DNA from: a virus
IMG/VR virus record: IMGVR_UViG_3300006329_000001
Coordinates: 64,001-128,000 of that record
DNA length: 64,000 nt
Direction: 5' to 3' (one strand)
Of the stretch, positions 1-64,000 are shown piece by piece. The translations under genes were made by a program, and so were the position numbers. The notes under the pieces were generated by a model that was given only the letters and a program-made list of their open reading frames with translations, ran no database searches and was not told the origin of the DNA. Positions within the stretch are counted from its first letter, which is position 1; each line of letters begins with the position of its first letter.

Positions 1-2454
1 TCGCATCTTAGCAGCAGTCTTAATCTTCTTAGATACTGTATTGACAGAAACTGCAGCAGTTAGAGTTACCTCAGTAATATTAGAAGCACCACCACTACCT
101 TGGTTCATACCAGTGACCTGTAGTGACTGTCTATTAGCACCAAAGGTTACACCGATAGTAGGTGAGTTCTTAGTAGATTCATTCTCAATATCAATGTTAG
201 TACCTACATTCCAACCATATCCTGTATGACTGTTAGCACCTTGTGTAACTGTAAGAATATAGTTCTCACTATCAAGAGTAGTAAACTGTTCGTTCTCTGG
301 TAGTGTGAATGTAACGTCACCAGATGATAACTGTTTGTTAGCGAAGGTTTTTATTACAACAAATGATTCATCAGAGATTGACTTAATGGCATGTTTAGGC
401 ATGTCAATAACCAATTCTCCATCCTGTACAGTCTTCGTTGCAAATCTAGGACGTAATCTAACAACCTGTGCTGAAGGATATTCAGCATCAGGAACAGTAC
501 CTTTAGTTAAACCTGTGTCTAATGCAGCATGTTGGTTAGTGAAATCAAATACAACAGCAGTACCAGGATCATTCCTGTTTGCAGTAGTAAATCCAATAGC
601 AGTTTGATCTATTCTCTTAACTCGAATAGAGTTCTGTGCTTTAAAATCTGTATTAGTTGCAGTTATAACTTCACCTGCACGAATATCACTTTCGAATCTT
701 GTACCGAAACCTTCTATTCTATCGTTACCACCTGTTGCATCAATATTAATAGTTGTACCTGGAATAGCCTCTCTAAGGTTAAGTGCTAATGAAGCAGTAA
801 AGATAACAGTAGCACCATCTTTACCTACAACTTGACGAACATCAGATTGCTCATAAGCATATACAGCATCCAATGTATCTAATACTCTACCATCTCTAGT
901 GATAACTTCACCGATTTGGAAATCTCCTGAAACTTGATGTACTAAACAAGAAGCACCTGAACCACTGTAAACAAATGCAGTAGCACCTGACTGACGACCT
1001 TTTAATACTTCACCAGAGTTAACTGTCTGACTGTTTGCAAAGTTCAGAGCAGTAAACATCTGTATATCAAACATAAACAGATTGTATCTACTAGAATCTC
1101 TTTCTAATTGTAGAGTTCTTGCTTTACCAATTAGTGCACCCTGAACACTGTTAGATGCTCCTGTACCAGACCAATTGTCTCTTAGTTCTAATACCTGATA
1201 ACAGTTAGTTACACCCTCTCCAGAGATCTCTGGCCAACCCCAGATGTCATATACCTCACATGACTGTGATAAGTCAATAGGAATAATCTGGTTGTTACGT
1301 CCAACAAAGGTACGAGGTTTTGGTGCGTCAACATAGTTAGCAGCAAGTAGTTCTGTTCTAAAACCTTTTACATATGCTTTACCCTTACCAACCTCTAATG
1401 CCATGTAGTTGCTAGAAGCAACGTTACCATCTGCAGAATTTTGTCCTGCATTGTAAACACCATTATTAAAGAAATCATTTAGATGTTCTCTAGGACGTAC
1501 ATCAAATGAATCAACAACATAATCTCCATGCGTTTCATAAGTACGACGAGCAATAGATTTCTCAATCTCGTTATACTCAGTACGATCAACGAAGTTTTCT
1601 ACAATAGAATTCTTAAGACGTAAGAGTTCTATAAAGTTCTTATCAGTATCATCAGTTATTGGTTTCTTAACCAATGTACATTTGATTCTGAATCTATGAG
1701 AACCTGGTGCAGAATAGTTCGATGAACCAATCGCATTGTCTGTTAGGGCTGGGTCGTCTTCTGGAGTGATGATCGACTCTGATACTTCGAATCCGACTCT
1801 GTAGGAAGGATTATTGGTATACTGATCCAGGATAATGTAAGCAGAAGAAATGTCAACGAAATGCCCACGGATGAAATAAACTCCTTCATTGATATACGCT
1901 GTAGAACCTATTTGTGCTGCATCAACTGGTAATAGTTGAGCGAATGGTGATCCAACTTCGATTAAAGTATTACCGAATGTTAGTTCATTTTCACATATTA
2001 ACTGTTCGTTGTTCTGGAATACCTTTGTGTTTACATCAGATGTAGTATCACCAGACTCAACATACTTAAGATAGAAACTTATATAACCACGAGTTGATTC
2101 AGTAGCAGGGATAGAGAATAGGATCTTAGCTTTAATGCCAGTAGTAAGACCTTCTACAATCTTTCCATGTAACTGTTCCCTATAAGTCTCAACGTCAACT
2201 CCCAAAAACGCTTGCTGAATAAGGATGTTATGTACAGATAGGTCATATCCAATTTGTCCAGGAATGACCATAGCACCTTCTTTAAAGAGGTGCGTTCCCA
2301 TGTTCTCGATCTGATTCTGCAGAATCGATTGCATAGTGGTAAGTTCTCTTGCCTGGATTGGGAATCCTGGTCTAAAGAGTACTCTATAAAAATTATTGTC
2401 TTTGCTGAAATCGTCGAAATACGGAGCGATATTCAGATTGGTATTCTGTGGCAT
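1..2454 (-). CDS. VrlC-like / DUF4815-domain virion structural protein (3' end runs off the window)
   Basis: Not in the ORF track because it is truncated. ATG at 2454 reads MPQNTNLNIAPYFDDFSKDNNFYRVLFRPGFPIQARELTTMQSILQNQIE, the characteristic DUF4815/VrlC N-terminus that follows gp8 in cyanomyoviruses. Confidence 0.85.
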   Translation of the reverse strand, partial: MPQNTNLNIAPYFDDFSKDNNFYRVLFRPGFPIQARELTTMQSILQNQIENMGTHLFKEGAMVIPGQIGYDLSVHNILIQQAFLGVDVETYREQLHGKIVEGLTTGIKAKILFSIPATESTRGYISFYLKYVESGDTTSDVNTKVFQNNEQLICENELTFGNTLIEVGSPFAQLLPVDAAQIGSTAYINEGVYFIRGHFVDISSAYIILDQYTNNPSYRVGFEVSESIITPEDDPALTDNAIGSSNYSAPGSHRFRIKCTLVKKPITDDTDKNFIELLRLKNSIVENFVDRTEYNEIEKSIARRTYETHGDYVVDSFDVRPREHLNDFFNNGVYNAGQNSADGNVASSNYMALEVGKGKAYVKGFRTELLAANYVDAPKPRTFVGRNNQIIPIDLSQSCEVYDIWGWPEISGEGVTNCYQVLELRDNWSGTGASNSVQGALIGKARTLQLERDSSRYNLFMFDIQMFTALNFANSQTVNSGEVLKGRQSGATAFVYSGSGASCLVHQVSGDFQIGEVITRDGRVLDTLDAVYAYEQSDVRQVVGKDGATVIFTASLALNLREAIPGTTINIDATGGNDRIEGFGTRFESDIRAGEVITATNTDFKAQNSIRVKRIDQTAIGFTTANRNDPGTAVVFDFTNQHAALDTGLTKGTVPDAEYPSAQVVRLRPRFATKTVQDGELVIDMPKHAIKSISDESFVVIKTFANKQLSSGDVTFTLPENEQFTTLDSENYILTVTQGANSHTGYGWNVGTNIDIENESTKNSPTIGVTFGANRQSLQVTGMNQGSGGASNITEVTLTAAVSVNTVSKKIKTAAKMR

Positions 2455-2458
2455 TGAT

Positions 2459-3994
2459 TTAGAATTCTACTACGATCTTGATATCTTCGATTTGGTCACC
2501 TGCACGAGAAATCGCACCTCTATTATCTATGTAAATAATCTCACCAGAGTTTGGCTCGATCTCAGGTTTAGCATATCCGTTGGTGAACGACATACCTAAA
2601 TCATATTCTGTGTTGTTAATAATACGAGTGGATGAACCAGAAACAATTGGGAAGTTGATGTCTGGGTCAGCAGAGGTACCTGATGTAGCACCTACCACAG
2701 GGTTACCACCCTCAAAGTCAGTTAGGTTACCAGTAATTTCTGGGAACACACCGTCAATTCTATTTTGATAGAATTTCAGGACTTTAGTGGTATCATTCCA
2801 TGAAATAACCCGACCTCTAGCAGTCACCTGTTGACCACCGACAGTTCGGGATTGTGTTATTATCTCATCAGTTTGGAACTGACCTGTAAAGGTTGGTGAG
2901 AATATAACCGCTTGAGTAGCAGATAATGTAATAGCAGATGTTAGAGCTGTAGTTCCGTACTGCTTGGGATTAATAACCAAACCAATACGACGATAGTCGT
3001 TATCAGTTGGGAAGTCACCTGATCCCTCAGCGTATGTAAATTTGGTGTTGATCATTACACGATATCCACCTAACTCAGAGTCTGGTTCAGCACCATGTCC
3101 TGTCTCAGGAGGAATGATAACGTCAATAGCAGCACCAGTACCAGTTCCTGCACCAATACCATTGACTTCATCAATAACGATCTTACCGAAGTTGTATCCA
3201 GATCCACCAGATGTCACAGTAGCGTTAACTATACGTCCACCATCAACAACCAGTGATACTCTTCCACCAACTCCATCACCTTTAATAGGAACGTTTTCAT
3301 ACGTTCCGTTGTTGTATCCAGTACCTGATGCTTGGATAACAACAGTATCAATCTCTCCACCAACAGCATCACCTGTAACAGCAACGTCTGCAAGTACAGG
3401 CATATAATCGTTAGAGAAGAATTTTAAGACTTGACCAACAGGTATAGTATAAAGATACTTCCAACGATAGCCGTCACTGGTAGTGATAATACTTGTGGAA
3501 GTACCAGTAGGCTCAACCGTGGATGGTTTGCCATTTGGGTCTGAAGGAGACGTGCCATTGTAGATACATTTATAAGTTTGATATTGTGAGTTAACTACAT
3601 AAAAATCAGCATCATACAACTTAGTTGCACCAGAAGACGCAGTTTTAGTAGAACTATAATCATGACGGTACATGTCATAGACATAACCTAATCCACCAGT
3701 AGTTTGTTCTGGTGGTGTCCAGTCAATTCGCCTTACAACCTGGATTGTATCGTTAGCAAGAACCCTCTTAAGAGAGATCATGTCAGCGAATGTGTCTGAA
3801 AACTCTTGGAAAGAATCGACAGGGGTAGGAGGAGCATTCTCATTGTCCCACTCTTGTGGTCTTCCAATGAAAACATACAACCTGTCCCTCGACGTTCCCG
3901 CCTCAAGGTCTGACTGCGATGGGTCGGCACCCTCTAGAGCTTTAATAAATCTCTCCGCAGTGAAAATTCTAAATTGATCGGTGAGTAGTGCCAT
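2459..3994 (-). CDS. gp8: Baseplate wedge subunit gp8
   Basis: 511 aa with LYVFIGRPQEW, YDMYRHDYS, VVNSQYQTYKCIYNG, DGYRWKYLYTIP and the C-terminal SGEIIYIDNRGAISRAGDQIEDIKIVVEF typical of T4-like gp8. Baseplate context. Confidence 0.9.
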   Translation of the reverse strand: MALLTDQFRIFTAERFIKALEGADPSQSDLEAGTSRDRLYVFIGRPQEWDNENAPPTPVDSFQEFSDTFADMISLKRVLANDTIQVVRRIDWTPPEQTTGGLGYVYDMYRHDYSSTKTASSGATKLYDADFYVVNSQYQTYKCIYNGTSPSDPNGKPSTVEPTGTSTSIITTSDGYRWKYLYTIPVGQVLKFFSNDYMPVLADVAVTGDAVGGEIDTVVIQASGTGYNNGTYENVPIKGDGVGGRVSLVVDGGRIVNATVTSGGSGYNFGKIVIDEVNGIGAGTGTGAAIDVIIPPETGHGAEPDSELGGYRVMINTKFTYAEGSGDFPTDNDYRRIGLVINPKQYGTTALTSAITLSATQAVIFSPTFTGQFQTDEIITQSRTVGGQQVTARGRVISWNDTTKVLKFYQNRIDGVFPEITGNLTDFEGGNPVVGATSGTSADPDINFPIVSGSSTRIINNTEYDLGMSFTNGYAKPEIEPNSGEIIYIDNRGAISRAGDQIEDIKIVVEF

Positions 3995-4016
3995 CTTAGC
4001 AGTTTAACCTTCCTTT

Positions 4017-4024
4017 TATTTATG
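4017..4024 (-). promoter_or_regulatory. T4-type late promoter (CATAAATA)
   Basis: NATAAATA motif about 23 nt upstream of the gp8 start, followed by an AAGGAAGG RBS-like sequence. Confidence 0.7.
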
Positions 4025-4028
4025 TGAC

Positions 4029-5879
4029 TTATTCAGGTTCGTTTCTGACGAGGTTTGTGAACTCCTCTTTCCAGAAAGTTGATGTTGCACCAGAGCTACC
4101 ACCTGTTAAGGTATCACTGGTTGTAAATTGATATGTATTACCGTTATTTGTTATATCTTCTAACGTTATTTCTACATATCCTGTAGCATAAGCATTGTTA
4201 AATGAGACAACTTTAGCAGTAACCCCAGTGCTTCCACCAGTTACTATCTCTCCAACGATGTAATTTACATTATTCCAAGATTTAGCAACTACTTTAGAAG
4301 TTGCACTATGTGCTAATCCATCACCAAGTGCACCTGCAACAGATACAGTTGATACTAGAGGAACTAAACTGGAATCATATAACTCATCACCTTGTTGGAA
4401 TAAGGTTGTGTTTTGACCACCAACGGTCTCCTCAATACCATAGAGTGATGATGCAACACCACCATCTAGGCTGATCTCATTCTCATAGTCTGTATCAGTA
4501 TTTACCAGGTCAGGGATTCCATCACCTGCACCATCTAGTTCATCATCATCTTCGAAGGTGAAATTCTCTAATAATCCTAGTGGTGAAGTGAATAGTACGA
4601 TGTTACTATTCTGTTGCTCAATTAAGACGTGTGGTGCTTCTCCAGTTTCTGTAGAACTAGCAACACCCCCAATAAACTGGATAACAGCAGTCTTTTCGTT
4701 AGAACGACCACCATCAATAAATGCCAATTCATCAACTTCGAAGATTAAGAATAACTCTCTAGTTGCCTTATTCCAGTCATATACAACAGCAACCTTATTA
4801 GTTTTATCTTCTTCTACTCTTCTAATTCTATCCGAAACAGTGAAGTTATATCCTGATAATCCAGTATCAACATTATTTGCTAAAGCATCTAAGACAATTC
4901 TCTGGTCATATCTAAAGTTAAGACCTCTAGTACATCCAGTAAAACTAATAGTAGTCTTACCAGTATATCTTACAATTTCTGTCCCTATCTGGAATTTACC
5001 AGAACCAGGATATGCATCAGTAGTCTGAACATATAAGACAGTATCTGCTGCAGCAGCATTTCTTAATAGTGCAGTTACATTATATAAATCACTCTCTAAT
5101 GATGTTCTATTTCTTTGCGTTCTTATTAAGTTAGTATCTCTAGTAAAGATAACCTGAGGAGGAGCAACATAACTACCACCTGGATTGAGGATATTGATCT
5201 CGGTTATAGCACCAAGATTAATCTTTGCCTCTGCAGTAGCACCGCTACCACCACCACCAATTAGCTGTATAATCGGAGGAGTCTCAAAAAACTCACCTGG
5301 GTTACTGATGTTAATTCCAGTAACAGAGCCGAACTGATTAACCTCAGCAATACCCGTTGCTCCGTCTCCACCACCACCTGATATAACAAGAGTAATATCG
5401 TTGAGATCGTAGTTCCTACCTTTACCTTCGATAGCAAGACCAGTTACACCACCCGTGATAGGAACAAGTTCAGCACCTGATCCTCCACCACCTTTTATCT
5501 CAGCATCAGCAGTAAAATATCCATCACCAGGCTGGGTGACTTGGACTGTTTGTATTCCACCAGTACCATCAGTCTTCAGTACAAGATTAGCATCTGCTTC
5601 TACAACACCAGAATCAGGACTTTCTACTTCCAATCTTAATGGATCATATCCTTCACCTGGATCTACCACATCAACAGAAAGAAGATCTCCATTGACACCA
5701 ATATTTGCACGCAAAACAGCATCCCTAATAGGAGTACCACAATTACCAACTACCAATCTTGGAGGATCAGAAACACTATAACCAGAACCAGGATTGGTCA
5801 CGATTACGTCTCTAACACCGAATACGCTATTAAAGACTGGTTCTATTGTTGCACCTGATCCTGGAACTGTTCTTGCCAT
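4029..5879 (-). CDS. Virion/baseplate structural protein with Gly-rich GGGGxGA...PGxGY repeats
   Basis: 616 aa. Repeated GGGGSGA-x-A...V..I.I.NPG.GY...P units, also present in gp8 and the giant protein. Lies between the gp9-like gene and gp8. Confidence 0.7.
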   Translation of the reverse strand: MARTVPGSGATIEPVFNSVFGVRDVIVTNPGSGYSVSDPPRLVVGNCGTPIRDAVLRANIGVNGDLLSVDVVDPGEGYDPLRLEVESPDSGVVEADANLVLKTDGTGGIQTVQVTQPGDGYFTADAEIKGGGGSGAELVPITGGVTGLAIEGKGRNYDLNDITLVISGGGGDGATGIAEVNQFGSVTGINISNPGEFFETPPIIQLIGGGGSGATAEAKINLGAITEINILNPGGSYVAPPQVIFTRDTNLIRTQRNRTSLESDLYNVTALLRNAAAADTVLYVQTTDAYPGSGKFQIGTEIVRYTGKTTISFTGCTRGLNFRYDQRIVLDALANNVDTGLSGYNFTVSDRIRRVEEDKTNKVAVVYDWNKATRELFLIFEVDELAFIDGGRSNEKTAVIQFIGGVASSTETGEAPHVLIEQQNSNIVLFTSPLGLLENFTFEDDDELDGAGDGIPDLVNTDTDYENEISLDGGVASSLYGIEETVGGQNTTLFQQGDELYDSSLVPLVSTVSVAGALGDGLAHSATSKVVAKSWNNVNYIVGEIVTGGSTGVTAKVVSFNNAYATGYVEITLEDITNNGNTYQFTTSDTLTGGSSGATSTFWKEEFTNLVRNEPE

Positions 5880-5880
5880 G

Positions 5881-7383
5881 TTATACCACCACGATGTCTC
5901 CGATCATACCACCATGCTCAGTGCACTGATACTTGTAATTTGTACCAGCTGCAAGTGTCATAGGCACGGTGTATGTTGTTGTTCCTGTTGCTGAACCACT
6001 GACTCCTAAAGTAACTGCAGAACCACCATCTGAAACTCTGATCTCAAATGGATGTGTACTACCAGTTGTATTGTGGAACTTATAAGTAAATCCTCTATAC
6101 ACATAGAATGCAGGATCATCAGCAGTATCAGCTACACCTGGTCCTGTAAATCTATATGCAGAAGTACCATTTGATGATACTGAATACCATAATGTAGGAG
6201 AAGCACCACTTACAACAGCAAAATTCTCATCGAAATGGAATGAATGACCTTTATTAGAAACATCTCCAACTGGGAGATTCTCGTCCACATTAACAGTCAG
6301 TGTATTGCCAGCCATAGCAGTTGTACAACCAGTACCACCAGCTATAGTTAATGTAGTAGTAGCTGCTGCAGCTGCAGTAGATCCTGAATCCCCCGCAACT
6401 GTTTGGAATAAGTTCTGAACGATATTTGGAGCATCGTTAGTGATAGTAATAGCACCTGCGTTGAGGTTAGTGCTAATACCAGTACCACCTAAGAAGTTAA
6501 GACTATCAGTAGTTACAGTAGCTGAAGTTTGTCCATTATCTGCACCGAATGTCTCAAAGAGATTCTGATCAGGATCTCCAAGAGCTCCTGTCATATTGAT
6601 TGTTAAAGTGTCTCCAACCAATGCAGTACCAATGTTTGTACCACCAACAATATTAAAAGTGTCGTTAGGAGCAGATGCAGTGGTTGTACCAGTATCACCA
6701 GTAAATGTCTCGAATAAGTTTTGTGTCGTTCCACCGCTACCACCTGTCCCTTCCTCATCATTAGCAGGTGACCACTTCTGGGTTGATGCAACCCACTTAA
6801 GAACTTGTCCGTCTGAAGGACCACCACTCACAGTGGTATCAACATCACTTAATAATGAAATACTACTGTTTTCTGAGATAAGAGGTACCCAAGCAGCAGC
6901 ATGAGCGAAATATCCTTTACCTGTATCATGTGCATGAGCAAACATACCATGATGATCTGTGGCATTTGGTAATCCTGCTTCAGTGGCGTATGGTGCATAC
7001 CATTTAAAGTATCCATCATCACCATCAACATATGTGTATGCAGATCCAGATCCACCTGCCCAAAGTTTAATATCTCCTGTCCCAGTTTGCTTGATTACTA
7101 TGTCATCAGTACCGTCACAAACGATCTGATTAGCATTTGTATCAAGATTAGAACTTAAAATATTATAGTCACCTGCTCTAAAAGCACCACTGGGACTAGA
7201 AGTCCACTTTAAAACCTGTCCATCAGTCGGTGCTCCACTGATGTCCACTTGGATTGTAGTATCGTTACCTAATGCTGTGTAAAGCTCATCAAAGTTGGCA
7301 TTTACCTTGATGGCACCATCACGCAAAGTATCACCAGTGCCATCATTTGCAGAAGATCCAATACCAACTGATTGTTTAGCCAT
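5881..7383 (-). CDS. gp9/gp10-like baseplate wedge/tail-fibre connector with C-terminal cupredoxin-like domain
   Basis: N-terminus MAKQSVGIGSSANDGTGDTLRDGAIKVNANFDELY is the T4 gp9/gp10 N-terminal signature. Three internal QNLF(E/Q)T..D.G repeats. C-terminus has HPF...YQCTEHGGMIG. Confidence 0.75.
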   Translation of the reverse strand: MAKQSVGIGSSANDGTGDTLRDGAIKVNANFDELYTALGNDTTIQVDISGAPTDGQVLKWTSSPSGAFRAGDYNILSSNLDTNANQIVCDGTDDIVIKQTGTGDIKLWAGGSGSAYTYVDGDDGYFKWYAPYATEAGLPNATDHHGMFAHAHDTGKGYFAHAAAWVPLISENSSISLLSDVDTTVSGGPSDGQVLKWVASTQKWSPANDEEGTGGSGGTTQNLFETFTGDTGTTTASAPNDTFNIVGGTNIGTALVGDTLTINMTGALGDPDQNLFETFGADNGQTSATVTTDSLNFLGGTGISTNLNAGAITITNDAPNIVQNLFQTVAGDSGSTAAAAATTTLTIAGGTGCTTAMAGNTLTVNVDENLPVGDVSNKGHSFHFDENFAVVSGASPTLWYSVSSNGTSAYRFTGPGVADTADDPAFYVYRGFTYKFHNTTGSTHPFEIRVSDGGSAVTLGVSGSATGTTTYTVPMTLAAGTNYKYQCTEHGGMIGDIVVV

Positions 7384-7405
7384 GTTTTTACAGTTTGTAC
7401 AGTTT

Positions 7406-7413
7406 TATTTATG
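7406..7413 (-). promoter_or_regulatory. T4-type late promoter (CATAAATA) overlapping the upstream stop codon
   Basis: NATAAATA about 23 nt upstream of the 7383 start. Confidence 0.65.
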
Positions 7414-9004
7414 TGGCATCGAACGAGATACCAGTAGTATCCAACGATACGTTGGTACTTGAGAAGTCCTCAGCAGTTTGACCGCCACCAACACCTGTCA
7501 CAGTGAGAGTTGCAACGTCAGTTGTTAGAGGAGAGTTAGTTGCAGGGGTTGCACCCACAGGTCCTGTGATAACACATCTGTATTTGTATCCAGACATGTA
7601 TGACAGAGCAGTGAATGTAAGACTATTAGCAGTAGATCCTGTGATAACAGCAAATGAATATCCACCATCTGTAGATCTGAACCATTGATAAGTCTTAGGA
7701 CCATCCTCAGGACTAATAGATGCAGTAACAGTAAATGTAACTGATGAAGCAACTTCCACTGTAGCACTCTGAGGTTGTGCACCAAGCAATATAGTAGCTG
7801 GTGGTGCCTCACCGCCACCTGCAGGAGGTGCAGGAGGTGTAGCAGCACCATCATTATCTGGTTTCTGCAATACTTCTCTAGTAGTTAATCCAATAAGATA
7901 TGGAAACTGAGGAACTAAATTCTGTTCAGAATCTAATTGAGTAGATAAGAAATATGCATAAGTTCCATTAGGAAATTCAGGTGTTACTGCAAATCTACCA
8001 TTATGGTAATCAAGTGTTCCTAATCCTTCTTGGTATTCCCAATCTTGTATAAGTGATCCTGCAGGTGGATTCTGCTGAGTAGTACCATAAGTAGGTCTTC
8101 CATCTGCTTCCTCTGATTTAACTCTATATGAACTACTTGCTACTGCAATATCAGAACTATTATTCCATGGACTACTATAGATGTAAGGACCATAAACAGG
8201 GAATCCATCAAAAGCAATTCCAACCATTTTAGAATGTCCATCAGGATGTCTTAGATTGTCACCGTTATACTGACTGGAACCATAATAATCATTATATCCT
8301 GCCATTACAGAATTTGCCTTCCAACAAGAAAGGAAATCTGTATCATGATAATGATATTGACCTGTATTTTCAGGATGTCCACCACATGTATCATCACCAA
8401 AATCTACAACAGCATCTTCGAAATGTGCGTTCCAGTTAAATCCAGTAGGAGGGTTACCACCTGCACCTGCACTAGGATTAAAGAAGACGACACCGTTAGA
8501 TGCAACACCAATAGCACCTAAAGGTACTGCAGCTCTTGCATTTCTTTGATCAAAATATTGATAAGTTCCACTATATGTCTCTCTAGTATAATCAACAATC
8601 AACTCAAGATTGGTTGATGTTGCTCTCCAAAATTCTCCAGAAGCAACTGTCTGTTGAGTACCAGTATACTTAAATACTTGCTTCTTTTCATTAGCAGTTC
8701 CTTCATCCAATATGAAAAGGATTCTATCTCCAACTTGTATCGAACTTCCTAATAAAGCATTATCTGCAACAGATATAGGGATACTAATTACAAATCCATT
8801 TTGTGAAAAATTAGCATCATCAAAAGTTCTACTAATACCAAACGTACCACCCCTATAATACCAAGAATGCTCAAAGTCTTGCTCTGTTACATTGTTGGGA
8901 TTATTTACATTAGGAAAGGTACCAAAAGTAACGGGGTTGGGGAGTCCATCCCCGTCCACCGTTATTACTTTGGTTCCTTGATTATATGTTGATGTAGCAG
9001 CCAT
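7409..9004 (-). CDS. YHYH-domain protein with C-terminal Ig-like domain
   Basis: 531 aa with GAIGVASNGVVFFNP, DTCGGHP..GQYHYH, HSKMVGIAFDGFPVYGP and LDYHNGRFAVTPEFPNGTYAYF. The C-terminal AQPQSATV...TYQWFRS...GYKYRCVIT...ATLTV segment looks like an Ig-like fold. Confidence 0.8.
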   Translation of the reverse strand: MAATSTYNQGTKVITVDGDGLPNPVTFGTFPNVNNPNNVTEQDFEHSWYYRGGTFGISRTFDDANFSQNGFVISIPISVADNALLGSSIQVGDRILFILDEGTANEKKQVFKYTGTQQTVASGEFWRATSTNLELIVDYTRETYSGTYQYFDQRNARAAVPLGAIGVASNGVVFFNPSAGAGGNPPTGFNWNAHFEDAVVDFGDDTCGGHPENTGQYHYHDTDFLSCWKANSVMAGYNDYYGSSQYNGDNLRHPDGHSKMVGIAFDGFPVYGPYIYSSPWNNSSDIAVASSSYRVKSEEADGRPTYGTTQQNPPAGSLIQDWEYQEGLGTLDYHNGRFAVTPEFPNGTYAYFLSTQLDSEQNLVPQFPYLIGLTTREVLQKPDNDGAATPPAPPAGGGEAPPATILLGAQPQSATVEVASSVTFTVTASISPEDGPKTYQWFRSTDGGYSFAVITGSTANSLTFTALSYMSGYKYRCVITGPVGATPATNSPLTTDVATLTVTGVGGGQTAEDFSSTNVSLDTTGISFDAT

Positions 9005-9008
9005 GTTC

Positions 9009-9016
9009 TATTTATT
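9009..9016 (-). promoter_or_regulatory. Possible late promoter (AATAAATA) overlapping the giant gene's stop codon
   Basis: NATAAATA motif, but only about 4 nt from the next ATG, so it may not be functional for that gene. Confidence 0.35.
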
Positions 9017-12000
9017 GGAAGATCTGAGTAGGTAAGAAGTTAGAGATGATTGTCGCACCAGTCTGAACTGTGAGGATCACAGAGTTGGAATATACAGGTG
9101 AAGCACCTGCAGCAGTTATCGCAACACGGAACTCATCACCATCATCTGCCTGTGCGGCTGAAGGTGTACTGTAAACAGAACTGGTTGCTCCAGTAATGTT
9201 AGCCCATGCAGTCTCACCATACTGCTTACGCTGCCACTGATAGTTAAGTGGAGTAGTTCCAACTGTACCATCAGAAGACTTGATGAATGCACCGAGAACA
9301 GTAAATCCTGCAGTCTGACCTTGGTTAACTGTTACGTTAACTGGTTGTGCTGTGATCTGAATGTAGCCAGGAACAATAACGATTGGGTTACCTTCGTTGT
9401 CAGTTCCTTCACCTGCGTAGGTATCAAATCCTTGGTTAACAGCAGGTCCTACTGGTGGAGTCCAGTCATCAGGAACTTCAGTCTCGACTGTAACTTCAGG
9501 ACTAGAGTATCCAACACCTGCAGTCTTAACATCAATTCTTAAAAGACCCATTAGTGCACGAACACGACCATCAAATCCAGAGGAAGATACAACATCAACG
9601 TTTGGACGTGATGTATATCCATCACCAGGAGAGGTGATTATTGCAGTATTAATTTCACCTGTTGTGATAGAAGCAAGTGCTTCTGCGTTACGTCCCTTAA
9701 CAGTTCCTGTGTATTCGAAAGTAATCAAGGAGTTGGAAGATTCGATCAACGCAACTTCACGATTCTCATTCTCACCCTCGATTTGTAGTAAGTCACCTGC
9801 CTCAATAGGAGGTACGACTGTAGCAGCAATAACGTCAGCATCAGAACCAATGTATGAGAAAGCAACGAATGTTGATCCCGCACGAGGAACTTCAGCAAAA
9901 ATTATTCTAGAACCAACAAGTTCGTAACCTACGCCTGGTTCCTGAATAACACCATTCAGTGAACAAATGATATTGTTCTCAGGAAGTATGGTACTAGAGC
10001 TAACACCTTCAGTTAGAGTTAGTGAGTAGAATCCACCTGCGTAACGTAAGTTAAAGGAAGATCTTAATGAATCAAACTCGAAGGAGATATCATCTAACTG
10101 ACGTAATTTACCAACGTAGTATCCGATGAATTCTGATCCAACTGTAGGAGGTTCAGTAAACTGAATCTGATCAGAGAATGCAGTGTATGCAAAGTTTGCA
10201 CCAGGTGGTTGTAGGATACCATTAACGAATGTTAATAGGTGACCTGCAGGATCTGGGAAGTAAGATTCACCGTTATTTACAGTTAACTTAAATGTAGTTT
10301 GCTCACCATCAAATCCTCTGAAGAATCTGTTACAACGTCCGACTAGACCCTTAGATTGTGTTACACCTGCAGACCAATCAGCATCAGAAATAATTGTTAA
10401 GTCAGATGGGAAATCACCAACTACATCTTCTAACCAAAGTCTACCAGTTGTACCGATAACACTCTTACCAGAAACCCTACCATAACCACTTACAGCATTT
10501 TCAGTAACACCATTTGCTTCTGCAAGGATAATTGGGAAGTTATTAAGGTTCTCAAATTTACCTAGTGCAGTACCACCACCAACTAACCAGTTAGAATCAG
10601 GAGTTACAATTTCACCATTGGAGTCAGTTCCATATGGTTGTAAGTTTGCAATCCACATCTTATGTGGTACTGGAGGAGTTGCTTCAGCATCAGGTGCTTG
10701 GTACTTAGTAACAACAGCAGTGAATCCTGGTTCCTTAATAATTGTACCTTGTAGTAAGTAAACTAAATCACCTGCGTTAAAGTCACCACTGTAACCACCA
10801 TCACGAACAATACTAGCAATATCTAATTCTATTGTAGAAACAGCATGTACATACTGATTAAGTTCTAATGGTTCGAAACCATCAGCACGAATATCTGCAA
10901 TGTCAAGAATCTTATCTGTGATAGATCCGTAAATTATATCACCATCTTTAAAGTCTTCTTGGATTGATTCGATATCGATTGTGATACGTCCACCAGTATT
11001 ACCAACTAGAGCACCTTCAGAATTTTCATAAGAAACGATATCTGCTTGAGCAGCATTTGTCTTGTTAAAGACTTTTTCACCAGTAGCAAAATTACCTCTA
11101 TCGGTGTTGATCAACATACGAGTAACACCTGCTCCATTGATAGAAGCAGTCTGTCCACTTGTTGCACCTTCGATAACATCATTATCAGAGAATGTTCCAG
11201 TTAGAGATTCTACATAAACGTAACCCTCATCACTCTGGTCACCTGTTAGAGGTGAAGTCTGAATAACTACTGCATTGTTAGCACCTGCACCTTGTTTCTG
11301 TACAGTCTCACCATTTGTAAATCTAGCAGTAGCAGCATCAATATTAAACTTGTAGTATAGTTTAACAATACTTGCTTCGTTATTTCTAATTCTAGTAACT
11401 TCAGCAAGTGCGTTAGATGTAGCACCAATTAGAATGTCAGCAACGTTAAATCCTGCACTAATTGGTTGTTCCAAATCACGCATTGGATATTGTGCAGCAG
11501 GTAAAGAAATACCAGAACGTACAACTGTTTGTAATCTTTGTTGACCAGTTAGAGATTTGTTTAACTGGAATAATCTATATCTTGCATCATGCTTAATTTC
11601 ACGAGCAATTTCGAACCAATCTGCAGTTGCGTTAAGAACATAGTAGTATGTCTGATCCTGTAAACTTTGTTCGATCTGACCAGATGCAGGAACATAAGCA
11701 ACAATATCACCACGGAAGAAGAAGTTAGGACGTGTAATCCTTACAACACTTTCTCTTCTTTCGAATCCAACTTCGATAGTTGGAGTCAATAGAATCAATT
11801 CTGGATCAGTGTTATAATCTTCACCCTCATCATATAGATTTTGTAAGTTAGTAACATGAGTACTATTGATATAATTAACTAAGTTGTTAGAAGGAGGTTG
11901 AGATCTGTTTAAACCATGGTACGCAAGGTTTAGAGAACTATCAATTCTAAACTCTGTACTTTCCCAATCGTACTCAAATCTATCAGGGATAGCAGCACTA

Positions 12001-15000
12001 TTTGTAGTATCTTTGTAGATATCATATCCAGACCACTGAGAAGTATTATTCTGATCATACAATGTACGTTTTACATACTCACGAATTCTAGTTGTGTAGA
12101 ATAGTAAGTGCTGTCTAACAACAGTTGGGAATGCGATAAAGTTACCTTCACCATCAAACCAAGTGTTAACCAACTTAAGCATACCTTGGTTACCACCTGT
12201 ATTCATGTCATACAATAATGCATGAATCATATCATCAGCAAATTGCTTGTCTGCACCAGTACCAGGATATTGGTTAACAGTTCTATCGTATGCCTTGTTA
12301 ACAATTGCGTGCTTATTAAAGAGAAGATGTCTTGCACACTTCTTATCAGACTTAGATCCACCACCAAGTGTATTGAGTAATACATCGAATAATGTATCAG
12401 TTGCAGACGTTACATTATAACAAGTAAATGTCTGATAGTTTTGGTTAAATCTGAATGGTGGAATCTTCTCGATAGCATCCAAGTGACTTCCACCACCACC
12501 TTTAGCAAGATAGATTGTGTCAATGATGATTTGCATCAAAGATTCTATATTTGCTGCAGCAGTTGGACATGTTGTATTCCAATCTCCTGCATCAGCACCA
12601 TCAGTATGGAATGTGATTGATACATCACGTTCTGCCATTTCAGGAGCGTACTTAACTGGCCAAATCATTGGTAGAGATTTAGTAATCGTACCATCAGTTA
12701 GAGCTGCAGGTGTGTTAATTGCAGTAGTATAGATTGCCATCGAAGTTGTGATAGCAGATGCAACATCAGCACACTTAGGATTATTAGTGTCAGCAGTAAT
12801 TACATAGTTACTTGCACTATATGGTTTAAAGTCAAGATCATTGTAGAATGATTGCTTATACTTGTGTCCACTTCTAGGATATGTCTTCTGTGCAGTATTA
12901 CCATCTCTTGAGCATGTGAATGTCAAGGAGTTAGGTGCTAACTTAACAGATGTTCCAGTGAATAGATCATGTGAACCAATTGTTAATGCTAAGTATCCAG
13001 TTGCAGGATCGTAAGTAGCATTAGTTGGTGTGTAAGTGACGATTGGTGATTGACCAACATCAACAGTAATTGTGTTACCTGACTTAGCAACGATAGGCAT
13101 TGGTCTATCGAAAGCAGGATCCTTAGCACGAGGATATGTATGATTAGTTGTGTAATCATCTTGTGCACAAGTGAATGTTAATGAATCAGTTCTGATCTTA
13201 ACGTTTGCACCTGCTCTAACAACACCACCAGAAGTTGCAGATACAAATGAATGAGTTGTAGTGTTAGTAGAAGGAATATTTTCTAGAACTTGTACATCAA
13301 ATGTATTTGTTCCTACGTTAGAAATAGTCAACCAGTTTCCACTTGCAGGGTCACTTGATCTTGGATAAGAATGATTACCTGAACCTTGTGTACATGTGAA
13401 GGTTAATGAATTATCAGCAATGTTAACTTTGTCTCCATTGTTCCATCCATGACCATTAATAGTTAAGGTCATTACACCTGTATTTGGATCATATGCAGCA
13501 CCAGTAACTGTCTTCGCTGCACTTGGTCCTTCTAGTGTGTTTGATCCAATATCTAATACTAAGTGTCCAGTACCTGCATCATATGTTGCGTTAGAAACAT
13601 TAAAGTCTACAAACGGTGTTGAGGTTACGTTAACAGTTATTGAGGTTGATGTGTATGCAGTTATGGATAATGTTTGACCAGATGCATAATCAGTAGATCT
13701 TGGATATCCATGAACTGTGGAGTTACCATCAAAATCACAAGTGAAGTTTAATCCATTATCATCAATCGTGATTGTGTTGGAATTAGTTAAGTTGTGAGCA
13801 GAAGCAAAGGTAAGAATTAATTCACCAGTAGTACCATCATATGTTGCTCCATTAGGTGTCAACTCAGTAGGTGCACCACCAACATTGACACAGTTAGTTG
13901 CAGCACTTACAAATGTATGATCGTATGCACCACCAGTCATTACTGCACCAGGTAGAGCACTTACAAATTGATGCTGATAATTACCACCAGTGATTAGAGC
14001 ACCAGTTTGAGCACTTACAAATGCGTGAGTGTACTGATCGTTAGGACCAGAAGCACCAACTTGTAATGTAACTACACCTGAAGGATTCTGTCTTGTAATA
14101 CCATTGGTTGTAGCTGATACAAACTGATGAGTGTAATCACCACCAGTGTGGATAGCACCTGCAGTTGCAGATTTAAAGGTATGCTGATAATTACCACCAC
14201 TAATTACAGCACCAGAAACTGCATACTGGAAGTAATGAGTTGTGAGGTTGGAGATAGCACCAGATCCATCATTTACATCTAATGTAATTGTTCCATCTTG
14301 CTTATGAAGACCATTAGCAGCGAATGATTGGAATTGATGTGTGTACTGATCATTAGGACCAGAGATACCAACTTGTATACTGAAGTTATTGTTATCAACG
14401 AATGTTACTGGTAACCACTCATCATATACTGGGTCAGTTGTTCTTGGATATGAGTGATCGCTAGAATTACCATCTTTATTACATCTAAATGTAACTGCAT
14501 TAGGAGCAATCTTAACCATGTCACCTGCATAAGTTACTCCATTAGGAGAAGCAGTTACAAAATTATGAGTTGTAGTATCAGAAGATATACCAACATTAAC
14601 TTCGAATGTATCGTTAGTTACGTTAGTAACTTGTAGCCACTTATCGAATGGATAATCAGATCCACCAGGAGCAGCAGAACCATACTGTCTAGGATATGAT
14701 TTAACAGCACTGTTACCATCTAATCCACATGTGAATGAAATTGAGTTAGCAGCAATCTTAATTCTATCGTTATTCGCAAAACCATGATTAGTGATAGTAA
14801 CAACCATCTTACCATCAGCAGGTGTGTAGGTTGCACTTTCGATAGTATGTGTTGTATGACCCGCTAAACCATGGTTGTTCATGGTTAGTGTCATTACACC
14901 AGTAGATGAGTTGTATGCAGCACTTGTTGGTGTATGTGTTGTATGTCCAACAGCATCAATATTAATTGCTGTATTCCATGCAGGGTCAGGACCATTAGGT

Positions 15001-18000
15001 GCTGAAGCACGAGGATAAACGTGATTTGTTGCTTGACTATCTTCGTCACACTTAAAGACTAAAGAACTTGTTGCTATCTTAATGCTCTCTCCAGTTCTAA
15101 ATTCATGAGCACCAATTGATAGAACGATGTTACCAGTATTAGGTGTAAAGACTGCATTGTGTACATCATAATTCTTAATAACAGATGCACCAACATTAAC
15201 TGTGATTGTAGTCTCAGTAGTACCGATAATCTGAACTGGTTCACCACTAACAGGATCAGTTGTTCTTGGGTAAGTTTTAGTTGAGTTATTTCCATCCATC
15301 ACACAAGTAAAGGATAGAGAATTATCAGCAATCTTAATATTAGTTCCTTGACTTAATGTATGGTTACCGATAGTTAAGATTAAGTTACCAGTATTAGGTT
15401 CGTAAACTACGTTAGTAGGAGTAAACTTCTTAATCTTAGAAGTACCAACATTAACTGTAAATGTATCATTAGTCTTAGAAATAATAGGTAACCATTGTCC
15501 ACTTACAGGATCAGTTGATCTTGGATATGTGTGGTTACTGTAGAAATTATCCATTGAGCAAGTTAATGTCAATGAATTATCAGCAACGTTAATCTTGTCT
15601 CCTACACCAAATCCATGTCCTGAAACTGTTAGAGTTAATAGACCTGTACCTGCATCATAAGCAGCATTAGTTGCAGTATGAGTTGTAGATGCAACATCAA
15701 CAATATCAATAGCAGTATCGAATGAAGGATCAGCACCATAGTTAAGTGCTAGAGATTCATTTCTCATTACCTGAATCGCTAGATCTCTTGCATAGTTACA
15801 TATCCAGATTGCTTCAGTAGCATGAGTTAGACCTTCATTAACATAGTATTCAGCAGCACGAACAATCTTGTTGTTACCACCATGACGTAGGTTCCAAACC
15901 ATAGCGTCAAGGAAGTCACTTAAGTCATGTACACAGTTGATATTTCCACCAGGAATATTAAGTGAAGGATATTGTACTTTAGCAGCAGCAATAGTTTCTT
16001 CAGCAATAACACGGATATTTCTTTCGATTACATCAGCAGCGTTAATGAATCTATCTTTAACAGCATTACGTTCGTAAGTAGAAACGTCAACGTTGTCAAA
16101 GGACTCACTACCGCCACCAGTTATACCATCGTCATCTCCTGTATCTGCATCTGGGTTATAGATGTAAAGGTTCTCACGACCAAATCCATTACGGATAGTC
16201 ATAATTGCAATTTCAGTTGCAATCTTAAGAACACTAATACCTGCTTCATCTTCACCAGGAGCAACTCCAACATTACATGTAATTTGACCAGTCTGTCTCT
16301 TAAGTCCATCTGTGGTAAATGATACAAATGAATGAGCAGAAGTATTAGTAGAAGGAACAGTTGTTAATACCTGAACACTGAAAGTATTAGCATCAACATA
16401 AGTTACAGGTAACCATGCTTTGTATGCAGGATCTTGAGGTCTTGGATATTGCTTAGTCTGTGAATTACACTGTAATGAAAGAGCATTTTCAGTTATCATT
16501 ACATAATCATTTGCCTTCGTAATACCATTAGAAGTTGCAGACTTAAATGTATGTGCAGTTACGTTAGTAGAAGGAATCTCTGCTAGAACCTGAACATCAA
16601 AAGTATTATTAGTTACGTTAAGAATAGGTAACCATGAATTTGAGGCAGGGTCAGTAGAACGAGGATATGTATGATCAGATACGTTGTTGTCTAACATACA
16701 TGTAAATGTTAATGAGTTATCAGCAATCTTTACACTATCACCAACACTAAATCCATGGTTAGTGCAGGTCAATGTCATGATACCTGTCTCTGGATTATAA
16801 GTAGCAGTTTCTACAGTATCCTGTGACTGACCAGTAAACGGATGACCATTTAATGTAAATGCTACAACACCTGTATTAGGATCATAAGTAGCACCTGTTG
16901 GTGTATGAGATGTTTGTGATACCTCAGTAATTTCTACAGATGTATTATAAACAGGATCTGTATCACGAGGATATGAATGCTCAGTTATATAATCATCTCT
17001 ATCACATGTAAATGTTAATGCTTCTTTCTTAAATCTGAAACTCTGTCCAGTAACTAATTGGTGTGCACCAATAGTCATTTGTAATGCACCTGATACAGGG
17101 TTGTAATCAGCAGCAGATACGTTGTAGTAAACTAAAGGAGTTGTACCAACATTAACTGTAATTGTTGATAATGTATATGCAGTAATAGCAAGAGACTTAC
17201 CATATGCAGGATCACCTTTACGAGGATAAGTATGATTGTCCTCATTCTGGTTCATTTCACAAGTGAAGGTTAAACCATCTTCTGCAATCTCAATAGTATT
17301 AGAAGAAGTTAATCCGTGACTTGGAATTGTTAAAATTAAGTTACCAGTAGAAGGTTGATAAACTACGTTTTGTGGAGTATGTTGTCCACCACCATTATCA
17401 GTAACAGCATTAGTTGCAGCAGTTACAAATGTATGTCCATAGTTACCACCTGCTTCGATAGCATTTAGAGATGCTCTAACGAATTGGTGTGTATGCTGAC
17501 GACCATTTAACTGAATAAGATTATCAGTCTCAGGATCAAGATATAATGCAGCAGCTTCATATGTCTTACTGTTACCACCCTTTCTAAGGTCATGTGCAAC
17601 AGCCTTTAATATATCAAGAACATCATCTACACAATTCTGAGCACCATCAGGAACAGTGAAGTTAAGGAACTTAGAAAGATCGTTCATTGTATGAACTGCT
17701 TCCCAAGCAATTACATTAGCGTTCTTCTCAATCAAGTGAGCAGCATCTAATACTCTGTTATTAGAATCATAAGCATCAGGATTATAACCCTCTGGGTCAA
17801 TAGTGATTGTTGGATCTCTATAAACTGCAAGGTCTGTGTACTGCATTGGATAGTAGTCATCCTGATATACAGTTGGAATATCTTCTCCAAGACCTGCAGC
17901 AGTTTGACCTTGAGGTAAGAGAGTGTTGTTGATACACTTCTTACATAACATTCTTACATATTCATATACATCCAATACAGCACTTAGTTCATTGTCAACC

Positions 18001-21000
18001 GAATAAAGTTCGTTATTAGCGTTGAGGAACTTACTGGTGTTGTACTGGATAGCATTAGTTCCACCTGTAACCAAGTCAGCAATAATAGCAGGAAGAATAT
18101 AAGTCTTGATTTCGAAAGTGCACTTATTAGGATTAGCGTTAGGGTTTTGATAGAAGTCATAAGTTGTACTATTAATATTTGCTTGGTAGGTTGCTTCTAA
18201 CCAACCAACTGCTTCAGCAGCGATTGCATCACGGTTCTGCCAAATTAGATCACCTGCATCTCTGAATCTCTGACCTGTAGGTCCAAGAACATCTCCAATA
18301 TCATCACATAATTTAACAATAGCATCCTGAATCTCTTGTGAAGCAGGAGATGAGAAGTTGTTAGGTATACGAAGTATATCAGTATACTGAGTACCACCAT
18401 AAGTCTTAAGATCTGAACTTGTAGTTGTAATTACATAATTACAAATTGGTGCTAATTCTCTATAGGTGTAAATTGACTGAAGAATCTCATTAGCGATATG
18501 CTCTAATCCTTCGTATGCAGTTAAGTAGTTTCTAGCAGCAAGTGTACTGTTATAGTTACCACCATAACGTAAATCTTGGATAACACCTTTAAGAATAAAC
18601 TCTTTAGTATCTCTTAAACAGAAACTTGTACCCTGTTGAGGACCAACTCCATCAGCAGTATCACCAGGCATCACCAAATCAGGGAATTTTGCCTTCATCT
18701 TCCAGACTGCAGTTTCAGCAATCCATGCTCTGTTAAGTTCTAAAATATCTGCTGCTTGACGGAAAGCATCTCTTGATATATCAACTTCCTCAACAATAAC
18801 TTCACGAGTATCATAATCAACTTTAGTTGCTTGAGAAGCAGAATTAGTAGTACCAGTTAGAGTTGCATATGCTTCATTATTACTCATAATGATAGGCAAC
18901 TCATTACTCATTGAGAAGGTAATACCAGTTGTAGATGTTGGGAATAGAGTAGAAGGTGTAAAGGATGAAGTATACTTAGACTCTCCACCATAGAATACAA
19001 CGTTATCAATATATCCAACATAGTTGTTACCACCGTTCCACTCAGCACCAATAGTCATCTTACGTTCACGGTAAGTATTAGTGTCTGTGTAATCAGTACC
19101 AACTTGTGAACCATTAACCCAAAGTTTGAGTATTTGACTGGTTCTAGTCATGGCAATGTGATACCATGTATTAGCACTCATACCATGAGCACCACTAATC
19201 ACATCAGAACCATTAATCTTATACTTCAGGTTACCTGAATCAAAGTAAAGACTTGGAGAATTAACTTCTGAAGCACCACTTGTACGCATATCAAGTAGGT
19301 ACTTAGTAGTGTTCATTGCAGTTGTAGGACGTACCCACATCTCAATGGTAAAGTCTGATGTGCCAAATGCAGGTATAGTGGATAATGCATATGAGAGGTA
19401 TGCTCCTGAATCAAGTTTCAGGGACTTCGTTCCACTACGTTTTTCTATAGCTGTTAGTCTTGCTGAAGCAGGATATATGGTAGTAGCATTAGTAACTGCA
19501 CTCTGGAATGTATGTGCATAACTACCACCAACTTCTACAGCATCTGCGATTGCTCTTACAAATGTATGTGGAGTAGTATTAGAAGAAGGAGCAGAACTTA
19601 ATACGTTAATAGTAATAGTTCCATCTTGTCTAGTAATGTTGTTAGAACCAGAAGTTACATATGTGTGAACATATTGCTCATCTGCAGGAGATTCACCAAC
19701 CTGAACACCAATATTATTATCATCGATTACAGTAACATCTAACCACTGATTATCGACTGGATCAGTGCTTCTTGGATATGTGTGATTACTACCATTACCA
19801 TCTTTAGTGCAACTGAATGTTAATGAATCGGTAGCAATCTTGATTCTGTTACCAGTCTGCATTCCATGGTTAACAATACTAAGTTTAAGAGTACCGTTAG
19901 AAGGTTCATAAACTGCATCAGATGAAGTAAATGTTGCTTGTACACCAATAGAGGTTACATTAATCTTAGTATTGTATACAGGGTCTTGTCCACCTGAAGG
20001 GTTACCTGAACCTGCAACTCTAGGATAAGAGTGCTCTGTAGCATCACTATCTTGAGTACAAGTAAAGATCAATGAATTTGGTTTTAATCTAATACTGTCA
20101 CCAACATTAAGATTATGGTTACCAACATTAAGAACAGTAGAACCTGTGATTGGATCATAATCTGCACCAGTTACTTGTAAGTATGTCTTAGGAGTAGCAC
20201 CAACATTAACTGTAAATGTATTAGTTGTAGTTTTTAAAATCTGAAGTTGTTGTCCTTGTCCAACTGGATCATCAGCACGAGGATAGTCATGGTTGGATGC
20301 ATTACCATCCATTGCACAACTAAATCTCAATGCATTAACAGCAAACGATACTTTATTACCTACAGAATAACCATGGTTATTAAGAGTAAGAGTTAACTGT
20401 CCAGTATCAGGATCATATGTTGCTCCTGTAGGAGTTATATTAACGTTAGATCCACCAGGATTATTAGTAATCTTAGTATTGGTGACATACTCTTTAAGTT
20501 TAAAGATACCAGTAACAGTTTGAGCATACAACCATCTTAAACCAGAGTTTGCACCCTTAAGTGGGAATGATGCACCAGTAGTTGCTCCTATAATTGTGTC
20601 ACCAGGAACGAAGAATCCAGTACCACCTCTATCCTTATAAGCAAACTTGTAAACACGAATGTTCTCATTCTCTTGATAAGTACCATCTGAGATAACTGAG
20701 AGTGCATTGATATTATCAAGGTTACCACCTGCCTTAACGGAATTAGCAATAGCAGATACAAATGTATGTGTGTAGTTACCACCAGAAATTACAGCACCTG
20801 CAGTTGCAGATACAAATGTATGAGCATCAGTATTAGAGATAGCACCCTGTCCACCGTTCACATTAACTGTGATTGTGGTTCCTGTTTTAGAAATGATAGG
20901 AAGTGCAGTGTCATACGCATAGTCAGCACCACTAGATGTGTTAGCACCATTAGCACGAGGATATAATCCTTCACCACCACCGTTGTAAGCACACTGGAAT

Positions 21001-24000
21001 CTTAATGATTCAGTGGCAAGTTTAATACTTGTACCAACTTCTAAAGTGTGTGCACCAATAGTTAATTGCAAATCACCAGAAGTTATATTGTAATTTGCAG
21101 CAGTAACATCATGGTTAACGAGAGGAGTTGTACCAACGTTAATTGTAATTGTTGTATTTCCACCACCAACAGCAGTAATAGGGATCTGCTTTTCATACCA
21201 TGGGTCAGTAGGACGTGGGTATGTCTTTTGAGCAGTATTACCATCCATACCACAAGTAAATGTTAATCCATAAGGATCAATTCTTACAGTGTCAGATGTT
21301 GTTAAAGTATGTGATCCAATGGTAAGAACCATGTCACCAGTTGTGGCATTATAAGTTGCACCTGAAGGAGTGAACTGATCACCACTAAATGCAGTAGTAG
21401 CAAGATTTGCTAAAGTATCAATAGAAGATGCTACGTTTGCACAGTTTGTTTCATTCTGGTTAGATCCTGAAGCATAATCTGGATCATAGTAATGTGCAAC
21501 ACTAGAACTCTCTAGATATGGAGCAGAGTATGTTGTAGGATCATTAAGGTTATAACCAGTTTCACTAAGAGACTGACTGTAGAGCAAGTTTCTCATTGCT
21601 CTCTTACATAATTCTTTTGCTTTATTAAATGCAGTTATCGCTTCTTCTGTTTCTGGAAGACCATTGTTAATTGGAATTCCATTTGAGTCAAAGAACTTCT
21701 TAGTAAAGGTTACAATTGCATAATTACCATCACTTTCTAGGTCATCTGCAATAGCATCAATAAAGTATCCTGTATCTCTATTACACTTGATCTCTTTAGG
21801 AGTATAACCTGCATCAGGTGTAGTAAGATCAATAAGATCACTTAGTGACGCTGCTTCGAGGACTTCCTTAACATTGGTCCAAAGAGTTGTAAGAGCAGCC
21901 TGAACGTCAGCACAATTGTCAGCACCGTTGTTAGTAGTATTGGTACCTGCTGATCCATAATTACCGCCAGGATTAGGGTCAGCAGTAATACCAGTATTGT
22001 TATTAGGTCCACTAGATTGCTCATTGTATTTTGTATAAACGACAGCATCAATAGTTTCAGATCCACTTAAAGTGTTCTGAATAGCATCCTGCATATAATC
22101 TACACATCTCTGGAATCCCCAAACAGTTTCAGTTTCTTCACCAAGAAGATATGCTAATGATGTGCCATCAGGGAAGTACTTTTGTAAGAACTTACGAGTA
22201 TAAACTGTACCACCCCATCCTGTATCTCTTGAGAGAGCATCGATGAGATATCTCATATCTCTCTTACATTTAGTAGCACTAGGAATTGTAGAACTAGGAT
22301 ACTGAACAATCATGTCCTGATATGCCTTAGCAATAATCCATTCGCTATTTTTTTGTATTAAACGATATCCATCTTTAAATCTACCATACTGAGTAGTTTC
22401 TGTTTCTCCAGTGTAGTAGAAATCTGGATAGTCGATTGCAATCTGAGAGGTTGCAAAATCGATAATTTCTTGTCTATTATTTCTAATGCTTCTAGCAGCA
22501 TCTTTATATCTGTTAATAGCGTCAGTTTCAGCATTACCGTAACTAACATTGATAGAACGAATCTTATCATTATTAGTGATTGTACCACCAGATAAGTTGT
22601 TATATTCGATCTCAGTAGAACGTACTGACTCATAATCAAGGAAGTCAGCGTTAATACGATCTGCAGCGTCAGTTAATGTAGTAGGAGTAATAGTTGTCTC
22701 AGAGATATTATCAAGAATAATATTCTGGTTAGATAGAGATATAAGTCTCTCAAATACTAATCCGAAGAATGTAGAACCTTTGTTAATGATAAGAGTATCT
22801 ACAACGTCACCTAACTTGATATCACCTGAAACAGTAGCATTTAACGATCCAGCAGTAATTGTTTCACCATCAACAAAATTAGCAACAGATTTAGCTACAA
22901 AGTACAATACAGGTGGTTGTGCTTCAGCATCTACTCTAACAACTTCAGCAAGAGCACCTGAAATTCCACCAGTTAGTTGATCTCCTTCTTCGAAGGCTAC
23001 TGCAGTTGCAAGGTTGATAGAACTGATAGGATCTCTATATGGAGAAATTCCAACTACTTTAGCAGCAATATTTGATGCTGAAGAGTATATAAAGTCATTT
23101 AAGAAAATAGCATAAGCACCAGTCTCATATTCGGCAGTACCAGAAGTCTTAGAAAGAACTAAGAAGGAATCAGTATTACCATCAAGGTCTAAGTTAGTTT
23201 CTTCGACTTTAGCGGTTTCTCCACTTAAAGCAACCTTAGTAACGATTTCTTCGAACTCAAAGATAGTTTCTTGACTTAAAACATCAATGGAACCAATTAA
23301 AGCACTAAATCCAGTTCTAGAAACGTCAATTCTTTCATTGAGTTGATAAGGACCAGATGTGATGTCAATAACATCAATACTTGCTGCACCAGTAGCAACA
23401 ACTCTAGAATTGGCATTAGAAGTGAATCCAGAAACAAAATCACCGATTTGTGGGAAAATACCACCAATAGTGTTTAGATTAAGTCTAGTAATCTGTAATA
23501 TCTGTATTTCTACGTTTCTGTAAACAACCTTAGAATCTGGTCTTGGTGGTTCAGCAAATACGATCTGATTACCAACAATTTGATATGCAGTACCAGGTGA
23601 CTGGATAACACCGTTTAAGGTGACCAACATCTGATTTTCTTTAATTATTACCTGTTCACCTTCTACACTAAGTGGGAATCCTTTAGTAGAACCATCAAAC
23701 TGATCTGAGATGTTATCTAACTTCTTAACGATAGATGTTAAGATTTCCTCAGAGTTTGTTAGTCTTTTCTTTCTGAATAGAACTTCAGAGTTGTTAAATG
23801 TAGAATATATTGGTTGAGCAGCACCAAATGATGTAATTTGGTTAACATTGGTATATTCGTTAATATTAACCTGTTTTGTAAACTCAGTACCAATCTTACG
23901 TCCAGAAACGTCCTTACCACCAGTCAGTTCTAACTGACCGAACATATTAAATCCTGCAGGGTGATTATTCTCTAATACCTGCTTCTTCCAACGGTTAATT

Positions 24001-27000
24001 GGAATTTGTGACTTAATAACATATGAGAAGTTCTGATAGAAGTAAGAGTCCTGAATCTTTTGTACGATCTCAGAAGGTTTACCAACGTCATCAATAAATC
24101 TACCAGATGTTCTTGTAAGAGCATCAATATTAAGAATACCTCTTGCAATGTTAACATTGTCAATAATACCAGATGCACGAGATATAACACCTTGTACTTT
24201 ACCACCTACAACAAATTCACCACTTGGATTAACAATCTTAAGAATTTTAGGACCAATTTGCCAACCGTCATTAATAGAAACAGTACCGAAGGCATTTGCT
24301 AATTCATAAGATTCACCTTGGAATACTTCTTCAGATTCTAAGAATCTTGAGGTTTCTACAACAGCAGTTGCTTGACCACCGAATACCTCAGTAAGAAGAA
24401 CCTGTCTTCCATCACCTTGTGTTAAGAAGGTAATAAAGTTACCAGAATCAGCATCAGCAGGTGTTAACGCAAATCTAAGTTGATCAGATTCTAGTGAGTT
24501 AGCATCACCTGCAATAGCATAGTAAGTCTGTGTAGATGACAATGAAGTCAAACCAACTGAACTTGGTTTTGGTAGTTCACCAATTGTAGTACCGATATCT
24601 TCTGCACGGAACTGTACAGCAGCACCAGTTGTAATACCATGTGGGAAGTTAAACTGTAGATAGTTAAGGTCTAAGTTAACAACGTATGTAAATTCTGATT
24701 TTAGAGTAACAACTGGTTCTGAACTATATCCTGCACCTGGATCTTTAACGATGATCTCAGACAGTCTGTTGTTTTTAACAACTGCCTCAGCATTAGCACC
24801 AGTTCCACCACCACCTTCGATTACAACAACAGGAGCAGATGTATAGCCAGCACCTGGATTGGTTATCTTGATCTGTGATAGTATTGAGGTATTAAAGAGT
24901 TGTAAGTTAACTGGGAATGCAATCTCAGGACGTAGAGTATAGTCATGAGAGTAACCATAACCAAATTCATTGTTCTTAAGAGTTTTAATCTTACCAATCT
25001 GTGTACCAGTTAAGAATATAGAAGCACCTGTACCTTCAGCAGGTATAACAACAGTTAATTCTGCACCAGAACCAGAAAGTGTAGGTCCAAGAATTCCTGG
25101 TATACCATCTACATCGATAACACCAGTTGTGTATCCAGAACCAGGATCAATAAGAGCAACATCACTGATTGTTCCTGAATCAGTCTCAGCATCAATAGTA
25201 ACTGTGATGTTAGCTAGACCACCTTCACCATCACCTATAATAGGAACCTGTGTATATACGCCAGGTGCATATTCAGTACCACCGTTAGTAATTCTTATCT
25301 TCTCAATCTTACGATCAGATGCAACCTCTGAAATAATTGGTAGTTTCTTATAGAATCCACCTGGAGAGATCAACTTAATTGTGTTAATAGGTCCAATCGC
25401 TTTCTTAGAAGTTGTGGAATAGTATGAATTAGGTTTATCCTGATCATCCAATCCAATCATTGCAGTATTAAATTCTGGTTCATGCTCTAATGGGAATCTG
25501 AACTCAGTATCACTAATAATCGCAGCAATATTAAATGTACCATCATAAGGAGTCTTAATAACATCAATAAAGGACTCAGAACCAACTGGAGAGTTAGTAG
25601 ATAGTGTTCTACTAGGATCAAAGTAGTATGTGATGTTAGTTACTTCACCACCAACTGTAAACTTAACTATAGGAACTTCGGTAGAAGAAGATTGACCAGG
25701 AATTCCTTCACGTTCGATAACGTTAAATGAGTATTCTAGTTTAAACTGGTTATCTTGAGAGAATGATAAGTAGTAGTCTTGGTTAGAAGCATCACTCATA
25801 TCAAAGATATAAGAGTGGTTTCTTACCAACATTAGAGTTGGGTGCTTAGATGATATCTTAACACTAGCAATAGCAGAATTATCAAATAAAGGATCAGATA
25901 AAGCAGTTGCCCTCATTCTATAAGTAAAGTCTCTTGATGAGAAGACTTCTTCTACGAAGAATGATCCATCAAACTGTGTGCCCTGGAATCCCTCAACAAA
26001 GAGGATATCTCCTGCACTAAATCTATGTGCACTAAGAGCATTACAGTATATAAGATCAGTCCTAGTCTCTCCTGTGCGAATAATATCCTTATTAAGAGTA
26101 ACTACTAATTCTATTTTCTTAACTGTAGTTACGCCATTAATTTGACCAATTTTAGGAAAATCTGTCTTTGGCCCTGCCGTTACACTACCACCAAGCGAAA
26201 TTACATCACCAACTATGAAATCAGATCCAGGATATACCTCAAGAATCTTAACTCTATAATCACCAGGATCATAAGGTCTGAACCTAGCATATTGTGATAA
26301 TGCATCATACTGTTGCTGCCATGTCCAAACTACAGTACCATCAGTTGCAGTACCAGAAGTATGTGTAGGTGCAACAGTACTAGAAACACCTGCAGTAGTA
26401 CACTTATATCTCTGTCTTCCCCAGTAGACTTCATCATTTAATGAGAATGACTTACTAGGACTCCATAAAGGTATAGTTGGTTTTGGCCAAGCATGTTCTA
26501 TTAGATCAACTTCTATAGGACCAGCAACACTAATAAACTGCCATAAAACACCACCATCGGTTACTATACCAATCTCATGAGTAGGTGCAGTAACACCAGA
26601 TGTAGCATTGTTAGTTGCTTTGTATATCTTACCTGCGTTGTAAACCTGTGTATCAACTGTATATGCTTTACTTGTTACCCACTGATCTTGTGTTCTTGCT
26701 TGTTCGAATACAACATCATCAATAGTATTCTCCTCACCAATATCATTTTGATATAGATCAGTAGTATCATTACTAAATGTACCATATATCTTACCAACCT
26801 TATACTTATTACCAACACCAGGTGTGTCTATTGTACCAGTTGGAACCTCAACAATAGTACCAAATCCCTGAACAATACCATTCTCATTTGTCTGCTGTAG
26901 AATTGTTCCTTTAGTAAATTTAATATCTTGGTTAAATGTAAATTCCTTAACTAAGTCAATCTTCTGGAATCCTGCATCTCTGACGTAGAACTTCGCCATA

Positions 27001-30000
27001 GGAACTGCAGTTACCTTAACTTTTCTACCAAGTGGTGAAGGTATTGTAGAAGTCTTAGATGCAAATGTATGACTAGCACTTGTAAAGTTGTAACTACCTG
27101 GTGCAAGTTGTGATATAACATCAGAGTAGTCAAGAATCTGTAAACCAGATGAACCTTGAGTCCATACTGTTACAACAGGATTACTTAAAGTATTAATGTT
27201 AATCCCTGATGTTTCTGTAAACTTAAGTGCTTTAGTATGAGTAGTTTCAGAGAATGCACTATAGTCACCTCTCTTATCATGCTGACGATCAAACTTAATA
27301 ATGTTAACTCTAGAGTCAGTAGAAGTGATTCTATAACGTTCAGTAGGAAGAGTAAATGTTCCACTCCATACTGAATTAGGATCAATAACAAAATCATCAA
27401 TAGTACCCAATAAGCAGTTACCTGTAGCAGGTGTTGTCTTATTAGCACCAACATATACATCATTAAGACCAATATTTGTTACTACAGTTGCAGTACAAAC
27501 CTGTGCACCATCAAAGTAAACAGAATACTTATATGAACCTAAGGTTGGTTCTTCCTTAACTATTGCCCAATGATGGAATGAAGATGACCCCATCGCAGTC
27601 CAATATGTACTACCAACTGATGCAGTAGTAGATCCACCACCACCCTGAGGTGCAATGGTCATCTCAATCTTACCTAGATTAGGACTAGAAGCATTACCAT
27701 CAACAGTAACAACAAGACTATTGCCAGTTGCATCATCAATAGTAAACATCTCAACCTTCGGATTGTTCGAAGCATGAGATGGTTCCATGTAAGACCATGA
27801 AGATACAGTCCAATTAGTTGTTATTCCAGCTCCTGCTGCCTTCATATAAGCAGGACCACCAGAGAACTTCAGAGCACCTGCACCAAACTTAAATTCTGAG
27901 GTATTATGAATAGCATATGCAGCATTTGAGAAACTTGTAGTTACAAGTGCTTGTTTTGTGCTATCTTCATCTAAATCATTCTCATTCTCAAAACGAGCAA
28001 CATATGTCTGTACTGGAAGTTGCTTATTACATGGAATAATAACATCACCAGAGTTATCTACTTGGTGACTCCATGCTGACATACCAATATCATCAGTATC
28101 TTCGATATTAGTACTCTTAAGAAGACTTCCATCATACTTAAAGTTCATTGCAACGATTTGACGATCATTATCCCAATATTTCAGATCAGCAACGACACTT
28201 ACATTACCAAAGACATCTAAATTGATACCTGCATGTTTAACTGCTTCGAAATTGCCACTAGGAGCAATAATCTTAGAAAACTCGTATGTTGGACCTGCTG
28301 CAGGATTGGTAGAAAGTTGATCAATAGGTATCTTAAAGAATGCTATACCATAATTCTTAGTTCCATTCCACATATCACATATGAAGAATAGATCGTTCCA
28401 CTCATCAAGAATGAACTGTGGTCTCTGTACACTACCACCTGCTATAGCAAGTCTCTTAGTATAGTTAAGTTCGATGTTTGCACCATCGTACTCCATTTCA
28501 CCGAATAATAAGTCATTATTATCAGCATCAACACCAGTCCAAAGCATTTTATTGTTTCCAATGAACTTAAGTTGGTTCATTGACTCACCTTCGTCATCAG
28601 AAGCAAATTTACGCTTCTCTACAACGTCACCTAGGTTATTAAGTTGCATAACCCAGATATCGTTAGGATCTGGAGAGTTAGTATCAGTCCAACCGCAAAT
28701 ATAGACTCTTTGCTCATCATCTAGGTGAATATCACCTGCATAGTCTCTTCTAGCAGATCCAGAGACACCTGCGATCTCTTTTTGCCATCTGACAATACCT
28801 TCAGGTGCATTTGCATTATTAAACCCAGATTCGTACTTAGCAACTAAAATATCGGGATTATAAGTCGCAGTTGTCTGAGATTCGGTTTCACCGATAATAT
28901 AGATCAATTCATTCTCTTCAGAAGTCTCATCAAGGTACATTGACTTCCAACGAGCAACTTTATTGGATGCAGAAGGTAAAAGTGTTCTATCCCAAACTAA
29001 AACACCCAAATCAGTAAATTTAGCAAGGAATGCAGAAGAATCACCATTAACTTGAGTTAATTCACCACAAATGTAGATATAACGGTCTGTGGTTATCTGA
29101 GAATCGAATATTTGGATTTTATCGGTATCTTCGTAATATTCAGATAACCAATAGTAAGTTTTCTTGTATTGTTGTGGATGAGAGACTCTAATCTGTGGAG
29201 GAGCGTCTACATCGTATCCAAAACCACTATTAACGATATTAACGCTTCCAACCTTACCAGTTGTCTCATCTAGAACAATATTAAAGTTAACGTCTTGTCC
29301 AGAAGAGGTAATGATCTCATAAGTCGGTGGAATCTGTGTATTGTAACCAATACCCGATTGTGTTACTGTAATAGTCTCAATACCAGTAACAACTGACATA
29401 TAGTAACGCTTGTTAGTATTATCAGTAATAACTCGACTGTTAACAATAATTTCGTCTTGTGCGATAAGTTCATGGTCTGTAGCAGTGGTGATTTTACCGT
29501 ATGGGATGTCATTAATGACTTCCTTTGTATATGCAGCAATGTCTCGGCCCTGGACCGACTCAATAATGGCAGAAGCTCCGAACCCGTCTGTACCTGTGTT
29601 ATCGAAGAATAAAGTGTCATCAACCTGATAAGAAACACCTGCGTTCTCAACAACGAATCCATCAATCTGTGCAGACTCGAATTTAGTGGTTGTATCAACC
29701 TCAATATCAACTCTTGACTCTGCTGATACTCTAGGGAAGTAATCATAGATCTGTAGTGCTGCTTCTTCTGTTATTGCTTGTTCTGTTGCAATTTCAGCAG
29801 GAGATATGATTGCATCACCATCTAAGTCCTCAATTTCGAAGATAAGAAGATCACCTTCTCTTTCAGTCACAAATGAGTCTGCCTGTTGGTTTGGTTGACG
29901 CTCAATATCAATATCAACGTTTACATATGGATCTCTGAATCTTGCAACGTCTTGAGGGATGTTTTCTTGTGTTGCAGTTTGTGATAAGTTCCATGTATCA

Positions 30001-33000
30001 ACAACTGAGTTAAAACTAGGACCAATGATGTATGGGAAGACTGGTAAACCTGCATCTGACTCATCAATGGTTATAAAGTATGCATATGTACCTGCAGGAT
30101 AGTCTGGAGTCTTACAGAAACGTCCATTATAAGCATCTAGGTCACCTTGTTGGAATGTGTACTTATAATCGTTTACAAAGTATCCTGCAGGGTATGTGTC
30201 TAGTGAAGGACCATCAATACGAGCAGGATTTGGGTTTGTATCCTCATCTTCTACAATTTCTGTCTTTAAAGTGTAAGAAGAACGCATTCTTCTAATACCA
30301 CTGTTCTGATCAGTAGGATCAATGTATCCATAAGGACCATAGATGGGATTACCATCAAATGCCCATCCAATGATAGGAGAGTGACTAATGTTAGAAGGAA
30401 CTTCTTGGAAACGGTTAGTTTCTGGATTTAAGAAGACGTTATCACCAATTACATAACGTAATTCCTTAGGATCGGAAACGTGAGCATATTCACCACCATA
30501 TTGGTTATTAAAACCAGTAAAGACGTATCCTCTTGCTATATCATACTTTCTCTTAAGAGATCCATCAGTATTTTGTGCTGTAGGGTTAGCAGGATCAGGA
30601 TCTAACTGATATTCTATATTTTTGTTCCACTGGAAGACATCTGCAGTAAATGTTGCTAATTGACCAACTGCTTCTAATCTAACAGTTGTCATTCCTTGTG
30701 TATATCCAACACCCTTGTTAGTAATCGATACTGAGATAACTTTACCCTTATCTTCTCCTAAAGTACCAATAACAGCAGTTGCTTGAGCACCAAATCCATC
30801 ACCATTGACATAAACCTTAGGTGCTGATGTATAAGCATCACCAGAGTTAATAATAGCGATAGATACGATTCTACCGTTAATAACGATAGGTTGTGCTAGT
30901 GCTCCTTCACCAGAATTAAGTTTTATAGTTGGTGTAGAAGTATATCCGACACCTGGGTTAGATAATGTAACTGCACTGATTGCACCTCTTACAGAAGCAG
31001 TTGCAAGTGCTCCAGAACCTTTTCCACCAGTAATTGATATAGTTGGTTGTGAGGTATATCCAGTTCCTGGGTTTTCTACAAGAATTCTTGTTACTCTACC
31101 ATTAGTAACAACCGCTTGAGCAGTTGCACCGCTACCACCACCTCCAACGATAGAAATTAGTGGTTGTTCTGTATATCCACTACCTTCTGCAGTAACTTCG
31201 ACTGAATCTAGTGATCCATTAACAGTTACAGTCGCTGCAGCACCTGTACCGCCACCACCAGTGATTTCTAAGGTAGGTCTTGATCCTGCATCATAATCTA
31301 CACCTTCATTAGTGATATTAACAGTAGTTAAAGGACCAAAGGTAACAAATTCACTAGATTTGTAAGACCAAGCAGAAACACCGTTAACCCAAGCACCAAT
31401 TGGATAGTTTGCACCAACTTCTGTTCTTGTAGAGATAGTTTCGACAATTCTAGGGAAACGAAGTAGTTTTCTTTGGTTTCCTGGAATCATTGCAGACCCT
31501 TGGAAAGGACCTACCTTATAGTTGGGCAATCCAGACGCTGCAACGTAAACGTAGTTAGTATTAAAGAATGCGTTCTGTATATTAGAGGTAAATAACGAAA
31601 TTACTTCATCAATAGTGGTTTCAGTTGACTTTCCTCTATTAAGGTCAACAGAAAGAAGTATATTACCCTGTGGAACAATGTCCATTGGGGTAGGAATGCT
31701 GTATGAGAAGGTAAAGTCGTCTAAACGAGAAGTAACCTCAAAAGTACCATTATAAACAGCAGGGTTTGCACCATAAATGGTAACTTGATCTTCTACAAGC
31801 AAACCATGTGGGTTAGAGCAGACAACAGTAGCAGTTTGGTTGTTAAGACCACCAGGATTGATGGAAGTAACGCTAATTAGCTTCTTAACGTTGTATAGCC
31901 ATGATTGGAGTCTCTCATCTTCACCAGATGAACCTAGAGCAGCAACATTTAACTTATCTCCAGGCAAATAGTAAGATCCACTGTCTTCTAATTCAGTAGT
32001 ACCCGCTTCAGCAATACCAAGTACTCTTAACTTGACTTCAGTTGACAATCCACGGTTAACATAGACAAAAATATCAGAATGAATGATTGTACCAGGATCC
32101 CAATCCTCTACAACACCATTTTGAGACCTAGTACACTCAATAAACTGGTTTAGTGACTTTTCTTTGTACTGAACAGTCTCTTCATCATCAATAATGATAG
32201 TACCGTTCTTTTCTGGCCATCCAATTGTACTATCAACCGTAATTATGTTACCTGTGGTTGTTAGTGGTTCTACAAGGTTGGTTTTATAAGGAATCTTAAA
32301 CTCACCAGTGAGTGTTTCTTCAGATATTGCTAATTCATAGATTACGTCAGTTCCCTCAATAATAGAAATGACGTTTTCGATCAAAACGTTAGCATCTTTG
32401 ATGTTTTGGTCAACAGGATCTGCATATTGGACTAATTGAGCATTTCCTAAATCTGCAGGATCACCAGAAATCAATTTTGCACGCAAAATGGTGTCAACAA
32501 CCCAAGAAGCATCGGAAGGTTTGATTAATTCATCTCTAGGATAGAATATATCAACTTCTTCACCAAATAGAATCTTAAAGAGGTATTGAGCAGCAGTTTT
32601 CGTACCTTTAGAAAGGTAGAAGTCCTTAATTGTCTTAATTACCTGAATCGGATTGACTTGAGTGTAGTCAATATTGATTGTAGGCATATATTGACGACGG
32701 AACTTGTCAAATACCTGTGTAATAATCTGTGCATCAAGGTTATGTACAACTGCACCAGTTGCATGGTCACTTTGCCTTAGTTGTTCCTCCTTAGCAAAGA
32801 TCTGATTACCAAATTTATCAAAATCAACAATTTCAGATACACCTCTAGCACATCCTTGTAATGAAGATGGTTGATATTCCTTACCAGTAGATAAAATACT
32901 AAATCCAGTTACTTCTCCAAATCCAACGTCGCAAGATGCCTGTGCTGCCAAGGGTTCTGCGATGTAAACTGTGGGAGGTTCAGTTGTAGAGTAACCTGTA

Positions 33001-34742
33001 CCAAAGTTTATAATGTTAATATCTGTGATAACACCGTTAAAGACGGTTGCTGCTGCTTCAGCACCAGTACCACCAATTGATTCTCCTAGTGATCCTTTAC
33101 GATCATCTACAATGTATACAGAAGGTGCATCAGTATAACCAGTACCACCAGTTAATAGATTTATGTTAGTAACACTACCATTTGCTACGGTTACATCAAG
33201 AACTTGTGCACCAATTGGTTGTACAACTCTAGCTCTTGGTGGAGTGGTATAACCACGTCCTCTGTTAGTGATAGTAACTGCAACAATTTCGCCATCTGGA
33301 GACACAGTGCACTCAGCAACAGCATCAACACCATCTGTCGGAGCCTTGTCGATGTAGATGACAGGAGGATTACTATAGCCGATACCACCATCAGTAATAC
33401 TAATAGATCCAGCATTTAAACGTCCCTCCGAGTCAATAGTTGGGTCACTTATTATAGCACCACTTGGGTTAACAAAGGAGATAGCGGGTATAAAATCGTA
33501 GCCTGAACCAGAATTTGTAACTTTTATACTATCTACTTGTCCAGTTGTATCATTAACAGTAATTTCTGCTTTTGCACCTGAACCATTAGTCATATCACTA
33601 GGTTCAGTGATTTTAACCTTAGGAGGGTTATAAGAAGTGTAACCTTGACCACCGTTGATCAACTGAATGTCCTTAATACCTGCGACTAGGGTTCTTGCAG
33701 CAGCACCTTCACCTGTACCTACTGATGTAACGGTAACTTTAGGTGCAAAATTTAGTTCATATCTCTTACCACCATCTTTGACCTGAATTTCTTCGATTTG
33801 ACCATTTAGACCAACACGAGTAACCGCTTTAGCACCTGATCCAACAGAAGGTGAAACATATTCGATAGAACGAATATGAAAAACATCCTGTGGAGTGATA
33901 TTTACAAAATATTTGATTCTAGTGTTGTTATCAGTCAACACATAGTCAATATATGGTCTTAATAGAACACCATTACGGTTAATGATAAGACCAATCTCTG
34001 AAATTGGAGAATATGGAAGATTATCATAAGTAATGGTCATAGAATCTTGACCTGCTAGATCAGCAACAGCAGGGAAGACCAATTCTTTAATTACAGAATC
34101 AGCAAAACCAATGTAATAAAGGATTCTAGTAGAACCAACTACATCAGTACCGATTCTAGTTCTAGGAGCAGTAGTAAAGGTAATATTAGTACCACTAATC
34201 GTATAATCCACATTAGGGATCATACTCTGATTGTAGACTATGACTGCTAAGTGCTCTGCTGAGACAGGTGAGACTGGAGTACCTAAGAACTTGAGTGGAA
34301 AGGTTGTAGTGACATCATCAAAGTCTAAAAATGGACTTTCTAGTTCTTGTCTCTTCTTATTAAATTCTTCTAGTGATAATCCTGGAGTTAGAATAGCATC
34401 AGGACCACGAACCGTATTTTGGTAGTAAATTACCTCATTATCAATCATCACAGATCCATCACGATCCATGAATCCATCAATTGACTCAACTTCTATTAAA
34501 CTATTTGTAGCATCAACGTCCTTAATCAAAGTAGTGCTAGATGCGAGCACTTTTTGATCATATTGGTCAATGTCAAGGTAATCTAATATATTGTTTAATA
34601 AGTCGTACGGACGACCTGTCTTCTCTTGAGATTTATAGTACTCAAAAAGAAACGAGACAAATTGCTCGTCTTCGTGTTTGATAAAGTCAGGTAACTGACC
34701 TTCGACTCTATCAGATATATTAACAGAACTTAGAGTTTGCAT
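9012..34742 (-). CDS. gp7: Giant (8576 aa) gp7-like baseplate wedge initiator fused to a multidomain fibre/appendage
   Basis: Immediately downstream of gp6. Carries gp7-type motifs of cyanomyoviruses: [32 protein letters not shown]...[15 protein letters not shown] and [28 protein letters not shown]...HPAGFNMFG (about 23930-24065). Also Gly-rich repeats, a YHYH-like domain (about 30000-30490), a beta-propeller-like region (about 28000-29150), two LamG/ConA-like domains (about 27320-27880 and 18950-19430), CBM5/12-like repeats (about 26320-26690), phycobiliprotein-like repeats, YPR repeats and a C-terminal Ig-like domain. Confidence 0.75.
12190..22520 (-). repeat. 6-7 helical phycobiliprotein/globin-like repeats in the giant protein
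   Basis: Consensus R(F/Y).DA...I..N...IA..A......(Y/F)P....P...KC.RD...(I/L).A...DL..GGN. Cys codons at about 22267, 21784, 18619, 18121, 17632 and 15934, plus a degenerate copy at about 12190-12345. Confidence 0.65.
12870..21375 (-). repeat. About 18 intragenic ~100-aa YPR repeats in the giant protein
   Basis: Consensus A.Y.P.TG.L.LTI..H....G..I.IA..SL.FTC..D.....H.YPR..DP....L.I......T(F/I)TVNVG....H.FVSA. 18 YPR motifs counted by eye in this interval. Confidence 0.85.
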
Positions 34743-34746
34743 CTAA

Positions 34747-36843
34747 TTAGAAACAGGATTCGACTTCTGGATACTCGAAAGCATCGATTGGGTAACTGAT
34801 GATATTTATTGGGGTTCCACCGTAGTTCCATCCACCAAAGTTATTAGGATCAAATGTTGGAACAGTTGTTGGGTTAGTAATGAAATCAATTGGGTAAACT
34901 TCAGGGTTAAAGATTGTAGGATCAACTCCTGGTGGAATTGTAATCGAATCTGAGTCTGGGTATACAACAACAGGAATTCTTGGAGTGCCATCAGATGTAT
35001 CAGCAACATCTAAAGGTCCTACACAAACTATACCGTTTTGATAATCAACGGTTCCTATGCTGTTATTAAGAATTACTTCTTTTTCGTTACGAGTGGCAAC
35101 TAATAGAAGATTTCCTTTTCCATCATCACGAATATTAACTGGTACTAACACTTCAGTTGTTCTAGTACCTGAGGCATATACAGCTTCTGATGCATCTGAC
35201 GAAGCAGTACCACCACCTGCAGTAGATCCGTCCGCTAAGAGGTCTGCAAGGTTCTCTGTGTACCCTGTAGCGTAGAACTTACCAGATTTAACTGCACTAT
35301 ACTTAGGAGGGCATGTGGAGTCTCCTGCATCGTTTCCACCTAAGTCACTTGGGTTCGTAATTGGGTTACCAAAGTCTAAACATTGGGTAAATACGTTTCC
35401 AAATGTAAATTGGTCTAAATTTTGACCCATAGTAAGTTGAGTACTGGTTCCAGAAATAGCATCGTCTGAAGCATCAACCATTGAGTTAAATTTAGATTTC
35501 TCTAATCTATTGTTAAACCTATTTTCACGATTCTGACCGTTATACTGGTCAATAGACTTGAGAATTTCAGTACCTAGTTCATTTGACGATCTAGAAGTTT
35601 CGTTACCGTTATAGAAAGGATAAACTTTAGGTGTAATATAGAATATTCTTGGGTCAACGATTACTGGTTCGATAGATGCCATCGAATACTTCAGTAATTG
35701 GTTCTTAATACGAACCTTTGTGGTAGTATTAAGGTTAACACCTGATTTTGACCTAACAGCAATATAAACCTTACCGTAAATAGGAGGATTTAACTTCTCA
35801 CCACCATATGCGGTAACTGCTGCTGCTTGAGGATACAGAGTAGAAACGATATAAGCATAATCGTCTTCTGTAACTGCCCTAGACTGCGTTGAGAACTGCC
35901 TAGGAGCACGGAATTTGACTGCCAACGCTGATTCCCTGTCAGTACCATCTTGACTGCTGTCTATGGTCGCTAGAGACATGCTAGAAGGAGGTATAGCACG
36001 ACCTTGGGAGTCTACTGCTTGTCCAATAAAGGAGAACTTAGTACATCCGTTTGCTTCGGTTCCTGCAGTACTTACATACTCTAATATAATGAACTCATTA
36101 TCAATCAATTTACGTCCTAGAACCCCATCACCGAAGATTACCTTGTATCTAAGGTCTTCAGTCTCCTCTAGGAAGTAGTTTCTTGATGTAGATGTTAAAT
36201 CTACCACGTTTGTAGACAATGAATACTCATCAAGCTCTACAGACTGTTCTGAAGGTTTAACAGAAACAGTCAAAAGTTCAGTATCGACTGATTCAGCAGG
36301 TATTACAAACTCTTGCTTTTTAGTGTCATCAACTGTGTATGTAAATCTAAGTAAATTACCCTGATGAATAATAACCTTAGTAAAACTTGCTATACCATTG
36401 TTTTGGTCAACTGATACAGTTACATCATCTAGTAAACAATAAGTGTAGGTGTCATTTGTGTTACTAGAAATGTAGACATCACCCTTTCTGATAGTTACTG
36501 TGTCTGGGTATGATTGTCCACCTGGAATCAGTGCAGTCTGAATTGCCATTCTGACGCACGCTTTTGATGCTTTAATGGAACGAGGGGTATAACCAAGCTG
36601 CTTTGCTATTCTTACAATATTATCCCTTACCGTTGCTGACTCAAGAAACGCTTCATTCATGCTCATGTTAGCATTAAATGAAGTGTAGTATGTGTTGTAG
36701 GCAAGTATGTCTATTAAGTATGAAGCAGCCGATCCCTCAAAGTCATAATCGGTAAACTCATCACGAGTACGCAAATACGACTTAATGGACTCTTTTATCT
36801 CAAAGAAATCCAGAGAGGTTAATTCTGATGGGGTAGCTGGCAT
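34747..36843 (-). CDS. gp6: Baseplate wedge subunit gp6
   Basis: 698 aa with LDFFEIKESIKSYLR...FTDYDFEGS...LIDILAYNTYY...NEAFLESA.VRDNIV.IAK.LGYTPRS and QSRAVTEDDY, the classic T4 gp6 motifs. Follows gp25. Confidence 0.93.
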   Translation of the reverse strand: MPATPSELTSLDFFEIKESIKSYLRTRDEFTDYDFEGSAASYLIDILAYNTYYTSFNANMSMNEAFLESATVRDNIVRIAKQLGYTPRSIKASKACVRMAIQTALIPGGQSYPDTVTIRKGDVYISSNTNDTYTYCLLDDVTVSVDQNNGIASFTKVIIHQGNLLRFTYTVDDTKKQEFVIPAESVDTELLTVSVKPSEQSVELDEYSLSTNVVDLTSTSRNYFLEETEDLRYKVIFGDGVLGRKLIDNEFIILEYVSTAGTEANGCTKFSFIGQAVDSQGRAIPPSSMSLATIDSSQDGTDRESALAVKFRAPRQFSTQSRAVTEDDYAYIVSTLYPQAAAVTAYGGEKLNPPIYGKVYIAVRSKSGVNLNTTTKVRIKNQLLKYSMASIEPVIVDPRIFYITPKVYPFYNGNETSRSSNELGTEILKSIDQYNGQNRENRFNNRLEKSKFNSMVDASDDAISGTSTQLTMGQNLDQFTFGNVFTQCLDFGNPITNPSDLGGNDAGDSTCPPKYSAVKSGKFYATGYTENLADLLADGSTAGGGTASSDASEAVYASGTRTTEVLVPVNIRDDGKGNLLLVATRNEKEVILNNSIGTVDYQNGIVCVGPLDVADTSDGTPRIPVVVYPDSDSITIPPGVDPTIFNPEVYPIDFITNPTTVPTFDPNNFGGWNYGGTPINIISYPIDAFEYPEVESCF
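34803..34810 (-). promoter_or_regulatory. Possible late promoter (AATAAATA) for the giant gene, inside the gp6 3' end
   Basis: NATAAATA about 60 nt upstream of the 34742 start. Confidence 0.4.
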
Positions 36844-36844
36844 G

Positions 36845-37258
36845 TTAGGTTCTCTCTAGGATGAACTCAACTGTTTGTGTAATATTCTGACCAATTATAG
36901 AATATTCGATTCCAACGTCTAACTCATTATCATCTAATGATTGGTTAACGCTTATTTGCTTAACCGCCACTCTGGGTTCTAATCGTTTAATCGTATTTTC
37001 TATTTCATCACGAAGATCTTCTGCAAGAAAGACATCAAAGGGTTCGAAGAGTAGTCCTGCTACTCTAGATCCAATGTCATACTGATAAGGTCTTTCACCA
37101 AACTGAGTAAGTATTAAATTACGAACAGATTGCTTAATTGCATTCTCATTTTTGACAGCACTAAAGTCCCTAGTATTAGGATTTGACTTAAAGGAAATTG
37201 CAAAATCCTTAAAACCTCTACTAAAGAACTTCTCAGACCTAAATCTGTAGCCTGCCAT
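36845..37258 (-). CDS. gp25: Baseplate wedge subunit gp25 (GPW/gp25 family)
   Basis: AIKQSVRNLILTQFGERPY...GS....LLFEP...IENTIKRLEPRV motif. Confidence 0.93.
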   Translation of the reverse strand: MAGYRFRSEKFFSRGFKDFAISFKSNPNTRDFSAVKNENAIKQSVRNLILTQFGERPYQYDIGSRVAGLLFEPFDVFLAEDLRDEIENTIKRLEPRVAVKQISVNQSLDDNELDVGIEYSIIGQNITQTVEFILERT

Positions 37259-37288
37259 TATTTAATTGTTTATAACAGTTATCTGGAT

Positions 37289-37296
37289 TATTTATA
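37289..37296 (-). promoter_or_regulatory. T4 late promoter TATAAATA
   Basis: Exact gp55 consensus about 30 nt upstream of the gp25 ATG, overlapping the SET gene stop. Confidence 0.8.
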
Positions 37297-37579
37297 GCAC
37301 TTTGTAGAAAGTATACTTTAAAAACAATTCTTCACCTTTTTTAATGGGTTTAATGGTCTTCATATAGTACTTCGAACCTTCTGACCACTTCCTACAGTTA
37401 GGTTTTTCACTGTGATTTATAAACCCTCCTAGGGGTGTTCTAATTATCTCTTCATCTACAACAATATGGGACATCCCAAGTAACAAATTCTCAGGAATAT
37501 CCTGTGAGGCAAAAATGCCCTGTCCTGAGACAGGGCTATCTTTTATATGTAAGTACTTTGGCAATGCCTGATAGCTCAC
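37292..37579 (-). CDS. Minimal SET-domain protein (lysine methyltransferase-like)
   Basis: 95 aa with SPVSGQGIFASQDI (motif I), GFINHSEKPNC (RFxNHSxxPN) and IKKGEELFLKY (GEELxxxY). GTG start overlaps the upstream TGA. Confidence 0.85.
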   Translation of the reverse strand: MSYQALPKYLHIKDSPVSGQGIFASQDIPENLLLGMSHIVVDEEIIRTPLGGFINHSEKPNCRKWSEGSKYYMKTIKPIKKGEELFLKYTFYKVL

Positions 37580-37710
37580 TTTCCTTGTCCTCTATATTTC
37601 TTCTTTGCTCCATTACGGGAAGTTGCAGAGTACTTTGTATTCATCGATGACCCTTGTCTGGTCTTCTTTGGTTTAGTCTCTTTTAAATTCCCTGCGATGT
37701 AAACTGCCAT
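37576..37710 (-). CDS. Small basic 44-aa protein (MAVYIAGNLKETKPKKTRQGSSMNTKYSATSRNGAKKKYRGQGK)
   Basis: Below the ORF-track cutoff; translated by hand. AAAGGAGA RBS upstream, and its stop overlaps the SET start (GTGA). Confidence 0.75.
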   Translation of the reverse strand: MAVYIAGNLKETKPKKTRQGSSMNTKYSATSRNGAKKKYRGQGK

Positions 37711-37728
37711 AATCTCCTTTGAGTGTTT

Positions 37729-38259
37729 CTATGATGATAGCACATTAGGACTACCATATGCAACCACTGAAGAACATGGCCAAGAAAAACCAGGAAATCC
37801 AATACCCAGAGGATCGAATATTCGACCTATAGGGAGTTTGTAGCAAAAGACAGTCTTAGATTGTGCAATGAGGATTCTAGTGTGACCTATACCACCATCT
37901 TCTATGGTCAATAGGGAACATGGGTACGGAGTTGGTATCGGGCATACCGCTTTACCGCACGGACACATGTGTATTACTATATTAGTACACGGTGAGGGGT
38001 GATTAATGAACCTGTCACCAAATGTCATAGTTGGTAAGAAGTTCGTTAGTACTGTTGCCTTCAGTGGATGTAGCGGACCAAAGGGTATCAAAGGAAGAGG
38101 TGGCCACCAACATGTCCACTGTTTAATCTTGATAGGGTACATGGGAGGTGGTCCTGCACATCCCATGACACAATGAACCGTAGACGGAATACAGATTCCG
38201 TGCCCAGAGCAAGGCAATCCCGTAATGGGTGCTACAGGTAATAGAAATCCGTATGCCAT
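37729..38259 (-). CDS. PAAR-like (gp5.4-like) spike-tip protein, Cys/His/Pro-rich
   Basis: CSGHG, HPSPC, GH...SKTVFCYKLPIGRIFD (compare the PAAR motif SxTVFxNGxPAARxGD) and C...AYGSPNV. Located upstream of gp25. Confidence 0.65.
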   Translation of the reverse strand: MAYGFLLPVAPITGLPCSGHGICIPSTVHCVMGCAGPPPMYPIKIKQWTCWWPPLPLIPFGPLHPLKATVLTNFLPTMTFGDRFINHPSPCTNIVIHMCPCGKAVCPIPTPYPCSLLTIEDGGIGHTRILIAQSKTVFCYKLPIGRIFDPLGIGFPGFSWPCSSVVAYGSPNVLSS

Positions 38260-38262
38260 AAT

Positions 38263-41200
38263 CTAGTCTGCAGAATAATGTGTGTCAGGTATTATAAACT
38301 CCTTGTCAAATTCATCCCTATCCTCATCGGAAGGATCGTGTGACGCAGGGTTAATCCGCTTAGTATTATCTATTAGAGTACCAGGATTGGTTAAATTGGT
38401 CATGTTTCCGAATACAAGATCGCATTCACTGAAGTATGGGTTACCAAAGTTCTTAATAGATTCACCATAGGTGATAGTTGACCCAGTATTATAGTTCAGT
38501 ACCGTCATAGTTCCGTTAAACGGTCCTAATAGTATCTCAAACTCACTCACGAGTTTCGGATTTATAGCAATTGCACAGTCAGATACGAAGTCAAGTGCTA
38601 GAGAACCTCCCGAACAAGGAGGATTGGCAATATACCCAACTCCCCAATATCCCGTAGATGCAGTTTTATTGGTACCTGGGTTTGCAGGGTTATATCCGCA
38701 ATACACATCTAAGCATCCATTAGGGTTACTAGCATGGCGGAGATAGGTATCCCAACACTCATTAGGAGGTACTCCATTTACGGGCATGGCTACACCTATG
38801 TTCGTATAGTACCAATATCGTACATCAAGTTCCTGCCCAGTCTCAGGATCTTCCTCATGGGCAATCCAACCTACCTGAGTTCCTGGTGCATGAGTAGATA
38901 AGTTGTCACCTAACCAAGTTTTAAACTGTTCATACTCCGAAAATCCTGATCTGTTGTAATCGTAAGTATTTTCATCACTTCCAACAGGCACAAATACAAT
39001 ATCAGACGCATTACTTGGGTCACGATAGCACCTACCCTCAATATCACCTCGTTTACATGGCCAACACTTGCTATTTCCACCTGGTCCTGAGTCTCTAGTC
39101 CAAGTTAAATTGGGTTCTGGTAAATTCCTTAGGAAGTTCATGAAAGCTTGCCCCTGAGGACCAATTGTATGCCCCTCTAATGCCATCGAAACCCTGAAAC
39201 TAGCCTTCTCTGCCTTCGAAGCACAATATTTGTATACCATGTACCCATATGCCCTCTGTTTACCCTCTTCATTTAACTCAATATAGGGGCAAGGTATGTC
39301 AAAGAAACGTGTAGCGGTGTATAACTTAGGTTGAGGTAGTTTAATACAGTTGTCTTTGTTGTTCCAACCCCATAAATCGGAGAATCCGTCACTTCTATCG
39401 TCTGTTATCCTCACTCCCTTTAACATTTCGGGGTATTGGTTATTCATCATCTCATTAAAACGTGGAGATGCCTTAATCGGACCTGATAAATCCTCCGCAG
39501 TAAACAATGCGTCCTCATATATCCTTGGAAATTCGATGTTTATGCAACTTGCGGGGAAGTTTGAGCACAAATTCGTAGTCTCATCATCATAATCCTTGAT
39601 TCTGACGTAACCAGTAGGGTACTTTGTGGTAAATCCGTTCATCATAGTGTTAAAACCGCCTATGATACCGTCATCCATCTGGTCTATCTGATCATCTGAG
39701 GCATCTGCACGCCCTTTGATGCTCTCTTTTAGTCCATTCTCTGCTCTAATGTTATCTTTAAAGGTTTTTGTCGATAAATTTACGTTAGGACCACGCATTT
39801 TATACGATTCCTTCTCAGTATCGACGATATAAACGTTAGGTCTATTGTTTGGGTCTGGATCATAACCTGATCCACGGTCTTTTATGAGCACTTCTATCAC
39901 AGATCCGTCCTCATTGATCTGTGCAATCTCTAAAACTGCCTTTTTGAGTGGAGTTTTACCTTTTCCTTCCCCACTTGCTCTCCGTAATTGCTTTGCTCCT
40001 GTGTTTATACTCTCGTTTGTACCTTTTATCTGCACATCTCCTGGTGCAGCACCCTTACCATAGGGCATTAAGTTCTCTCTTTCCTGATATGACTCACTCA
40101 TATCCTCTTCTAGCACCGCAGACTGCTTCTTTTTGATATCTTTCATACCAAAATTGTTCTTACTACCGTCTGGATTGTTAACTGGGTCGTTCGGAGAGTT
40201 CACAAATGTCTGATCCCAACCTCCCATGTTGTGAAATACCTTCCTTGCATTGTCATTAGCGGATCTTTCGGTCAAAACTGCAGGTTGTTCGATCTCAATC
40301 TTCGGTGCAGCATACCCAAATCCACCATTTATGATGTCTATACTCTCAACTTGTCCTTCAGAATTGATATTTGCTCTTATTTCTGCTGTATCTAAGGTAC
40401 GATTTGCGATTAATTGTGATGGATCTATCTCAATACGGTAGTAAGTGATCTTTTTAGGGAACTCATACACTCCAAAGAACGCACCTTTGTCCTTAATACC
40501 ATATCCTGCAAGTACTTGGATCTCTCCTAAGTCCGTAGAAGTGAATGCTTGCTGATATGTGAACTCATTTCCTTGACCAGATAGCTCCATATACCCAACT
40601 TTTAGCTCATCACCGAAGTATCTGACCTGTGTGATGTCCCATCCGTTGATTTGTTCACCTATAAAGAAGGAACCTGTGGTAGTTGTGTATCGAAATAGTA
40701 TTCTTGTACTGGTAGTATCCGCAACTAAGAACGATTCATTGACATTTTTCGACTTCATGTCGGATAGAGACATCTTAGTTTTGAGTGTTTCCCACGAATC
40801 TGACCTTATTTCATAGAATCTACTGTATTCTACAGGTACAGGAACGCAGACAGGGCACCCTGAATAGTCAGTATCGTTAGGGCAACACGCTGCATCACTC
40901 AAACTGAAGTTAATTCCGTAGATTGGACCGTTCCATGGGAACGATGTATCATACAGATAGTACATAAACTGCGAATCATACGACTGTTCGTATGAAAGAT
41001 AGCGGGGAAGTGCTGCTTTTACTGCACCATTCCTACCATAGAACCACTCAAACAGTGCATCTGTGGTATTAACACCAGCTACATTGTCAGGATTACCCCA
41101 ACCTTGGATCGAAGGTACGCCATTTTGCTCTCGAAGATACTTTAAGAGTGTCCAGTCGTTGTTCCACTGGTACCAATTTGACCTATTTACGTTACATTCT

Positions 41201-42027
41201 CCCGTTGGACCGATAGATCCGATGTCAGCATACTGGGTAACTGCACTACTTGCCTTGTTTAACTCAAAACAGTAACCAACTATACCTACATATCCCCATA
41301 ATTGATCTCTAGGATCCTTACAATCTGGCACTCCACCACCAGGATTCTGCAATCCAACCTCATTTTGAGGAGAAATAGTGTAGAAGTGGTCTCTCTTCAT
41401 TGTATTTGTATTGTAATAATACTCATACAACGGTCTTACCGACTCACCAGGTGCAGCATACGGTGCTGCGTTCGCTGCACTTGTCCAAATATATCCAATT
41501 ATCTCTCTTAATGCATATCCAGAAGGAGGAGATGCAGTCGTAGACAGCATTGTGTCGTTCAGAGTTGCATTGTAATGTGCATACAACGCTGTAGAACCTG
41601 CTGCTTGGTCTCTTGCTATATGAAATACTGGTCTTCCATCACGAGGTTCCTTGTTATAACCCTCCATGACCTTCTTTGCATTGGGGTCATTGGGGAAATC
41701 ACTCCTGTGATCTAATACTTTGTTCCTTGTATAGGTATGATCTTGATATTTACTACGATACCATCTATAAACTCCTGAACGAAACCCGTCACAAGTTCCC
41801 ACACAGGTCTCATCATCATCTCCCAGATATAAAACTACGTCTTTACCCGCAATCATAGATCCAGGACCGAATCCATTAAACGTTATATTGTAATTAGTTC
41901 CTGGTCCGCTATGGTTATCGTGAGATTGATACCCACCAAAAGCAGGACGCTGAAACGTCTGTGAAAACGTAGACGATGATACAACGTTAGGATAACTTCT
42001 TCCAGTCTCTATTATATAAGCTGGCAT
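38263..42027 (-). CDS. Large (1254 aa) putative virion structural protein
   Basis: Has DHFYT-type repeats (VYRWY...DHTYT; LYEYY...DHFYT), two Gly-rich I..GG.GY..P units shared with baseplate proteins, and many Cys. Sits at the head of the late baseplate operon. Confidence 0.6.
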   Translation of the reverse strand: MPAYIIETGRSYPNVVSSSTFSQTFQRPAFGGYQSHDNHSGPGTNYNITFNGFGPGSMIAGKDVVLYLGDDDETCVGTCDGFRSGVYRWYRSKYQDHTYTRNKVLDHRSDFPNDPNAKKVMEGYNKEPRDGRPVFHIARDQAAGSTALYAHYNATLNDTMLSTTASPPSGYALREIIGYIWTSAANAAPYAAPGESVRPLYEYYYNTNTMKRDHFYTISPQNEVGLQNPGGGVPDCKDPRDQLWGYVGIVGYCFELNKASSAVTQYADIGSIGPTGECNVNRSNWYQWNNDWTLLKYLREQNGVPSIQGWGNPDNVAGVNTTDALFEWFYGRNGAVKAALPRYLSYEQSYDSQFMYYLYDTSFPWNGPIYGINFSLSDAACCPNDTDYSGCPVCVPVPVEYSRFYEIRSDSWETLKTKMSLSDMKSKNVNESFLVADTTSTRILFRYTTTTGSFFIGEQINGWDITQVRYFGDELKVGYMELSGQGNEFTYQQAFTSTDLGEIQVLAGYGIKDKGAFFGVYEFPKKITYYRIEIDPSQLIANRTLDTAEIRANINSEGQVESIDIINGGFGYAAPKIEIEQPAVLTERSANDNARKVFHNMGGWDQTFVNSPNDPVNNPDGSKNNFGMKDIKKKQSAVLEEDMSESYQERENLMPYGKGAAPGDVQIKGTNESINTGAKQLRRASGEGKGKTPLKKAVLEIAQINEDGSVIEVLIKDRGSGYDPDPNNRPNVYIVDTEKESYKMRGPNVNLSTKTFKDNIRAENGLKESIKGRADASDDQIDQMDDGIIGGFNTMMNGFTTKYPTGYVRIKDYDDETTNLCSNFPASCINIEFPRIYEDALFTAEDLSGPIKASPRFNEMMNNQYPEMLKGVRITDDRSDGFSDLWGWNNKDNCIKLPQPKLYTATRFFDIPCPYIELNEEGKQRAYGYMVYKYCASKAEKASFRVSMALEGHTIGPQGQAFMNFLRNLPEPNLTWTRDSGPGGNSKCWPCKRGDIEGRCYRDPSNASDIVFVPVGSDENTYDYNRSGFSEYEQFKTWLGDNLSTHAPGTQVGWIAHEEDPETGQELDVRYWYYTNIGVAMPVNGVPPNECWDTYLRHASNPNGCLDVYCGYNPANPGTNKTASTGYWGVGYIANPPCSGGSLALDFVSDCAIAINPKLVSEFEILLGPFNGTMTVLNYNTGSTITYGESIKNFGNPYFSECDLVFGNMTNLTNPGTLIDNTKRINPASHDPSDEDRDEFDKEFIIPDTHYSAD

Positions 42028-42266
42028 TACTCAAGTTCTTTGATACGACCCTCCAACATATTTAGTCTCGTATACAGATCGTCAAATAATTGACTTAAGT
42101 TTAAATACTCTTCATACCCCTCAGGTTTGTATTTTACCATATTAGCACCAGGCGGGGGTATCTTACTAAATGCTTCTTCCAATCTCTTGGATCTCTCGGC
42201 AAGGTTTTCGAGTGCCTTACCGATCATCTCCATATGTTCTTTGTACTGATCTAAGAATTCTTCCAT
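42027..42266 (-). CDS. Hypothetical coiled-coil protein
   Basis: 79 aa, helical heptad pattern; its stop overlaps the next start. Confidence 0.6.
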   Translation of the reverse strand: MEEFLDQYKEHMEMIGKALENLAERSKRLEEAFSKIPPPGANMVKYKPEGYEEYLNLSQLFDDLYTRLNMLEGRIKELE

Positions 42267-42304
42267 AATGAAACGACGGTATTTTTTTTTACGGTAATTT
42301 TTTT

Positions 42305-42526
42305 TTAATCCTTTACCTTATTAAGTATAACAGACCCGTCAATATCTTCTTCGAAATCTAACAAAGTCCCTTCTATCCATCCCAAGTCCTCAACAAGTGC
42401 CTCAGGGAGTCTCATGAAGAAATCTCCTTCATCGTCCAATTCTACTTTCATAGCATATCTGTGATCCATTAGTATTTTTGTATCTCTAGACACTTTATAT
42501 AGTGTTTTCTTTTTTCCGAAGTACAA
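42305..42526 (-). CDS. AbrB/MazE/SpoVT-like small DNA-binding protein (true start probably about 42451 or 42469)
   Basis: MKVELDDEGDFFMRLPEALVEDLGWIEGTLLDFEEDIDGSVIL matches the swapped-hairpin LP....LGW.EG pattern. Confidence 0.6.
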   Translation of the reverse strand: MYFGKKKTLYKVSRDTKILMDHRYAMKVELDDEGDFFMRLPEALVEDLGWIEGTLLDFEEDIDGSVILNKVKD

Positions 42527-42986
42527 GTTCTGTATAACTTAAATACATCTTCCCATCAGTATCTAAATCCACCAATGTGGAATTGCACTGGTATGGATGA
42601 TGTAACATATAACCTCCCTCAAGGTATATTCCGATATGATTCGCTAAACGATGCCCTTCAGCGTTCCTATACCCTCCTTGTAGAGGTTGTATGTACAGTC
42701 TCATGATCATGACATCACCCTCTTTCATGATATGATGATCAAAAGATTCCATGTTGTTTCCCTGATATATTACAGTACTGCCACCAGGTGCAGCAGCATG
42801 TATATAATCTGTTTTAAAGTAATACTTCTTCTCTGAGGGATAGTCATATAAAGGTATACCGTATTGCTCCTCATAGAACTTAAGGATAACACCATAACAT
42901 CCTCCGATGTTCTGTTTTTGTTTCCACCACGGTAAGTCCATATAAGACTTCCACTTCTGCCAAGTGTCTGAGTAGGTAGGTCTCAT
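42495..42986 (-). CDS. NlpC/P60 (C40) family peptidase-like protein
   Basis: GGCYGVILKFY (catalytic Cys), GDVMIM, NHIGIYL and YMLHH, a Cys-His-His arrangement like the lambda gpK C-terminal domain. Confidence 0.75.
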   Translation of the reverse strand: MRPTYSDTWQKWKSYMDLPWWKQKQNIGGCYGVILKFYEEQYGIPLYDYPSEKKYYFKTDYIHAAAPGGSTVIYQGNNMESFDHHIMKEGDVMIMRLYIQPLQGGYRNAEGHRLANHIGIYLEGGYMLHHPYQCNSTLVDLDTDGKMYLSYTELVLRKKENTI

Positions 42987-43186
42987 TTCTTTTTAGGGTA
43001 GTATTGGAAACCTTCTGTAACTTCCTCAAGTTCAGAAATTCTAAAGGTAATCATCTTATCCCATGGGGTATGTTGATCCATTAGAATTGCTGCTTTCTTT
43101 CCTTGTACTCTCTGTACACACCCAACATACCCTCTGTAGATTGAGTTTTCATCAATTACTTTAACTGTAGTACCTGGTAAAATCAT
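42983..43186 (-). CDS. ndhS: NdhS-like (DUF3252) ferredoxin-binding subunit of photosynthetic NDH-1
   Basis: MILPGTTVKV...Y.GY.G.VQRV...KAAIL....WDKMITFRISELE closely follows cyanobacterial NdhS (MILPG..V.V.....Y..F.G.VQRV.DG.AAVLF..GNWDKLVTFRLSELE, recalled from memory). Confidence 0.85.
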   Translation of the reverse strand: MILPGTTVKVIDENSIYRGYVGCVQRVQGKKAAILMDQHTPWDKMITFRISELEEVTEGFQYYPKKK

Positions 43187-43422
43187 ACTGATATAACTTG
43201 CTGAACTTCTGGAAATCTTTCCTTAACCAACTTCTCAATACCCATTGCCATTGTCTGAGCACTCATAGCACATCCTGCACAAGCACCCAACATTCTTACC
43301 ATTACTATAGGACCTTCCTTAAGATAATCTATAGCAACAAACTCCAAATACCCTCCATCTGCTTCGATGTAAGGACGTATCTCATCGAGTACGTTGTTCA
43401 CGTTAAGATCAGTTAGTTCCAT
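43183..43422 (-). CDS. nfuA: NifU-C/Nfu-type Fe-S cluster scaffold/carrier
   Basis: VLDEIRPYIEADGG...V.V.MLGACAGCAMSAQTM..GIE, with an intact CxxC motif. Confidence 0.88.
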   Translation of the reverse strand: MELTDLNVNNVLDEIRPYIEADGGYLEFVAIDYLKEGPIVMVRMLGACAGCAMSAQTMAMGIEKLVKERFPEVQQVISV

Positions 43423-43574
43423 ACTCTCCTCAACTGCCTTACATCTGTTACACCAAAGAGTGATTTACATTTGTTTTCAGCATCCTCTCGTAGGTTACTC
43501 TCACAAAGAAACTCTACACTAACTAAACGGTTGCTAGGGTAGAGTACTTGTGCTGTCCATGTTGTAGGTTTCAT
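43413..43574 (-). CDS. Hypothetical 53-aa protein (MKPTTWTAQVLYPSNRLVSVEFLCESNLREDAENKCKSLFGVTDVRQLRRVWN)
   Basis: Hand-translated. It fills the gap exactly and overlaps both neighbours (ATGA overlap upstream). Confidence 0.6.
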   Translation of the reverse strand: MKPTTWTAQVLYPSNRLVSVEFLCESNLREDAENKCKSLFGVTDVRQLRRVWN

Positions 43575-44206
43575 GCAGGTGTTACGTTAAATGTCAATGT
43601 GATTCTATTATCTGTCTGGTTACTTTCATATCCATGAGTCAGATTACTAGGATAGATTACCACATCACCTTTCTTAAACGGTACTGTTGCTTCCTGTAGA
43701 TTAAAAGCAGTCATCTGTTTAAACGGTAACATCATTACAGGGAACATCTGAGACTGTACCTGACGTTTAAACTTGAGAAAACTATGTGCTTCCTGATCAT
43801 AGTTAATAAAGAACGTACCACTAAACACACAGTTAGCATGTTCATGGGGAGCATAGATAGCACCTTGATGTGCAACCTCTACATATACATCATTAATACG
43901 AAACTCAGAAGCATAGTTTAAACCTTCATTATTATGAAAGTGTACACATTCCATTAACTGCTTCTCTAGATCAGGCATATCCTTAAGGATCTGATTCGTT
44001 TTACCTACCTGTTGTACGTTATGACATAGAACTGCTCTCTCGTTTATCTCAACGAAATCCTGATTCTTCATCCATTTCAGTACAGGATCTACAAACTCTT
44101 CTATATTAAACTTACTCACAGGAGTCATAAAAAGACCATACGTCTCTCTATCCAAGCGAGTATGTTCACTAAAGTCCTGCTTGATGTCGTGTATGCTAGT
44201 GCTCAT
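43571..44206 (-). CDS. Fe(II)/2OG oxygenase, TIGR02466-like
   Basis: PHEHANCVFSGTFFI, GDVVIYPSNLTHG and RITLTFN motifs. Confidence 0.8.
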   Translation of the reverse strand: MSTSIHDIKQDFSEHTRLDRETYGLFMTPVSKFNIEEFVDPVLKWMKNQDFVEINERAVLCHNVQQVGKTNQILKDMPDLEKQLMECVHFHNNEGLNYASEFRINDVYVEVAHQGAIYAPHEHANCVFSGTFFINYDQEAHSFLKFKRQVQSQMFPVMMLPFKQMTAFNLQEATVPFKKGDVVIYPSNLTHGYESNQTDNRITLTFNVTPA

Positions 44207-44342
44207 TGTGTTTCTTGGTAGTACGCTTTATTAATTTAGCATACTTAACTTCTTCTTTAGTATACCACCCTTTATGCTCTTTAGCAAGTTTGATGATTTT
44301 CTTTGCGGACTTTCTGTCCGACTTCCTCTGTGTCTCATCCAT
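44196..44342 (-). CDS. Hypothetical basic 48-aa protein (MDETQRKSDRKSAKKIIKLAKEHKGWYTKEEVKYAK...)
   Basis: Hand-translated; overlaps the next gene's start. Confidence 0.55.
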   Translation of the reverse strand: MDETQRKSDRKSAKKIIKLAKEHKGWYTKEEVKYAKLIKRTTKKHNEH

Positions 44343-44504
44343 ATGAGAAATTTTTATATACGAAAAATATTTTTAATATAACATAATATAACGACCCCTC
44401 TGGGATACGTTTATAGCTTAGAAAGACGGTACTTTTTTAATTATAGACAACGAACGGACGAAATTAACTGTCATAAGTGTTAATAACTGTGTGCGTGCTA
44501 TGTA

Positions 44505-44711
44505 TTACATAGTGTCCTCAATATATCCCACATCATAACATAAACCCTCTGCTATGAAGTAGTCACATAACTGTTGTAATTGTCCATGCAATTCTTCATT
44601 TAAACCTGTGTCAATTAGACCCTGTGCTAACAAGATCTGTTCATCAGGTGGACAACATCCAGACTCATAAAGTTCCAGGAGAAACTGTAAAGAATAGGGA
44701 ATAGATTTCAT
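44505..44711 (-). CDS. Hypothetical protein
   Basis: 68-aa ORF with an ATGA overlap to the upstream ORF. Confidence 0.6.
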   Translation of the reverse strand: MKSIPYSLQFLLELYESGCCPPDEQILLAQGLIDTGLNEELHGQLQQLCDYFIAEGLCYDVGYIEDTM

Positions 44712-44890
44712 GCTAATTGTTTACTATAACTCTCAGCATCTTTGAGTGCTAATTGATAAGATTTAAACGCTCCGTTAGGTTTACAATTTGGGTAATCATA
44801 TGCCCAAAAATGTTTACTACCCTTTGTCCACAATTTAATAGTAACTGGGGGGTTAGTTTCCAAAGTAATTGTTTTAGTCATTAGAGGCAA
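44708..44890 (-). CDS. Hypothetical protein
   Basis: ORF track; true start probably the ATG at about 44881. Confidence 0.55.
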   Translation of the reverse strand: MPLMTKTITLETNPPVTIKLWTKGSKHFWAYDYPNCKPNGAFKSYQLALKDAESYSKQLA

Positions 44891-44942
44891 TTAAGGCAAA
44901 AAAGTGTTAAGCAATTAAGGCAATATAGGCATCTAATTCTTG

Positions 44943-45110
44943 TTACTTAGTGGGCATATTAGGCAGGTCATTGTTAATAGTTTTCCACAAGTCTGTGGAT
45001 AACTTGTTAGAAACTCCCTTATGATTAGGTCGGGATTGTTTCCTCTTTTCTCTCAAACTTTTCGCCTTATGTGATACATAGAGGTCGTTTCGTTTGTATG
45101 TCCTACCCAT
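44943..45110 (-). CDS. Small basic hypothetical protein (MGRTYKRNDLYVSHKAKSLREKRK...)
   Basis: Hand-translated 55-aa ORF directly downstream of a consensus sigma70 promoter. Confidence 0.55.
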   Translation of the reverse strand: MGRTYKRNDLYVSHKAKSLREKRKQSRPNHKGVSNKLSTDLWKTINNDLPNMPTK

Positions 45111-45152
45111 TGGTAATTAGTGTTATTAATTAACACTTAAGTAACTGCTAGT

Positions 45153-45181
45153 ATTATATAGCAAAAATGCCTATGTGTCAA
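45153..45181 (-). promoter_or_regulatory. Consensus sigma70 promoter TTGACA-N17-TATAAT
   Basis: The minus strand reads TTGACA cataggcatttttgcta TATAAT, about 43 nt upstream of the ATG at 45110. Confidence 0.85.
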
Positions 45182-45350
45182 ATTGTGTTGACGTGCTGAT
45201 AGTGTTGACAATTCGGTGATGATATGAGACAATTTGAGACACCAACAACTCCGTACATTCCGAAAGGTATAAAACACTTAACTATGTTTTTTAAAACATT
45301 TATAAAGTTTTCCACAATTTCCCGTAACTGTGGATAACTCTATACGCCCA

Positions 45351-45566
45351 CTAGGTTATTTCTACCCAATTCTCTCTGGGGAACTCTGGTAACTCTGGGT
45401 CATTTGCTGACTTTAGTTCAGTTGCTGTGATGCCCTCTAGTGCATCAAAATGGGGATAAAACAGTTCATCTAGAATTTTCTCTGACATGACTTCCTGTTC
45501 ATCATCCATAAAAACCCGATAATGCTTAAAGGCATTGTAGATTAGTTCATACTCTTTTCTGTTCAT
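45351..45566 (-). CDS. Hypothetical early protein
   Basis: 71-aa ORF with an AGGA RBS-like sequence. Confidence 0.6.
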   Translation of the reverse strand: MNRKEYELIYNAFKHYRVFMDDEQEVMSEKILDELFYPHFDALEGITATELKSANDPELPEFPRENWVEIT

Positions 45567-45600
45567 TGGTTTCTGTCCTATAGTGTGAATAAATGGGGGA

Positions 45601-45939
45601 TTATCTCAAATAGAGATAACCACCTGCCCAACTAGCACGATTTAGACATAAATTCCTGGAATTCTCGTCTAGTAGGTTATAGCGTACATGTTTAGCGGGT
45701 GCTTTCCATGAAGCAGGTTTGTAAACGTCACCTGTTTTTTTATCAACAAATGCGTGTACTGATCTACTGGAATACTCGCCATTTCTCTTTTCGCATTGGT
45801 TGATTTTAAAATACTTTCTACCTGATTCGATTCTAAACTGTAAATCTTGCCCCTGTGGGTACTGGTGGTTATAGTCCTCTGTGAGTGCTGTGCATAACTG
45901 TTGAGCGTAGTTTAGAACTGGGTTTGTTGCTGTTGTCAT
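45601..45939 (-). CDS. Conserved phage hypothetical protein
   Basis: GRKYFKI...SVHAFVDKKTGDVYKPASWKAPAKHVRYNL motif, recognised as widespread in large myoviruses. Confidence 0.7.
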   Translation of the reverse strand: MTTATNPVLNYAQQLCTALTEDYNHQYPQGQDLQFRIESGRKYFKINQCEKRNGEYSSRSVHAFVDKKTGDVYKPASWKAPAKHVRYNLLDENSRNLCLNRASWAGGYLYLR

Positions 45940-45985
45940 GATGTTTAATAAAAAAAAATTTGCGTGCTGTGAGTGATTGTGAGAT

Positions 45986-46219
45986 TTACTGATTGATTGC
46001 TCTTGTGTTGATTACGAGGTCTCTGACTCTTTCCCTGTCTAGTGAGTCTCCGTTGCCCCAAGTGACGTGAGTTCCCTCTTCGCATAAATCCAGATAATTT
46101 AGTGTTGCTAGTGCTAACTCTTGTCTGGTTAACCCTTGGATAGGGTAGAGGGCATCAGGATGACTAGGTAAATAGAACATTTCGCAATAGTCAAGAAAGT
46201 CTTTAAAATTAGTTGGCAT
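45986..46219 (-). CDS. Hypothetical early protein
   Basis: 77 aa with a GDSLDRERVRD motif. Confidence 0.6.
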   Translation of the reverse strand: MPTNFKDFLDYCEMFYLPSHPDALYPIQGLTRQELALATLNYLDLCEEGTHVTWGNGDSLDRERVRDLVINTRAINQ

Positions 46220-46370
46220 TGTTCCATCCTCTGTAAATGTTTAAAATTGTCATTAACTCGTTGTATTCTTGAGTTGAGTATGCTCTTTTGTCCTCTGGTA
46301 TGAAGTCTGACCAATCTGTGCCATCAAACTTGATTTCGAGGGTGTTTTCTGGTGAGAGTCTTGTTTGCAA
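46209..46370 (-). CDS. Hypothetical 53-aa early protein (TTG start; MQTRLSPENTLEIKFDGTDWSDF...)
   Basis: Hand-translated. The start lies 9 nt after the GGAG of the repeated leader at 46380. Confidence 0.55.
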   Translation of the reverse strand: MQTRLSPENTLEIKFDGTDWSDFIPEDKRAYSTQEYNELMTILNIYRGWNNAN

Positions 46371-46379
46371 TTTTTGATG

Positions 46380-46450
46380 CTCCGTAGGTGTCTATAATAG
46401 TATTATAAAGGATTTTCTGAATAAAGTATATACAGAATGTGCGGAAATTA
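46380..46450 (-). promoter_or_regulatory. Early promoter/leader cassette copy A
   Basis: 20-bp TATTATAGACACCTACGGAG (46380-46399) preceded by a TATAAT -10 box. Confidence 0.7.
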
Positions 46451-46834
46451 ATCCGTCACATTGTAGTGCTTTTTGATGAGATTTCTGTATCTAACTGCAT
46501 TGCTTCCTAATACTGATTCTATCGCTACCTCGTCAAATTCGATTCTGTCGATTTCCCACTTATCATTTTCGATTGCTCTAATAAATGCGTACTCGTCAGA
46601 ATGTGCATCATGATCGAAATTGTTATATGTTAATGTGCCACCATATAGATTTCTGGTTAAATCCTCTCTTGAGTGAACATAAAAAACTGTGCATATGTGT
46701 GCATCATTTACTCTGATCTCTGAAGTGAACTCGTTACCTGTGTGAGTTGAGTTCCATACCATTACGTTATTTCTTAAGGAACAGGTGTTTCTCTTGTCGA
46801 TTGCTTCGATTACTCTTGTTTGGTAAGCATCCAT
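46448..46834 (-). CDS. Hypothetical early protein
   Basis: 128-aa ORF directly behind cassette copy B. Confidence 0.65.
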   Translation of the reverse strand: MDAYQTRVIEAIDKRNTCSLRNNVMVWNSTHTGNEFTSEIRVNDAHICTVFYVHSREDLTRNLYGGTLTYNNFDHDAHSDEYAFIRAIENDKWEIDRIEFDEVAIESVLGSNAVRYRNLIKKHYNVTD

Positions 46835-46842
46835 TTTTCGTA

Positions 46843-46925
46843 CTCCGTAGGTGTCTATAATATAATTATAGTCTATTTTGGTGCTTATTCTATACTGAGT
46901 GTGTAGATATTATTATTGGCACAAG
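46843..46925 (-). promoter_or_regulatory. Early promoter/leader cassette copy B
   Basis: Identical 20-bp leader (46843-46862), TATAAT, and an upstream GTGCCAATAATAATATCTACACAC element. Confidence 0.7.
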
Positions 46926-46931
46926 ATCGGT

Positions 46932-47820
46932 TTACAAATCTGTGTTTCTCTGCTCTTCTAATAATTGAGTAATACAATTATCAATACATTCGAAAATTGT
47001 GGTTTCTGTTCCCTCGTTATCCTTAGGTAGATTTCCAAAATCTGTGAATTCTGCCATCCTTCGAATATCGTAGAGATCGCATAAAATGTCTTGTATGTTC
47101 ATGAAAGTTCCTCCAAATTAAATTCCTTTTGTATGTCCTCAAATATAATACTATCCCAAGAATTCATTTCCTCAAATACACTTTGCTGTCCTGTATCTTG
47201 TCTTATGTTCTCGAAATCAATATGACTTGACTCTGCAATTAATTCTCTCATCTGATCGGGTGTAAGGTTATTTACATAATCGTTAACAAATTTCCTTACT
47301 ACCTTATCATATTCCTTAATTGATAATGTCATCATGCCACCTCCAAATCTGATAGATAGCACTCAACTGTCATCATTTCATATTCGATAATGTCTGTCAT
47401 GATAACTGCATAGTTATTAATTGGTTCACATATAACAACGTGACCTGTTAAATCGTCATGTATTTTTGACTTAACATTAGTTCCAATTTTAATCATTGTG
47501 CCATGTCCTCAAATAGTCGGTTAGTTAGTGCAATTTGCTCATCCTCTGTGAGTTCGGGAAAATCTGCTTGCACTTCCTCAAATAGATTTTCCAGGATTTC
47601 GGTGTTTACTGAATGTGACATATTAAACTCCAACCATTTTTGCTATATCTGCCATGAACTCTTCATATTTCCATTGTGCTGATTGAGTTAACATTTTTGC
47701 TCCGTACATAGGAAAATCGCCTGTGTCCTTCGCTTCTGCTACTACCTCGTCATAACATGCTTGGAAAATACCTTCCTGTGTTACTGGGTATGCTGTGATG
47801 TCAATGTATAAGAATTGCAT
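46932..47820 (-). other. Operon of five small hypothetical ORFs (47623-47820, 47493-47621, 47332-47496, 47099-47335, 46932-47102)
   Basis: Two are in the ORF track and three were hand-translated (42-56 aa). They are chained by ATGA overlaps, mostly acidic, and lie behind cassette copy C. Confidence 0.6.
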
Positions 47821-47829
47821 TTTTAAAGT

Positions 47830-47910
47830 CTCCGTAGGTGTCTATAATACTATTATAATAAAAAATAGGACTAATTTAATACTGAGTGTGTAGATTTCTT
47901 TTCTGTCCAC
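47830..47910 (-). promoter_or_regulatory. Early promoter/leader cassette copy C
   Basis: Identical 20-bp leader (47830-47849) and TATAAT; shares the 17-bp ATCTACACACTCAGTAT with copy B. Confidence 0.7.
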
Positions 47911-47919
47911 CATTTGCTT

Positions 47920-48105
47920 TTAATTCTCTGAATCTATGGTAAGTAAACCATCATGTAATATCTGGAATAAATCAGATAACTCATTTACTAATTTTTCATC
48001 ATCATTACCTTGCATATATCCCTCAATGGTATAAAGTAAGGTTTCGATTTGATAATTAGTGAAATCGTATGATGCTGTTGTTTTAGGTGTGATAGTTACT
48101 TTCAT
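47920..48105 (-). CDS. Hypothetical early protein
   Basis: ORF track; ATGA-coupled. Confidence 0.55.
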   Translation of the reverse strand: MKVTITPKTTASYDFTNYQIETLLYTIEGYMQGNDDEKLVNELSDLFQILHDGLLTIDSEN

Positions 48106-48311
48106 TTTCTTATTTCGTAGTAAATGTTAGTGATCTCATAACCTGATTTATCAGTAATTAGATCGATTAGGTCATTTTCGTTGTTTGCTTCGTATTGTCC
48201 TAAATGCCGATCTCTAAGTGCAATTTCCTCATCATAAGTAAATTGTAAATCTGGGTCTCCATCCCCTATCTCATCTAAGTAAAACTCAATATCAGTTACT
48301 AAGTATTTCAT
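48102..48311 (-). CDS. Acidic hypothetical early protein
   Basis: 69 aa, D/E-rich; ATGA-coupled. Confidence 0.6.
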   Translation of the reverse strand: MKYLVTDIEFYLDEIGDGDPDLQFTYDEEIALRDRHLGQYEANNENDLIDLITDKSGYEITNIYYEIRK

Positions 48312-48559
48312 GACTCAATTAACCTCAATTCTTTATAATTATGACACATAATCCTTTGATTATCGTTATTAATTAATACAGTACGATTTGATGCAGGTGT
48401 ATATCCTTTTGCATCAATTTGTCCTTTAATGTAGTTAATTAACACATAATAAACTCTATCATTAAATGATACTAAATCACCTACTCCAATATGGTAAGGT
48501 GTATGATATTGATTATTTGGCATTGTAAACCTCACCTGATAATACTTTATCAAATACAC
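48308..48559 (-). CDS. Hypothetical early protein
   Basis: ORF track; true start probably MPNNQY (about 48523). Confidence 0.5.
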   Translation of the reverse strand: MYLIKYYQVRFTMPNNQYHTPYHIGVGDLVSFNDRVYYVLINYIKGQIDAKGYTPASNRTVLINNDNQRIMCHNYKELRLIES

Positions 48560-48981
48560 TTCTCTGGAGATCGGTCAATTCGAAATCCATATCCCTGAGA
48601 ATGTCATATAATTTGATGAGTTCATATTGCTCATCAAATGTTATCGCAAATAGGTTCACTTCATCACCTCATCAACTAAGTTATCATATGTTTGGATGTC
48701 CCATCCTTTTTGCTCTGGTACATCCATTTCATAAGCAAACATAACTAAGTCCTGTAAGTACTCAAGTTGTGAATCTGTCAATTTTAAAGTTTTCATGATC
48801 TTATACTGTTATAAATGGTTGATTAAGTTGGATAGGGTCGGTTTCATTCGCTAGAAATATATTACTAGCAACGTGGTAACCCTTATAGGATTTGTTGTAA
48901 ACTATTACATCCTGTAATAGTTGGTCATCAGTTAAATTACTGAGTTCGGTTAATAGGTCGAGATACTTCATTAATTACTCC

Positions 48982-49299
48982 TTATGAAAATGCTAGTTCG
49001 AAACCATTTACAAAATCCTCGGATAGATTTTTGTAACCTACGAACCACTCCCAGTTCTTCTGAAATACTCTTGCACCATAAGAAAACTCATAGCAAAGTG
49101 CATTTAGTCTGGATTTGGTGGTGTTGCTCTGCCAACCACCATCAAAGAGAATTAAAGAGTTGTTTGTAACAGTTGCAATATGGTTACCATGTAGGTAAAC
49201 GTTAGCACCTTCTGAATCATGAGTAACTTGTGTGTTACTGTTGCTGAAGTTGCTTCCGTTGCGGATTGCTCTGTTCATTGCTCTTTCGATTTGTCTCAT
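48982..49299 (-). CDS. Conserved cyanophage early hypothetical protein
   Basis: MRQIERAMNRAI...VYLHGNHIATV...DGGWQSNTTKSRLNAL, with a strong AAAGGAGA RBS. Confidence 0.7.
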   Translation of the reverse strand: MRQIERAMNRAIRNGSNFSNSNTQVTHDSEGANVYLHGNHIATVTNNSLILFDGGWQSNTTKSRLNALCYEFSYGARVFQKNWEWFVGYKNLSEDFVNGFELAFS

Positions 49300-49384
49300 G
49301 AATTCTCCTTTGAGATTGATTTGGGTTAAGGGTCAGGTGACGTGAGAGGCATAACCCATGACTCCGTTTGACCCTTATGAATCT

Positions 49385-49442
49385 ATTATAGTCGATCAGG
49401 TCGCTTATTCTATATAAAATGGACACTCTTTTAACTGTCCAC
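49385..49442 (-). promoter_or_regulatory. Early promoter with upstream palindrome TGGACA-N10-TGTCCA
   Basis: GACTATAAT -10 region shared with cassette B; perfect inverted repeat at 49420-49441. Confidence 0.6.
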
Positions 49443-49545
49443 TCAATATTTACTTCGTTCGCATTGTATGGTAGGTGATATGCTATTGTAGTTTATGGTA
49501 AGGTTTATTGTAGATAACAATACCAATAGTGTTAAACATATATTT

Positions 49546-49866
49546 CTATACATCTTCTAGAAATATAATGCTATCATTTTGTCTAGACCAATTATCAGGT
49601 ATTGCATCAGGTGGTGGGATGAGTGGTTCATATAATCCTCTACCTTTTGGAATAGGTACTAATTTTAATCTATTATTAAGTGAAAATCGATCTATCAAAA
49701 TATCATTTAATACATTAATCGATTCATTCATTTGTTGATAACCTCTACCTACAAATATTTGACCACTAACTACACTTATTGTAGCAATGCCCCAAAATAG
49801 ATAATAAAATCTGCTTTTAACTTGTGCTTTAATTTTAGTCTTTTTAGTTGTGTAATCCTTAACCAT
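49546..49866 (-). CDS. Hypothetical protein with one predicted transmembrane segment
   Basis: Hydrophobic stretch RFYYLFWGIATISVVSGQIFVG. Confidence 0.6.
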   Translation of the reverse strand: MVKDYTTKKTKIKAQVKSRFYYLFWGIATISVVSGQIFVGRGYQQMNESINVLNDILIDRFSLNNRLKLVPIPKGRGLYEPLIPPPDAIPDNWSRQNDSIIFLEDV

Positions 49867-51674
49867 GCTTAACCTCGAAATGCTTTTTAATTGTTAAATG
49901 TCTGACTATCTCAAATAATTTGTTATAGTCAACTCCTTCCCACTCTGTCCACTCTGAAACATAATCAGATTGAGATTTATCAAATCCTCCTTTTATTAAG
50001 GTAGGTGCTGACATTAATTCATTATTAGTATCGAACCAAAATGTTCTTCCGAACTCTTCAGATACTATATAATTCTCATCATTATAAAGTTTTCTGTTCA
50101 TTTAATCTGTCCTCCATTGGTTTTTTAAATTTACTGTTTGCATAGTCTTTAACTTCATTAACAACGTCATCAAAATGATCTTCCCAATAGTTAATACAAT
50201 CATCTATAAATTCTGTTTCTGATTGAGAATCTACATATCTATTCATGTCATCAATTACATAACTAACTAAATCTTTTACTGACATATTATCAACAATTCT
50301 ATCAACATAATGATATTTTAATTCTTGTAATTCTTCAGTTGTTAGTTTTGGATTTGTCATTTAATTGTCCTCCTCTAGTGATTGATCTAATTTAGTTTCA
50401 TCAGGTTGTTCAGTAAGTGATTCATCATAAACTCTGATTGATAATTCACCCATGTGATGATCTGGAAATCCGTTTCTATCAAGTGCTTCGCCCACTATTC
50501 CCCAGATTTTATGAACTTCGGCATCATTTAGATAGAGTGCCATGTTATAATAGAATTCATTTTGCATTGTCAAGTCTCTCCATAATGTGTGAATCGAAAG
50601 GGAAATTTGGATGTGTTTTTCTAACATCCTCTGCCCATATTTTGAGTTGTTTATCTGACATTAAACTCAATTCTGGTTCATGTCTGTTAAGCACTCTAGG
50701 CAATTTAAACCTATGAAATTGCGTTGTGTTACACATTTTCATCCTCATCTACTGTGAAGCGAACATATGTTAATCCTTCTGTTTGCTGAACAAATGAAGC
50801 ATCTAGGTCATGCTCTAAAACAAAATCAGTAATTAAACTTTCTAATTTTGATCTGGTTATGTAAGAAGTCATGTTACATCCTCTGGGTCAAATTGGTCAT
50901 AAACTGTTGCTGTTAGTTGCATATCCCACAATTCTGGATAGACATTTTGGGCATTTAAGGCATCTGAAAAAATCTCTGAGATCAATTCTAGTTTCTCTAC
51001 TGTGAGTAGAGGATAGATGTCAAATTGTATTGGTTCTTTAGTCTGCATCTTCATCTACCTCGATTGATCTCATGAACTGTGATGTAAACTCATCTAGTTT
51101 TTCTCTTGTTGTTATTCTGGAATCTGTTACCTTATCATCAGACTCACCAAAATAATAAAAGTATTTGTTTAGATTATTGATGAGATTTAAGAGTGCTATC
51201 TCATTTGTTGTGTAGTCGCTCATTAGTCTGCTGTTCCTCCATAATACTTGTAGTGGTCATCAATAGTTTCATCATTGTGGATGTAACCCTCGTCATCAAC
51301 ATAACCTGCATCCATGTAGTAATCAAGTTGTTCTCTGAGAGTTTGTTGCTCTTCATTGGTTAGTTTCTGAATGAAACCACCAACAACATCAGCAAGGAAA
51401 TCTGAATCTTTATGTGCTTGTCTTACTGTGTCTCTTGTGAGATCAGATAGATTGATTTCAGATTTGGGTGTTCTAGGTGTAATCATAATTCTGATAGATT
51501 TTGTAAGAGTAAGAACTCATACTGGATGTCCTCATCTTCTGGGTCAACACCATCAACTACCCATTCTTGGAATAGAGCATGAGCATTTTCGTATTGCTCA
51601 TTGGTTATTTGATGTGTAATAGACTTGAGAAGTGAGTCACCCATGTTGTCGATTAATGGTTGTCTGTCAATCAT
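49859..51674 (-). other. Run of small hypothetical early ORFs (49859-50101, 50082-50360, 50361-50567, 50557-50748, 50869-51054, 51038-51223, 51223-51486, 51483-51674)
   Basis: Tightly packed or overlapping minus-strand ORFs of 60-90 aa, mostly acidic, downstream of the promoter at about 51700. Confidence 0.6.
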
Positions 51675-51699
51675 GAGTGGTAGTTCTCTTGTGTATGAA

Positions 51700-51762
51700 C
51701 TAATTATAGTCTATTTTATGGTAGAATTCATTGTAATATGTGCGGTATTATTATTGGCACAC
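51700..51762 (-). promoter_or_regulatory. Early promoter of the same family
   Basis: Shares AAAATAGACTATAATTA and GTGCCAATAATAATA with cassette B. Confidence 0.65.
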
Positions 51763-52331
51763 TACCGAACATCCAAATTAAATGATAGAGTGGTTCTCTT
51801 AGTATCATTCTTTTGTAGGTGAACTCCATGACGTATGAAACTAGGAAATACTATCATATCACCTTGACGTATGGGTGGGTACATGATAGGGTCTTGTTTC
51901 ATGATATGAGTATAACCTGAGATAGTATGATCTAGATTCATATTCTCAAAATAGAATTTAGCATCCTTCTCAGCATCATAGTTAATGAATATCACACCAC
52001 TAAAATTGATGAACTCTGGAAATTGTATATGGTGATGTGGTTCTTGCCAATTACCTTGATTATATACATTTACCCAACTGTTAACTATTTTAATATTCAC
52101 CTCAGGTGGAAAATATTGATATAGATATGGTGCTAAGAATTGTCCTAACTCATCAGGTGGTATTATGTCATTCTCATCAAAGAATGTTGTAGTTGTATCA
52201 CAATTCCATTTATCCTTACTACTTGATAATAGATGAGAACAAGAATCAGTTAATTGTCCAAAAATATCACCATGATCTCTAATATGAACATGATGATATT
52301 TGATAGGGAATAAATCGTATGTATTCCTCAT
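51762..52331 (-). CDS. Fe(II)/2OG oxygenase, TIGR02466-like
   Basis: SWVNVY...QEPHHH, FSGVIFI, GDMIVFPSFIRHGV and RTTLSFN motifs. Confidence 0.82.
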   Translation of the reverse strand: MRNTYDLFPIKYHHVHIRDHGDIFGQLTDSCSHLLSSSKDKWNCDTTTTFFDENDIIPPDELGQFLAPYLYQYFPPEVNIKIVNSWVNVYNQGNWQEPHHHIQFPEFINFSGVIFINYDAEKDAKFYFENMNLDHTISGYTHIMKQDPIMYPPIRQGDMIVFPSFIRHGVHLQKNDTKRTTLSFNLDVR

Positions 52332-53509
52332 TAAATTGCTTCCCTTAGTCTTAAGTATGTGTTGGTAGAGGTTGCTAACTCTTTTGATTTAGCAGGTCTT
52401 CTCTCTCCCCATGCTAATAATACTTTCTTACCTTTATCCTTCTTCTCTCTTAATCCTTCGAACCTATCCTCATTTAATGCGTGCCATGCTCCATTTTTCT
52501 GAAGTGTGCAGGGTTGATTGATAGTTAGGATCACACCTTTTGGATCGCATATTTCATAGAATACTGATTGACCTCTAGCATATGTGTTAACATTAGTAGC
52601 ATTGCCTAGTCTCTCTTGTAACTTAGCATAATCCTTATTTGTTATGCTGAATAAGTAGTTTCCTTTACCTATGCACAATAAATGCTCATCAGATACAATA
52701 CCAGTTGCTTTTAATAGTCTCTTGAGTACTAACTTATTATCAATCTGGTTAACTGCTTCAGATATAGTTTGAGCAACTTGCTTACCAATAGATTTGCAAT
52801 CTGACTCCCATTGTGTCTTTACATCATCCCAGTATCTTGCTTGATCGCTATTGATGTAGAAATTACGAACTGCATCATTAATAGCATCTAATTGATGATA
52901 ATAACCCAATAATTGTGGTGCAATCTCTTCTACTAAATTATCTCTTACTTCTCTCTTACTACCTTTAAACTTCTTACCTTGAGCATCCTTATAAATTCCT
53001 GGTGAACAATTAGTATTGTCAAATAAGAAATTATTTAATGTGCTGTTAAATGTACCTGAGCATACTTGTATAGAATCAAATCCATTTTTGTAGTTCTTAA
53101 CTGATACTGATAACTGTTCACAATTATCAAATGTGATTAATAGATCACCTTTTAAATTCTTGTTTCTATACTCTGCATCTACACAAGTGAAGTAAAACTT
53201 TCTGTTAGGGAACTGATTAATAAACTCTGGTAATAGTTGATGTACTGTCTTATCAACATTTGTTTTATACTTAGAGGATAGGAACTTGCTTAATACTCCT
53301 CTCTCTGTACAATATGAAATCCACTCCTCTTCCTGAGTAGCAGAGCAATGTGAAATTGCAACATCATGATTCTCTGCGTGCTTTTGTAGTTCTGAAGCAA
53401 GATAGATTTCAGCAGCATCTTGGATGTAGTGATCTGTAGATGAACCTGCTCCTCTTTTTGTTTTTGTCATTGATTCGCCTTTGCAAATAGTGTTTATTAA
53501 TCTAACCAA
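52331..53509 (-). CDS. Putative PD-(D/E)XK restriction-like endonuclease (start probably 53470)
   Basis: N-terminal helix AAEIYLA, then KGDLLITF....LSVSVKNY, a D...SxK variant of the PD-(D/E)XK motif. Confidence 0.4.
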   Translation of the reverse strand: MVRLINTICKGESMTKTKRGAGSSTDHYIQDAAEIYLASELQKHAENHDVAISHCSATQEEEWISYCTERGVLSKFLSSKYKTNVDKTVHQLLPEFINQFPNRKFYFTCVDAEYRNKNLKGDLLITFDNCEQLSVSVKNYKNGFDSIQVCSGTFNSTLNNFLFDNTNCSPGIYKDAQGKKFKGSKREVRDNLVEEIAPQLLGYYHQLDAINDAVRNFYINSDQARYWDDVKTQWESDCKSIGKQVAQTISEAVNQIDNKLVLKRLLKATGIVSDEHLLCIGKGNYLFSITNKDYAKLQERLGNATNVNTYARGQSVFYEICDPKGVILTINQPCTLQKNGAWHALNEDRFEGLREKKDKGKKVLLAWGERRPAKSKELATSTNTYLRLREAI

Positions 53510-53778
53510 GAATCGTTTTCTGTAATCTTGAGTAGGTTGGGATTCTTTCGAACCTCATGTTGATAGTCTAACTCTTTATACAACTTATTGAGCAACTTTG
53601 TAACATAAGTTGATCTCTCTAATTTGTGTGATAATGAGAGTAGTTCCTCAACGTGCTGTTTACATTTTACAAGTGTAAAACATTCTTGGGTTGATACATC
53701 TATTTTACTATCCATTTGCAGAATAACCTCCTTGTGTTGTGATACTAGGTGAACTGTCCTTATGGTCAGCGATTGCAC
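53497..53778 (-). CDS. Hypothetical protein (start probably about 53715)
   Basis: ORF track; its 5' part overlaps the oxygenase. Confidence 0.5.
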   Translation of the reverse strand: MQSLTIRTVHLVSQHKEVILQMDSKIDVSTQECFTLVKCKQHVEELLSLSHKLERSTYVTKLLNKLYKELDYQHEVRKNPNLLKITENDSWLD

Positions 53779-54277
53779 CTAAACTGATTCTCATTTTATC
53801 ATGCACATAAGGTGGATTCCCCTTATGTATCATGCTACTATCAAATACTATTATTCTACCTTGTCTAAATCTAACTCTATCCCCAGTTATAAATTCTGTA
53901 TCACCTGATTCACCAAATGCGTGGTATATTATACTTGTTGCAGGTATGTGTCTATCATCATGTAATTGTGATTCCATATCAGGTGATTGAGCATTAACTA
54001 ATAACCTATGGATATGTGATATGGGTTTATCCTTACATATATCTTTCTTTATACATTCACAAAAATAACTAAAAAACCAATAGAATGGTGATGTATCACT
54101 AAAGTTATCATCCCTGATAACAGTATTTCCCCAAAACCTAGTCTCTTTATAATCACCATAAGGTGCATTATTATAGTACATAGGGCAATATTCAGTTATC
54201 CATTGTGCCACGTCATCAACAATCCAATCAGGAAAATATCCATCAATGACCTTGACACCTTTAATATTATATGTCAT
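53708..54277 (-). CDS. Fe(II)/2OG oxygenase (prolyl-hydroxylase-like)
   Basis: HDD (HxD), GDTEF, GRIIVFDSSMIHKG and RISL motifs. Confidence 0.8.
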   Translation of the reverse strand: MTYNIKGVKVIDGYFPDWIVDDVAQWITEYCPMYYNNAPYGDYKETRFWGNTVIRDDNFSDTSPFYWFFSYFCECIKKDICKDKPISHIHRLLVNAQSPDMESQLHDDRHIPATSIIYHAFGESGDTEFITGDRVRFRQGRIIVFDSSMIHKGNPPYVHDKMRISLGAIADHKDSSPSITTQGGYSANG

Positions 54278-54909
54278 GCTATATCTCTCCTTATCTCTTC
54301 TTGAGTTGGGATATACTTATTACCTGTTAACCTAAAGTTAGCAGATATAGTAATACGTTTATGTTCTGATTTTTGCATACTTACTTGATGATGTTGGTAG
54401 GCAGGGAATATAATAATATCCCCTTCTTTGACCTCAGGAAACCATGTAGTATGTACTGGGTAGTATTTACTAAAGTTACCTAAATGTACCTTTTGGTCAG
54501 GATGATAAAATATAAAATTAGCATCCTCCTCAGGTATATAGTCTAAGAAATATGCACAACTAAATGTACAATCATCCCCACCTGCGTGAGTATGTACATC
54601 TTGCATATCTCCCTGATTATATACATTAATCCATGACTCAAACATACTTATTCTATTGTTGACATCACCACCTAATTTCATGTGCATATCCATGAGACTA
54701 TCTTGTATTGCCTTCTCAAAAACATCCCATGAAAAGTCTGTTAGATTTGTATTACTATCAAAACTGGATGATAGGTTACAATTCCACTCACTTGGATTAT
54801 TTAATTGTGCATCATCTAATTCTTTAAGAAATAATCTCTTAAGGTATTGATGACTTGGCACTTCTCCATGATAATAAAATCCTGGAAATAGTGCCTTAAT
54901 GTCTCCCAT
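54274..54909 (-). CDS. Fe(II)/2OG oxygenase, TIGR02466-like
   Basis: SWINVY...QDVHTH, FSCAYFL, EGDIIIFPAYQHHQV and RITISANF motifs. Confidence 0.82.
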   Translation of the reverse strand: MGDIKALFPGFYYHGEVPSHQYLKRLFLKELDDAQLNNPSEWNCNLSSSFDSNTNLTDFSWDVFEKAIQDSLMDMHMKLGGDVNNRISMFESWINVYNQGDMQDVHTHAGGDDCTFSCAYFLDYIPEEDANFIFYHPDQKVHLGNFSKYYPVHTTWFPEVKEGDIIIFPAYQHHQVSMQKSEHKRITISANFRLTGNKYIPTQEEIRRDIA

Positions 54910-54910
54910 G

Positions 54911-56146
54911 TTATGTTACTAAAGAAACTGGTGGTTGTCCATCAACAAATATAGCATCAACAACTTTCTGTAGTCTCTTGATGATATGTTTAGTCTTAGG
55001 ATGTACTGGTACTGTTACATAACCTGTTGGTTTATTGTATAGTTTCCAGTTCATAGGTGCTAACTCACCTGAGTTGATTCTATTACGATCATCACTATCT
55101 AGTCTAATAACCCGACCTATAGTCTGTGCCATTTCGACAACTGATAAGTAACGTAACATAATAGTATGAGTCAAACCAGATACGTTAATGCCCTCTGAAA
55201 GTATGCTGTAATGAAAGCATATAAAGGATATTGTAGCATCTTTTGACCACTCATGCAATGTTTTAAGGAACTCATGACGTGAGACTTTCTTGTCATTAAC
55301 GTATGCACCAAATTTACTGGTAACGTGTAATACATTGATGTCTCTCTCTTTTAGTTCCTCTAAGAGTGAAGTATGTCCTAACATATGACCTAATACCTTA
55401 GAACTAGGAACTGATACTAATACCTTAAGAATACCATCATCATAAGCATTATCAATGATGTCTATTATACTATCTTGTGCAGGTTTTTCTGTATTAAATG
55501 GAACAATAGTAGGTGGTAGTATAGTTCCACTCTCTATTAATTCTTGTGCCTTTACATTGCAAATAGTATTACCATAGACATCAACATTATTCATACCTCT
55601 TTCATGCTTACGAGATATACGAGGTGTTGCTGTAAAGAAATAGTTGCGTGTAGCATATTCTGAGAAGTATTTGGTACTCTCAAAGAATGATCTCGCTACA
55701 CTATTATGTGATTCATCATAATATACTGTATCAACCTCAACATCTAAACACTCTTGTATCTTGTGAAGTGAATGATATGTTGTAAATATCAGTTGATTAT
55801 TGATGCTATTGTGAAACCATTGTGTGATCTCATCATGCTTAGTAGTATTAAGGTATTCACTCTTACCACTATGAACATGTAATACATCAGCATCACAATA
55901 TTCCATGAAATCTCTGCATAGTTGTTGTGCCAATAATATACGAGGGGCGACTACAACTAAAGTCTGTGGGATGCTTTTTGAGAACTGGTTTAGAGCATCC
56001 TGTATCATAATATATGTTTTGCCTCCACCAGTAGGCACTATGATTTGACCTTTATCATCCGATACCATAGAGTCTAATGCCCTCTGTTGATGTGGTCGTA
56101 ATGAAATAGTCAATGAATTAATAATGTAATAATTTAATTGTACCAA
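54911..56146 (-). CDS. SF2 DEAD/DEAH-like helicase (type III restriction Res-like)
   Basis: LRPHQ, PTGGGKT (Walker A), DESH, TATP, LSEGINV and QTIGRVIR motifs. Confidence 0.85.
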   Translation of the reverse strand: MVQLNYYIINSLTISLRPHQQRALDSMVSDDKGQIIVPTGGGKTYIMIQDALNQFSKSIPQTLVVVAPRILLAQQLCRDFMEYCDADVLHVHSGKSEYLNTTKHDEITQWFHNSINNQLIFTTYHSLHKIQECLDVEVDTVYYDESHNSVARSFFESTKYFSEYATRNYFFTATPRISRKHERGMNNVDVYGNTICNVKAQELIESGTILPPTIVPFNTEKPAQDSIIDIIDNAYDDGILKVLVSVPSSKVLGHMLGHTSLLEELKERDINVLHVTSKFGAYVNDKKVSRHEFLKTLHEWSKDATISFICFHYSILSEGINVSGLTHTIMLRYLSVVEMAQTIGRVIRLDSDDRNRINSGELAPMNWKLYNKPTGYVTVPVHPKTKHIIKRLQKVVDAIFVDGQPPVSLVT

Positions 56147-56147
56147 T

Positions 56148-56173
56148 AAAAAAGCACCTGTGTAAAGGTGCTT
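56148..56173 (-). terminator. Rho-independent terminator-like hairpin embedded in a promoter region
   Basis: The minus strand reads AAGCACCT-ttacac-AGGTGCTT-TTTT, just after the 56181 stop and followed by a TACAAT -10-like box. Confidence 0.7.
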
Positions 56174-56180
56174 GTGACAG

Positions 56181-56477
56181 TTACTTAATTGCTACTCTGT
56201 CAGGAACTTTGATGCCTGTATTCATAACAAAGTTAACTACAAATGCTTCTAGGTATATTAGAGGTAGTATAACAAAATCAATACCTGATAGTTTGGATAG
56301 ATCAGGGGATGTTGTCTTGGGTTCTACCTTAATAACCTCAACTTTAGGTTTCGCAGGTGTTGTCTTGCGTGTCCTTCTTTTGCGAGGTGTTGTAGGTGTT
56401 GTCAATGTAGATAATAATAAATGACGAGAGAAAACAAAACGATTAACTGAGAGGTTCGACTTAAAGACCTGTTCCAC
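56181..56477 (-). CDS. Hypothetical protein (basic Thr/Pro-rich N-part, hydrophobic C-part)
   Basis: ORF track; start uncertain. Confidence 0.5.
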   Translation of the reverse strand: MEQVFKSNLSVNRFVFSRHLLLSTLTTPTTPRKRRTRKTTPAKPKVEVIKVEPKTTSPDLSKLSGIDFVILPLIYLEAFVVNFVMNTGIKVPDRVAIK

Positions 56478-56600
56478 CTCGTTTTAACTATGCTAGTTAA
56501 ATCTTTAGTCATCTAATGACTTAAGGGATGAGATCACCCATGCCTCAGTAGGTGGTTTGTTTTCCCATTTATATATTACCACAAGGTCAACCCATTGCAA

Positions 56601-56786
56601 TCATGCTTGTGCCAGTTTGTTGACCTGTCCACACTTACAATCGGGGCAATCGATCTCTGATCGGTAACCTTCCAGTTTATTCAGTAGGTTTCCCAGTTCT
56701 AAACCATTTTGACAATAGTTCCCCATTGTCTTGCGAACTGTATCAATCATAAGATCAGTTTCTTGCTGACTAAAAACATATCTCAT
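56601..56786 (-). CDS. Hypothetical protein (MRYVFSQQE...)
   Basis: ORF-track entry shortened to the ATG that overlaps the upstream stop. Confidence 0.5.
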   Translation of the reverse strand: MRYVFSQQETDLMIDTVRKTMGNYCQNGLELGNLLNKLEGYRSEIDCPDCKCGQVNKLAQA

Positions 56787-56938
56787 AGTAGTATTGCTCC
56801 AATAATAAATCCTTTGCCAAATGCTAGGCATAACATTTGATAGTCTGTTAGATTCCACTTAACTTGTATCTTCTTAGCAAGTGCTTTATCCCAATCTTTA
56901 ATTTTAGTCAGGGCATTACCCAAGTTAAAATTATACAT
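56783..56938 (-). CDS. Small membrane protein (MYNFNLGNALTKIKDWDKALAKKIQVKWNLTDYQMLCLAFGKGFIIGAILL)
   Basis: Hand-translated 51 aa with a strong AGGAGG RBS and a C-terminal hydrophobic helix. Confidence 0.65.
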   Translation of the reverse strand: MYNFNLGNALTKIKDWDKALAKKIQVKWNLTDYQMLCLAFGKGFIIGAILL

Positions 56939-56956
56939 AAGTGTCCTCCTAAAATA

Positions 56957-57304
56957 CTATTTATTCTCAGGTTCTTTACCAGTTATTTCTTTTGGCAAAT
57001 CCTCATTTCCAGGATGTTCTCTTATATAACCAGTATAATTTTTCTTGTTGTGGAAATGGGTGTCCTCCATCCATAAATCATCCCATTGATGTGCATAAAC
57101 TAATACTTTTACCTGTCTCTTGCCGTTCATAGTCTCTGGGTCATCCCACTCATGTGTAACGACAGTAATATATTGATCTGATATGAAATCAATATAACCT
57201 TCCTCTCCGTCAGGTGTCTTGACTCTCATACCCTTCTCAAGTGACTTGAGTATGTTTCTTAATTCCAATCTTACAGACTCCGATAGAAAAATAGGTGTAC
57301 TCAT
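56957..57304 (-). CDS. Hypothetical protein (SH3-like beta pattern)
   Basis: 115 aa; KGMRVKTPDGEEGYIDFISDQYITV. Confidence 0.6.
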   Translation of the reverse strand: MSTPIFLSESVRLELRNILKSLEKGMRVKTPDGEEGYIDFISDQYITVVTHEWDDPETMNGKRQVKVLVYAHQWDDLWMEDTHFHNKKNYTGYIREHPGNEDLPKEITGKEPENK

Positions 57305-57906
57305 AATTTTAGTAGTGAAGTTGGATTACCAAAATCACCCTTAAGAAATATATTAAATGCTAGTGAGTATCTCTCTCGCATTATTTGATTAGGTGTAACT
57401 AGATGCACTAAAGAACTGGGGAACATTACCACCATGCCATCCTTAGGTTGTATTGTCCATTGCTTACTATTATATAGATTACCTGTTTTGATACGAGGTG
57501 CAACCATACAATAAGATTGATCTCTGAATACTAAATCACCACATCTTTCATGTGTTTGTAGATAACAAATACCACTAAACATGCTGTTGCGGTGGGAATG
57601 GTCATGTGTTTTCTCTTGGAATTTATGTCTATTAATCCATGAGCAAGTATATGTTATTTCATGACATCTTTCATCAATTCCTAATACTTTCCATACATAT
57701 TCTTCCACATGATATTGTAACCAATCTCTAAATTTAGGTAGTTTATTCAGAACATTCATTTCGAATGTCTGACTACCTTCTCTTGGTGCTTTGTGATACT
57801 CCCATCCCTCAATGTCTCTAATAATATTAGGCATTGATGGGTCTTCTGCAACATATACAGGGGATGAGAACAGAGGTAGTATATCAGTTCTTACTGAAGT
57901 TCGCAT
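57301..57906 (-). CDS. Fe(II)/2OG oxygenase, TIGR02466-like
   Basis: SWINRH, HDHSHRNSMFSGICYL, GMVVMFPSSLVHLV and RYSLAFN motifs. Confidence 0.85.
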   Translation of the reverse strand: MRTSVRTDILPLFSSPVYVAEDPSMPNIIRDIEGWEYHKAPREGSQTFEMNVLNKLPKFRDWLQYHVEEYVWKVLGIDERCHEITYTCSWINRHKFQEKTHDHSHRNSMFSGICYLQTHERCGDLVFRDQSYCMVAPRIKTGNLYNSKQWTIQPKDGMVVMFPSSLVHLVTPNQIMRERYSLAFNIFLKGDFGNPTSLLKL

Positions 57907-58372
57907 TGATTAGAATCCTATTCTTGTGTTCACTTGGAGAATGACCAGTATGTTCTATCTTGCCATCAAATAATAATAGTCTGTTCGCTTTCGGTTCTAC
58001 TTGCCATGTAATTCCTTCTTCTTTTAGTAGGGTGTTGCCATCACTATCATTAACATAGTATATACACACCCAATGTGGTTCTTTCTCATCAACGTGCCAC
58101 CCATGTCTATACCCATTTGGATTAAGTATTGTCATGTCTGCTCTAACCCTCAAGACATTTCGGGCATTTAGGGCAGATTCCATCATTTCTACGAGGTGTG
58201 CAAATATGGGGTGTTCCTCAGCAGTTAACCAATGATTAAAACCAAATGCTTGTAGGTCATCATTACCATAGGTTAAAGTTTGTTGCATAAACCAAGGGAA
58301 CTCCCATGATGTCATGTAATCATGTAGTTCTTTCCATTTGTCATGATCGAGGAAGTTATCCTCAATCTTCAT
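57884..58372 (-). CDS. Fe(II)/2OG oxygenase (HxD type)
   Basis: WHVD, IYYVNDSDGNT, NRLLLFDGKIEHTG and RILINANF motifs. Start moved to MKIEDNF because a separate 58-aa ORF occupies about 58360-58536. Confidence 0.8.
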   Translation of the reverse strand: MKIEDNFLDHDKWKELHDYMTSWEFPWFMQQTLTYGNDDLQAFGFNHWLTAEEHPIFAHLVEMMESALNARNVLRVRADMTILNPNGYRHGWHVDEKEPHWVCIYYVNDSDGNTLLKEEGITWQVEPKANRLLLFDGKIEHTGHSPSEHKNRILINANFSKN

Positions 58373-58566
58373 GCTTGAGATGTAAGGCGGACGCAATTTC
58401 ATCTATCAGTTCACGTTGTTCTTCTGGAAGTTTTCCCAACTTATTATACCATTCTTTTTGTAATAAGAAAAGTGCCTTAGTTAATGTTTGTTTATGCTTC
58501 TGCTGTAGAGTCAAACACTCTACTGCTATTGATGTCATGATGCCCCCACATGCGGATTAATACTAT

Positions 58567-59265
58567 TTAGAATAGTTGATACGATTCCCGATCACTACAC
58601 TCACACCTCTTAGGACACCAGATAGGTACTGATATTGAGAGTCTCTTCTTAGAGGGATATGCTTTGTGTAGTTTCCTTTGTGGCAAGTATAGCACATCTC
58701 CCGCTTTAAGCACAGTATCCAACTGAATTGTTAGTTCATCCTGACTTGGTACATGTGGGTACTCTTCTGTGCTTGGTATCAATGCACTTGCTCTGTTCTC
58801 ATACACTACCCATCTAGTCTCACCATCCATCTGCATAATATAAGTTGGACCTTGATCCCAATGTGGATGAAATGATTTTGCTTGTGGTCTTGTACCTAAG
58901 TTCATAAAGATATGACAGTCAGCACACCCATCAAATCTAGTCTCGAACTCAGTTAATAGTTCTTCTACCTTACTATTACCATGACCATACTGTGATATAT
59001 TTACTGTCCATCCATCCTTTGCATACGCAAATAGATCAGTCTTCTTATATACTCCCTTATAAAACCATGGTTCTTCTACTGTCTCTAAATCTATTCTCTT
59101 ACCATCATCACCTAATACTGTAGTGATGTAATTCCATGGGGCATTTAGGGCATTTTCTGCATCCTCCCATGTGACTATCTGACCTACAGCATTATGCCAT
59201 ACTCTAGGTTCATCATTATATTTGTAGACCTCAGGGTCAAGAAATTCGTAGTTTAAAATTGACAT
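58567..59265 (-). CDS. JmjC/cupin-4 (RoxA-like) Fe(II)/2OG oxygenase
   Basis: SFHPHWD...YIMQMDGETRWVVY and LKAGDVLYLPQRKLHKA...RLSISV motifs. Confidence 0.8.
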   Translation of the reverse strand: MSILNYEFLDPEVYKYNDEPRVWHNAVGQIVTWEDAENALNAPWNYITTVLGDDGKRIDLETVEEPWFYKGVYKKTDLFAYAKDGWTVNISQYGHGNSKVEELLTEFETRFDGCADCHIFMNLGTRPQAKSFHPHWDQGPTYIMQMDGETRWVVYENRASALIPSTEEYPHVPSQDELTIQLDTVLKAGDVLYLPQRKLHKAYPSKKRLSISVPIWCPKRCECSDRESYQLF

Positions 59266-59767
59266 TCATTGCAATCCTAATACCCTGTGTAGGTGATGAT
59301 GAAGCATGGATCTCTGATCCACCGAATACTATCATCTTACCTTTAAGTGGTGACTCTCTGTGAATAATTTTATGATCCTTATCAAAGAAAAATGTATCAC
59401 CCTCTGCTTCATTGACATAATATAATGCAGTAGTGTGATCGAAATCATAATCTGTATGTGGTGCATGATGTAGCATACCATCAGGATAACATAGTCCTAA
59501 TCGTACACGATATATGTCCTCCACTCTTGCATCACATTTCTCTGCAATGCAATATAATGCACTCTCAAATAATCCTGTCTGTTCACTAACAGGTTGATAC
59601 TCATCTATTAATTGATGAGAGAATGACTGTGCCTTGATACCATCATGACTGTCTGCAACTTGATATGTAGTATCATCTAACCAATACCATGGAAATGTAG
59701 GGTTACGACAAATACTGTCCAGTTGATTAACTATAGGTTCTGGTAACGTATTAAAAACGGATTTCAT
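59237..59767 (-). CDS. Fe(II)/2OG oxygenase (HxD type)
   Basis: PHTD, LYYVNEAEGDTFFF, HASSSP and RIAMNVNF motifs; paralog of the 57884 gene. Start likely MKSVF. Confidence 0.8.
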   Translation of the reverse strand: MKSVFNTLPEPIVNQLDSICRNPTFPWYWLDDTTYQVADSHDGIKAQSFSHQLIDEYQPVSEQTGLFESALYCIAEKCDARVEDIYRVRLGLCYPDGMLHHAPHTDYDFDHTTALYYVNEAEGDTFFFDKDHKIIHRESPLKGKMIVFGGSEIHASSSPTQGIRIAMNVNFKLRIS

Positions 59768-60467
59768 ACTGTCTCCTATCACTTGGTACATCACGAGGAT
59801 ATGCACATGGTATGCTCATACTTAATCTCTTACCACCTGGAAATGGTTTATGGTATGTCCTCGCAGGGAAATACATTACATCACCTGCTTCTAGTGTAAC
59901 GTCAAGATCAACTGTTAGGTTATGTCCTTCATTATCAGGACTATATGGGTTGTCATCCATCTTAATTAATGCACTACACCTCTCTTTATATACTTGCCAG
60001 TGTGTTTCTCCTTCTAACTGACATATAAAATTGGGTGGTAAATCCCAGTGTGCACCAAAGGATACACCATTTGGTTTAGCATTACCAAATATATGTGCAT
60101 CACAATTACAATCATATCTGTCCTCTATATTTTCTAATAGATTATCTACTGCTGCATTAAAATGTCCATACTGTTCTATAGTAAATGTTAACCCCTCCTC
60201 AATACCTTGGAACAGTTCTTCCTTAATAGGAAACTTATCTTCATACCATACCTCAAACTTCTCAGTAAGGTCTAGTCTCCTACCATCAGTATTGAGCAAG
60301 CAACATCTATAATGCCATGGGTTATTCATGCACTTGGTTACATCATCCCATGTACAATACTGTTCGGGATTCTTTAATGCACCTTTCCAGACTCTTGGTC
60401 TATCATCTGTCTGGAATATATTTGGATTTAGAAATGGTAAATTAAGAACTTCCATAGTCTCCTTCAC
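59751..60467 (-). CDS. JmjC/cupin-4 (RoxA-like) Fe(II)/2OG oxygenase
   Basis: SFGAHWD...FICQLEGETHWQVY and LEAGDVMYFPARTYHK...RLSMSI motifs; clear paralog of the 58567 gene. Confidence 0.8.
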   Translation of the reverse strand: MKETMEVLNLPFLNPNIFQTDDRPRVWKGALKNPEQYCTWDDVTKCMNNPWHYRCCLLNTDGRRLDLTEKFEVWYEDKFPIKEELFQGIEEGLTFTIEQYGHFNAAVDNLLENIEDRYDCNCDAHIFGNAKPNGVSFGAHWDLPPNFICQLEGETHWQVYKERCSALIKMDDNPYSPDNEGHNLTVDLDVTLEAGDVMYFPARTYHKPFPGGKRLSMSIPCAYPRDVPSDRRQYEIRF

Positions 60468-61080
60468 TTGGGTCTAGTGGGAACCCACTAAAATTTATAC
60501 TAATAGCAATGCGTTCATCTTTGCCATTTGGTTGTGTCTCATGATATAACCATGATGGGAATATAACATAATCATATGATTTTGCTTTATATGTATAATG
60601 TTTCTTATCGTTAATAAAACTAGATTCTAGAGGTGACATACCCCAAATAGTTTCTAGTGGATCACGAAATAATAAATGACCATAGTCAGGGTTCTTCTTA
60701 AGATAATATACACATGATACATGTGACTTACCTCTACCTGCTGAGTGATTATGCTCTGATGTAGTATCTCCTTCGAAATGCTGATTCGACCACATACTGT
60801 CAATATACATGTGGAAGTCTCTGCGATAATCAAGAGTATTATCCCAGTAATCATGTACTTCATCTAACATAGGCATGGTTAACCAATCAAATGTAGGTGA
60901 TTGATACAATTCCATTCCTTGTTTTAGTTCACCAGTTGATTTACCTGATTCACCTGCCCATACACCACGATTAGCAACTGACCATGCTTCATCTAAGAAT
61001 GATAGTGATGCTGTCAGTTGTTCATCAGTTGGTACTATCGTTCCCGTCACTACGGGTACCGAGAATAGTTGTTCTATCAT
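60442..61080 (-). CDS. Fe(II)/2OG oxygenase, TIGR02466-like
   Basis: MWSN, EHNH, SCVYYL, VIFPSWLYHET and RIAISINF motifs. Confidence 0.82.
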   Translation of the reverse strand: MIEQLFSVPVVTGTIVPTDEQLTASLSFLDEAWSVANRGVWAGESGKSTGELKQGMELYQSPTFDWLTMPMLDEVHDYWDNTLDYRRDFHMYIDSMWSNQHFEGDTTSEHNHSAGRGKSHVSCVYYLKKNPDYGHLLFRDPLETIWGMSPLESSFINDKKHYTYKAKSYDYVIFPSWLYHETQPNGKDERIAISINFSGFPLDPSEGDYGSS

Positions 61081-61741
61081 GACTTTTAATAATATCAGAC
61101 ATATCTCTTTTGTTCCTGTTCGGAATCAAATTAAATGAGATACTAATACGATCTTCATCAGTATGGTTCTCTCTCACACCATGAGATACCCATGATGGAA
61201 ATAGAACTAATCGACCTTCTTTTGGTGGATAAGACATAGTTGCATGAGTATGTGGTGCTTCTGCCTTACTCAAATCCTCTGCTAATCCGAGAGAATGAAC
61301 TACATATCCCTCCATAGGATTCTTATGGAATGTGATACTACCACAATCCCCTTCCTTAGGAGTCTTGACATAAAATGCACCAGACATTATAGAACCTGGA
61401 TGCACATGTACCTCATTGTATCCTCCCTTATTATTAATATTAATCCATACGTTAGCAAATTCCAACGTAGTAGCACATGACTCAAATGAATCAAATGCTT
61501 TATTACCCCAGTGTTTAATTTGTCTGCATAAATTAGCAAACTCATCATCCTCTGGTTCTTGCACTAATTCCTCACCAAAAAAGTCAGGGGACTGATAATT
61601 CAGTATTCCCCTGTTACTTCTTTCTTTTGTAGGCATACCCTCAGCAATACCATAACATATTTCTTGCATTGCTGCTACATCAATATCTAAATCCAACCAC
61701 CAAATAGGAGTGGGGAAAATATAATCAAGATTGAGATCCAT
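61025..61741 (-). CDS. Fe(II)/2OG oxygenase, TIGR02466-like
   Basis: WININ...VHVHPGSIMSGAFYV, GRLVLFPSWVSHGV and RISISFN motifs. Confidence 0.88.
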   Translation of the reverse strand: MDLNLDYIFPTPIWWLDLDIDVAAMQEICYGIAEGMPTKERSNRGILNYQSPDFFGEELVQEPEDDEFANLCRQIKHWGNKAFDSFESCATTLEFANVWININNKGGYNEVHVHPGSIMSGAFYVKTPKEGDCGSITFHKNPMEGYVVHSLGLAEDLSKAEAPHTHATMSYPPKEGRLVLFPSWVSHGVRENHTDEDRISISFNLIPNRNKRDMSDIIKSHDRTTILGTRSDGNDSTN

Positions 61742-62298
61742 TAGGTCAACTTGTTAAGATCGTCTCTTACTTCTCCTTGCCAATCTGATAATTTACTATA
61801 GTCTTTCTTCTTAGTTGCACTATCTGAGTACTTAGAGGAAGTTGCTACCTTGATATTACTTCTCTCCTTCGCCATTTCAGATTCTAACCATGGTTGCTCA
61901 GGTTCTTTAAGTACAAACTTACGATACATGTTGATAGTCTCAAGACCACCTTCGATCTTAACCAAATCATCCCTCATTTCATTGAGTTCAGTGAAATTGA
62001 TTCTAGTCTCAGGTCTATCGAATGACATGGATGTCATACCTTCTTGCATCTCTTGATACTTAAGGAACATTTCTCTATGCTGATAGATAAGATTCTTCCA
62101 TAAGTCATCAAGTGTTTGCACTGCTTCATATGCAGTTTTTACTTCTTCTATTACCTCAGGGGGCAATTCGGGCAATCCTAGGTCTTCTAAATCCTGATTT
62201 ATATTTTCTGGATCGAGATTAGTTGGTGCACCACTGGGGTTAATACCATCTACCTCAGCATCCTCAAGGTTAGTTACCTTTTTTACATCTTCTGACAT
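61741..62298 (-). CDS. Hypothetical acidic/helical protein
   Basis: 185-aa ORF coupled to both neighbours, with an AAGGAG RBS. Confidence 0.6.
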   Translation of the reverse strand: MSEDVKKVTNLEDAEVDGINPSGAPTNLDPENINQDLEDLGLPELPPEVIEEVKTAYEAVQTLDDLWKNLIYQHREMFLKYQEMQEGMTSMSFDRPETRINFTELNEMRDDLVKIEGGLETINMYRKFVLKEPEQPWLESEMAKERSNIKVATSSKYSDSATKKKDYSKLSDWQGEVRDDLNKLT

Positions 62299-62299
62299 T

Positions 62300-63880
62300 T
62301 TACTCCTTATAAATGGTCTGGTTTAAAAACTCGTAAGACGAGGGTAAAGTCTCACAATATTCTAGCATGTGTTGGTGCCACTCGTCAATGATCTTCTCTG
62401 CGTTGGTGAGTGCTTGCTCATCCTCCTCAGGAATTATCTCATTGCACATCCTTGATAAAGGTAGTGTCACTTTATTTATAGGATTAAATCCCATACCTGC
62501 TGCACAATATCTGGGTCCATCATTATACTCTATGCTACCAAGATTTGTTAAGAAATCAAAGTTTATGTACTTATGTGACCCATAACGCATGAATAGGTTG
62601 TCAGTACCACAGAAATCATAGTCCACCACCTCTGATGCTGTCCTCCAGAAATCTGTCTTACGTTCAGAGAAAGCATAGTGAGCAGCAACGAAGTTCTTAT
62701 GTCCTTCTATCTCATGGTCTGCTATCTGATTAATCATTTCCTTTTCTACCTTAGGAATGAACCCCCTACGTCCTGATAGTGCATTACATAATCTAATCAC
62801 TTGTTCATGTGTAACCAACAGACCAGTGGACTCTAATGGTTCTACAAAACAATTAGATAAACCAACAGCAATAACATTACCAACAAATGATTTCTTATGC
62901 TTACCCATCTTAAATGGGATAGTTCTATATGATACCTGATCTGCTCTATACTTTCCTCTTGTCTTTACCAAATAATTATGCAACTCTACTTGTGCTTCAT
63001 CTTCTGATATAAAATTACTAGAGTAAACATATCCTAGTCCACCACGTTCCCACAATGGTACATCCCACACCCATCCATTATCTAATGCTGTACAGTTGGT
63101 TGTATTAGTAACTTCTTTCTCAGGATTTTCATGTGGTACTGATATTGATATTGCTTTATCATTTAATAGGCAACCTCCATCATTATAATGGAATGACTCA
63201 AAGGGTACATCCATTGCTTCTCCTAATAGCAATGACTTAAACCCACTGCAATCTACAAATAGATCAGCACTTAATGTCTTACCATTATATACTACACAAT
63301 CAATATCACCATTCTCTTTTTTAATTACTCCCGTTACTGTACCCGTAATATGTTTTACTCTCTTACATACATTATTCTTTAACCACTGTCCAAACTTAAT
63401 AGCATCTATATGATATGCAGTATCAACCCATGGTTTCCAATAGGTAGTATCATATGTGAGTTTATTATATTTGGTGAAGTGTGCTACTGGATTAAATGTA
63501 GTAGCAAATGTATCGTTAGTATATTTTCCTGGTTTAGTTGCATTAAGTACGAACCATGCCATCCATGGAACTTTACTTTCCATCTCATCTGGTGATCCAA
63601 AGGGATATAACCAACTCTCTCCTTTCTTCCAAAAGTCATTAAAACTAATAGCAGTTTTATAGGTTGCACCTATATCTTTCATCCAATCAGAATCTTTGAG
63701 TCCTAATAATGATATAAATCTACGAATCTGTTGTAGTGATGACTCACCCACACCTATAACACCCTGATTTGGATCCTCAATTAATGTGACGTTAACATGA
63801 GGGCATAGCACATCCAATGCTGCAGCAGTCATCCAACCACTACTACCACCACCAACAATAACTATGTCCTTAACTTGCAT
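62300..63880 (-). CDS. Flavin-dependent (tryptophan-halogenase/PrnA family) halogenase
   Basis: IVGGGSSG (FAD-binding), IGVGES, ATYKTAI (catalytic Lys region), DLFVDCSGF, GWVWDVPL (WxWxIP-like) and FVEPLESTG motifs. Confidence 0.9.
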   Translation of the reverse strand: MQVKDIVIVGGGSSGWMTAAALDVLCPHVNVTLIEDPNQGVIGVGESSLQQIRRFISLLGLKDSDWMKDIGATYKTAISFNDFWKKGESWLYPFGSPDEMESKVPWMAWFVLNATKPGKYTNDTFATTFNPVAHFTKYNKLTYDTTYWKPWVDTAYHIDAIKFGQWLKNNVCKRVKHITGTVTGVIKKENGDIDCVVYNGKTLSADLFVDCSGFKSLLLGEAMDVPFESFHYNDGGCLLNDKAISISVPHENPEKEVTNTTNCTALDNGWVWDVPLWERGGLGYVYSSNFISEDEAQVELHNYLVKTRGKYRADQVSYRTIPFKMGKHKKSFVGNVIAVGLSNCFVEPLESTGLLVTHEQVIRLCNALSGRRGFIPKVEKEMINQIADHEIEGHKNFVAAHYAFSERKTDFWRTASEVVDYDFCGTDNLFMRYGSHKYINFDFLTNLGSIEYNDGPRYCAAGMGFNPINKVTLPLSRMCNEIIPEEDEQALTNAEKIIDEWHQHMLEYCETLPSSYEFLNQTIYKE

Positions 63881-64000
63881 AAATCTTTCTTAACGTATAA
63901 TCGTATGACGATTCCATATCCTTTGTCCAATCATACATGGTCTTCCTCCATTCGTCAAATGTCCTATCTGCTTCATTTAGATAGAACTCATCATAATCCT
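63870..64000 (-). CDS. 3' end of a probable second halogenase paralog (partial)
   Basis: Hand translation DYDEFYLNEADRTFDEWRKTMYDWTKDMESSYDYTLRKIYAS* aligns with the adjacent halogenase C-terminus EEDEQALTNAEKIIDEWHQHMLEYCETLPSSYEFLNQTIYKE. Confidence 0.65.
   Translation of the reverse strand, partial: DYDEFYLNEADRTFDEWRKTMYDWTKDMESSYDYTLRKIYAS

Follow-up and report, generated by a model that had tools for sequence, protein, structure and literature searches.

Phycobiliprotein-derived domains in a giant baseplate protein of a P-RSM6-like cyanophage and their possible role in bilin binding and light response

Does a giant baseplate protein of a cyanophage carry true phycobiliprotein domains, and could these domains bind bilin and respond to light? 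The question is raised by an 8576 amino acid open reading frame in a 64,000-nucleotide stretch of viral DNA (the window; positions 64,001–128,000 of IMG/VR record IMGVR_UViG_3300006329_000001). At the nt level the open reading frame is 95% identical to a gene of Cyanophage P-RSM6 for a "virion structural protein", and the source virus is a P-RSM6-like cyanomyovirus. The gene order is that of T4 gp6-gp7-gp8, with a gp6-like gene (34747–36843) upstream and gp8-like and gp9/10-like genes downstream; a YHYH protein gene is also among the neighbours. The N-terminal part shows a weak match to the Pfam Baseplate_wedge family at aa positions 696–739, and the PF23786 score of the open reading frame is 28.9 bits (cut-off 27).

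An HMM built from the repeat copies finds seven full helical domains of about 115 aa and one half copy. All lie inside the 8576 aa open reading frame, and the HMM finds no further copy in the window or in the remainder of the 162.7-kb record. The original prediction had proposed six to seven repeats; seven full copies are present, whereas the half copy (A1) is additional and copy G, which has no Cys, had not been scored. The peptides it quoted are all found where it had placed them. The features are as follows.

9012..34742, minus strand: giant open reading frame, 8576 aa, at the gp7 position of the baseplate module (ORF list and translation).
22407..22517, minus strand: half copy A1, aa 4076–4112, helices A-B only, without the Cys segment (HMM positions 5–41, 12.1 bits; PF00502 profile positions 33–68).
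22053..22391, minus strand: copy A2, aa 4118–4230, canonical K-C-K-R-D at Cys4159 (22266–22268) (copy HMM).
21567..21932, minus strand: copy B, aa 4271–4392, canonical K-C-N-R-D at Cys4320 (21783–21785) (copy HMM).
18273..18782, minus strand: copy C with downstream helix H, aa 5321–5490, canonical C-L-R-D at Cys5375 (18618–18620) (PF00502 18.3 bits, profile positions 33–83).
17907..18281, minus strand: copy D, aa 5488–5612, degenerate C-T-F-E at Cys5541 (18120–18122) (copy HMM).
17490..17771, minus strand: copy E, aa 5658–5751, C-V-D-D at Cys5704 (17631–17633), ending after helix F (copy HMM; PF00502 12.2 bits).
15738..16067, minus strand: copy F, aa 6226–6335, C-V-H-D at Cys6270 (15933–15935) (copy HMM; PF00502 14.5 bits).
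12018..12356, minus strand: copy G, aa 7463–7575, attachment position without Cys (copy HMM).
12873..21260, minus strand: 16 beta-type modules of the pattern F-[TS]-C..D..H-x-Y-P-R, together with six GGNY.H.F repeats (both counted by regex in the translated sequence).
21852..21920, minus strand: short helix with N-terminal Cys4277, N-C-A-D-V..A.L.T-L (motif search).
21387–21449 (Cys4434), 12708–12779 (Cys7324) and 12507–12575 (Cys7392): similar Cys-capped helices (motif search).

The tally of motifs agrees with that made originally. CxRD is present in A2 (CKRD), B (CNRD) and C (CLRD), the Cys is retained in a degenerate motif without Arg in D (CTFE), E (CVDD) and F (CVHD), and the Cys is lost in G. 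Arg is thus absent from four of the seven full copies, one of which also lacks the Cys. The orthologue used for comparison, from S-SZBM1, is 57% identical and keeps the Cys in all six Cys-bearing copies, with the motifs CKRD (A2), CRRD (B), CARD (D), CTSD (E) and CVHD (F); here again copy G has no Cys. Copy D reads CTFE in the present protein and CARD in S-SZBM1, so that the present lineage has lost the Arg and Asp and retained the Cys.

The beta-type modules and GGNY.H.F repeats alternate with the phycobiliprotein-like domains along the chain, and each interleaved beta-type module has one conserved Cys. Some copies are followed by a Cys-capped helix (N-C-A-[DN]-V..S.I.T-L), which is found in only 45 of 150 family proteins; the first helix of copy B is such an "NCADV" helix. 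In beta subunits a second attachment Cys (153/155) stands at the start of helix H, and the Cys-capped helix is similar to that region in its sequence pattern only.

The similarity to phycobiliproteins is far beyond chance. The C-terminal half of the open reading frame scores 43.3 bits with PF00502 (E = 4.7e-11, cut-off 22.2). Single segments score between 12 and 23 bits; the A1 plus A2 segment reaches 23.1 bits, above the cut-off, and the other copies 12–18 bits. These low single scores, together with Foldseek E-values of 3.5e-3 or worse, are what could be said for a chance or convergent likeness of amphipathic helical repeats. However every copy matches the same family in the same register, the profile and profile-profile statistics are strong, and a sequence-free structure search ranks phycobiliproteins first with Z scores of 14–17. 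The copy profile matches the PDB with E = 7.5e-8, and the best 60 matches are all phycobiliproteins or engineered derivatives; the phycoerythrocyanin alpha entries 2c7j/k/l are among the matches. With hhalign, comparison with 15 real phycobiliproteins gives a probability of 96.2% (E = 2.6e-9), and of 96.1% (E = 2.9e-9) when the phage family is aligned with them over 103 columns corresponding to CpcA residues 35–145. The reference set was drawn from 22 distinct ORFs at cyanobacterial PF00502 loci, with seven wrong-frame reads left out, and the cyanobacterial genomes were located with P-SSM2 psbA as query. Copy C has phmmer matches to allophycocyanin alpha. Word-indexed homologue searches yielded nothing but short metagenome fragments, with no phycobiliproteins among them, and a related-locus search from one single phage protein returned close relatives only. 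A chance resemblance is most improbable and effectively refuted already; the domains are confirmed as true members of the wider phycobiliprotein family, and the seven domains of the baseplate protein descend from phycobiliproteins. A heme-binding globin was also considered and rejected, as the family profile shows no conserved His.

The phage K-C-x-R-D aligns to K83-C84-A85-R86-D87 of CpcA; in phycobiliproteins Cys84, Arg86 and Asp87 are residues of helix E. The domain Cys is in register with the bilin-binding Cys84, as had been proposed.

The unit modelled with AlphaFold was copy C together with helix H (pLDDT 83, pTM 0.81). Its nearest structural neighbour is phycoerythrin beta (VIA-align Z 16.8, rmsd 2.5 Å over 152 residues), allophycocyanin follows with Z 14.8 and 14.4, and the top eight matches are all of phycobiliprotein type; photocobilin scores 12.4 and globin sensors 11.8 or below. 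Foldseek gives a TM of 0.71 with E-values that are never below 1e-3, so that the assignment relies on the VIA-align Z scores and a TM of about 0.7 for a predicted structure. On this model the domain has the globin-like phycobiliprotein fold with helices A, B, E, F, G and H. The captured biliprotein domains of the original prediction are thus borne out by profile, profile-profile and modelled structural comparisons, and none of the computational outcomes named beforehand as refuting it was observed.

The X-Y N-terminal hairpin, which pairs alpha with beta and gives alpha-beta monomers and trimer or hexamer rings, is absent. Structural and profile alignments begin at phycobiliprotein residues 26–38, and in relatives the domain repeats with a period of ~109 aa, too short to accommodate the hairpin. 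By its fold, then, the domain is a member of the superfamily but not a phycobilisome subunit. Each domain would be a bilin-binding core of helices A to H, and since the pairing hairpin is missing the domains are probably monomeric beads along a baseplate or fibre extension. In most phage copies the B-E loop is 7–11 residues shorter than in phycobiliproteins; copy C has the longest. In phycobiliproteins this loop helps to close the pocket.

Do the domains carry pigment? In a set of 150 representative related proteins, which together contain 980 instances of the domain, no motif is better conserved than C-x-R-D (C 95%, R 91%, D 99%). The strongest family-wide constraint falls on the equivalents of Lys83, Cys84, Arg86, Asp87, Gly89 and Tyr90, i.e. 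the residues that hold the bilin in phycobiliproteins. From this constraint we infer that the canonical copies A2, B and C may carry a bilin, thioether-linked at the Cys84 equivalent; the chances for and against such attachment are about equal. The bilin could come from the host or from phage PcyA/PebS-like enzymes, and it might attach autocatalytically or with the aid of a lyase, either of the host or of the phage. The other full copies, D to G, are decayed and would probably bind bilin weakly or not at all.

Alternatively the domain may carry no pigment and be purely structural: a helical domain of phycobiliprotein descent, co-opted as a rigid spacer of baseplate and fibre proteins, in which C-x-R-D and the other invariants are kept for folding, inter-domain contacts, post-lysis disulfides or another ligand. 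Relatives have bead-like tandem arrays of 15–34 copies, which make up more than half of proteins of 3–6 kaa and look architectural. The shortened B-E loop, the persistence of degenerate copies in orthologues and the single conserved Cys of the interleaved beta modules are also consistent with a spacer, and the literature that could be searched has no report of a pigmented cyanophage virion. A spacer leaves unexplained, however, why the top three conserved residues are the bilin ligands of the parent family and why only phages whose hosts make bilins have the domain. In addition, one Cys per domain does not allow an intradomain disulfide. A spacer function is possible but on the doubtful side.

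Among sequenced phages the domain occurs in cyanophages only. Out of 50,697 phage records, 323 and 356 match the domain, and all are cyanophages save one that is named only "Marine". Domain-bearing "Nanopelagicaceae" MAG contigs share 65% identity with the short tail fibre of S-RSM4, so that they are probably mis-binned cyanophage DNA, and an origin in phages of non-photosynthetic hosts was rejected. No published account of phycobiliprotein-like domains in virion proteins was found in a search that did not extend to most subscription journals.

Among the genes of the source phage are those for PcyA (224.6 bits), for a reductase similar to PebS and for a homologue of CpeT. Heme oxygenase and psbA are not found in the record, which is 87% complete, so the phage may still have them. 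A genome scan with the phage PcyA as query gave no match. The lyase gene cpeT is present in 12 of 14 domain-positive genomes. Bilin reductase genes do not track the domain (seven of 14 domain-positive versus two of six domain-negative genomes). In S-PM2 and S-RSM4, cpeT lies 1–1.4 kb upstream of a gene for a "short tail fibre" rich in the domain. No cpeT is detectable in the domain-positive P-SSM7 and S-SKS1, and the five T4-like genomes without cpeT form one clade in the gp23 tree (the Syn9 row, a wrongly picked ORF, was disregarded), four of the five also lacking the domain. A strict coupling of domain and cpeT was rejected on these grounds. As the genomes without both cpeT and the domain form a single clade, neither the cpeT correlation nor that with adsorption (below) is independent evidence; both links come down to roughly one evolutionary event and one podovirus. 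The lyase of the phage belongs to the T-type, whose members classically serve beta-Cys153/155 rather than Cys84 (PMC10452541). The distribution of reductases, the lyase type and the four copies without Arg weaken the proposal that the domains are, as a general rule, acceptors for phage-made bilins.

The most likely use of a bound bilin would be a light response of the baseplate or fibre. Bilin photoisomerisation may change the conformation of the domain or fibre and thereby gate adsorption. Neither P-HM1 nor P-HM2 adsorbs to cells in the dark, and adsorption of S-PM2 is light-dependent and independent of photosynthesis, whereas P-SSM2 and P-SSP7 adsorb in the dark (PMC6628666). The domain, with canonical CxRD, is present in P-HM1, P-HM2 and S-PM2 and absent from P-SSM2 and P-SSP7. 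Its presence agrees with the phenotype in five of five phenotyped phages, which amount to very few independent contrasts. AS-1, which is outside this comparison, is also reported to be light-dependent in adsorption. Prior literature went no further than to suggest a possible light sensitivity of host receptors and/or tail fibres (PMC6628666).

The small number of contrasts leaves room for a bilin that is bound but is not a light switch, i.e. a fold stabiliser, antioxidant or photoprotectant of the tail apparatus, with the adsorption effect caused otherwise, e.g. by host receptors. Apo-phycobiliproteins are less stable than the holo forms, which is in keeping with a stabiliser. P-SSM2, without the domain, still adsorbs somewhat better in light (PMC6628666). 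On the other hand the phycobiliprotein fold can photoswitch (phycoerythrocyanin alpha is among the matches), the related photocobilin globin domain is from a protein deposited in a "dark state" form, and all five phenotypes agree with the domain. A bound bilin without a switch is rather unlikely.

Light gating of adsorption by the domains is itself only tentatively proposed. The same caution applies to the virion as a photoreceptor, whose baseplate and fibre bilins would photoisomerise and thereby turn the adsorption apparatus from a dark-inactive to a light-active state and back, a suggestion of low probability. Taken as a whole, the explanation by phycobiliprotein-derived baseplate domains with bilin on the canonical copies and a light-responsive baseplate or fibre has an even chance of being correct.

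If the virion is a photoreceptor, this would explain the light-dependent adsorption of cyanomyoviruses, known for decades, and phage cpeT (with pcyA/pebS in Prochlorococcus phages) would serve virion maturation rather than host metabolism. Cyanophages of this kind carry a bilin lyase homologue, plus bilin synthesis genes when the host is a bilin-poor Prochlorococcus. Two old puzzles, attachment only in light and phage pigment genes, are now testable. A virion that bears pigment and responds to light would be a viral sensory device of a new kind, with consequences for models of diel infection dynamics in the ocean's dominant phototrophs. Should the domains prove to be pigment-free, they would still show clearly how a light-harvesting fold of the host has been taken into a virus particle and multiplied there into arrays of up to about 30 copies.

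Among known systems, T4 gp7 is similar in gene position after gp6 and in the weak Baseplate_wedge match. Unlike the phage protein, T4 gp7 is ~1000 aa long and has no phycobiliprotein-like domains; the phage open reading frame has ~7800 aa extra.

Phycobiliprotein subunits (PF00502: CpcA/B, CpeA/B, ApcA/B/D/F) share with the phage domain the predicted globin-like helices A-H and the register of Asn47, Lys83, Cys84, Arg86, Asp87, Gly89 and the Gly-Gly turn at ~102. The closest by sequence is CpcA (26–30 bits versus 7–14 for CpcB/CpeB) and the closest by overall structure of the model is phycoerythrin beta. In contrast to these subunits, the phage domains cannot form alpha-beta monomers or ring assemblies for want of the X-Y hairpin, are arranged in tandem within a virion protein of thousands of residues, and have invariants of their own, the Asp in D-L-x-x-G-G-N and a Tyr ten residues on.

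ApcE, the core-membrane linker, is likewise a very large multidomain protein of which one part is a phycobiliprotein-like domain, and this bilin-binding domain matches the AlphaFold model with Z 14.0 and rmsd 2.2 Å. However it has a single such domain, is intracellular and has its attachment Cys at a different position. ApcE loads bilin without a lyase and would be a precedent for lyase-free loading.

The bilin domain of photocobilin (PDB 8j2w, 8j2y; Z 12.4) is also a phycobiliprotein-type globin-like domain outside the phycobilisome that is fused to other modules, but it is bacterial, is not a virion protein, and no sequence match to the phage domain was found. Photocobilin binds biliverdin non-covalently, together with B12, and acts as a photoreceptor.

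The source record is 162.7 kb in length with an estimated completeness of 87%, and has 95% nt identity to Cyanophage P-RSM6, a phage of Prochlorococcus NATL2A. All of the phycobiliprotein-like sequences are found in one giant open reading frame at positions 9012–34742 (- strand) that encodes 8576 aa. A gp6-like gene is upstream of this open reading frame, and downstream of it are genes for YHYH, gp9/10-like and gp8-like proteins. The N-terminal part of the giant protein displays a weak Pfam match to a baseplate wedge family. Because of this match and the identity of the neighboring genes, the giant ORF is assigned to the gp7 position within a baseplate module of the T4 type. Domains and modules other than the phycobiliprotein-like repeats are as follows:

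30063–30503, (-) strand, YHYH domain (PF14240) inside the giant ORF, aa 1414–1560
7409–9004, (-) strand, next gene downstream of the giant ORF, again with a YHYH domain (PF14240)
aa 5120–5252 of the giant ORF, concanavalin-like Laminin_G_3 domain, directly ahead of repeat copy C
12873–21260, (-) strand, sixteen modules of ~85 aa with the pattern F-[TS]-C..D..H-x-Y-P-R, aa 4495–7290 of the giant ORF

The ~85-aa modules have one conserved Cys apiece, and most also have one His. The aa 4495–7290 region additionally contains six GGNY.H.F repeats, and both sequence types interleave with the phycobiliprotein-like domains; Pfam shows no match for either. In another part of the window (44000–56000) the G+C content is 0.34–0.36, versus about 0.38–0.40 elsewhere, and there are few open reading frames over 150 aa.

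An HMM made from an alignment of the repeats locates seven complete copies plus a half copy, all inside the giant ORF, and detects no copy in the rest of the window or record. Their aa positions and the sequence at the motif corresponding to C-x-R-D are:

A1 (half copy), aa 4076–4112
A2, aa 4118–4230, CKRD
B, aa 4271–4392, CNRD
C, aa 5321–5446, CLRD
D, aa 5488–5612, CTFE
E, aa 5658–5751, CVDD
F, aa 6226–6335, CVHD
G, aa 7463–7575, no Cys

The peptides quoted in the original prediction are all present at the positions assigned to them, and its tally of three copies with the full C-x-R-D and three with the Cys but no Arg (D or E at the Asp position) agrees with CKRD, CNRD, CLRD and with CTFE, CVDD, CVHD, respectively. 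In the orthologue from phage S-SZBM1, which is 57% identical, the Cys is found in the same six copies and is absent from the equivalent of copy G; the equivalent of copy D displays CARD, compared with CTFE here.

The relationship to phycobiliproteins was analyzed by several sequence comparisons. PF00502 is the sole helical Pfam family matched (43.3 bits, E-value = 4.7e-11, C-terminal half of the giant ORF); individual copies score 12–23 bits, and each of their matches falls within profile positions ~33–85. When a seven-copy profile is compared with all PDB sequences, the best 60 matches are exclusively phycobiliproteins or their engineered derivatives, with Gloeobacter phycocyanin alpha at the top (E-value = 7.5e-8). 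In this alignment the repeat Cys corresponds to Cys84, the bilin-binding residue, C-x-R-D to C84-A85-R86-D87, and the G-G-N downstream of the motif to a Gly-Gly turn located around residue 102. A comparison set of fifteen phycobiliproteins was assembled from three sources, Synechococcus RCC307, Sphaerospermopsis and Synechocystis salina. With hhalign, the window's copies match this set with a probability of 96.2% (E-value = 2.6e-9), and a 600-domain alignment of the wider family does so with 96.1% (E-value = 2.9e-9) over 103 columns, which span CpcA residues 35–145. By sequence, CpcA ranks highest (26–30 bits), followed by allophycocyanin-type proteins, with CpcB/CpeB lowest. Homology to the Phycobilisome family, as originally proposed, is found by Pfam, by the PDB profile and by hhalign.

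The first structural model covered copy C by itself (pLDDT 77); in a sequence-independent structure search it gave allophycocyanin (Z 10.5), ApcE and photocobilin as the top matches. A second model, of copy C with its downstream helix, was built from a 53-row alignment and displays six main helices (pLDDT 83, pTM 0.81). Its closest match is phycoerythrin beta (Z 16.8, rmsd 2.5 Å, 152 of 171 residues), and next are allophycocyanins (Z 14.8 and 14.4), phycoerythrin alpha and ApcE (both 14.0); lower Z scores were obtained for photocobilin (12.4) and for globin-coupled sensors (11.8 or less). Foldseek gives a TM of 0.71, but its E-values are just 3.5e-3 or worse. The globin-like fold expected of the repeats is recovered in the models, and we consider the homology to phycobiliproteins, together with the fold, to be secure with very little doubt. 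As the structural match covers chain residues 26–184, the modelled unit corresponds to a phycobiliprotein core that lacks the N-terminal X-Y hairpin. In relatives the domains recur every ~109 aa, a spacing too short to accommodate this hairpin.

A complete HMM scan of 1.84 billion representative proteins yields 1252 family members at an E-value of 1e-3 or better. Many of these are 2–7 kaa long with 15–34 matched stretches, the domain making up more than half of the length. Where family genes can be placed, they are in T4-like structural modules, adjoining gp13, gp15, portal or gp23 genes. Three relatives of 4.2–4.4 kaa from marine metagenome contigs consist of 20–22 tandem domains:

L006, 5567–18721
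L010, 6646–19197
L011, 10001–22765

Two of the three have the ~109-aa period with no linker. All adjoin gp13/gp15 or portal/gp23 genes, and additional giant open reading frames come after them. Across 980 instances from 150 proteins conservation is highest at Asn (94%), Cys (95%), Arg (91%), Asp (99%), a second Asp (97%), the G-G-N turn and a Tyr (97%), and the consensus K-C-x-R-D-[VI]-G-Y is close to K-C-A-R-D-I-G-Y of CpcA. Thus the residues that hold the bilin in the parent family are those under strongest constraint in the phage family, of which the product of the giant ORF is a rather decayed member. Some copies are followed by a short Cys-capped helix, N-C-A-[DN]-V..S.I.T-L (Cys4277, 4434, 7324 and 7392), which is restricted to 13–21% of the linkers between domains and to 45 of 150 family proteins. 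Its pattern is at most suggestive of the Cys153/155-helix H region in beta subunits, where T-type lyases classically act.

The constraint on the bilin-holding residues is the main argument that the canonical copies (A2, B and C) may carry a bilin. Together with the range of hosts and the presence of bilin genes it favors attachment, while the shortened B-E loop, a phage lyase of the T-type and not the S-type, the decayed copies and the absence of reported pigmented virions disfavor it; the two sides appear evenly balanced. The main rival explanation, a pigment-free architectural module, is possible though rather doubtful. Domain genes carry the database names "virion structural protein", "short tail fibre" or "hypothetical", and among the roughly 8.4 million full texts searched none was found that describes phycobiliprotein-like domains in virion proteins of phages.

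Concerning host range, tblastn against 50,697 phage records matches 323 records with copies C–E and 356 with an eight-copy relative. The matched records are named Synechococcus, Prochlorococcus or Cyanophage, with a single exception, "Marine". At this sensitivity the repeats are not equally common in phages of non-photosynthetic hosts, a restriction on which the original prediction depended. Contigs (P0078/P0177; GCA_049456175.1 contig, L012) that were binned as "Candidatus Nanopelagicaceae" MAGs code for a protein with multiple copies of the domain and 65% identity to the S-RSM4 short tail fibre; the contigs probably represent DNA of cyanophages that was wrongly assigned to an actinobacterial MAG.

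The source record encodes a PcyA equivalog (224.6 bits) and, next to it, a PebS/PebA-like reductase. It also encodes a CpeT-family protein (43 bits), a T-type lyase homologue; heme oxygenase was not found in this incomplete record. The distribution of the domain and CpeT among 20 genomes is:

Domain and CpeT, 12 genomes: P-HM1, P-HM2, S-PM2, P-SSM4, P-RSM4, Syn33, P-TIM40, Syn9, S-RSM4, S-CREM1, S-SSM5 and the source genome
Domain, no detectable CpeT, 2 genomes: P-SSM7, S-SKS1
CpeT without domain, 0 genomes
Neither, 6 genomes: P-SSM2, P-SSP7, S-SSM7, S-SM2, S-CRM01, S-TIM5

The association is significant by Fisher's exact test when kinship is ignored (p = 7e-4), and in S-PM2 and S-RSM4 cpeT precedes, by 1–1.4 kb, a short tail fibre gene that is rich in the domain. 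However, a gp23 tree groups S-CRM01, P-SSM2, S-SSM7, S-SKS1 and S-SM2 in a single clade with strong support (98/98), thus joint absence of domain and CpeT is essentially one event, and the associations with cpeT and with adsorption are leads and not independent statistical evidence. As to the proposed co-occurrence with bilin genes, cpeT is present in 12 of 14 domain-positive and 0 of 6 domain-negative genomes, with P-SSM7 and S-SKS1 as exceptions to strict coupling, and the reductases (7 of 14 versus 2 of 6, p = 0.64) do not track the domain. P-SSM2 and S-SSM7 have a bilin reductase and no domain. Among domain-positive genomes, a ferredoxin-dependent bilin reductase is found in all seven of Prochlorococcus type (six isolated on Prochlorococcus, plus the P-RSM6-like source genome) and in none of seven Synechococcus-isolated ones. 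This fits bilin supply in a bilin-poor host, but such a host-linked pattern was already known.

cpeT adjoins a 2OG-Fe(II) oxygenase gene in the source genome (G000:C1:144189-147407, L007) and in S-PM2 (NC_006820 163952–165888), where both genes are just upstream of the short tail fibre gene. The S-PM2 RefSeq entry (NC_006820.1 168556–173383) shows 16 tRNA features within the 11-kb short tail fibre CDS, which looks like a coordinate or annotation artefact.

Light gating of adsorption by the domain is possible but rather unlikely; phages of known phenotype allow a comparison. The family profile gives 6 matches in the complete genome of P-HM2, 6 in P-HM1 and 10 in S-PM2, with canonical CARD, CIRD, CKRD and CRRD among the P-HM2 and S-PM2 copies. 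It gives none in P-SSM2 or P-SSP7; for P-SSM2 this was upheld by unfiltered hmmsearch with three profiles on a six-frame translation (best E-value 0.049). Liu et al. (2019, PMC6628666) report that darkness abolishes adsorption of P-HM2 and P-HM1, lowers that of P-SSM2 relative to light without preventing it, and permits that of P-SSP7; for P-HM2 and P-SSP7, the results of Demory et al. 2020 are in accord. Adsorption of S-PM2 is described as light-dependent and photosynthesis-independent (Jia et al. 2010, as cited in PMC6628666). Light-sensitive receptors or tail fibres were suggested by Liu et al. (2019). Presence of the domain is concordant with the adsorption phenotype in all five phages, kinship being ignored.

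Follow-up and report, generated by a model that had tools for sequence, protein, structure and literature searches.

A giant gp7-position baseplate protein of a cyanomyovirus probably contains self-nested trees of one small beta-barrel

The giant open reading frame and its interrupted helical domains

The window (the whole stretch of DNA that was analysed, 64,000 nucleotides) derives from a P-RSM6-like cyanomyovirus, in which an open reading frame (ORF) of 8,576 residues occupies the gp7 slot (Table 1). Judged by the annotated P-RSM6 and P-RSM1 neighbours, homologues of gp25 and gp6 come before the giant ORF and homologues of gp9/gp8 after it; the P-RSM1 homologue of the ORF itself carries the annotation 'similar to gp7'. 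This synteny and a match to the Pfam family Baseplate_wedge (PF23786) at aa 696-739 (28.7 bits, cut-off 27) assign the protein to the gp7-type wedge proteins. The entire nested region discussed below lies within this single ORF.

The C-terminal half of the protein sums to 31.3 bits against the Pfam family Phycobilisome (PF00502) with no single stretch passing, and the matches of single helical domains are weak (12-13 bits, E 0.09-0.18). A first-pass annotation had described two of the helical repeats as interrupted, by some 420 and some 950 residues, and both interruptions are present. The first domain stops after 'NLIQLNG' (aa 5747, nt ~17502) and restarts at '[10 protein letters not shown]' (aa 6163, nt ~16256), following a 415-aa insertion (cluster 3); the next helical domain is broken by a 959-aa insertion (cluster 4, aa 6334-7292). 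The natural relative L028 is devoid of clusters 3 and 4 and runs uninterrupted through both helical domains, being contiguous at the exact insertion point of cluster 3: aa 6163-6333 share 54% identity with an unbroken L028 segment, and aa 7293-7420, which directly adjoin this segment there, share 56%.

Table 1. Features of the giant ORF, in the order of the protein chain (window coordinates in nucleotides)
Feature	Window	Residues	Strand	Evidence
Giant ORF, 8,576 aa, gp7 slot	9012..34742		-	PHROG 701 / baseplate wedge matches, Pfam, synteny
Cluster 1, 2 units, aYd [aYdh] h	20715..21371	4458-4676	-	parse; model 1 ranges 15-234, 102-215
Cluster 2, 3 units, depth 3, aYd [aY [aYdh] d h] h	19458..20435	4770-5095	-	parse; model 1 ranges 326-654, 412-633, 494-601
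Helical host domain, N-terminal part, broken by cluster 3	17502..17780	5655-5747	-	L028 comparison; Pfam Phycobilisome 13 bits, weak
Cluster 3, 4 units, two starting with the h hairpin	16257..17501	5748-6162	-	parse; L028 comparison
Rest of helical domain after cluster 3 and N-terminal part of next helical domain	15744..16256	6163-6333	-	L028 comparison
Cluster 4, 9 units	12867..15743	6334-7292	-	parse; AlphaFold2 model 2; L028 without cluster 4
Pile of six h hairpins and one orphan d strand	13863..14246	6833-6960	-	parse; model 2 ranges
Rest of second helical host domain after cluster 4	12483..12866	7293-7420	-	L028 comparison

Four sequence elements and their bracket order

The repeat region is composed of four elements: a hairpin with TG and His (a), strands with an LTFTC...YPR core (Y), a TITVNVG-type strand (d) and an HxFVSA hairpin (h). 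Each occurs in 18 copies, confined to aa 4440-7310, and the numbers of a, Y, d and h are equal within each of the four clusters (2, 3, 4 and 9 units). Element HMMs retrieve 18 a, 18 Y and 18 h from the whole 8,576-aa protein and nothing further from a six-frame translation of the window. One set of HMMs (a, Y and h) and one set of structural templates cover all 18 units, so that host and insert are homologous. The estimate of about 18 YPR repeats made at first reading was accurate, 18 motifs being counted at aa 4508-7288 (nt 21221-12881); a nineteenth YPR, at aa 734, is unrelated to the repeat units. Also as first described, six closing HxFVSA strands are piled up at aa 6836-6947 (nt 14237-13902), and units are split mid-domain at aa 5953-6150, 6610-6815 and 7054-7230, where a head is followed by a whole unit and then by the remainder. 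The barrel unit has no named family in Pfam and PHROGs; a self-contained unit yielded no Pfam family at E<=1, E1_FCCH (PF16190) included, and a PDB sequence search with the whole region gave no meaningful match, a MinD protein scoring best at E 0.025.

Reading the elements as a bracket string, as the first-pass annotation had proposed, was carried out with the element HMMs and a formal parser, and the string was fixed from the sequence before the structure model of cluster 4 (model 2) existed. All four clusters resolve fully as balanced brackets, with depths of 2, 3, 3 and 5 for clusters 1-4; four units start at h or d, and only a nested order allows the orphan a and d elements to be paired. 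Of 20,000 shuffles of the token string per cluster, 392, 53, 3 and 0, respectively, parse as a nest, so the order of elements is not due to chance. Cluster 4 consists of two trees, one of depth 5 and a branched one of depth 3. In its hairpin pile, the first three h close units 6576, 6491 and 6406 (the alignment ranges described below end at model positions 510, 528 and 546), and the other three serve as the start of units 7288, 7203 and 7013 (ranges start at model positions 581-610).

The pairing of cores with hairpins leaves a trace in the sequences alone: among the 12 units with a distal hairpin, core similarity correlates with the similarity of the assigned hairpins (r = 0.37, attained by 475 of 20,000 shuffles), whereas a sequential, non-nested assignment of hairpins gives r = -0.05. 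The nested assignment ranks second among 288 within-pile assignments.

Structure models and natural relatives

AlphaFold2 models of monomers were computed for clusters 1 and 2 (model 1) and for cluster 4 (model 2), with mean pLDDT of 75 and 76. Both have a pTM of 0.40-0.45 and rest on alignments of few sequences (37 and 24 rows, in part paralogues), from which the loci of annotated phage records (L065-L068) were left out. For cluster 4, five models were obtained, of which four scored less well (mean pLDDT 61-68); the stretch between clusters 1 and 2 (aa 4680-4765) is poorly predicted (pLDDT about 30). Strands were assigned to barrels solely by the first and last residues of VIA-align structural alignments. 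Single barrel templates with 55-87 aligned residues are stretched over 113-534 model residues, skipping whole units, as expected for interrupted hosts. In model 1 (ranges in Table 1), cluster 1 exemplifies this: the longer range comprises the outer unit up to the last hairpin, and the shorter one the inner unit up to the first hairpin. The ranges in model 2 are 13-546, 97-528, 181-510, 261-477, 287-402, 600-701, 581-893 and 735-838, the first five each enclosing the next, i.e. inserts within inserts. They agree with eight of the nine units predicted for cluster 4; unit 7288 has no matching range in model 2. Overall, the spans end at the h hairpin assigned by the parse in 13 of 14 modelled units, within about 5 residues, so that in clusters 1, 2 and 4 the barrel alignments reach the distal hairpin.

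The best matches of single units are endosialidase barrels (phi92, 4hiz 255-340; K1F, 3gvj 424-508) and the FCCH domain of E1 (4p22 215-295), at Z 7.0-8.2, within the generic small-barrel range, with rmsd 2.1-2.8 A over 76-83 residues and 7-20% identity. In particular, the Uba1/Uba6 FCCH templates reach Z 8.1-8.2, the phi92 and K1F barrels Z 7.0-7.9, and FNR-type and EF-Tu domain-2 barrels Z 5-6; unrelated small barrels attain Z 5-8, and values below 8 may mean a common arrangement only. The nearest named ESM-Atlas cluster to the unit is a viral E1_FCCH cluster (score 0.91), and Foldseek with the whole of model 1 gave meaningless multi-domain matches only (TM <= 0.12).

Comparison with orthologues shows that repeat number and placement vary. 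Two relatives with other layouts (14 and 18 units) still parse as nests and both reach depth 8; the one with 18 units, 33% identical, has them in a single cluster. Cluster 2 is missing from relatives L016-L030, and at the site of cluster 4 close relatives have 0, 1, 9 or 14 units. Relatives of 9,152 aa contain about 536 extra residues, a balanced block of 5 units and their 5 hairpins in the Y|d loop of the 6576 orthologue. Window-trained HMMs under-detect a and h in distant relatives; iterated HMMs recovered a and Y and still missed degenerate h hairpins, which were added by eye (two in L048, four in L013). Detection of h by regular expression was dropped because of false positives in helical domains. 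The recombination-driven expansion suggested at first reading is supported in part, by the whole balanced blocks by which relatives differ and by the paralogous multi-unit blocks that clusters 3 and 4 have in common. The direct DNA repeats among copies are only 60-80% identical, however; the duplications must therefore be old, and we discard a recent recombination within this genome.

The proposed nested barrels, alternative readings and known systems

The region most probably consists of four self-nested trees of one small beta-barrel inside helical domains of the gp7-position baseplate protein. Recursive insertion, which the first-pass annotation had likened to matched parentheses, is borne out by the parse, by the alignment ranges of the AlphaFold2 models and by relatives with other unit numbers. 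The barrel unit would comprise about 85-105 residues and six strands, with a, Y, d and h in fixed cyclic order; further complete barrels may be inserted at three loops, a|Y, Y|d and d|h, and the four barrels beginning at h or d would thus be circularly permuted in sequence. The chain would run out through unfinished barrels to the innermost one and then complete them in reverse order, which would account for the pile-up of closing hairpins and for the heads and d strands left as orphans. Each cluster would leave and re-enter the helical host at a single loop and hence extend away from the helical core as a closed detour, presumably branched in cluster 4, where one unit would host two inserts.

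Inside the piles, the HxFVSA hairpins recur in tandem every 18 residues and have a GG turn, and the simple units (a Y d) appear complete at first sight. The YPR units could thus be complete alone, with the 18-residue repeats building a separate beta-solenoid or sheet, a spine that would resemble a fibre and recall the His-containing repeats of T4 fibre proteins. This is highly improbable: the number of h equals that of Y in every cluster, also in relatives with 1, 2, 14 and 18 units, and at the level of the models the hairpins close individual barrels; self-contained units (ranges 494-601, 287-402 and 735-838) contain the hairpin within the aligned barrel, and units with a distal hairpin are aligned up to that specific one, rather than folding completely without it. 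Counts alone do not separate completion in cis from completion in trans, the models are of monomers only, and a baseplate contains several copies of its wedge proteins, as established for T4; hairpins might hence complete barrels between chains, e.g. in neighbouring wedge copies, or in non-nested fashion as a strand-swapped lattice. We consider this quite unlikely, since orphan a and d elements pair in nested order only, 13 of 14 barrels in the monomer models are closed by a hairpin of their own chain, and sequential assignment shows no core-hairpin correlation.

The shallow alignments, low pTM and middling Z-scores, together with the use of alignment ranges rather than contacts, might also suggest an artefact of the prediction or the aligner, in which the units would simply be strung like beads and linked by the extra strands. 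Against this stand the bracket string, which foretold the ranges of 13 units within about 5 residues, the exact balance of orphan heads, cores and d strands, and the natural relatives, which gain or lose whole balanced blocks; an artefact is therefore very improbable. For the self-nested trees, the hairpin or branched stalks envisaged at first reading agree with the topology (ends in one host loop, one unit with two inserts); the rod or branch geometry itself is inferred, the models having the low pTM given above. The clusters may be exposed on the baseplate periphery and may have a binding or spacer role, and the likeness of the fold to the endosialidase barrel suggests, by analogy, that they could bind glycans. 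It is conceivable, if rather doubtful, that cyanophage virion appendages generally grow by inserting one barrel into copies of itself: mechanically interlocked, branched trees of barrels, each stapled by its distal hairpin and perhaps holding a His/Cys/Asp/His metal site made of the conserved His of a, Cys/Asp of Y and His of h, would act as modules that bind the host surface (glycans), their number and branching tuning adsorption. If so, no domain nest reported so far would be as deep as these trees (8 levels of barrels in relatives versus six levels in RNA polymerase).

By repeated insertion, one barrel would build about 2,000 residues of virion protein. The relatives with 0, 1, 9 or 14 units provide a natural series for studying the origin of the nest, folding when the closure of a barrel waits for hundreds of residues, and the role of projecting barrel trees on a baseplate that recognises Prochlorococcus or Synechococcus. 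For annotation, tandem-repeat tools and domain callers would mis-segment such proteins unless discontinuous domains are allowed.

The giant ORF shares its gene position with T4 gp7, and its N-terminal part matches the Pfam family Baseplate_wedge weakly. To our knowledge, T4 gp7, of about 1,030 residues, has neither these barrels nor the helical repeats, and the nested region appears as a cyanophage-specific addition. The endosialidase beta-barrel and the E1 FCCH domain likewise occur as insertions within the proteins that carry them; unlike the units described here, they are single and not self-nested. Insertion of a domain into a domain is common at one level and rare beyond two. The self-nested build is rare and is otherwise described for cyanobacterial RNA polymerase; a limited literature search found no description of a self-nested barrel build in phage particles. 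Si3 of the polymerase beta' subunit (RpoC2) contains eight sandwich-barrel hybrid motif (SBHM/HABAS) domains, reported as inserted recursively through six levels with branching nodes; a 2026 survey of 2.7 million domains singles it out as its most complex case (PMC13114784), and in its crystal structure SBHM-2 to -5 are assembled from distant segments (PMC10895346). In both systems, copies of one small beta domain are mutually inserted, several of them being assembled from remote chain segments, with the whole set placed in a loop of a host domain. The barrels of the cyanophage protein would differ in being six-stranded and closed, probably of the FCCH/endosialidase type rather than SBHM, and have no sequence relation to Si3; they form four separate nests of 18 units in all, four of these units being circularly permuted, in a virion protein. 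Counted in barrels, the depth is 5 levels, or 6 if the helical host is included, and reaches 8 in two relatives; the unit number of the cyanophage nests varies strongly between close relatives.

A giant virion ORF and its repeat elements

The repeats lie within a single ORF of 8,576 aa, to which all unit, hairpin and head numbers refer as residue positions. At the DNA level the window shares 94.6% identity with P-RSM6, a cyanophage of the Kyanoviridae that infects Prochlorococcus NATL2A. In P-RSM6 the homologue, of 8,573 aa, lies between wedge genes resembling gp25 and gp6 on its upstream side and a gp9-like connector on its downstream side; the P-RSM1 homologue is annotated 'similar to gp7'. 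PHROGs groups the protein with giant 'virion structural protein / baseplate wedge' families. A Pfam search of the ORF returned YHYH, a marginal Baseplate_wedge, Laminin_G_3 (lectin-like) and a weak summed Phycobilisome match, and nothing for the barrel repeats themselves. The Laminin_G_3 domain (concanavalin-A-like lectin/glucanase, E 7.8e-18) sits between cluster 2 and the helical repeats, a placement that would fit a carbohydrate-binding region. The helical host domains reach 31 bits with Phycobilisome when summed, yet just 12-13 bits per copy. The spacer between clusters 1 and 2 (~90 residues) is kept at 42-46% identity in distant relatives and despite this conservation has a pLDDT of about 30 (very low); the only clue to it is a weak match to SH3_YKFC_2nd (E 0.01).

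Each barrel unit comprises four elements. The a element is a hairpin that carries Y-x3-(T/S)G plus a His, and Y consists of the strands bearing LTFTC...YPR..DP; d is a TITVNVG-type strand and h the HxFVSA hairpin. The first-pass annotation had described about 18 YPR repeats that are not simple tandems; there are exactly 18, matched by 18 HxFVSA-type strands, and each of the four elements is present 18 times. Element HMMs found no further copies elsewhere in the ORF or in the window's other frames. The irregular units balance exactly, missing elements equalling orphans in number: four of the 18 cores are not followed by a d strand (4906, 5924, 6576, 7288) and four d strands are orphans (5042, 6153, 6818, 6890), while three of 18 lack a preceding head (6099, 6765, 7203) and three heads are orphans (5953, 6610, 7054).

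Conserved potential ligands are spread over three elements of each unit: a His in a (17/18 units), a Cys (18/18) and an Asp in the LTFTC..D of Y, and a His in the h hairpin (18/18); a further His lies three residues upstream of YPR in 12/18. In unit a7054/Y7203 the a-His is absent, while the assigned hairpin retains its own. If these ligands make one metal site, the metal would tie a distal hairpin to its barrel.

Feature coordinates (nt = 34742 - 3(aa - 1); aa = model 1 + 4439 or model 2 + 6339; square brackets in strings enclose complete inserted units)
Feature	Coordinates	Content
Giant ORF	window 9012-34742 (-)	8,576 aa
Nested region	aa 4456-7291
YPR motifs	aa 4508-7288
YPR units with ligands	window 12870-21375 (-)
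Helical repeats	window 12483-22500 (-)	C..D......GGN motif
Cluster 1	aa 4458-4676	a/Y/d/h 2/2/2/2; aYd[aYdh]h; depth 2
Cluster 1-2 spacer	aa 4680-4765; window 20440-20710 (-)
Cluster 2	aa 4770-5095	3/3/3/3; aYd[aY[aYdh]dh]h; depth 3
Laminin_G_3	aa ~5120-5250; window 18990-19390 (-)
Cluster 3	aa 5748-6162	4/4/4/4; h[haYd]aY[a[aYdh]Ydh]d; depth 3
Cluster 4	aa 6334-7292	9/9/9/9
Cluster 4, first tree		aYd[aYd[aY[a[aYdh]Ydh]dh]h]h; depth 5
Cluster 4, second tree		dh[h[haYd]a[aYdh]Yd]aY; depth 3
Unit 4508	model 1 15-234	to last hairpin 4659, unit 4594 skipped
Unit 4594	model 1 102-215	to first hairpin 4641
Unit 4820	model 1 326-654	to hairpin 5077
Unit 4906	model 1 412-633	to hairpin 5059
Unit 4989	model 1 494-601	self-contained, own hairpin inside
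Unit 6406	model 2 13-546 (more than 20 rows)	expected 17-546
Unit 6491	model 2 97-528	expected 102-527
Unit 6576	model 2 181/185-510	expected 187-509
Unit 6765	model 2 261-477	expected 265-470
Unit 6683	model 2 287-402	expected 294-399
Unit 7203	model 2 581-893	expected 585-889
Unit 7013	model 2 600/610-701/704	expected 600-700
Unit 7126	model 2 735-838	expected 739-837

Barrels open in order and close in reverse

The proposal that the units are nested like matched parentheses was examined with a parser in which each unit consists of the four elements in the single cyclic order a-Y-d-h and complete units alone may stand between them. All four clusters parse. Inserts occupy three kinds of loop (a|Y, Y|d and d|h), and in the second tree of cluster 4 a single unit carries two. 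Units 5924, 5839, 7203 and 7013 begin with their own hairpin and unit 7288 begins with d-h; these are therefore circular permutations in sequence. Shuffled token strings parsed 392, 53, 3 and 0 times per 20,000 trials for clusters 1-4. This is a crude null; a tandem array plus an independent array of hairpins would parse too in the simplest cluster. The weight therefore rests on the other three clusters, 2-4, and on how exactly the orphans balance.

The pairing of cores and hairpins agrees with nesting, the effect being modest. When similarity matrices of unit cores (a + Y) and parse-assigned hairpins were compared for the 12 units with a distal hairpin, the two correlated at r = 0.37, a value reached in 475 of 20,000 random re-assignments, and pairing the first unit with the first hairpin gave r = -0.05; the nested assignment comes second among the 288 that keep every hairpin in its own pile.

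Two AlphaFold2 models bear on whether the hairpins instead form a solenoid of their own: model 1 (aa 4440-5100, clusters 1 and 2; built on 37 natural orthologue rows drawn from IMG/VR and metagenome contigs; mean pLDDT 75.2, pTM 0.45) and model 2 (aa 6340-7300, cluster 4; 24 rows; 76.0 and 0.40). Domain composition was taken from VIA-align alignments against the PDB. The recurring templates are the Uba1/Uba6 FCCH domain (Z 8.1-8.2), the phi92 and K1F endosialidase barrels (Z 7.0-7.9, identity up to 20%) and, at Z 5-6, ferredoxin-reductase-type FAD-binding barrels and EF-Tu/eIF2-gamma domain 2. Each alignment covers just 55-87 residues, with end residues far apart, where the parse puts them. 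For model 2 the expected ranges come from a bracket string written before the model existed, and the five observed ranges of the first tree lie strictly one inside another. In total, the predictions of the nest are borne out for 13 of the 14 units modelled, unit 7288 being the sole one with no matching row in the alignments of model 2 to the PDB; the hairpins are thus not a separate solenoid in these models, which indirectly suggest that they close individual barrels.

Relatives and the origin of the nests

The module was found by tblastn in 353 cyanomyovirus records, and 64 loci were retrieved from IMG/VR and metagenomes. In L028, a locus with flanks 50-56% identical, both helical host domains are uninterrupted, its sequence running unbroken at the positions that cluster 3 (415 aa) and cluster 4 (959 aa) occupy in the window; this bears out the claimed insertion into helical domains. 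Loci L016-L030 are without cluster 2 and have one aYdh unit in place of clusters 3-4. Relatives of 9,151-9,152 aa (genomes G004, G005; loci L045, L047, L048) hold ~536 extra residues at window aa ~6806-6812, and their cluster counts 14 copies each of a, Y and h; five extra units, with their five hairpins, sit as a single balanced block in the Y|d loop of the orthologue of unit 6576. This 14-unit string (curated in L048) and that of L013, a locus about 33% identical with 18 units in a single, differently ordered cluster, both parse at depth 8, and 0 of 5,000 shuffles do for either; both strings are unbalanced under automatic tokenising alone. The HMM missed two degenerate hairpins in L048 and four in L013; these were assigned by eye on the basis of an H-x-aromatic motif (once Cys), in most cases directly after a PSTN-type linker. 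The features noticed in the first-pass annotation are confirmed, and its nesting interpretation is supported by sequence grammar, comparative genomics and predicted structure.

Its suggestion of recombination-driven expansion is only partly supported. Clusters 3 and 4 have paralogous multi-unit blocks in common: window aa 6439-6823 are 41-50% identical, and aa 6893-7229 about 40%, to the stretch holding cluster 3 in close orthologues (e.g. L007 1478-1849), so that whole nested blocks were duplicated. Ongoing recombination within this genome is argued against by copies just 60-80% identical in DNA; the sequences point rather to old duplications with lineage-specific gain and loss of balanced blocks.

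The giant gene of L046 (metagenome contig LULN01000317.1) is spread over two frames (open frames of 1,427 and 2,253 aa), for which an assembly error is a likelier cause than a frameshift. In L068 (Prochlorococcus phage MED4-213, NC_020845), the same barrel and helical modules occur outside the gp6-gp7 context, in a protein of 3,763 aa with a tail fibre annotation (CDS at locus 16686-27977), so the module moves from one virion protein to another.

Architecture, function and known systems

Along the chain, the order in which barrels are closed is the reverse of that in which they are opened. The start and end of each cluster share one loop of a helical domain, so every cluster leaves the helical core and returns to it as a closed excursion whose innermost barrel is its farthest point along the chain; cluster 4 comprises two side-by-side excursions, one of them branched. 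The most likely function, with about an even chance of being right, is surface binding or a spacer role at the periphery of the baseplate, as suggested by the likeness to the endosialidase barrel fold and by the lectin-like domain nearby.

Among the papers searched, none describes such a nested build for a phage particle. The nearest counterpart on record is Si3, an insertion in the beta' subunit of cyanobacterial RNA polymerase. Si3 comprises eight SBHM domains, several of them from distant chain segments (PMC10895346), and a survey of 2.7 million domains gives it as its example of extreme complexity, a six-level recursive insertion (PMC13114784). The phage case differs in its fold, in its place in a virion protein and in having 18 units, some of them circularly permuted, arranged as four nests; against the six levels of Si3, the ORF has five barrel levels (six counting the host domain), and two of its relatives have eight.
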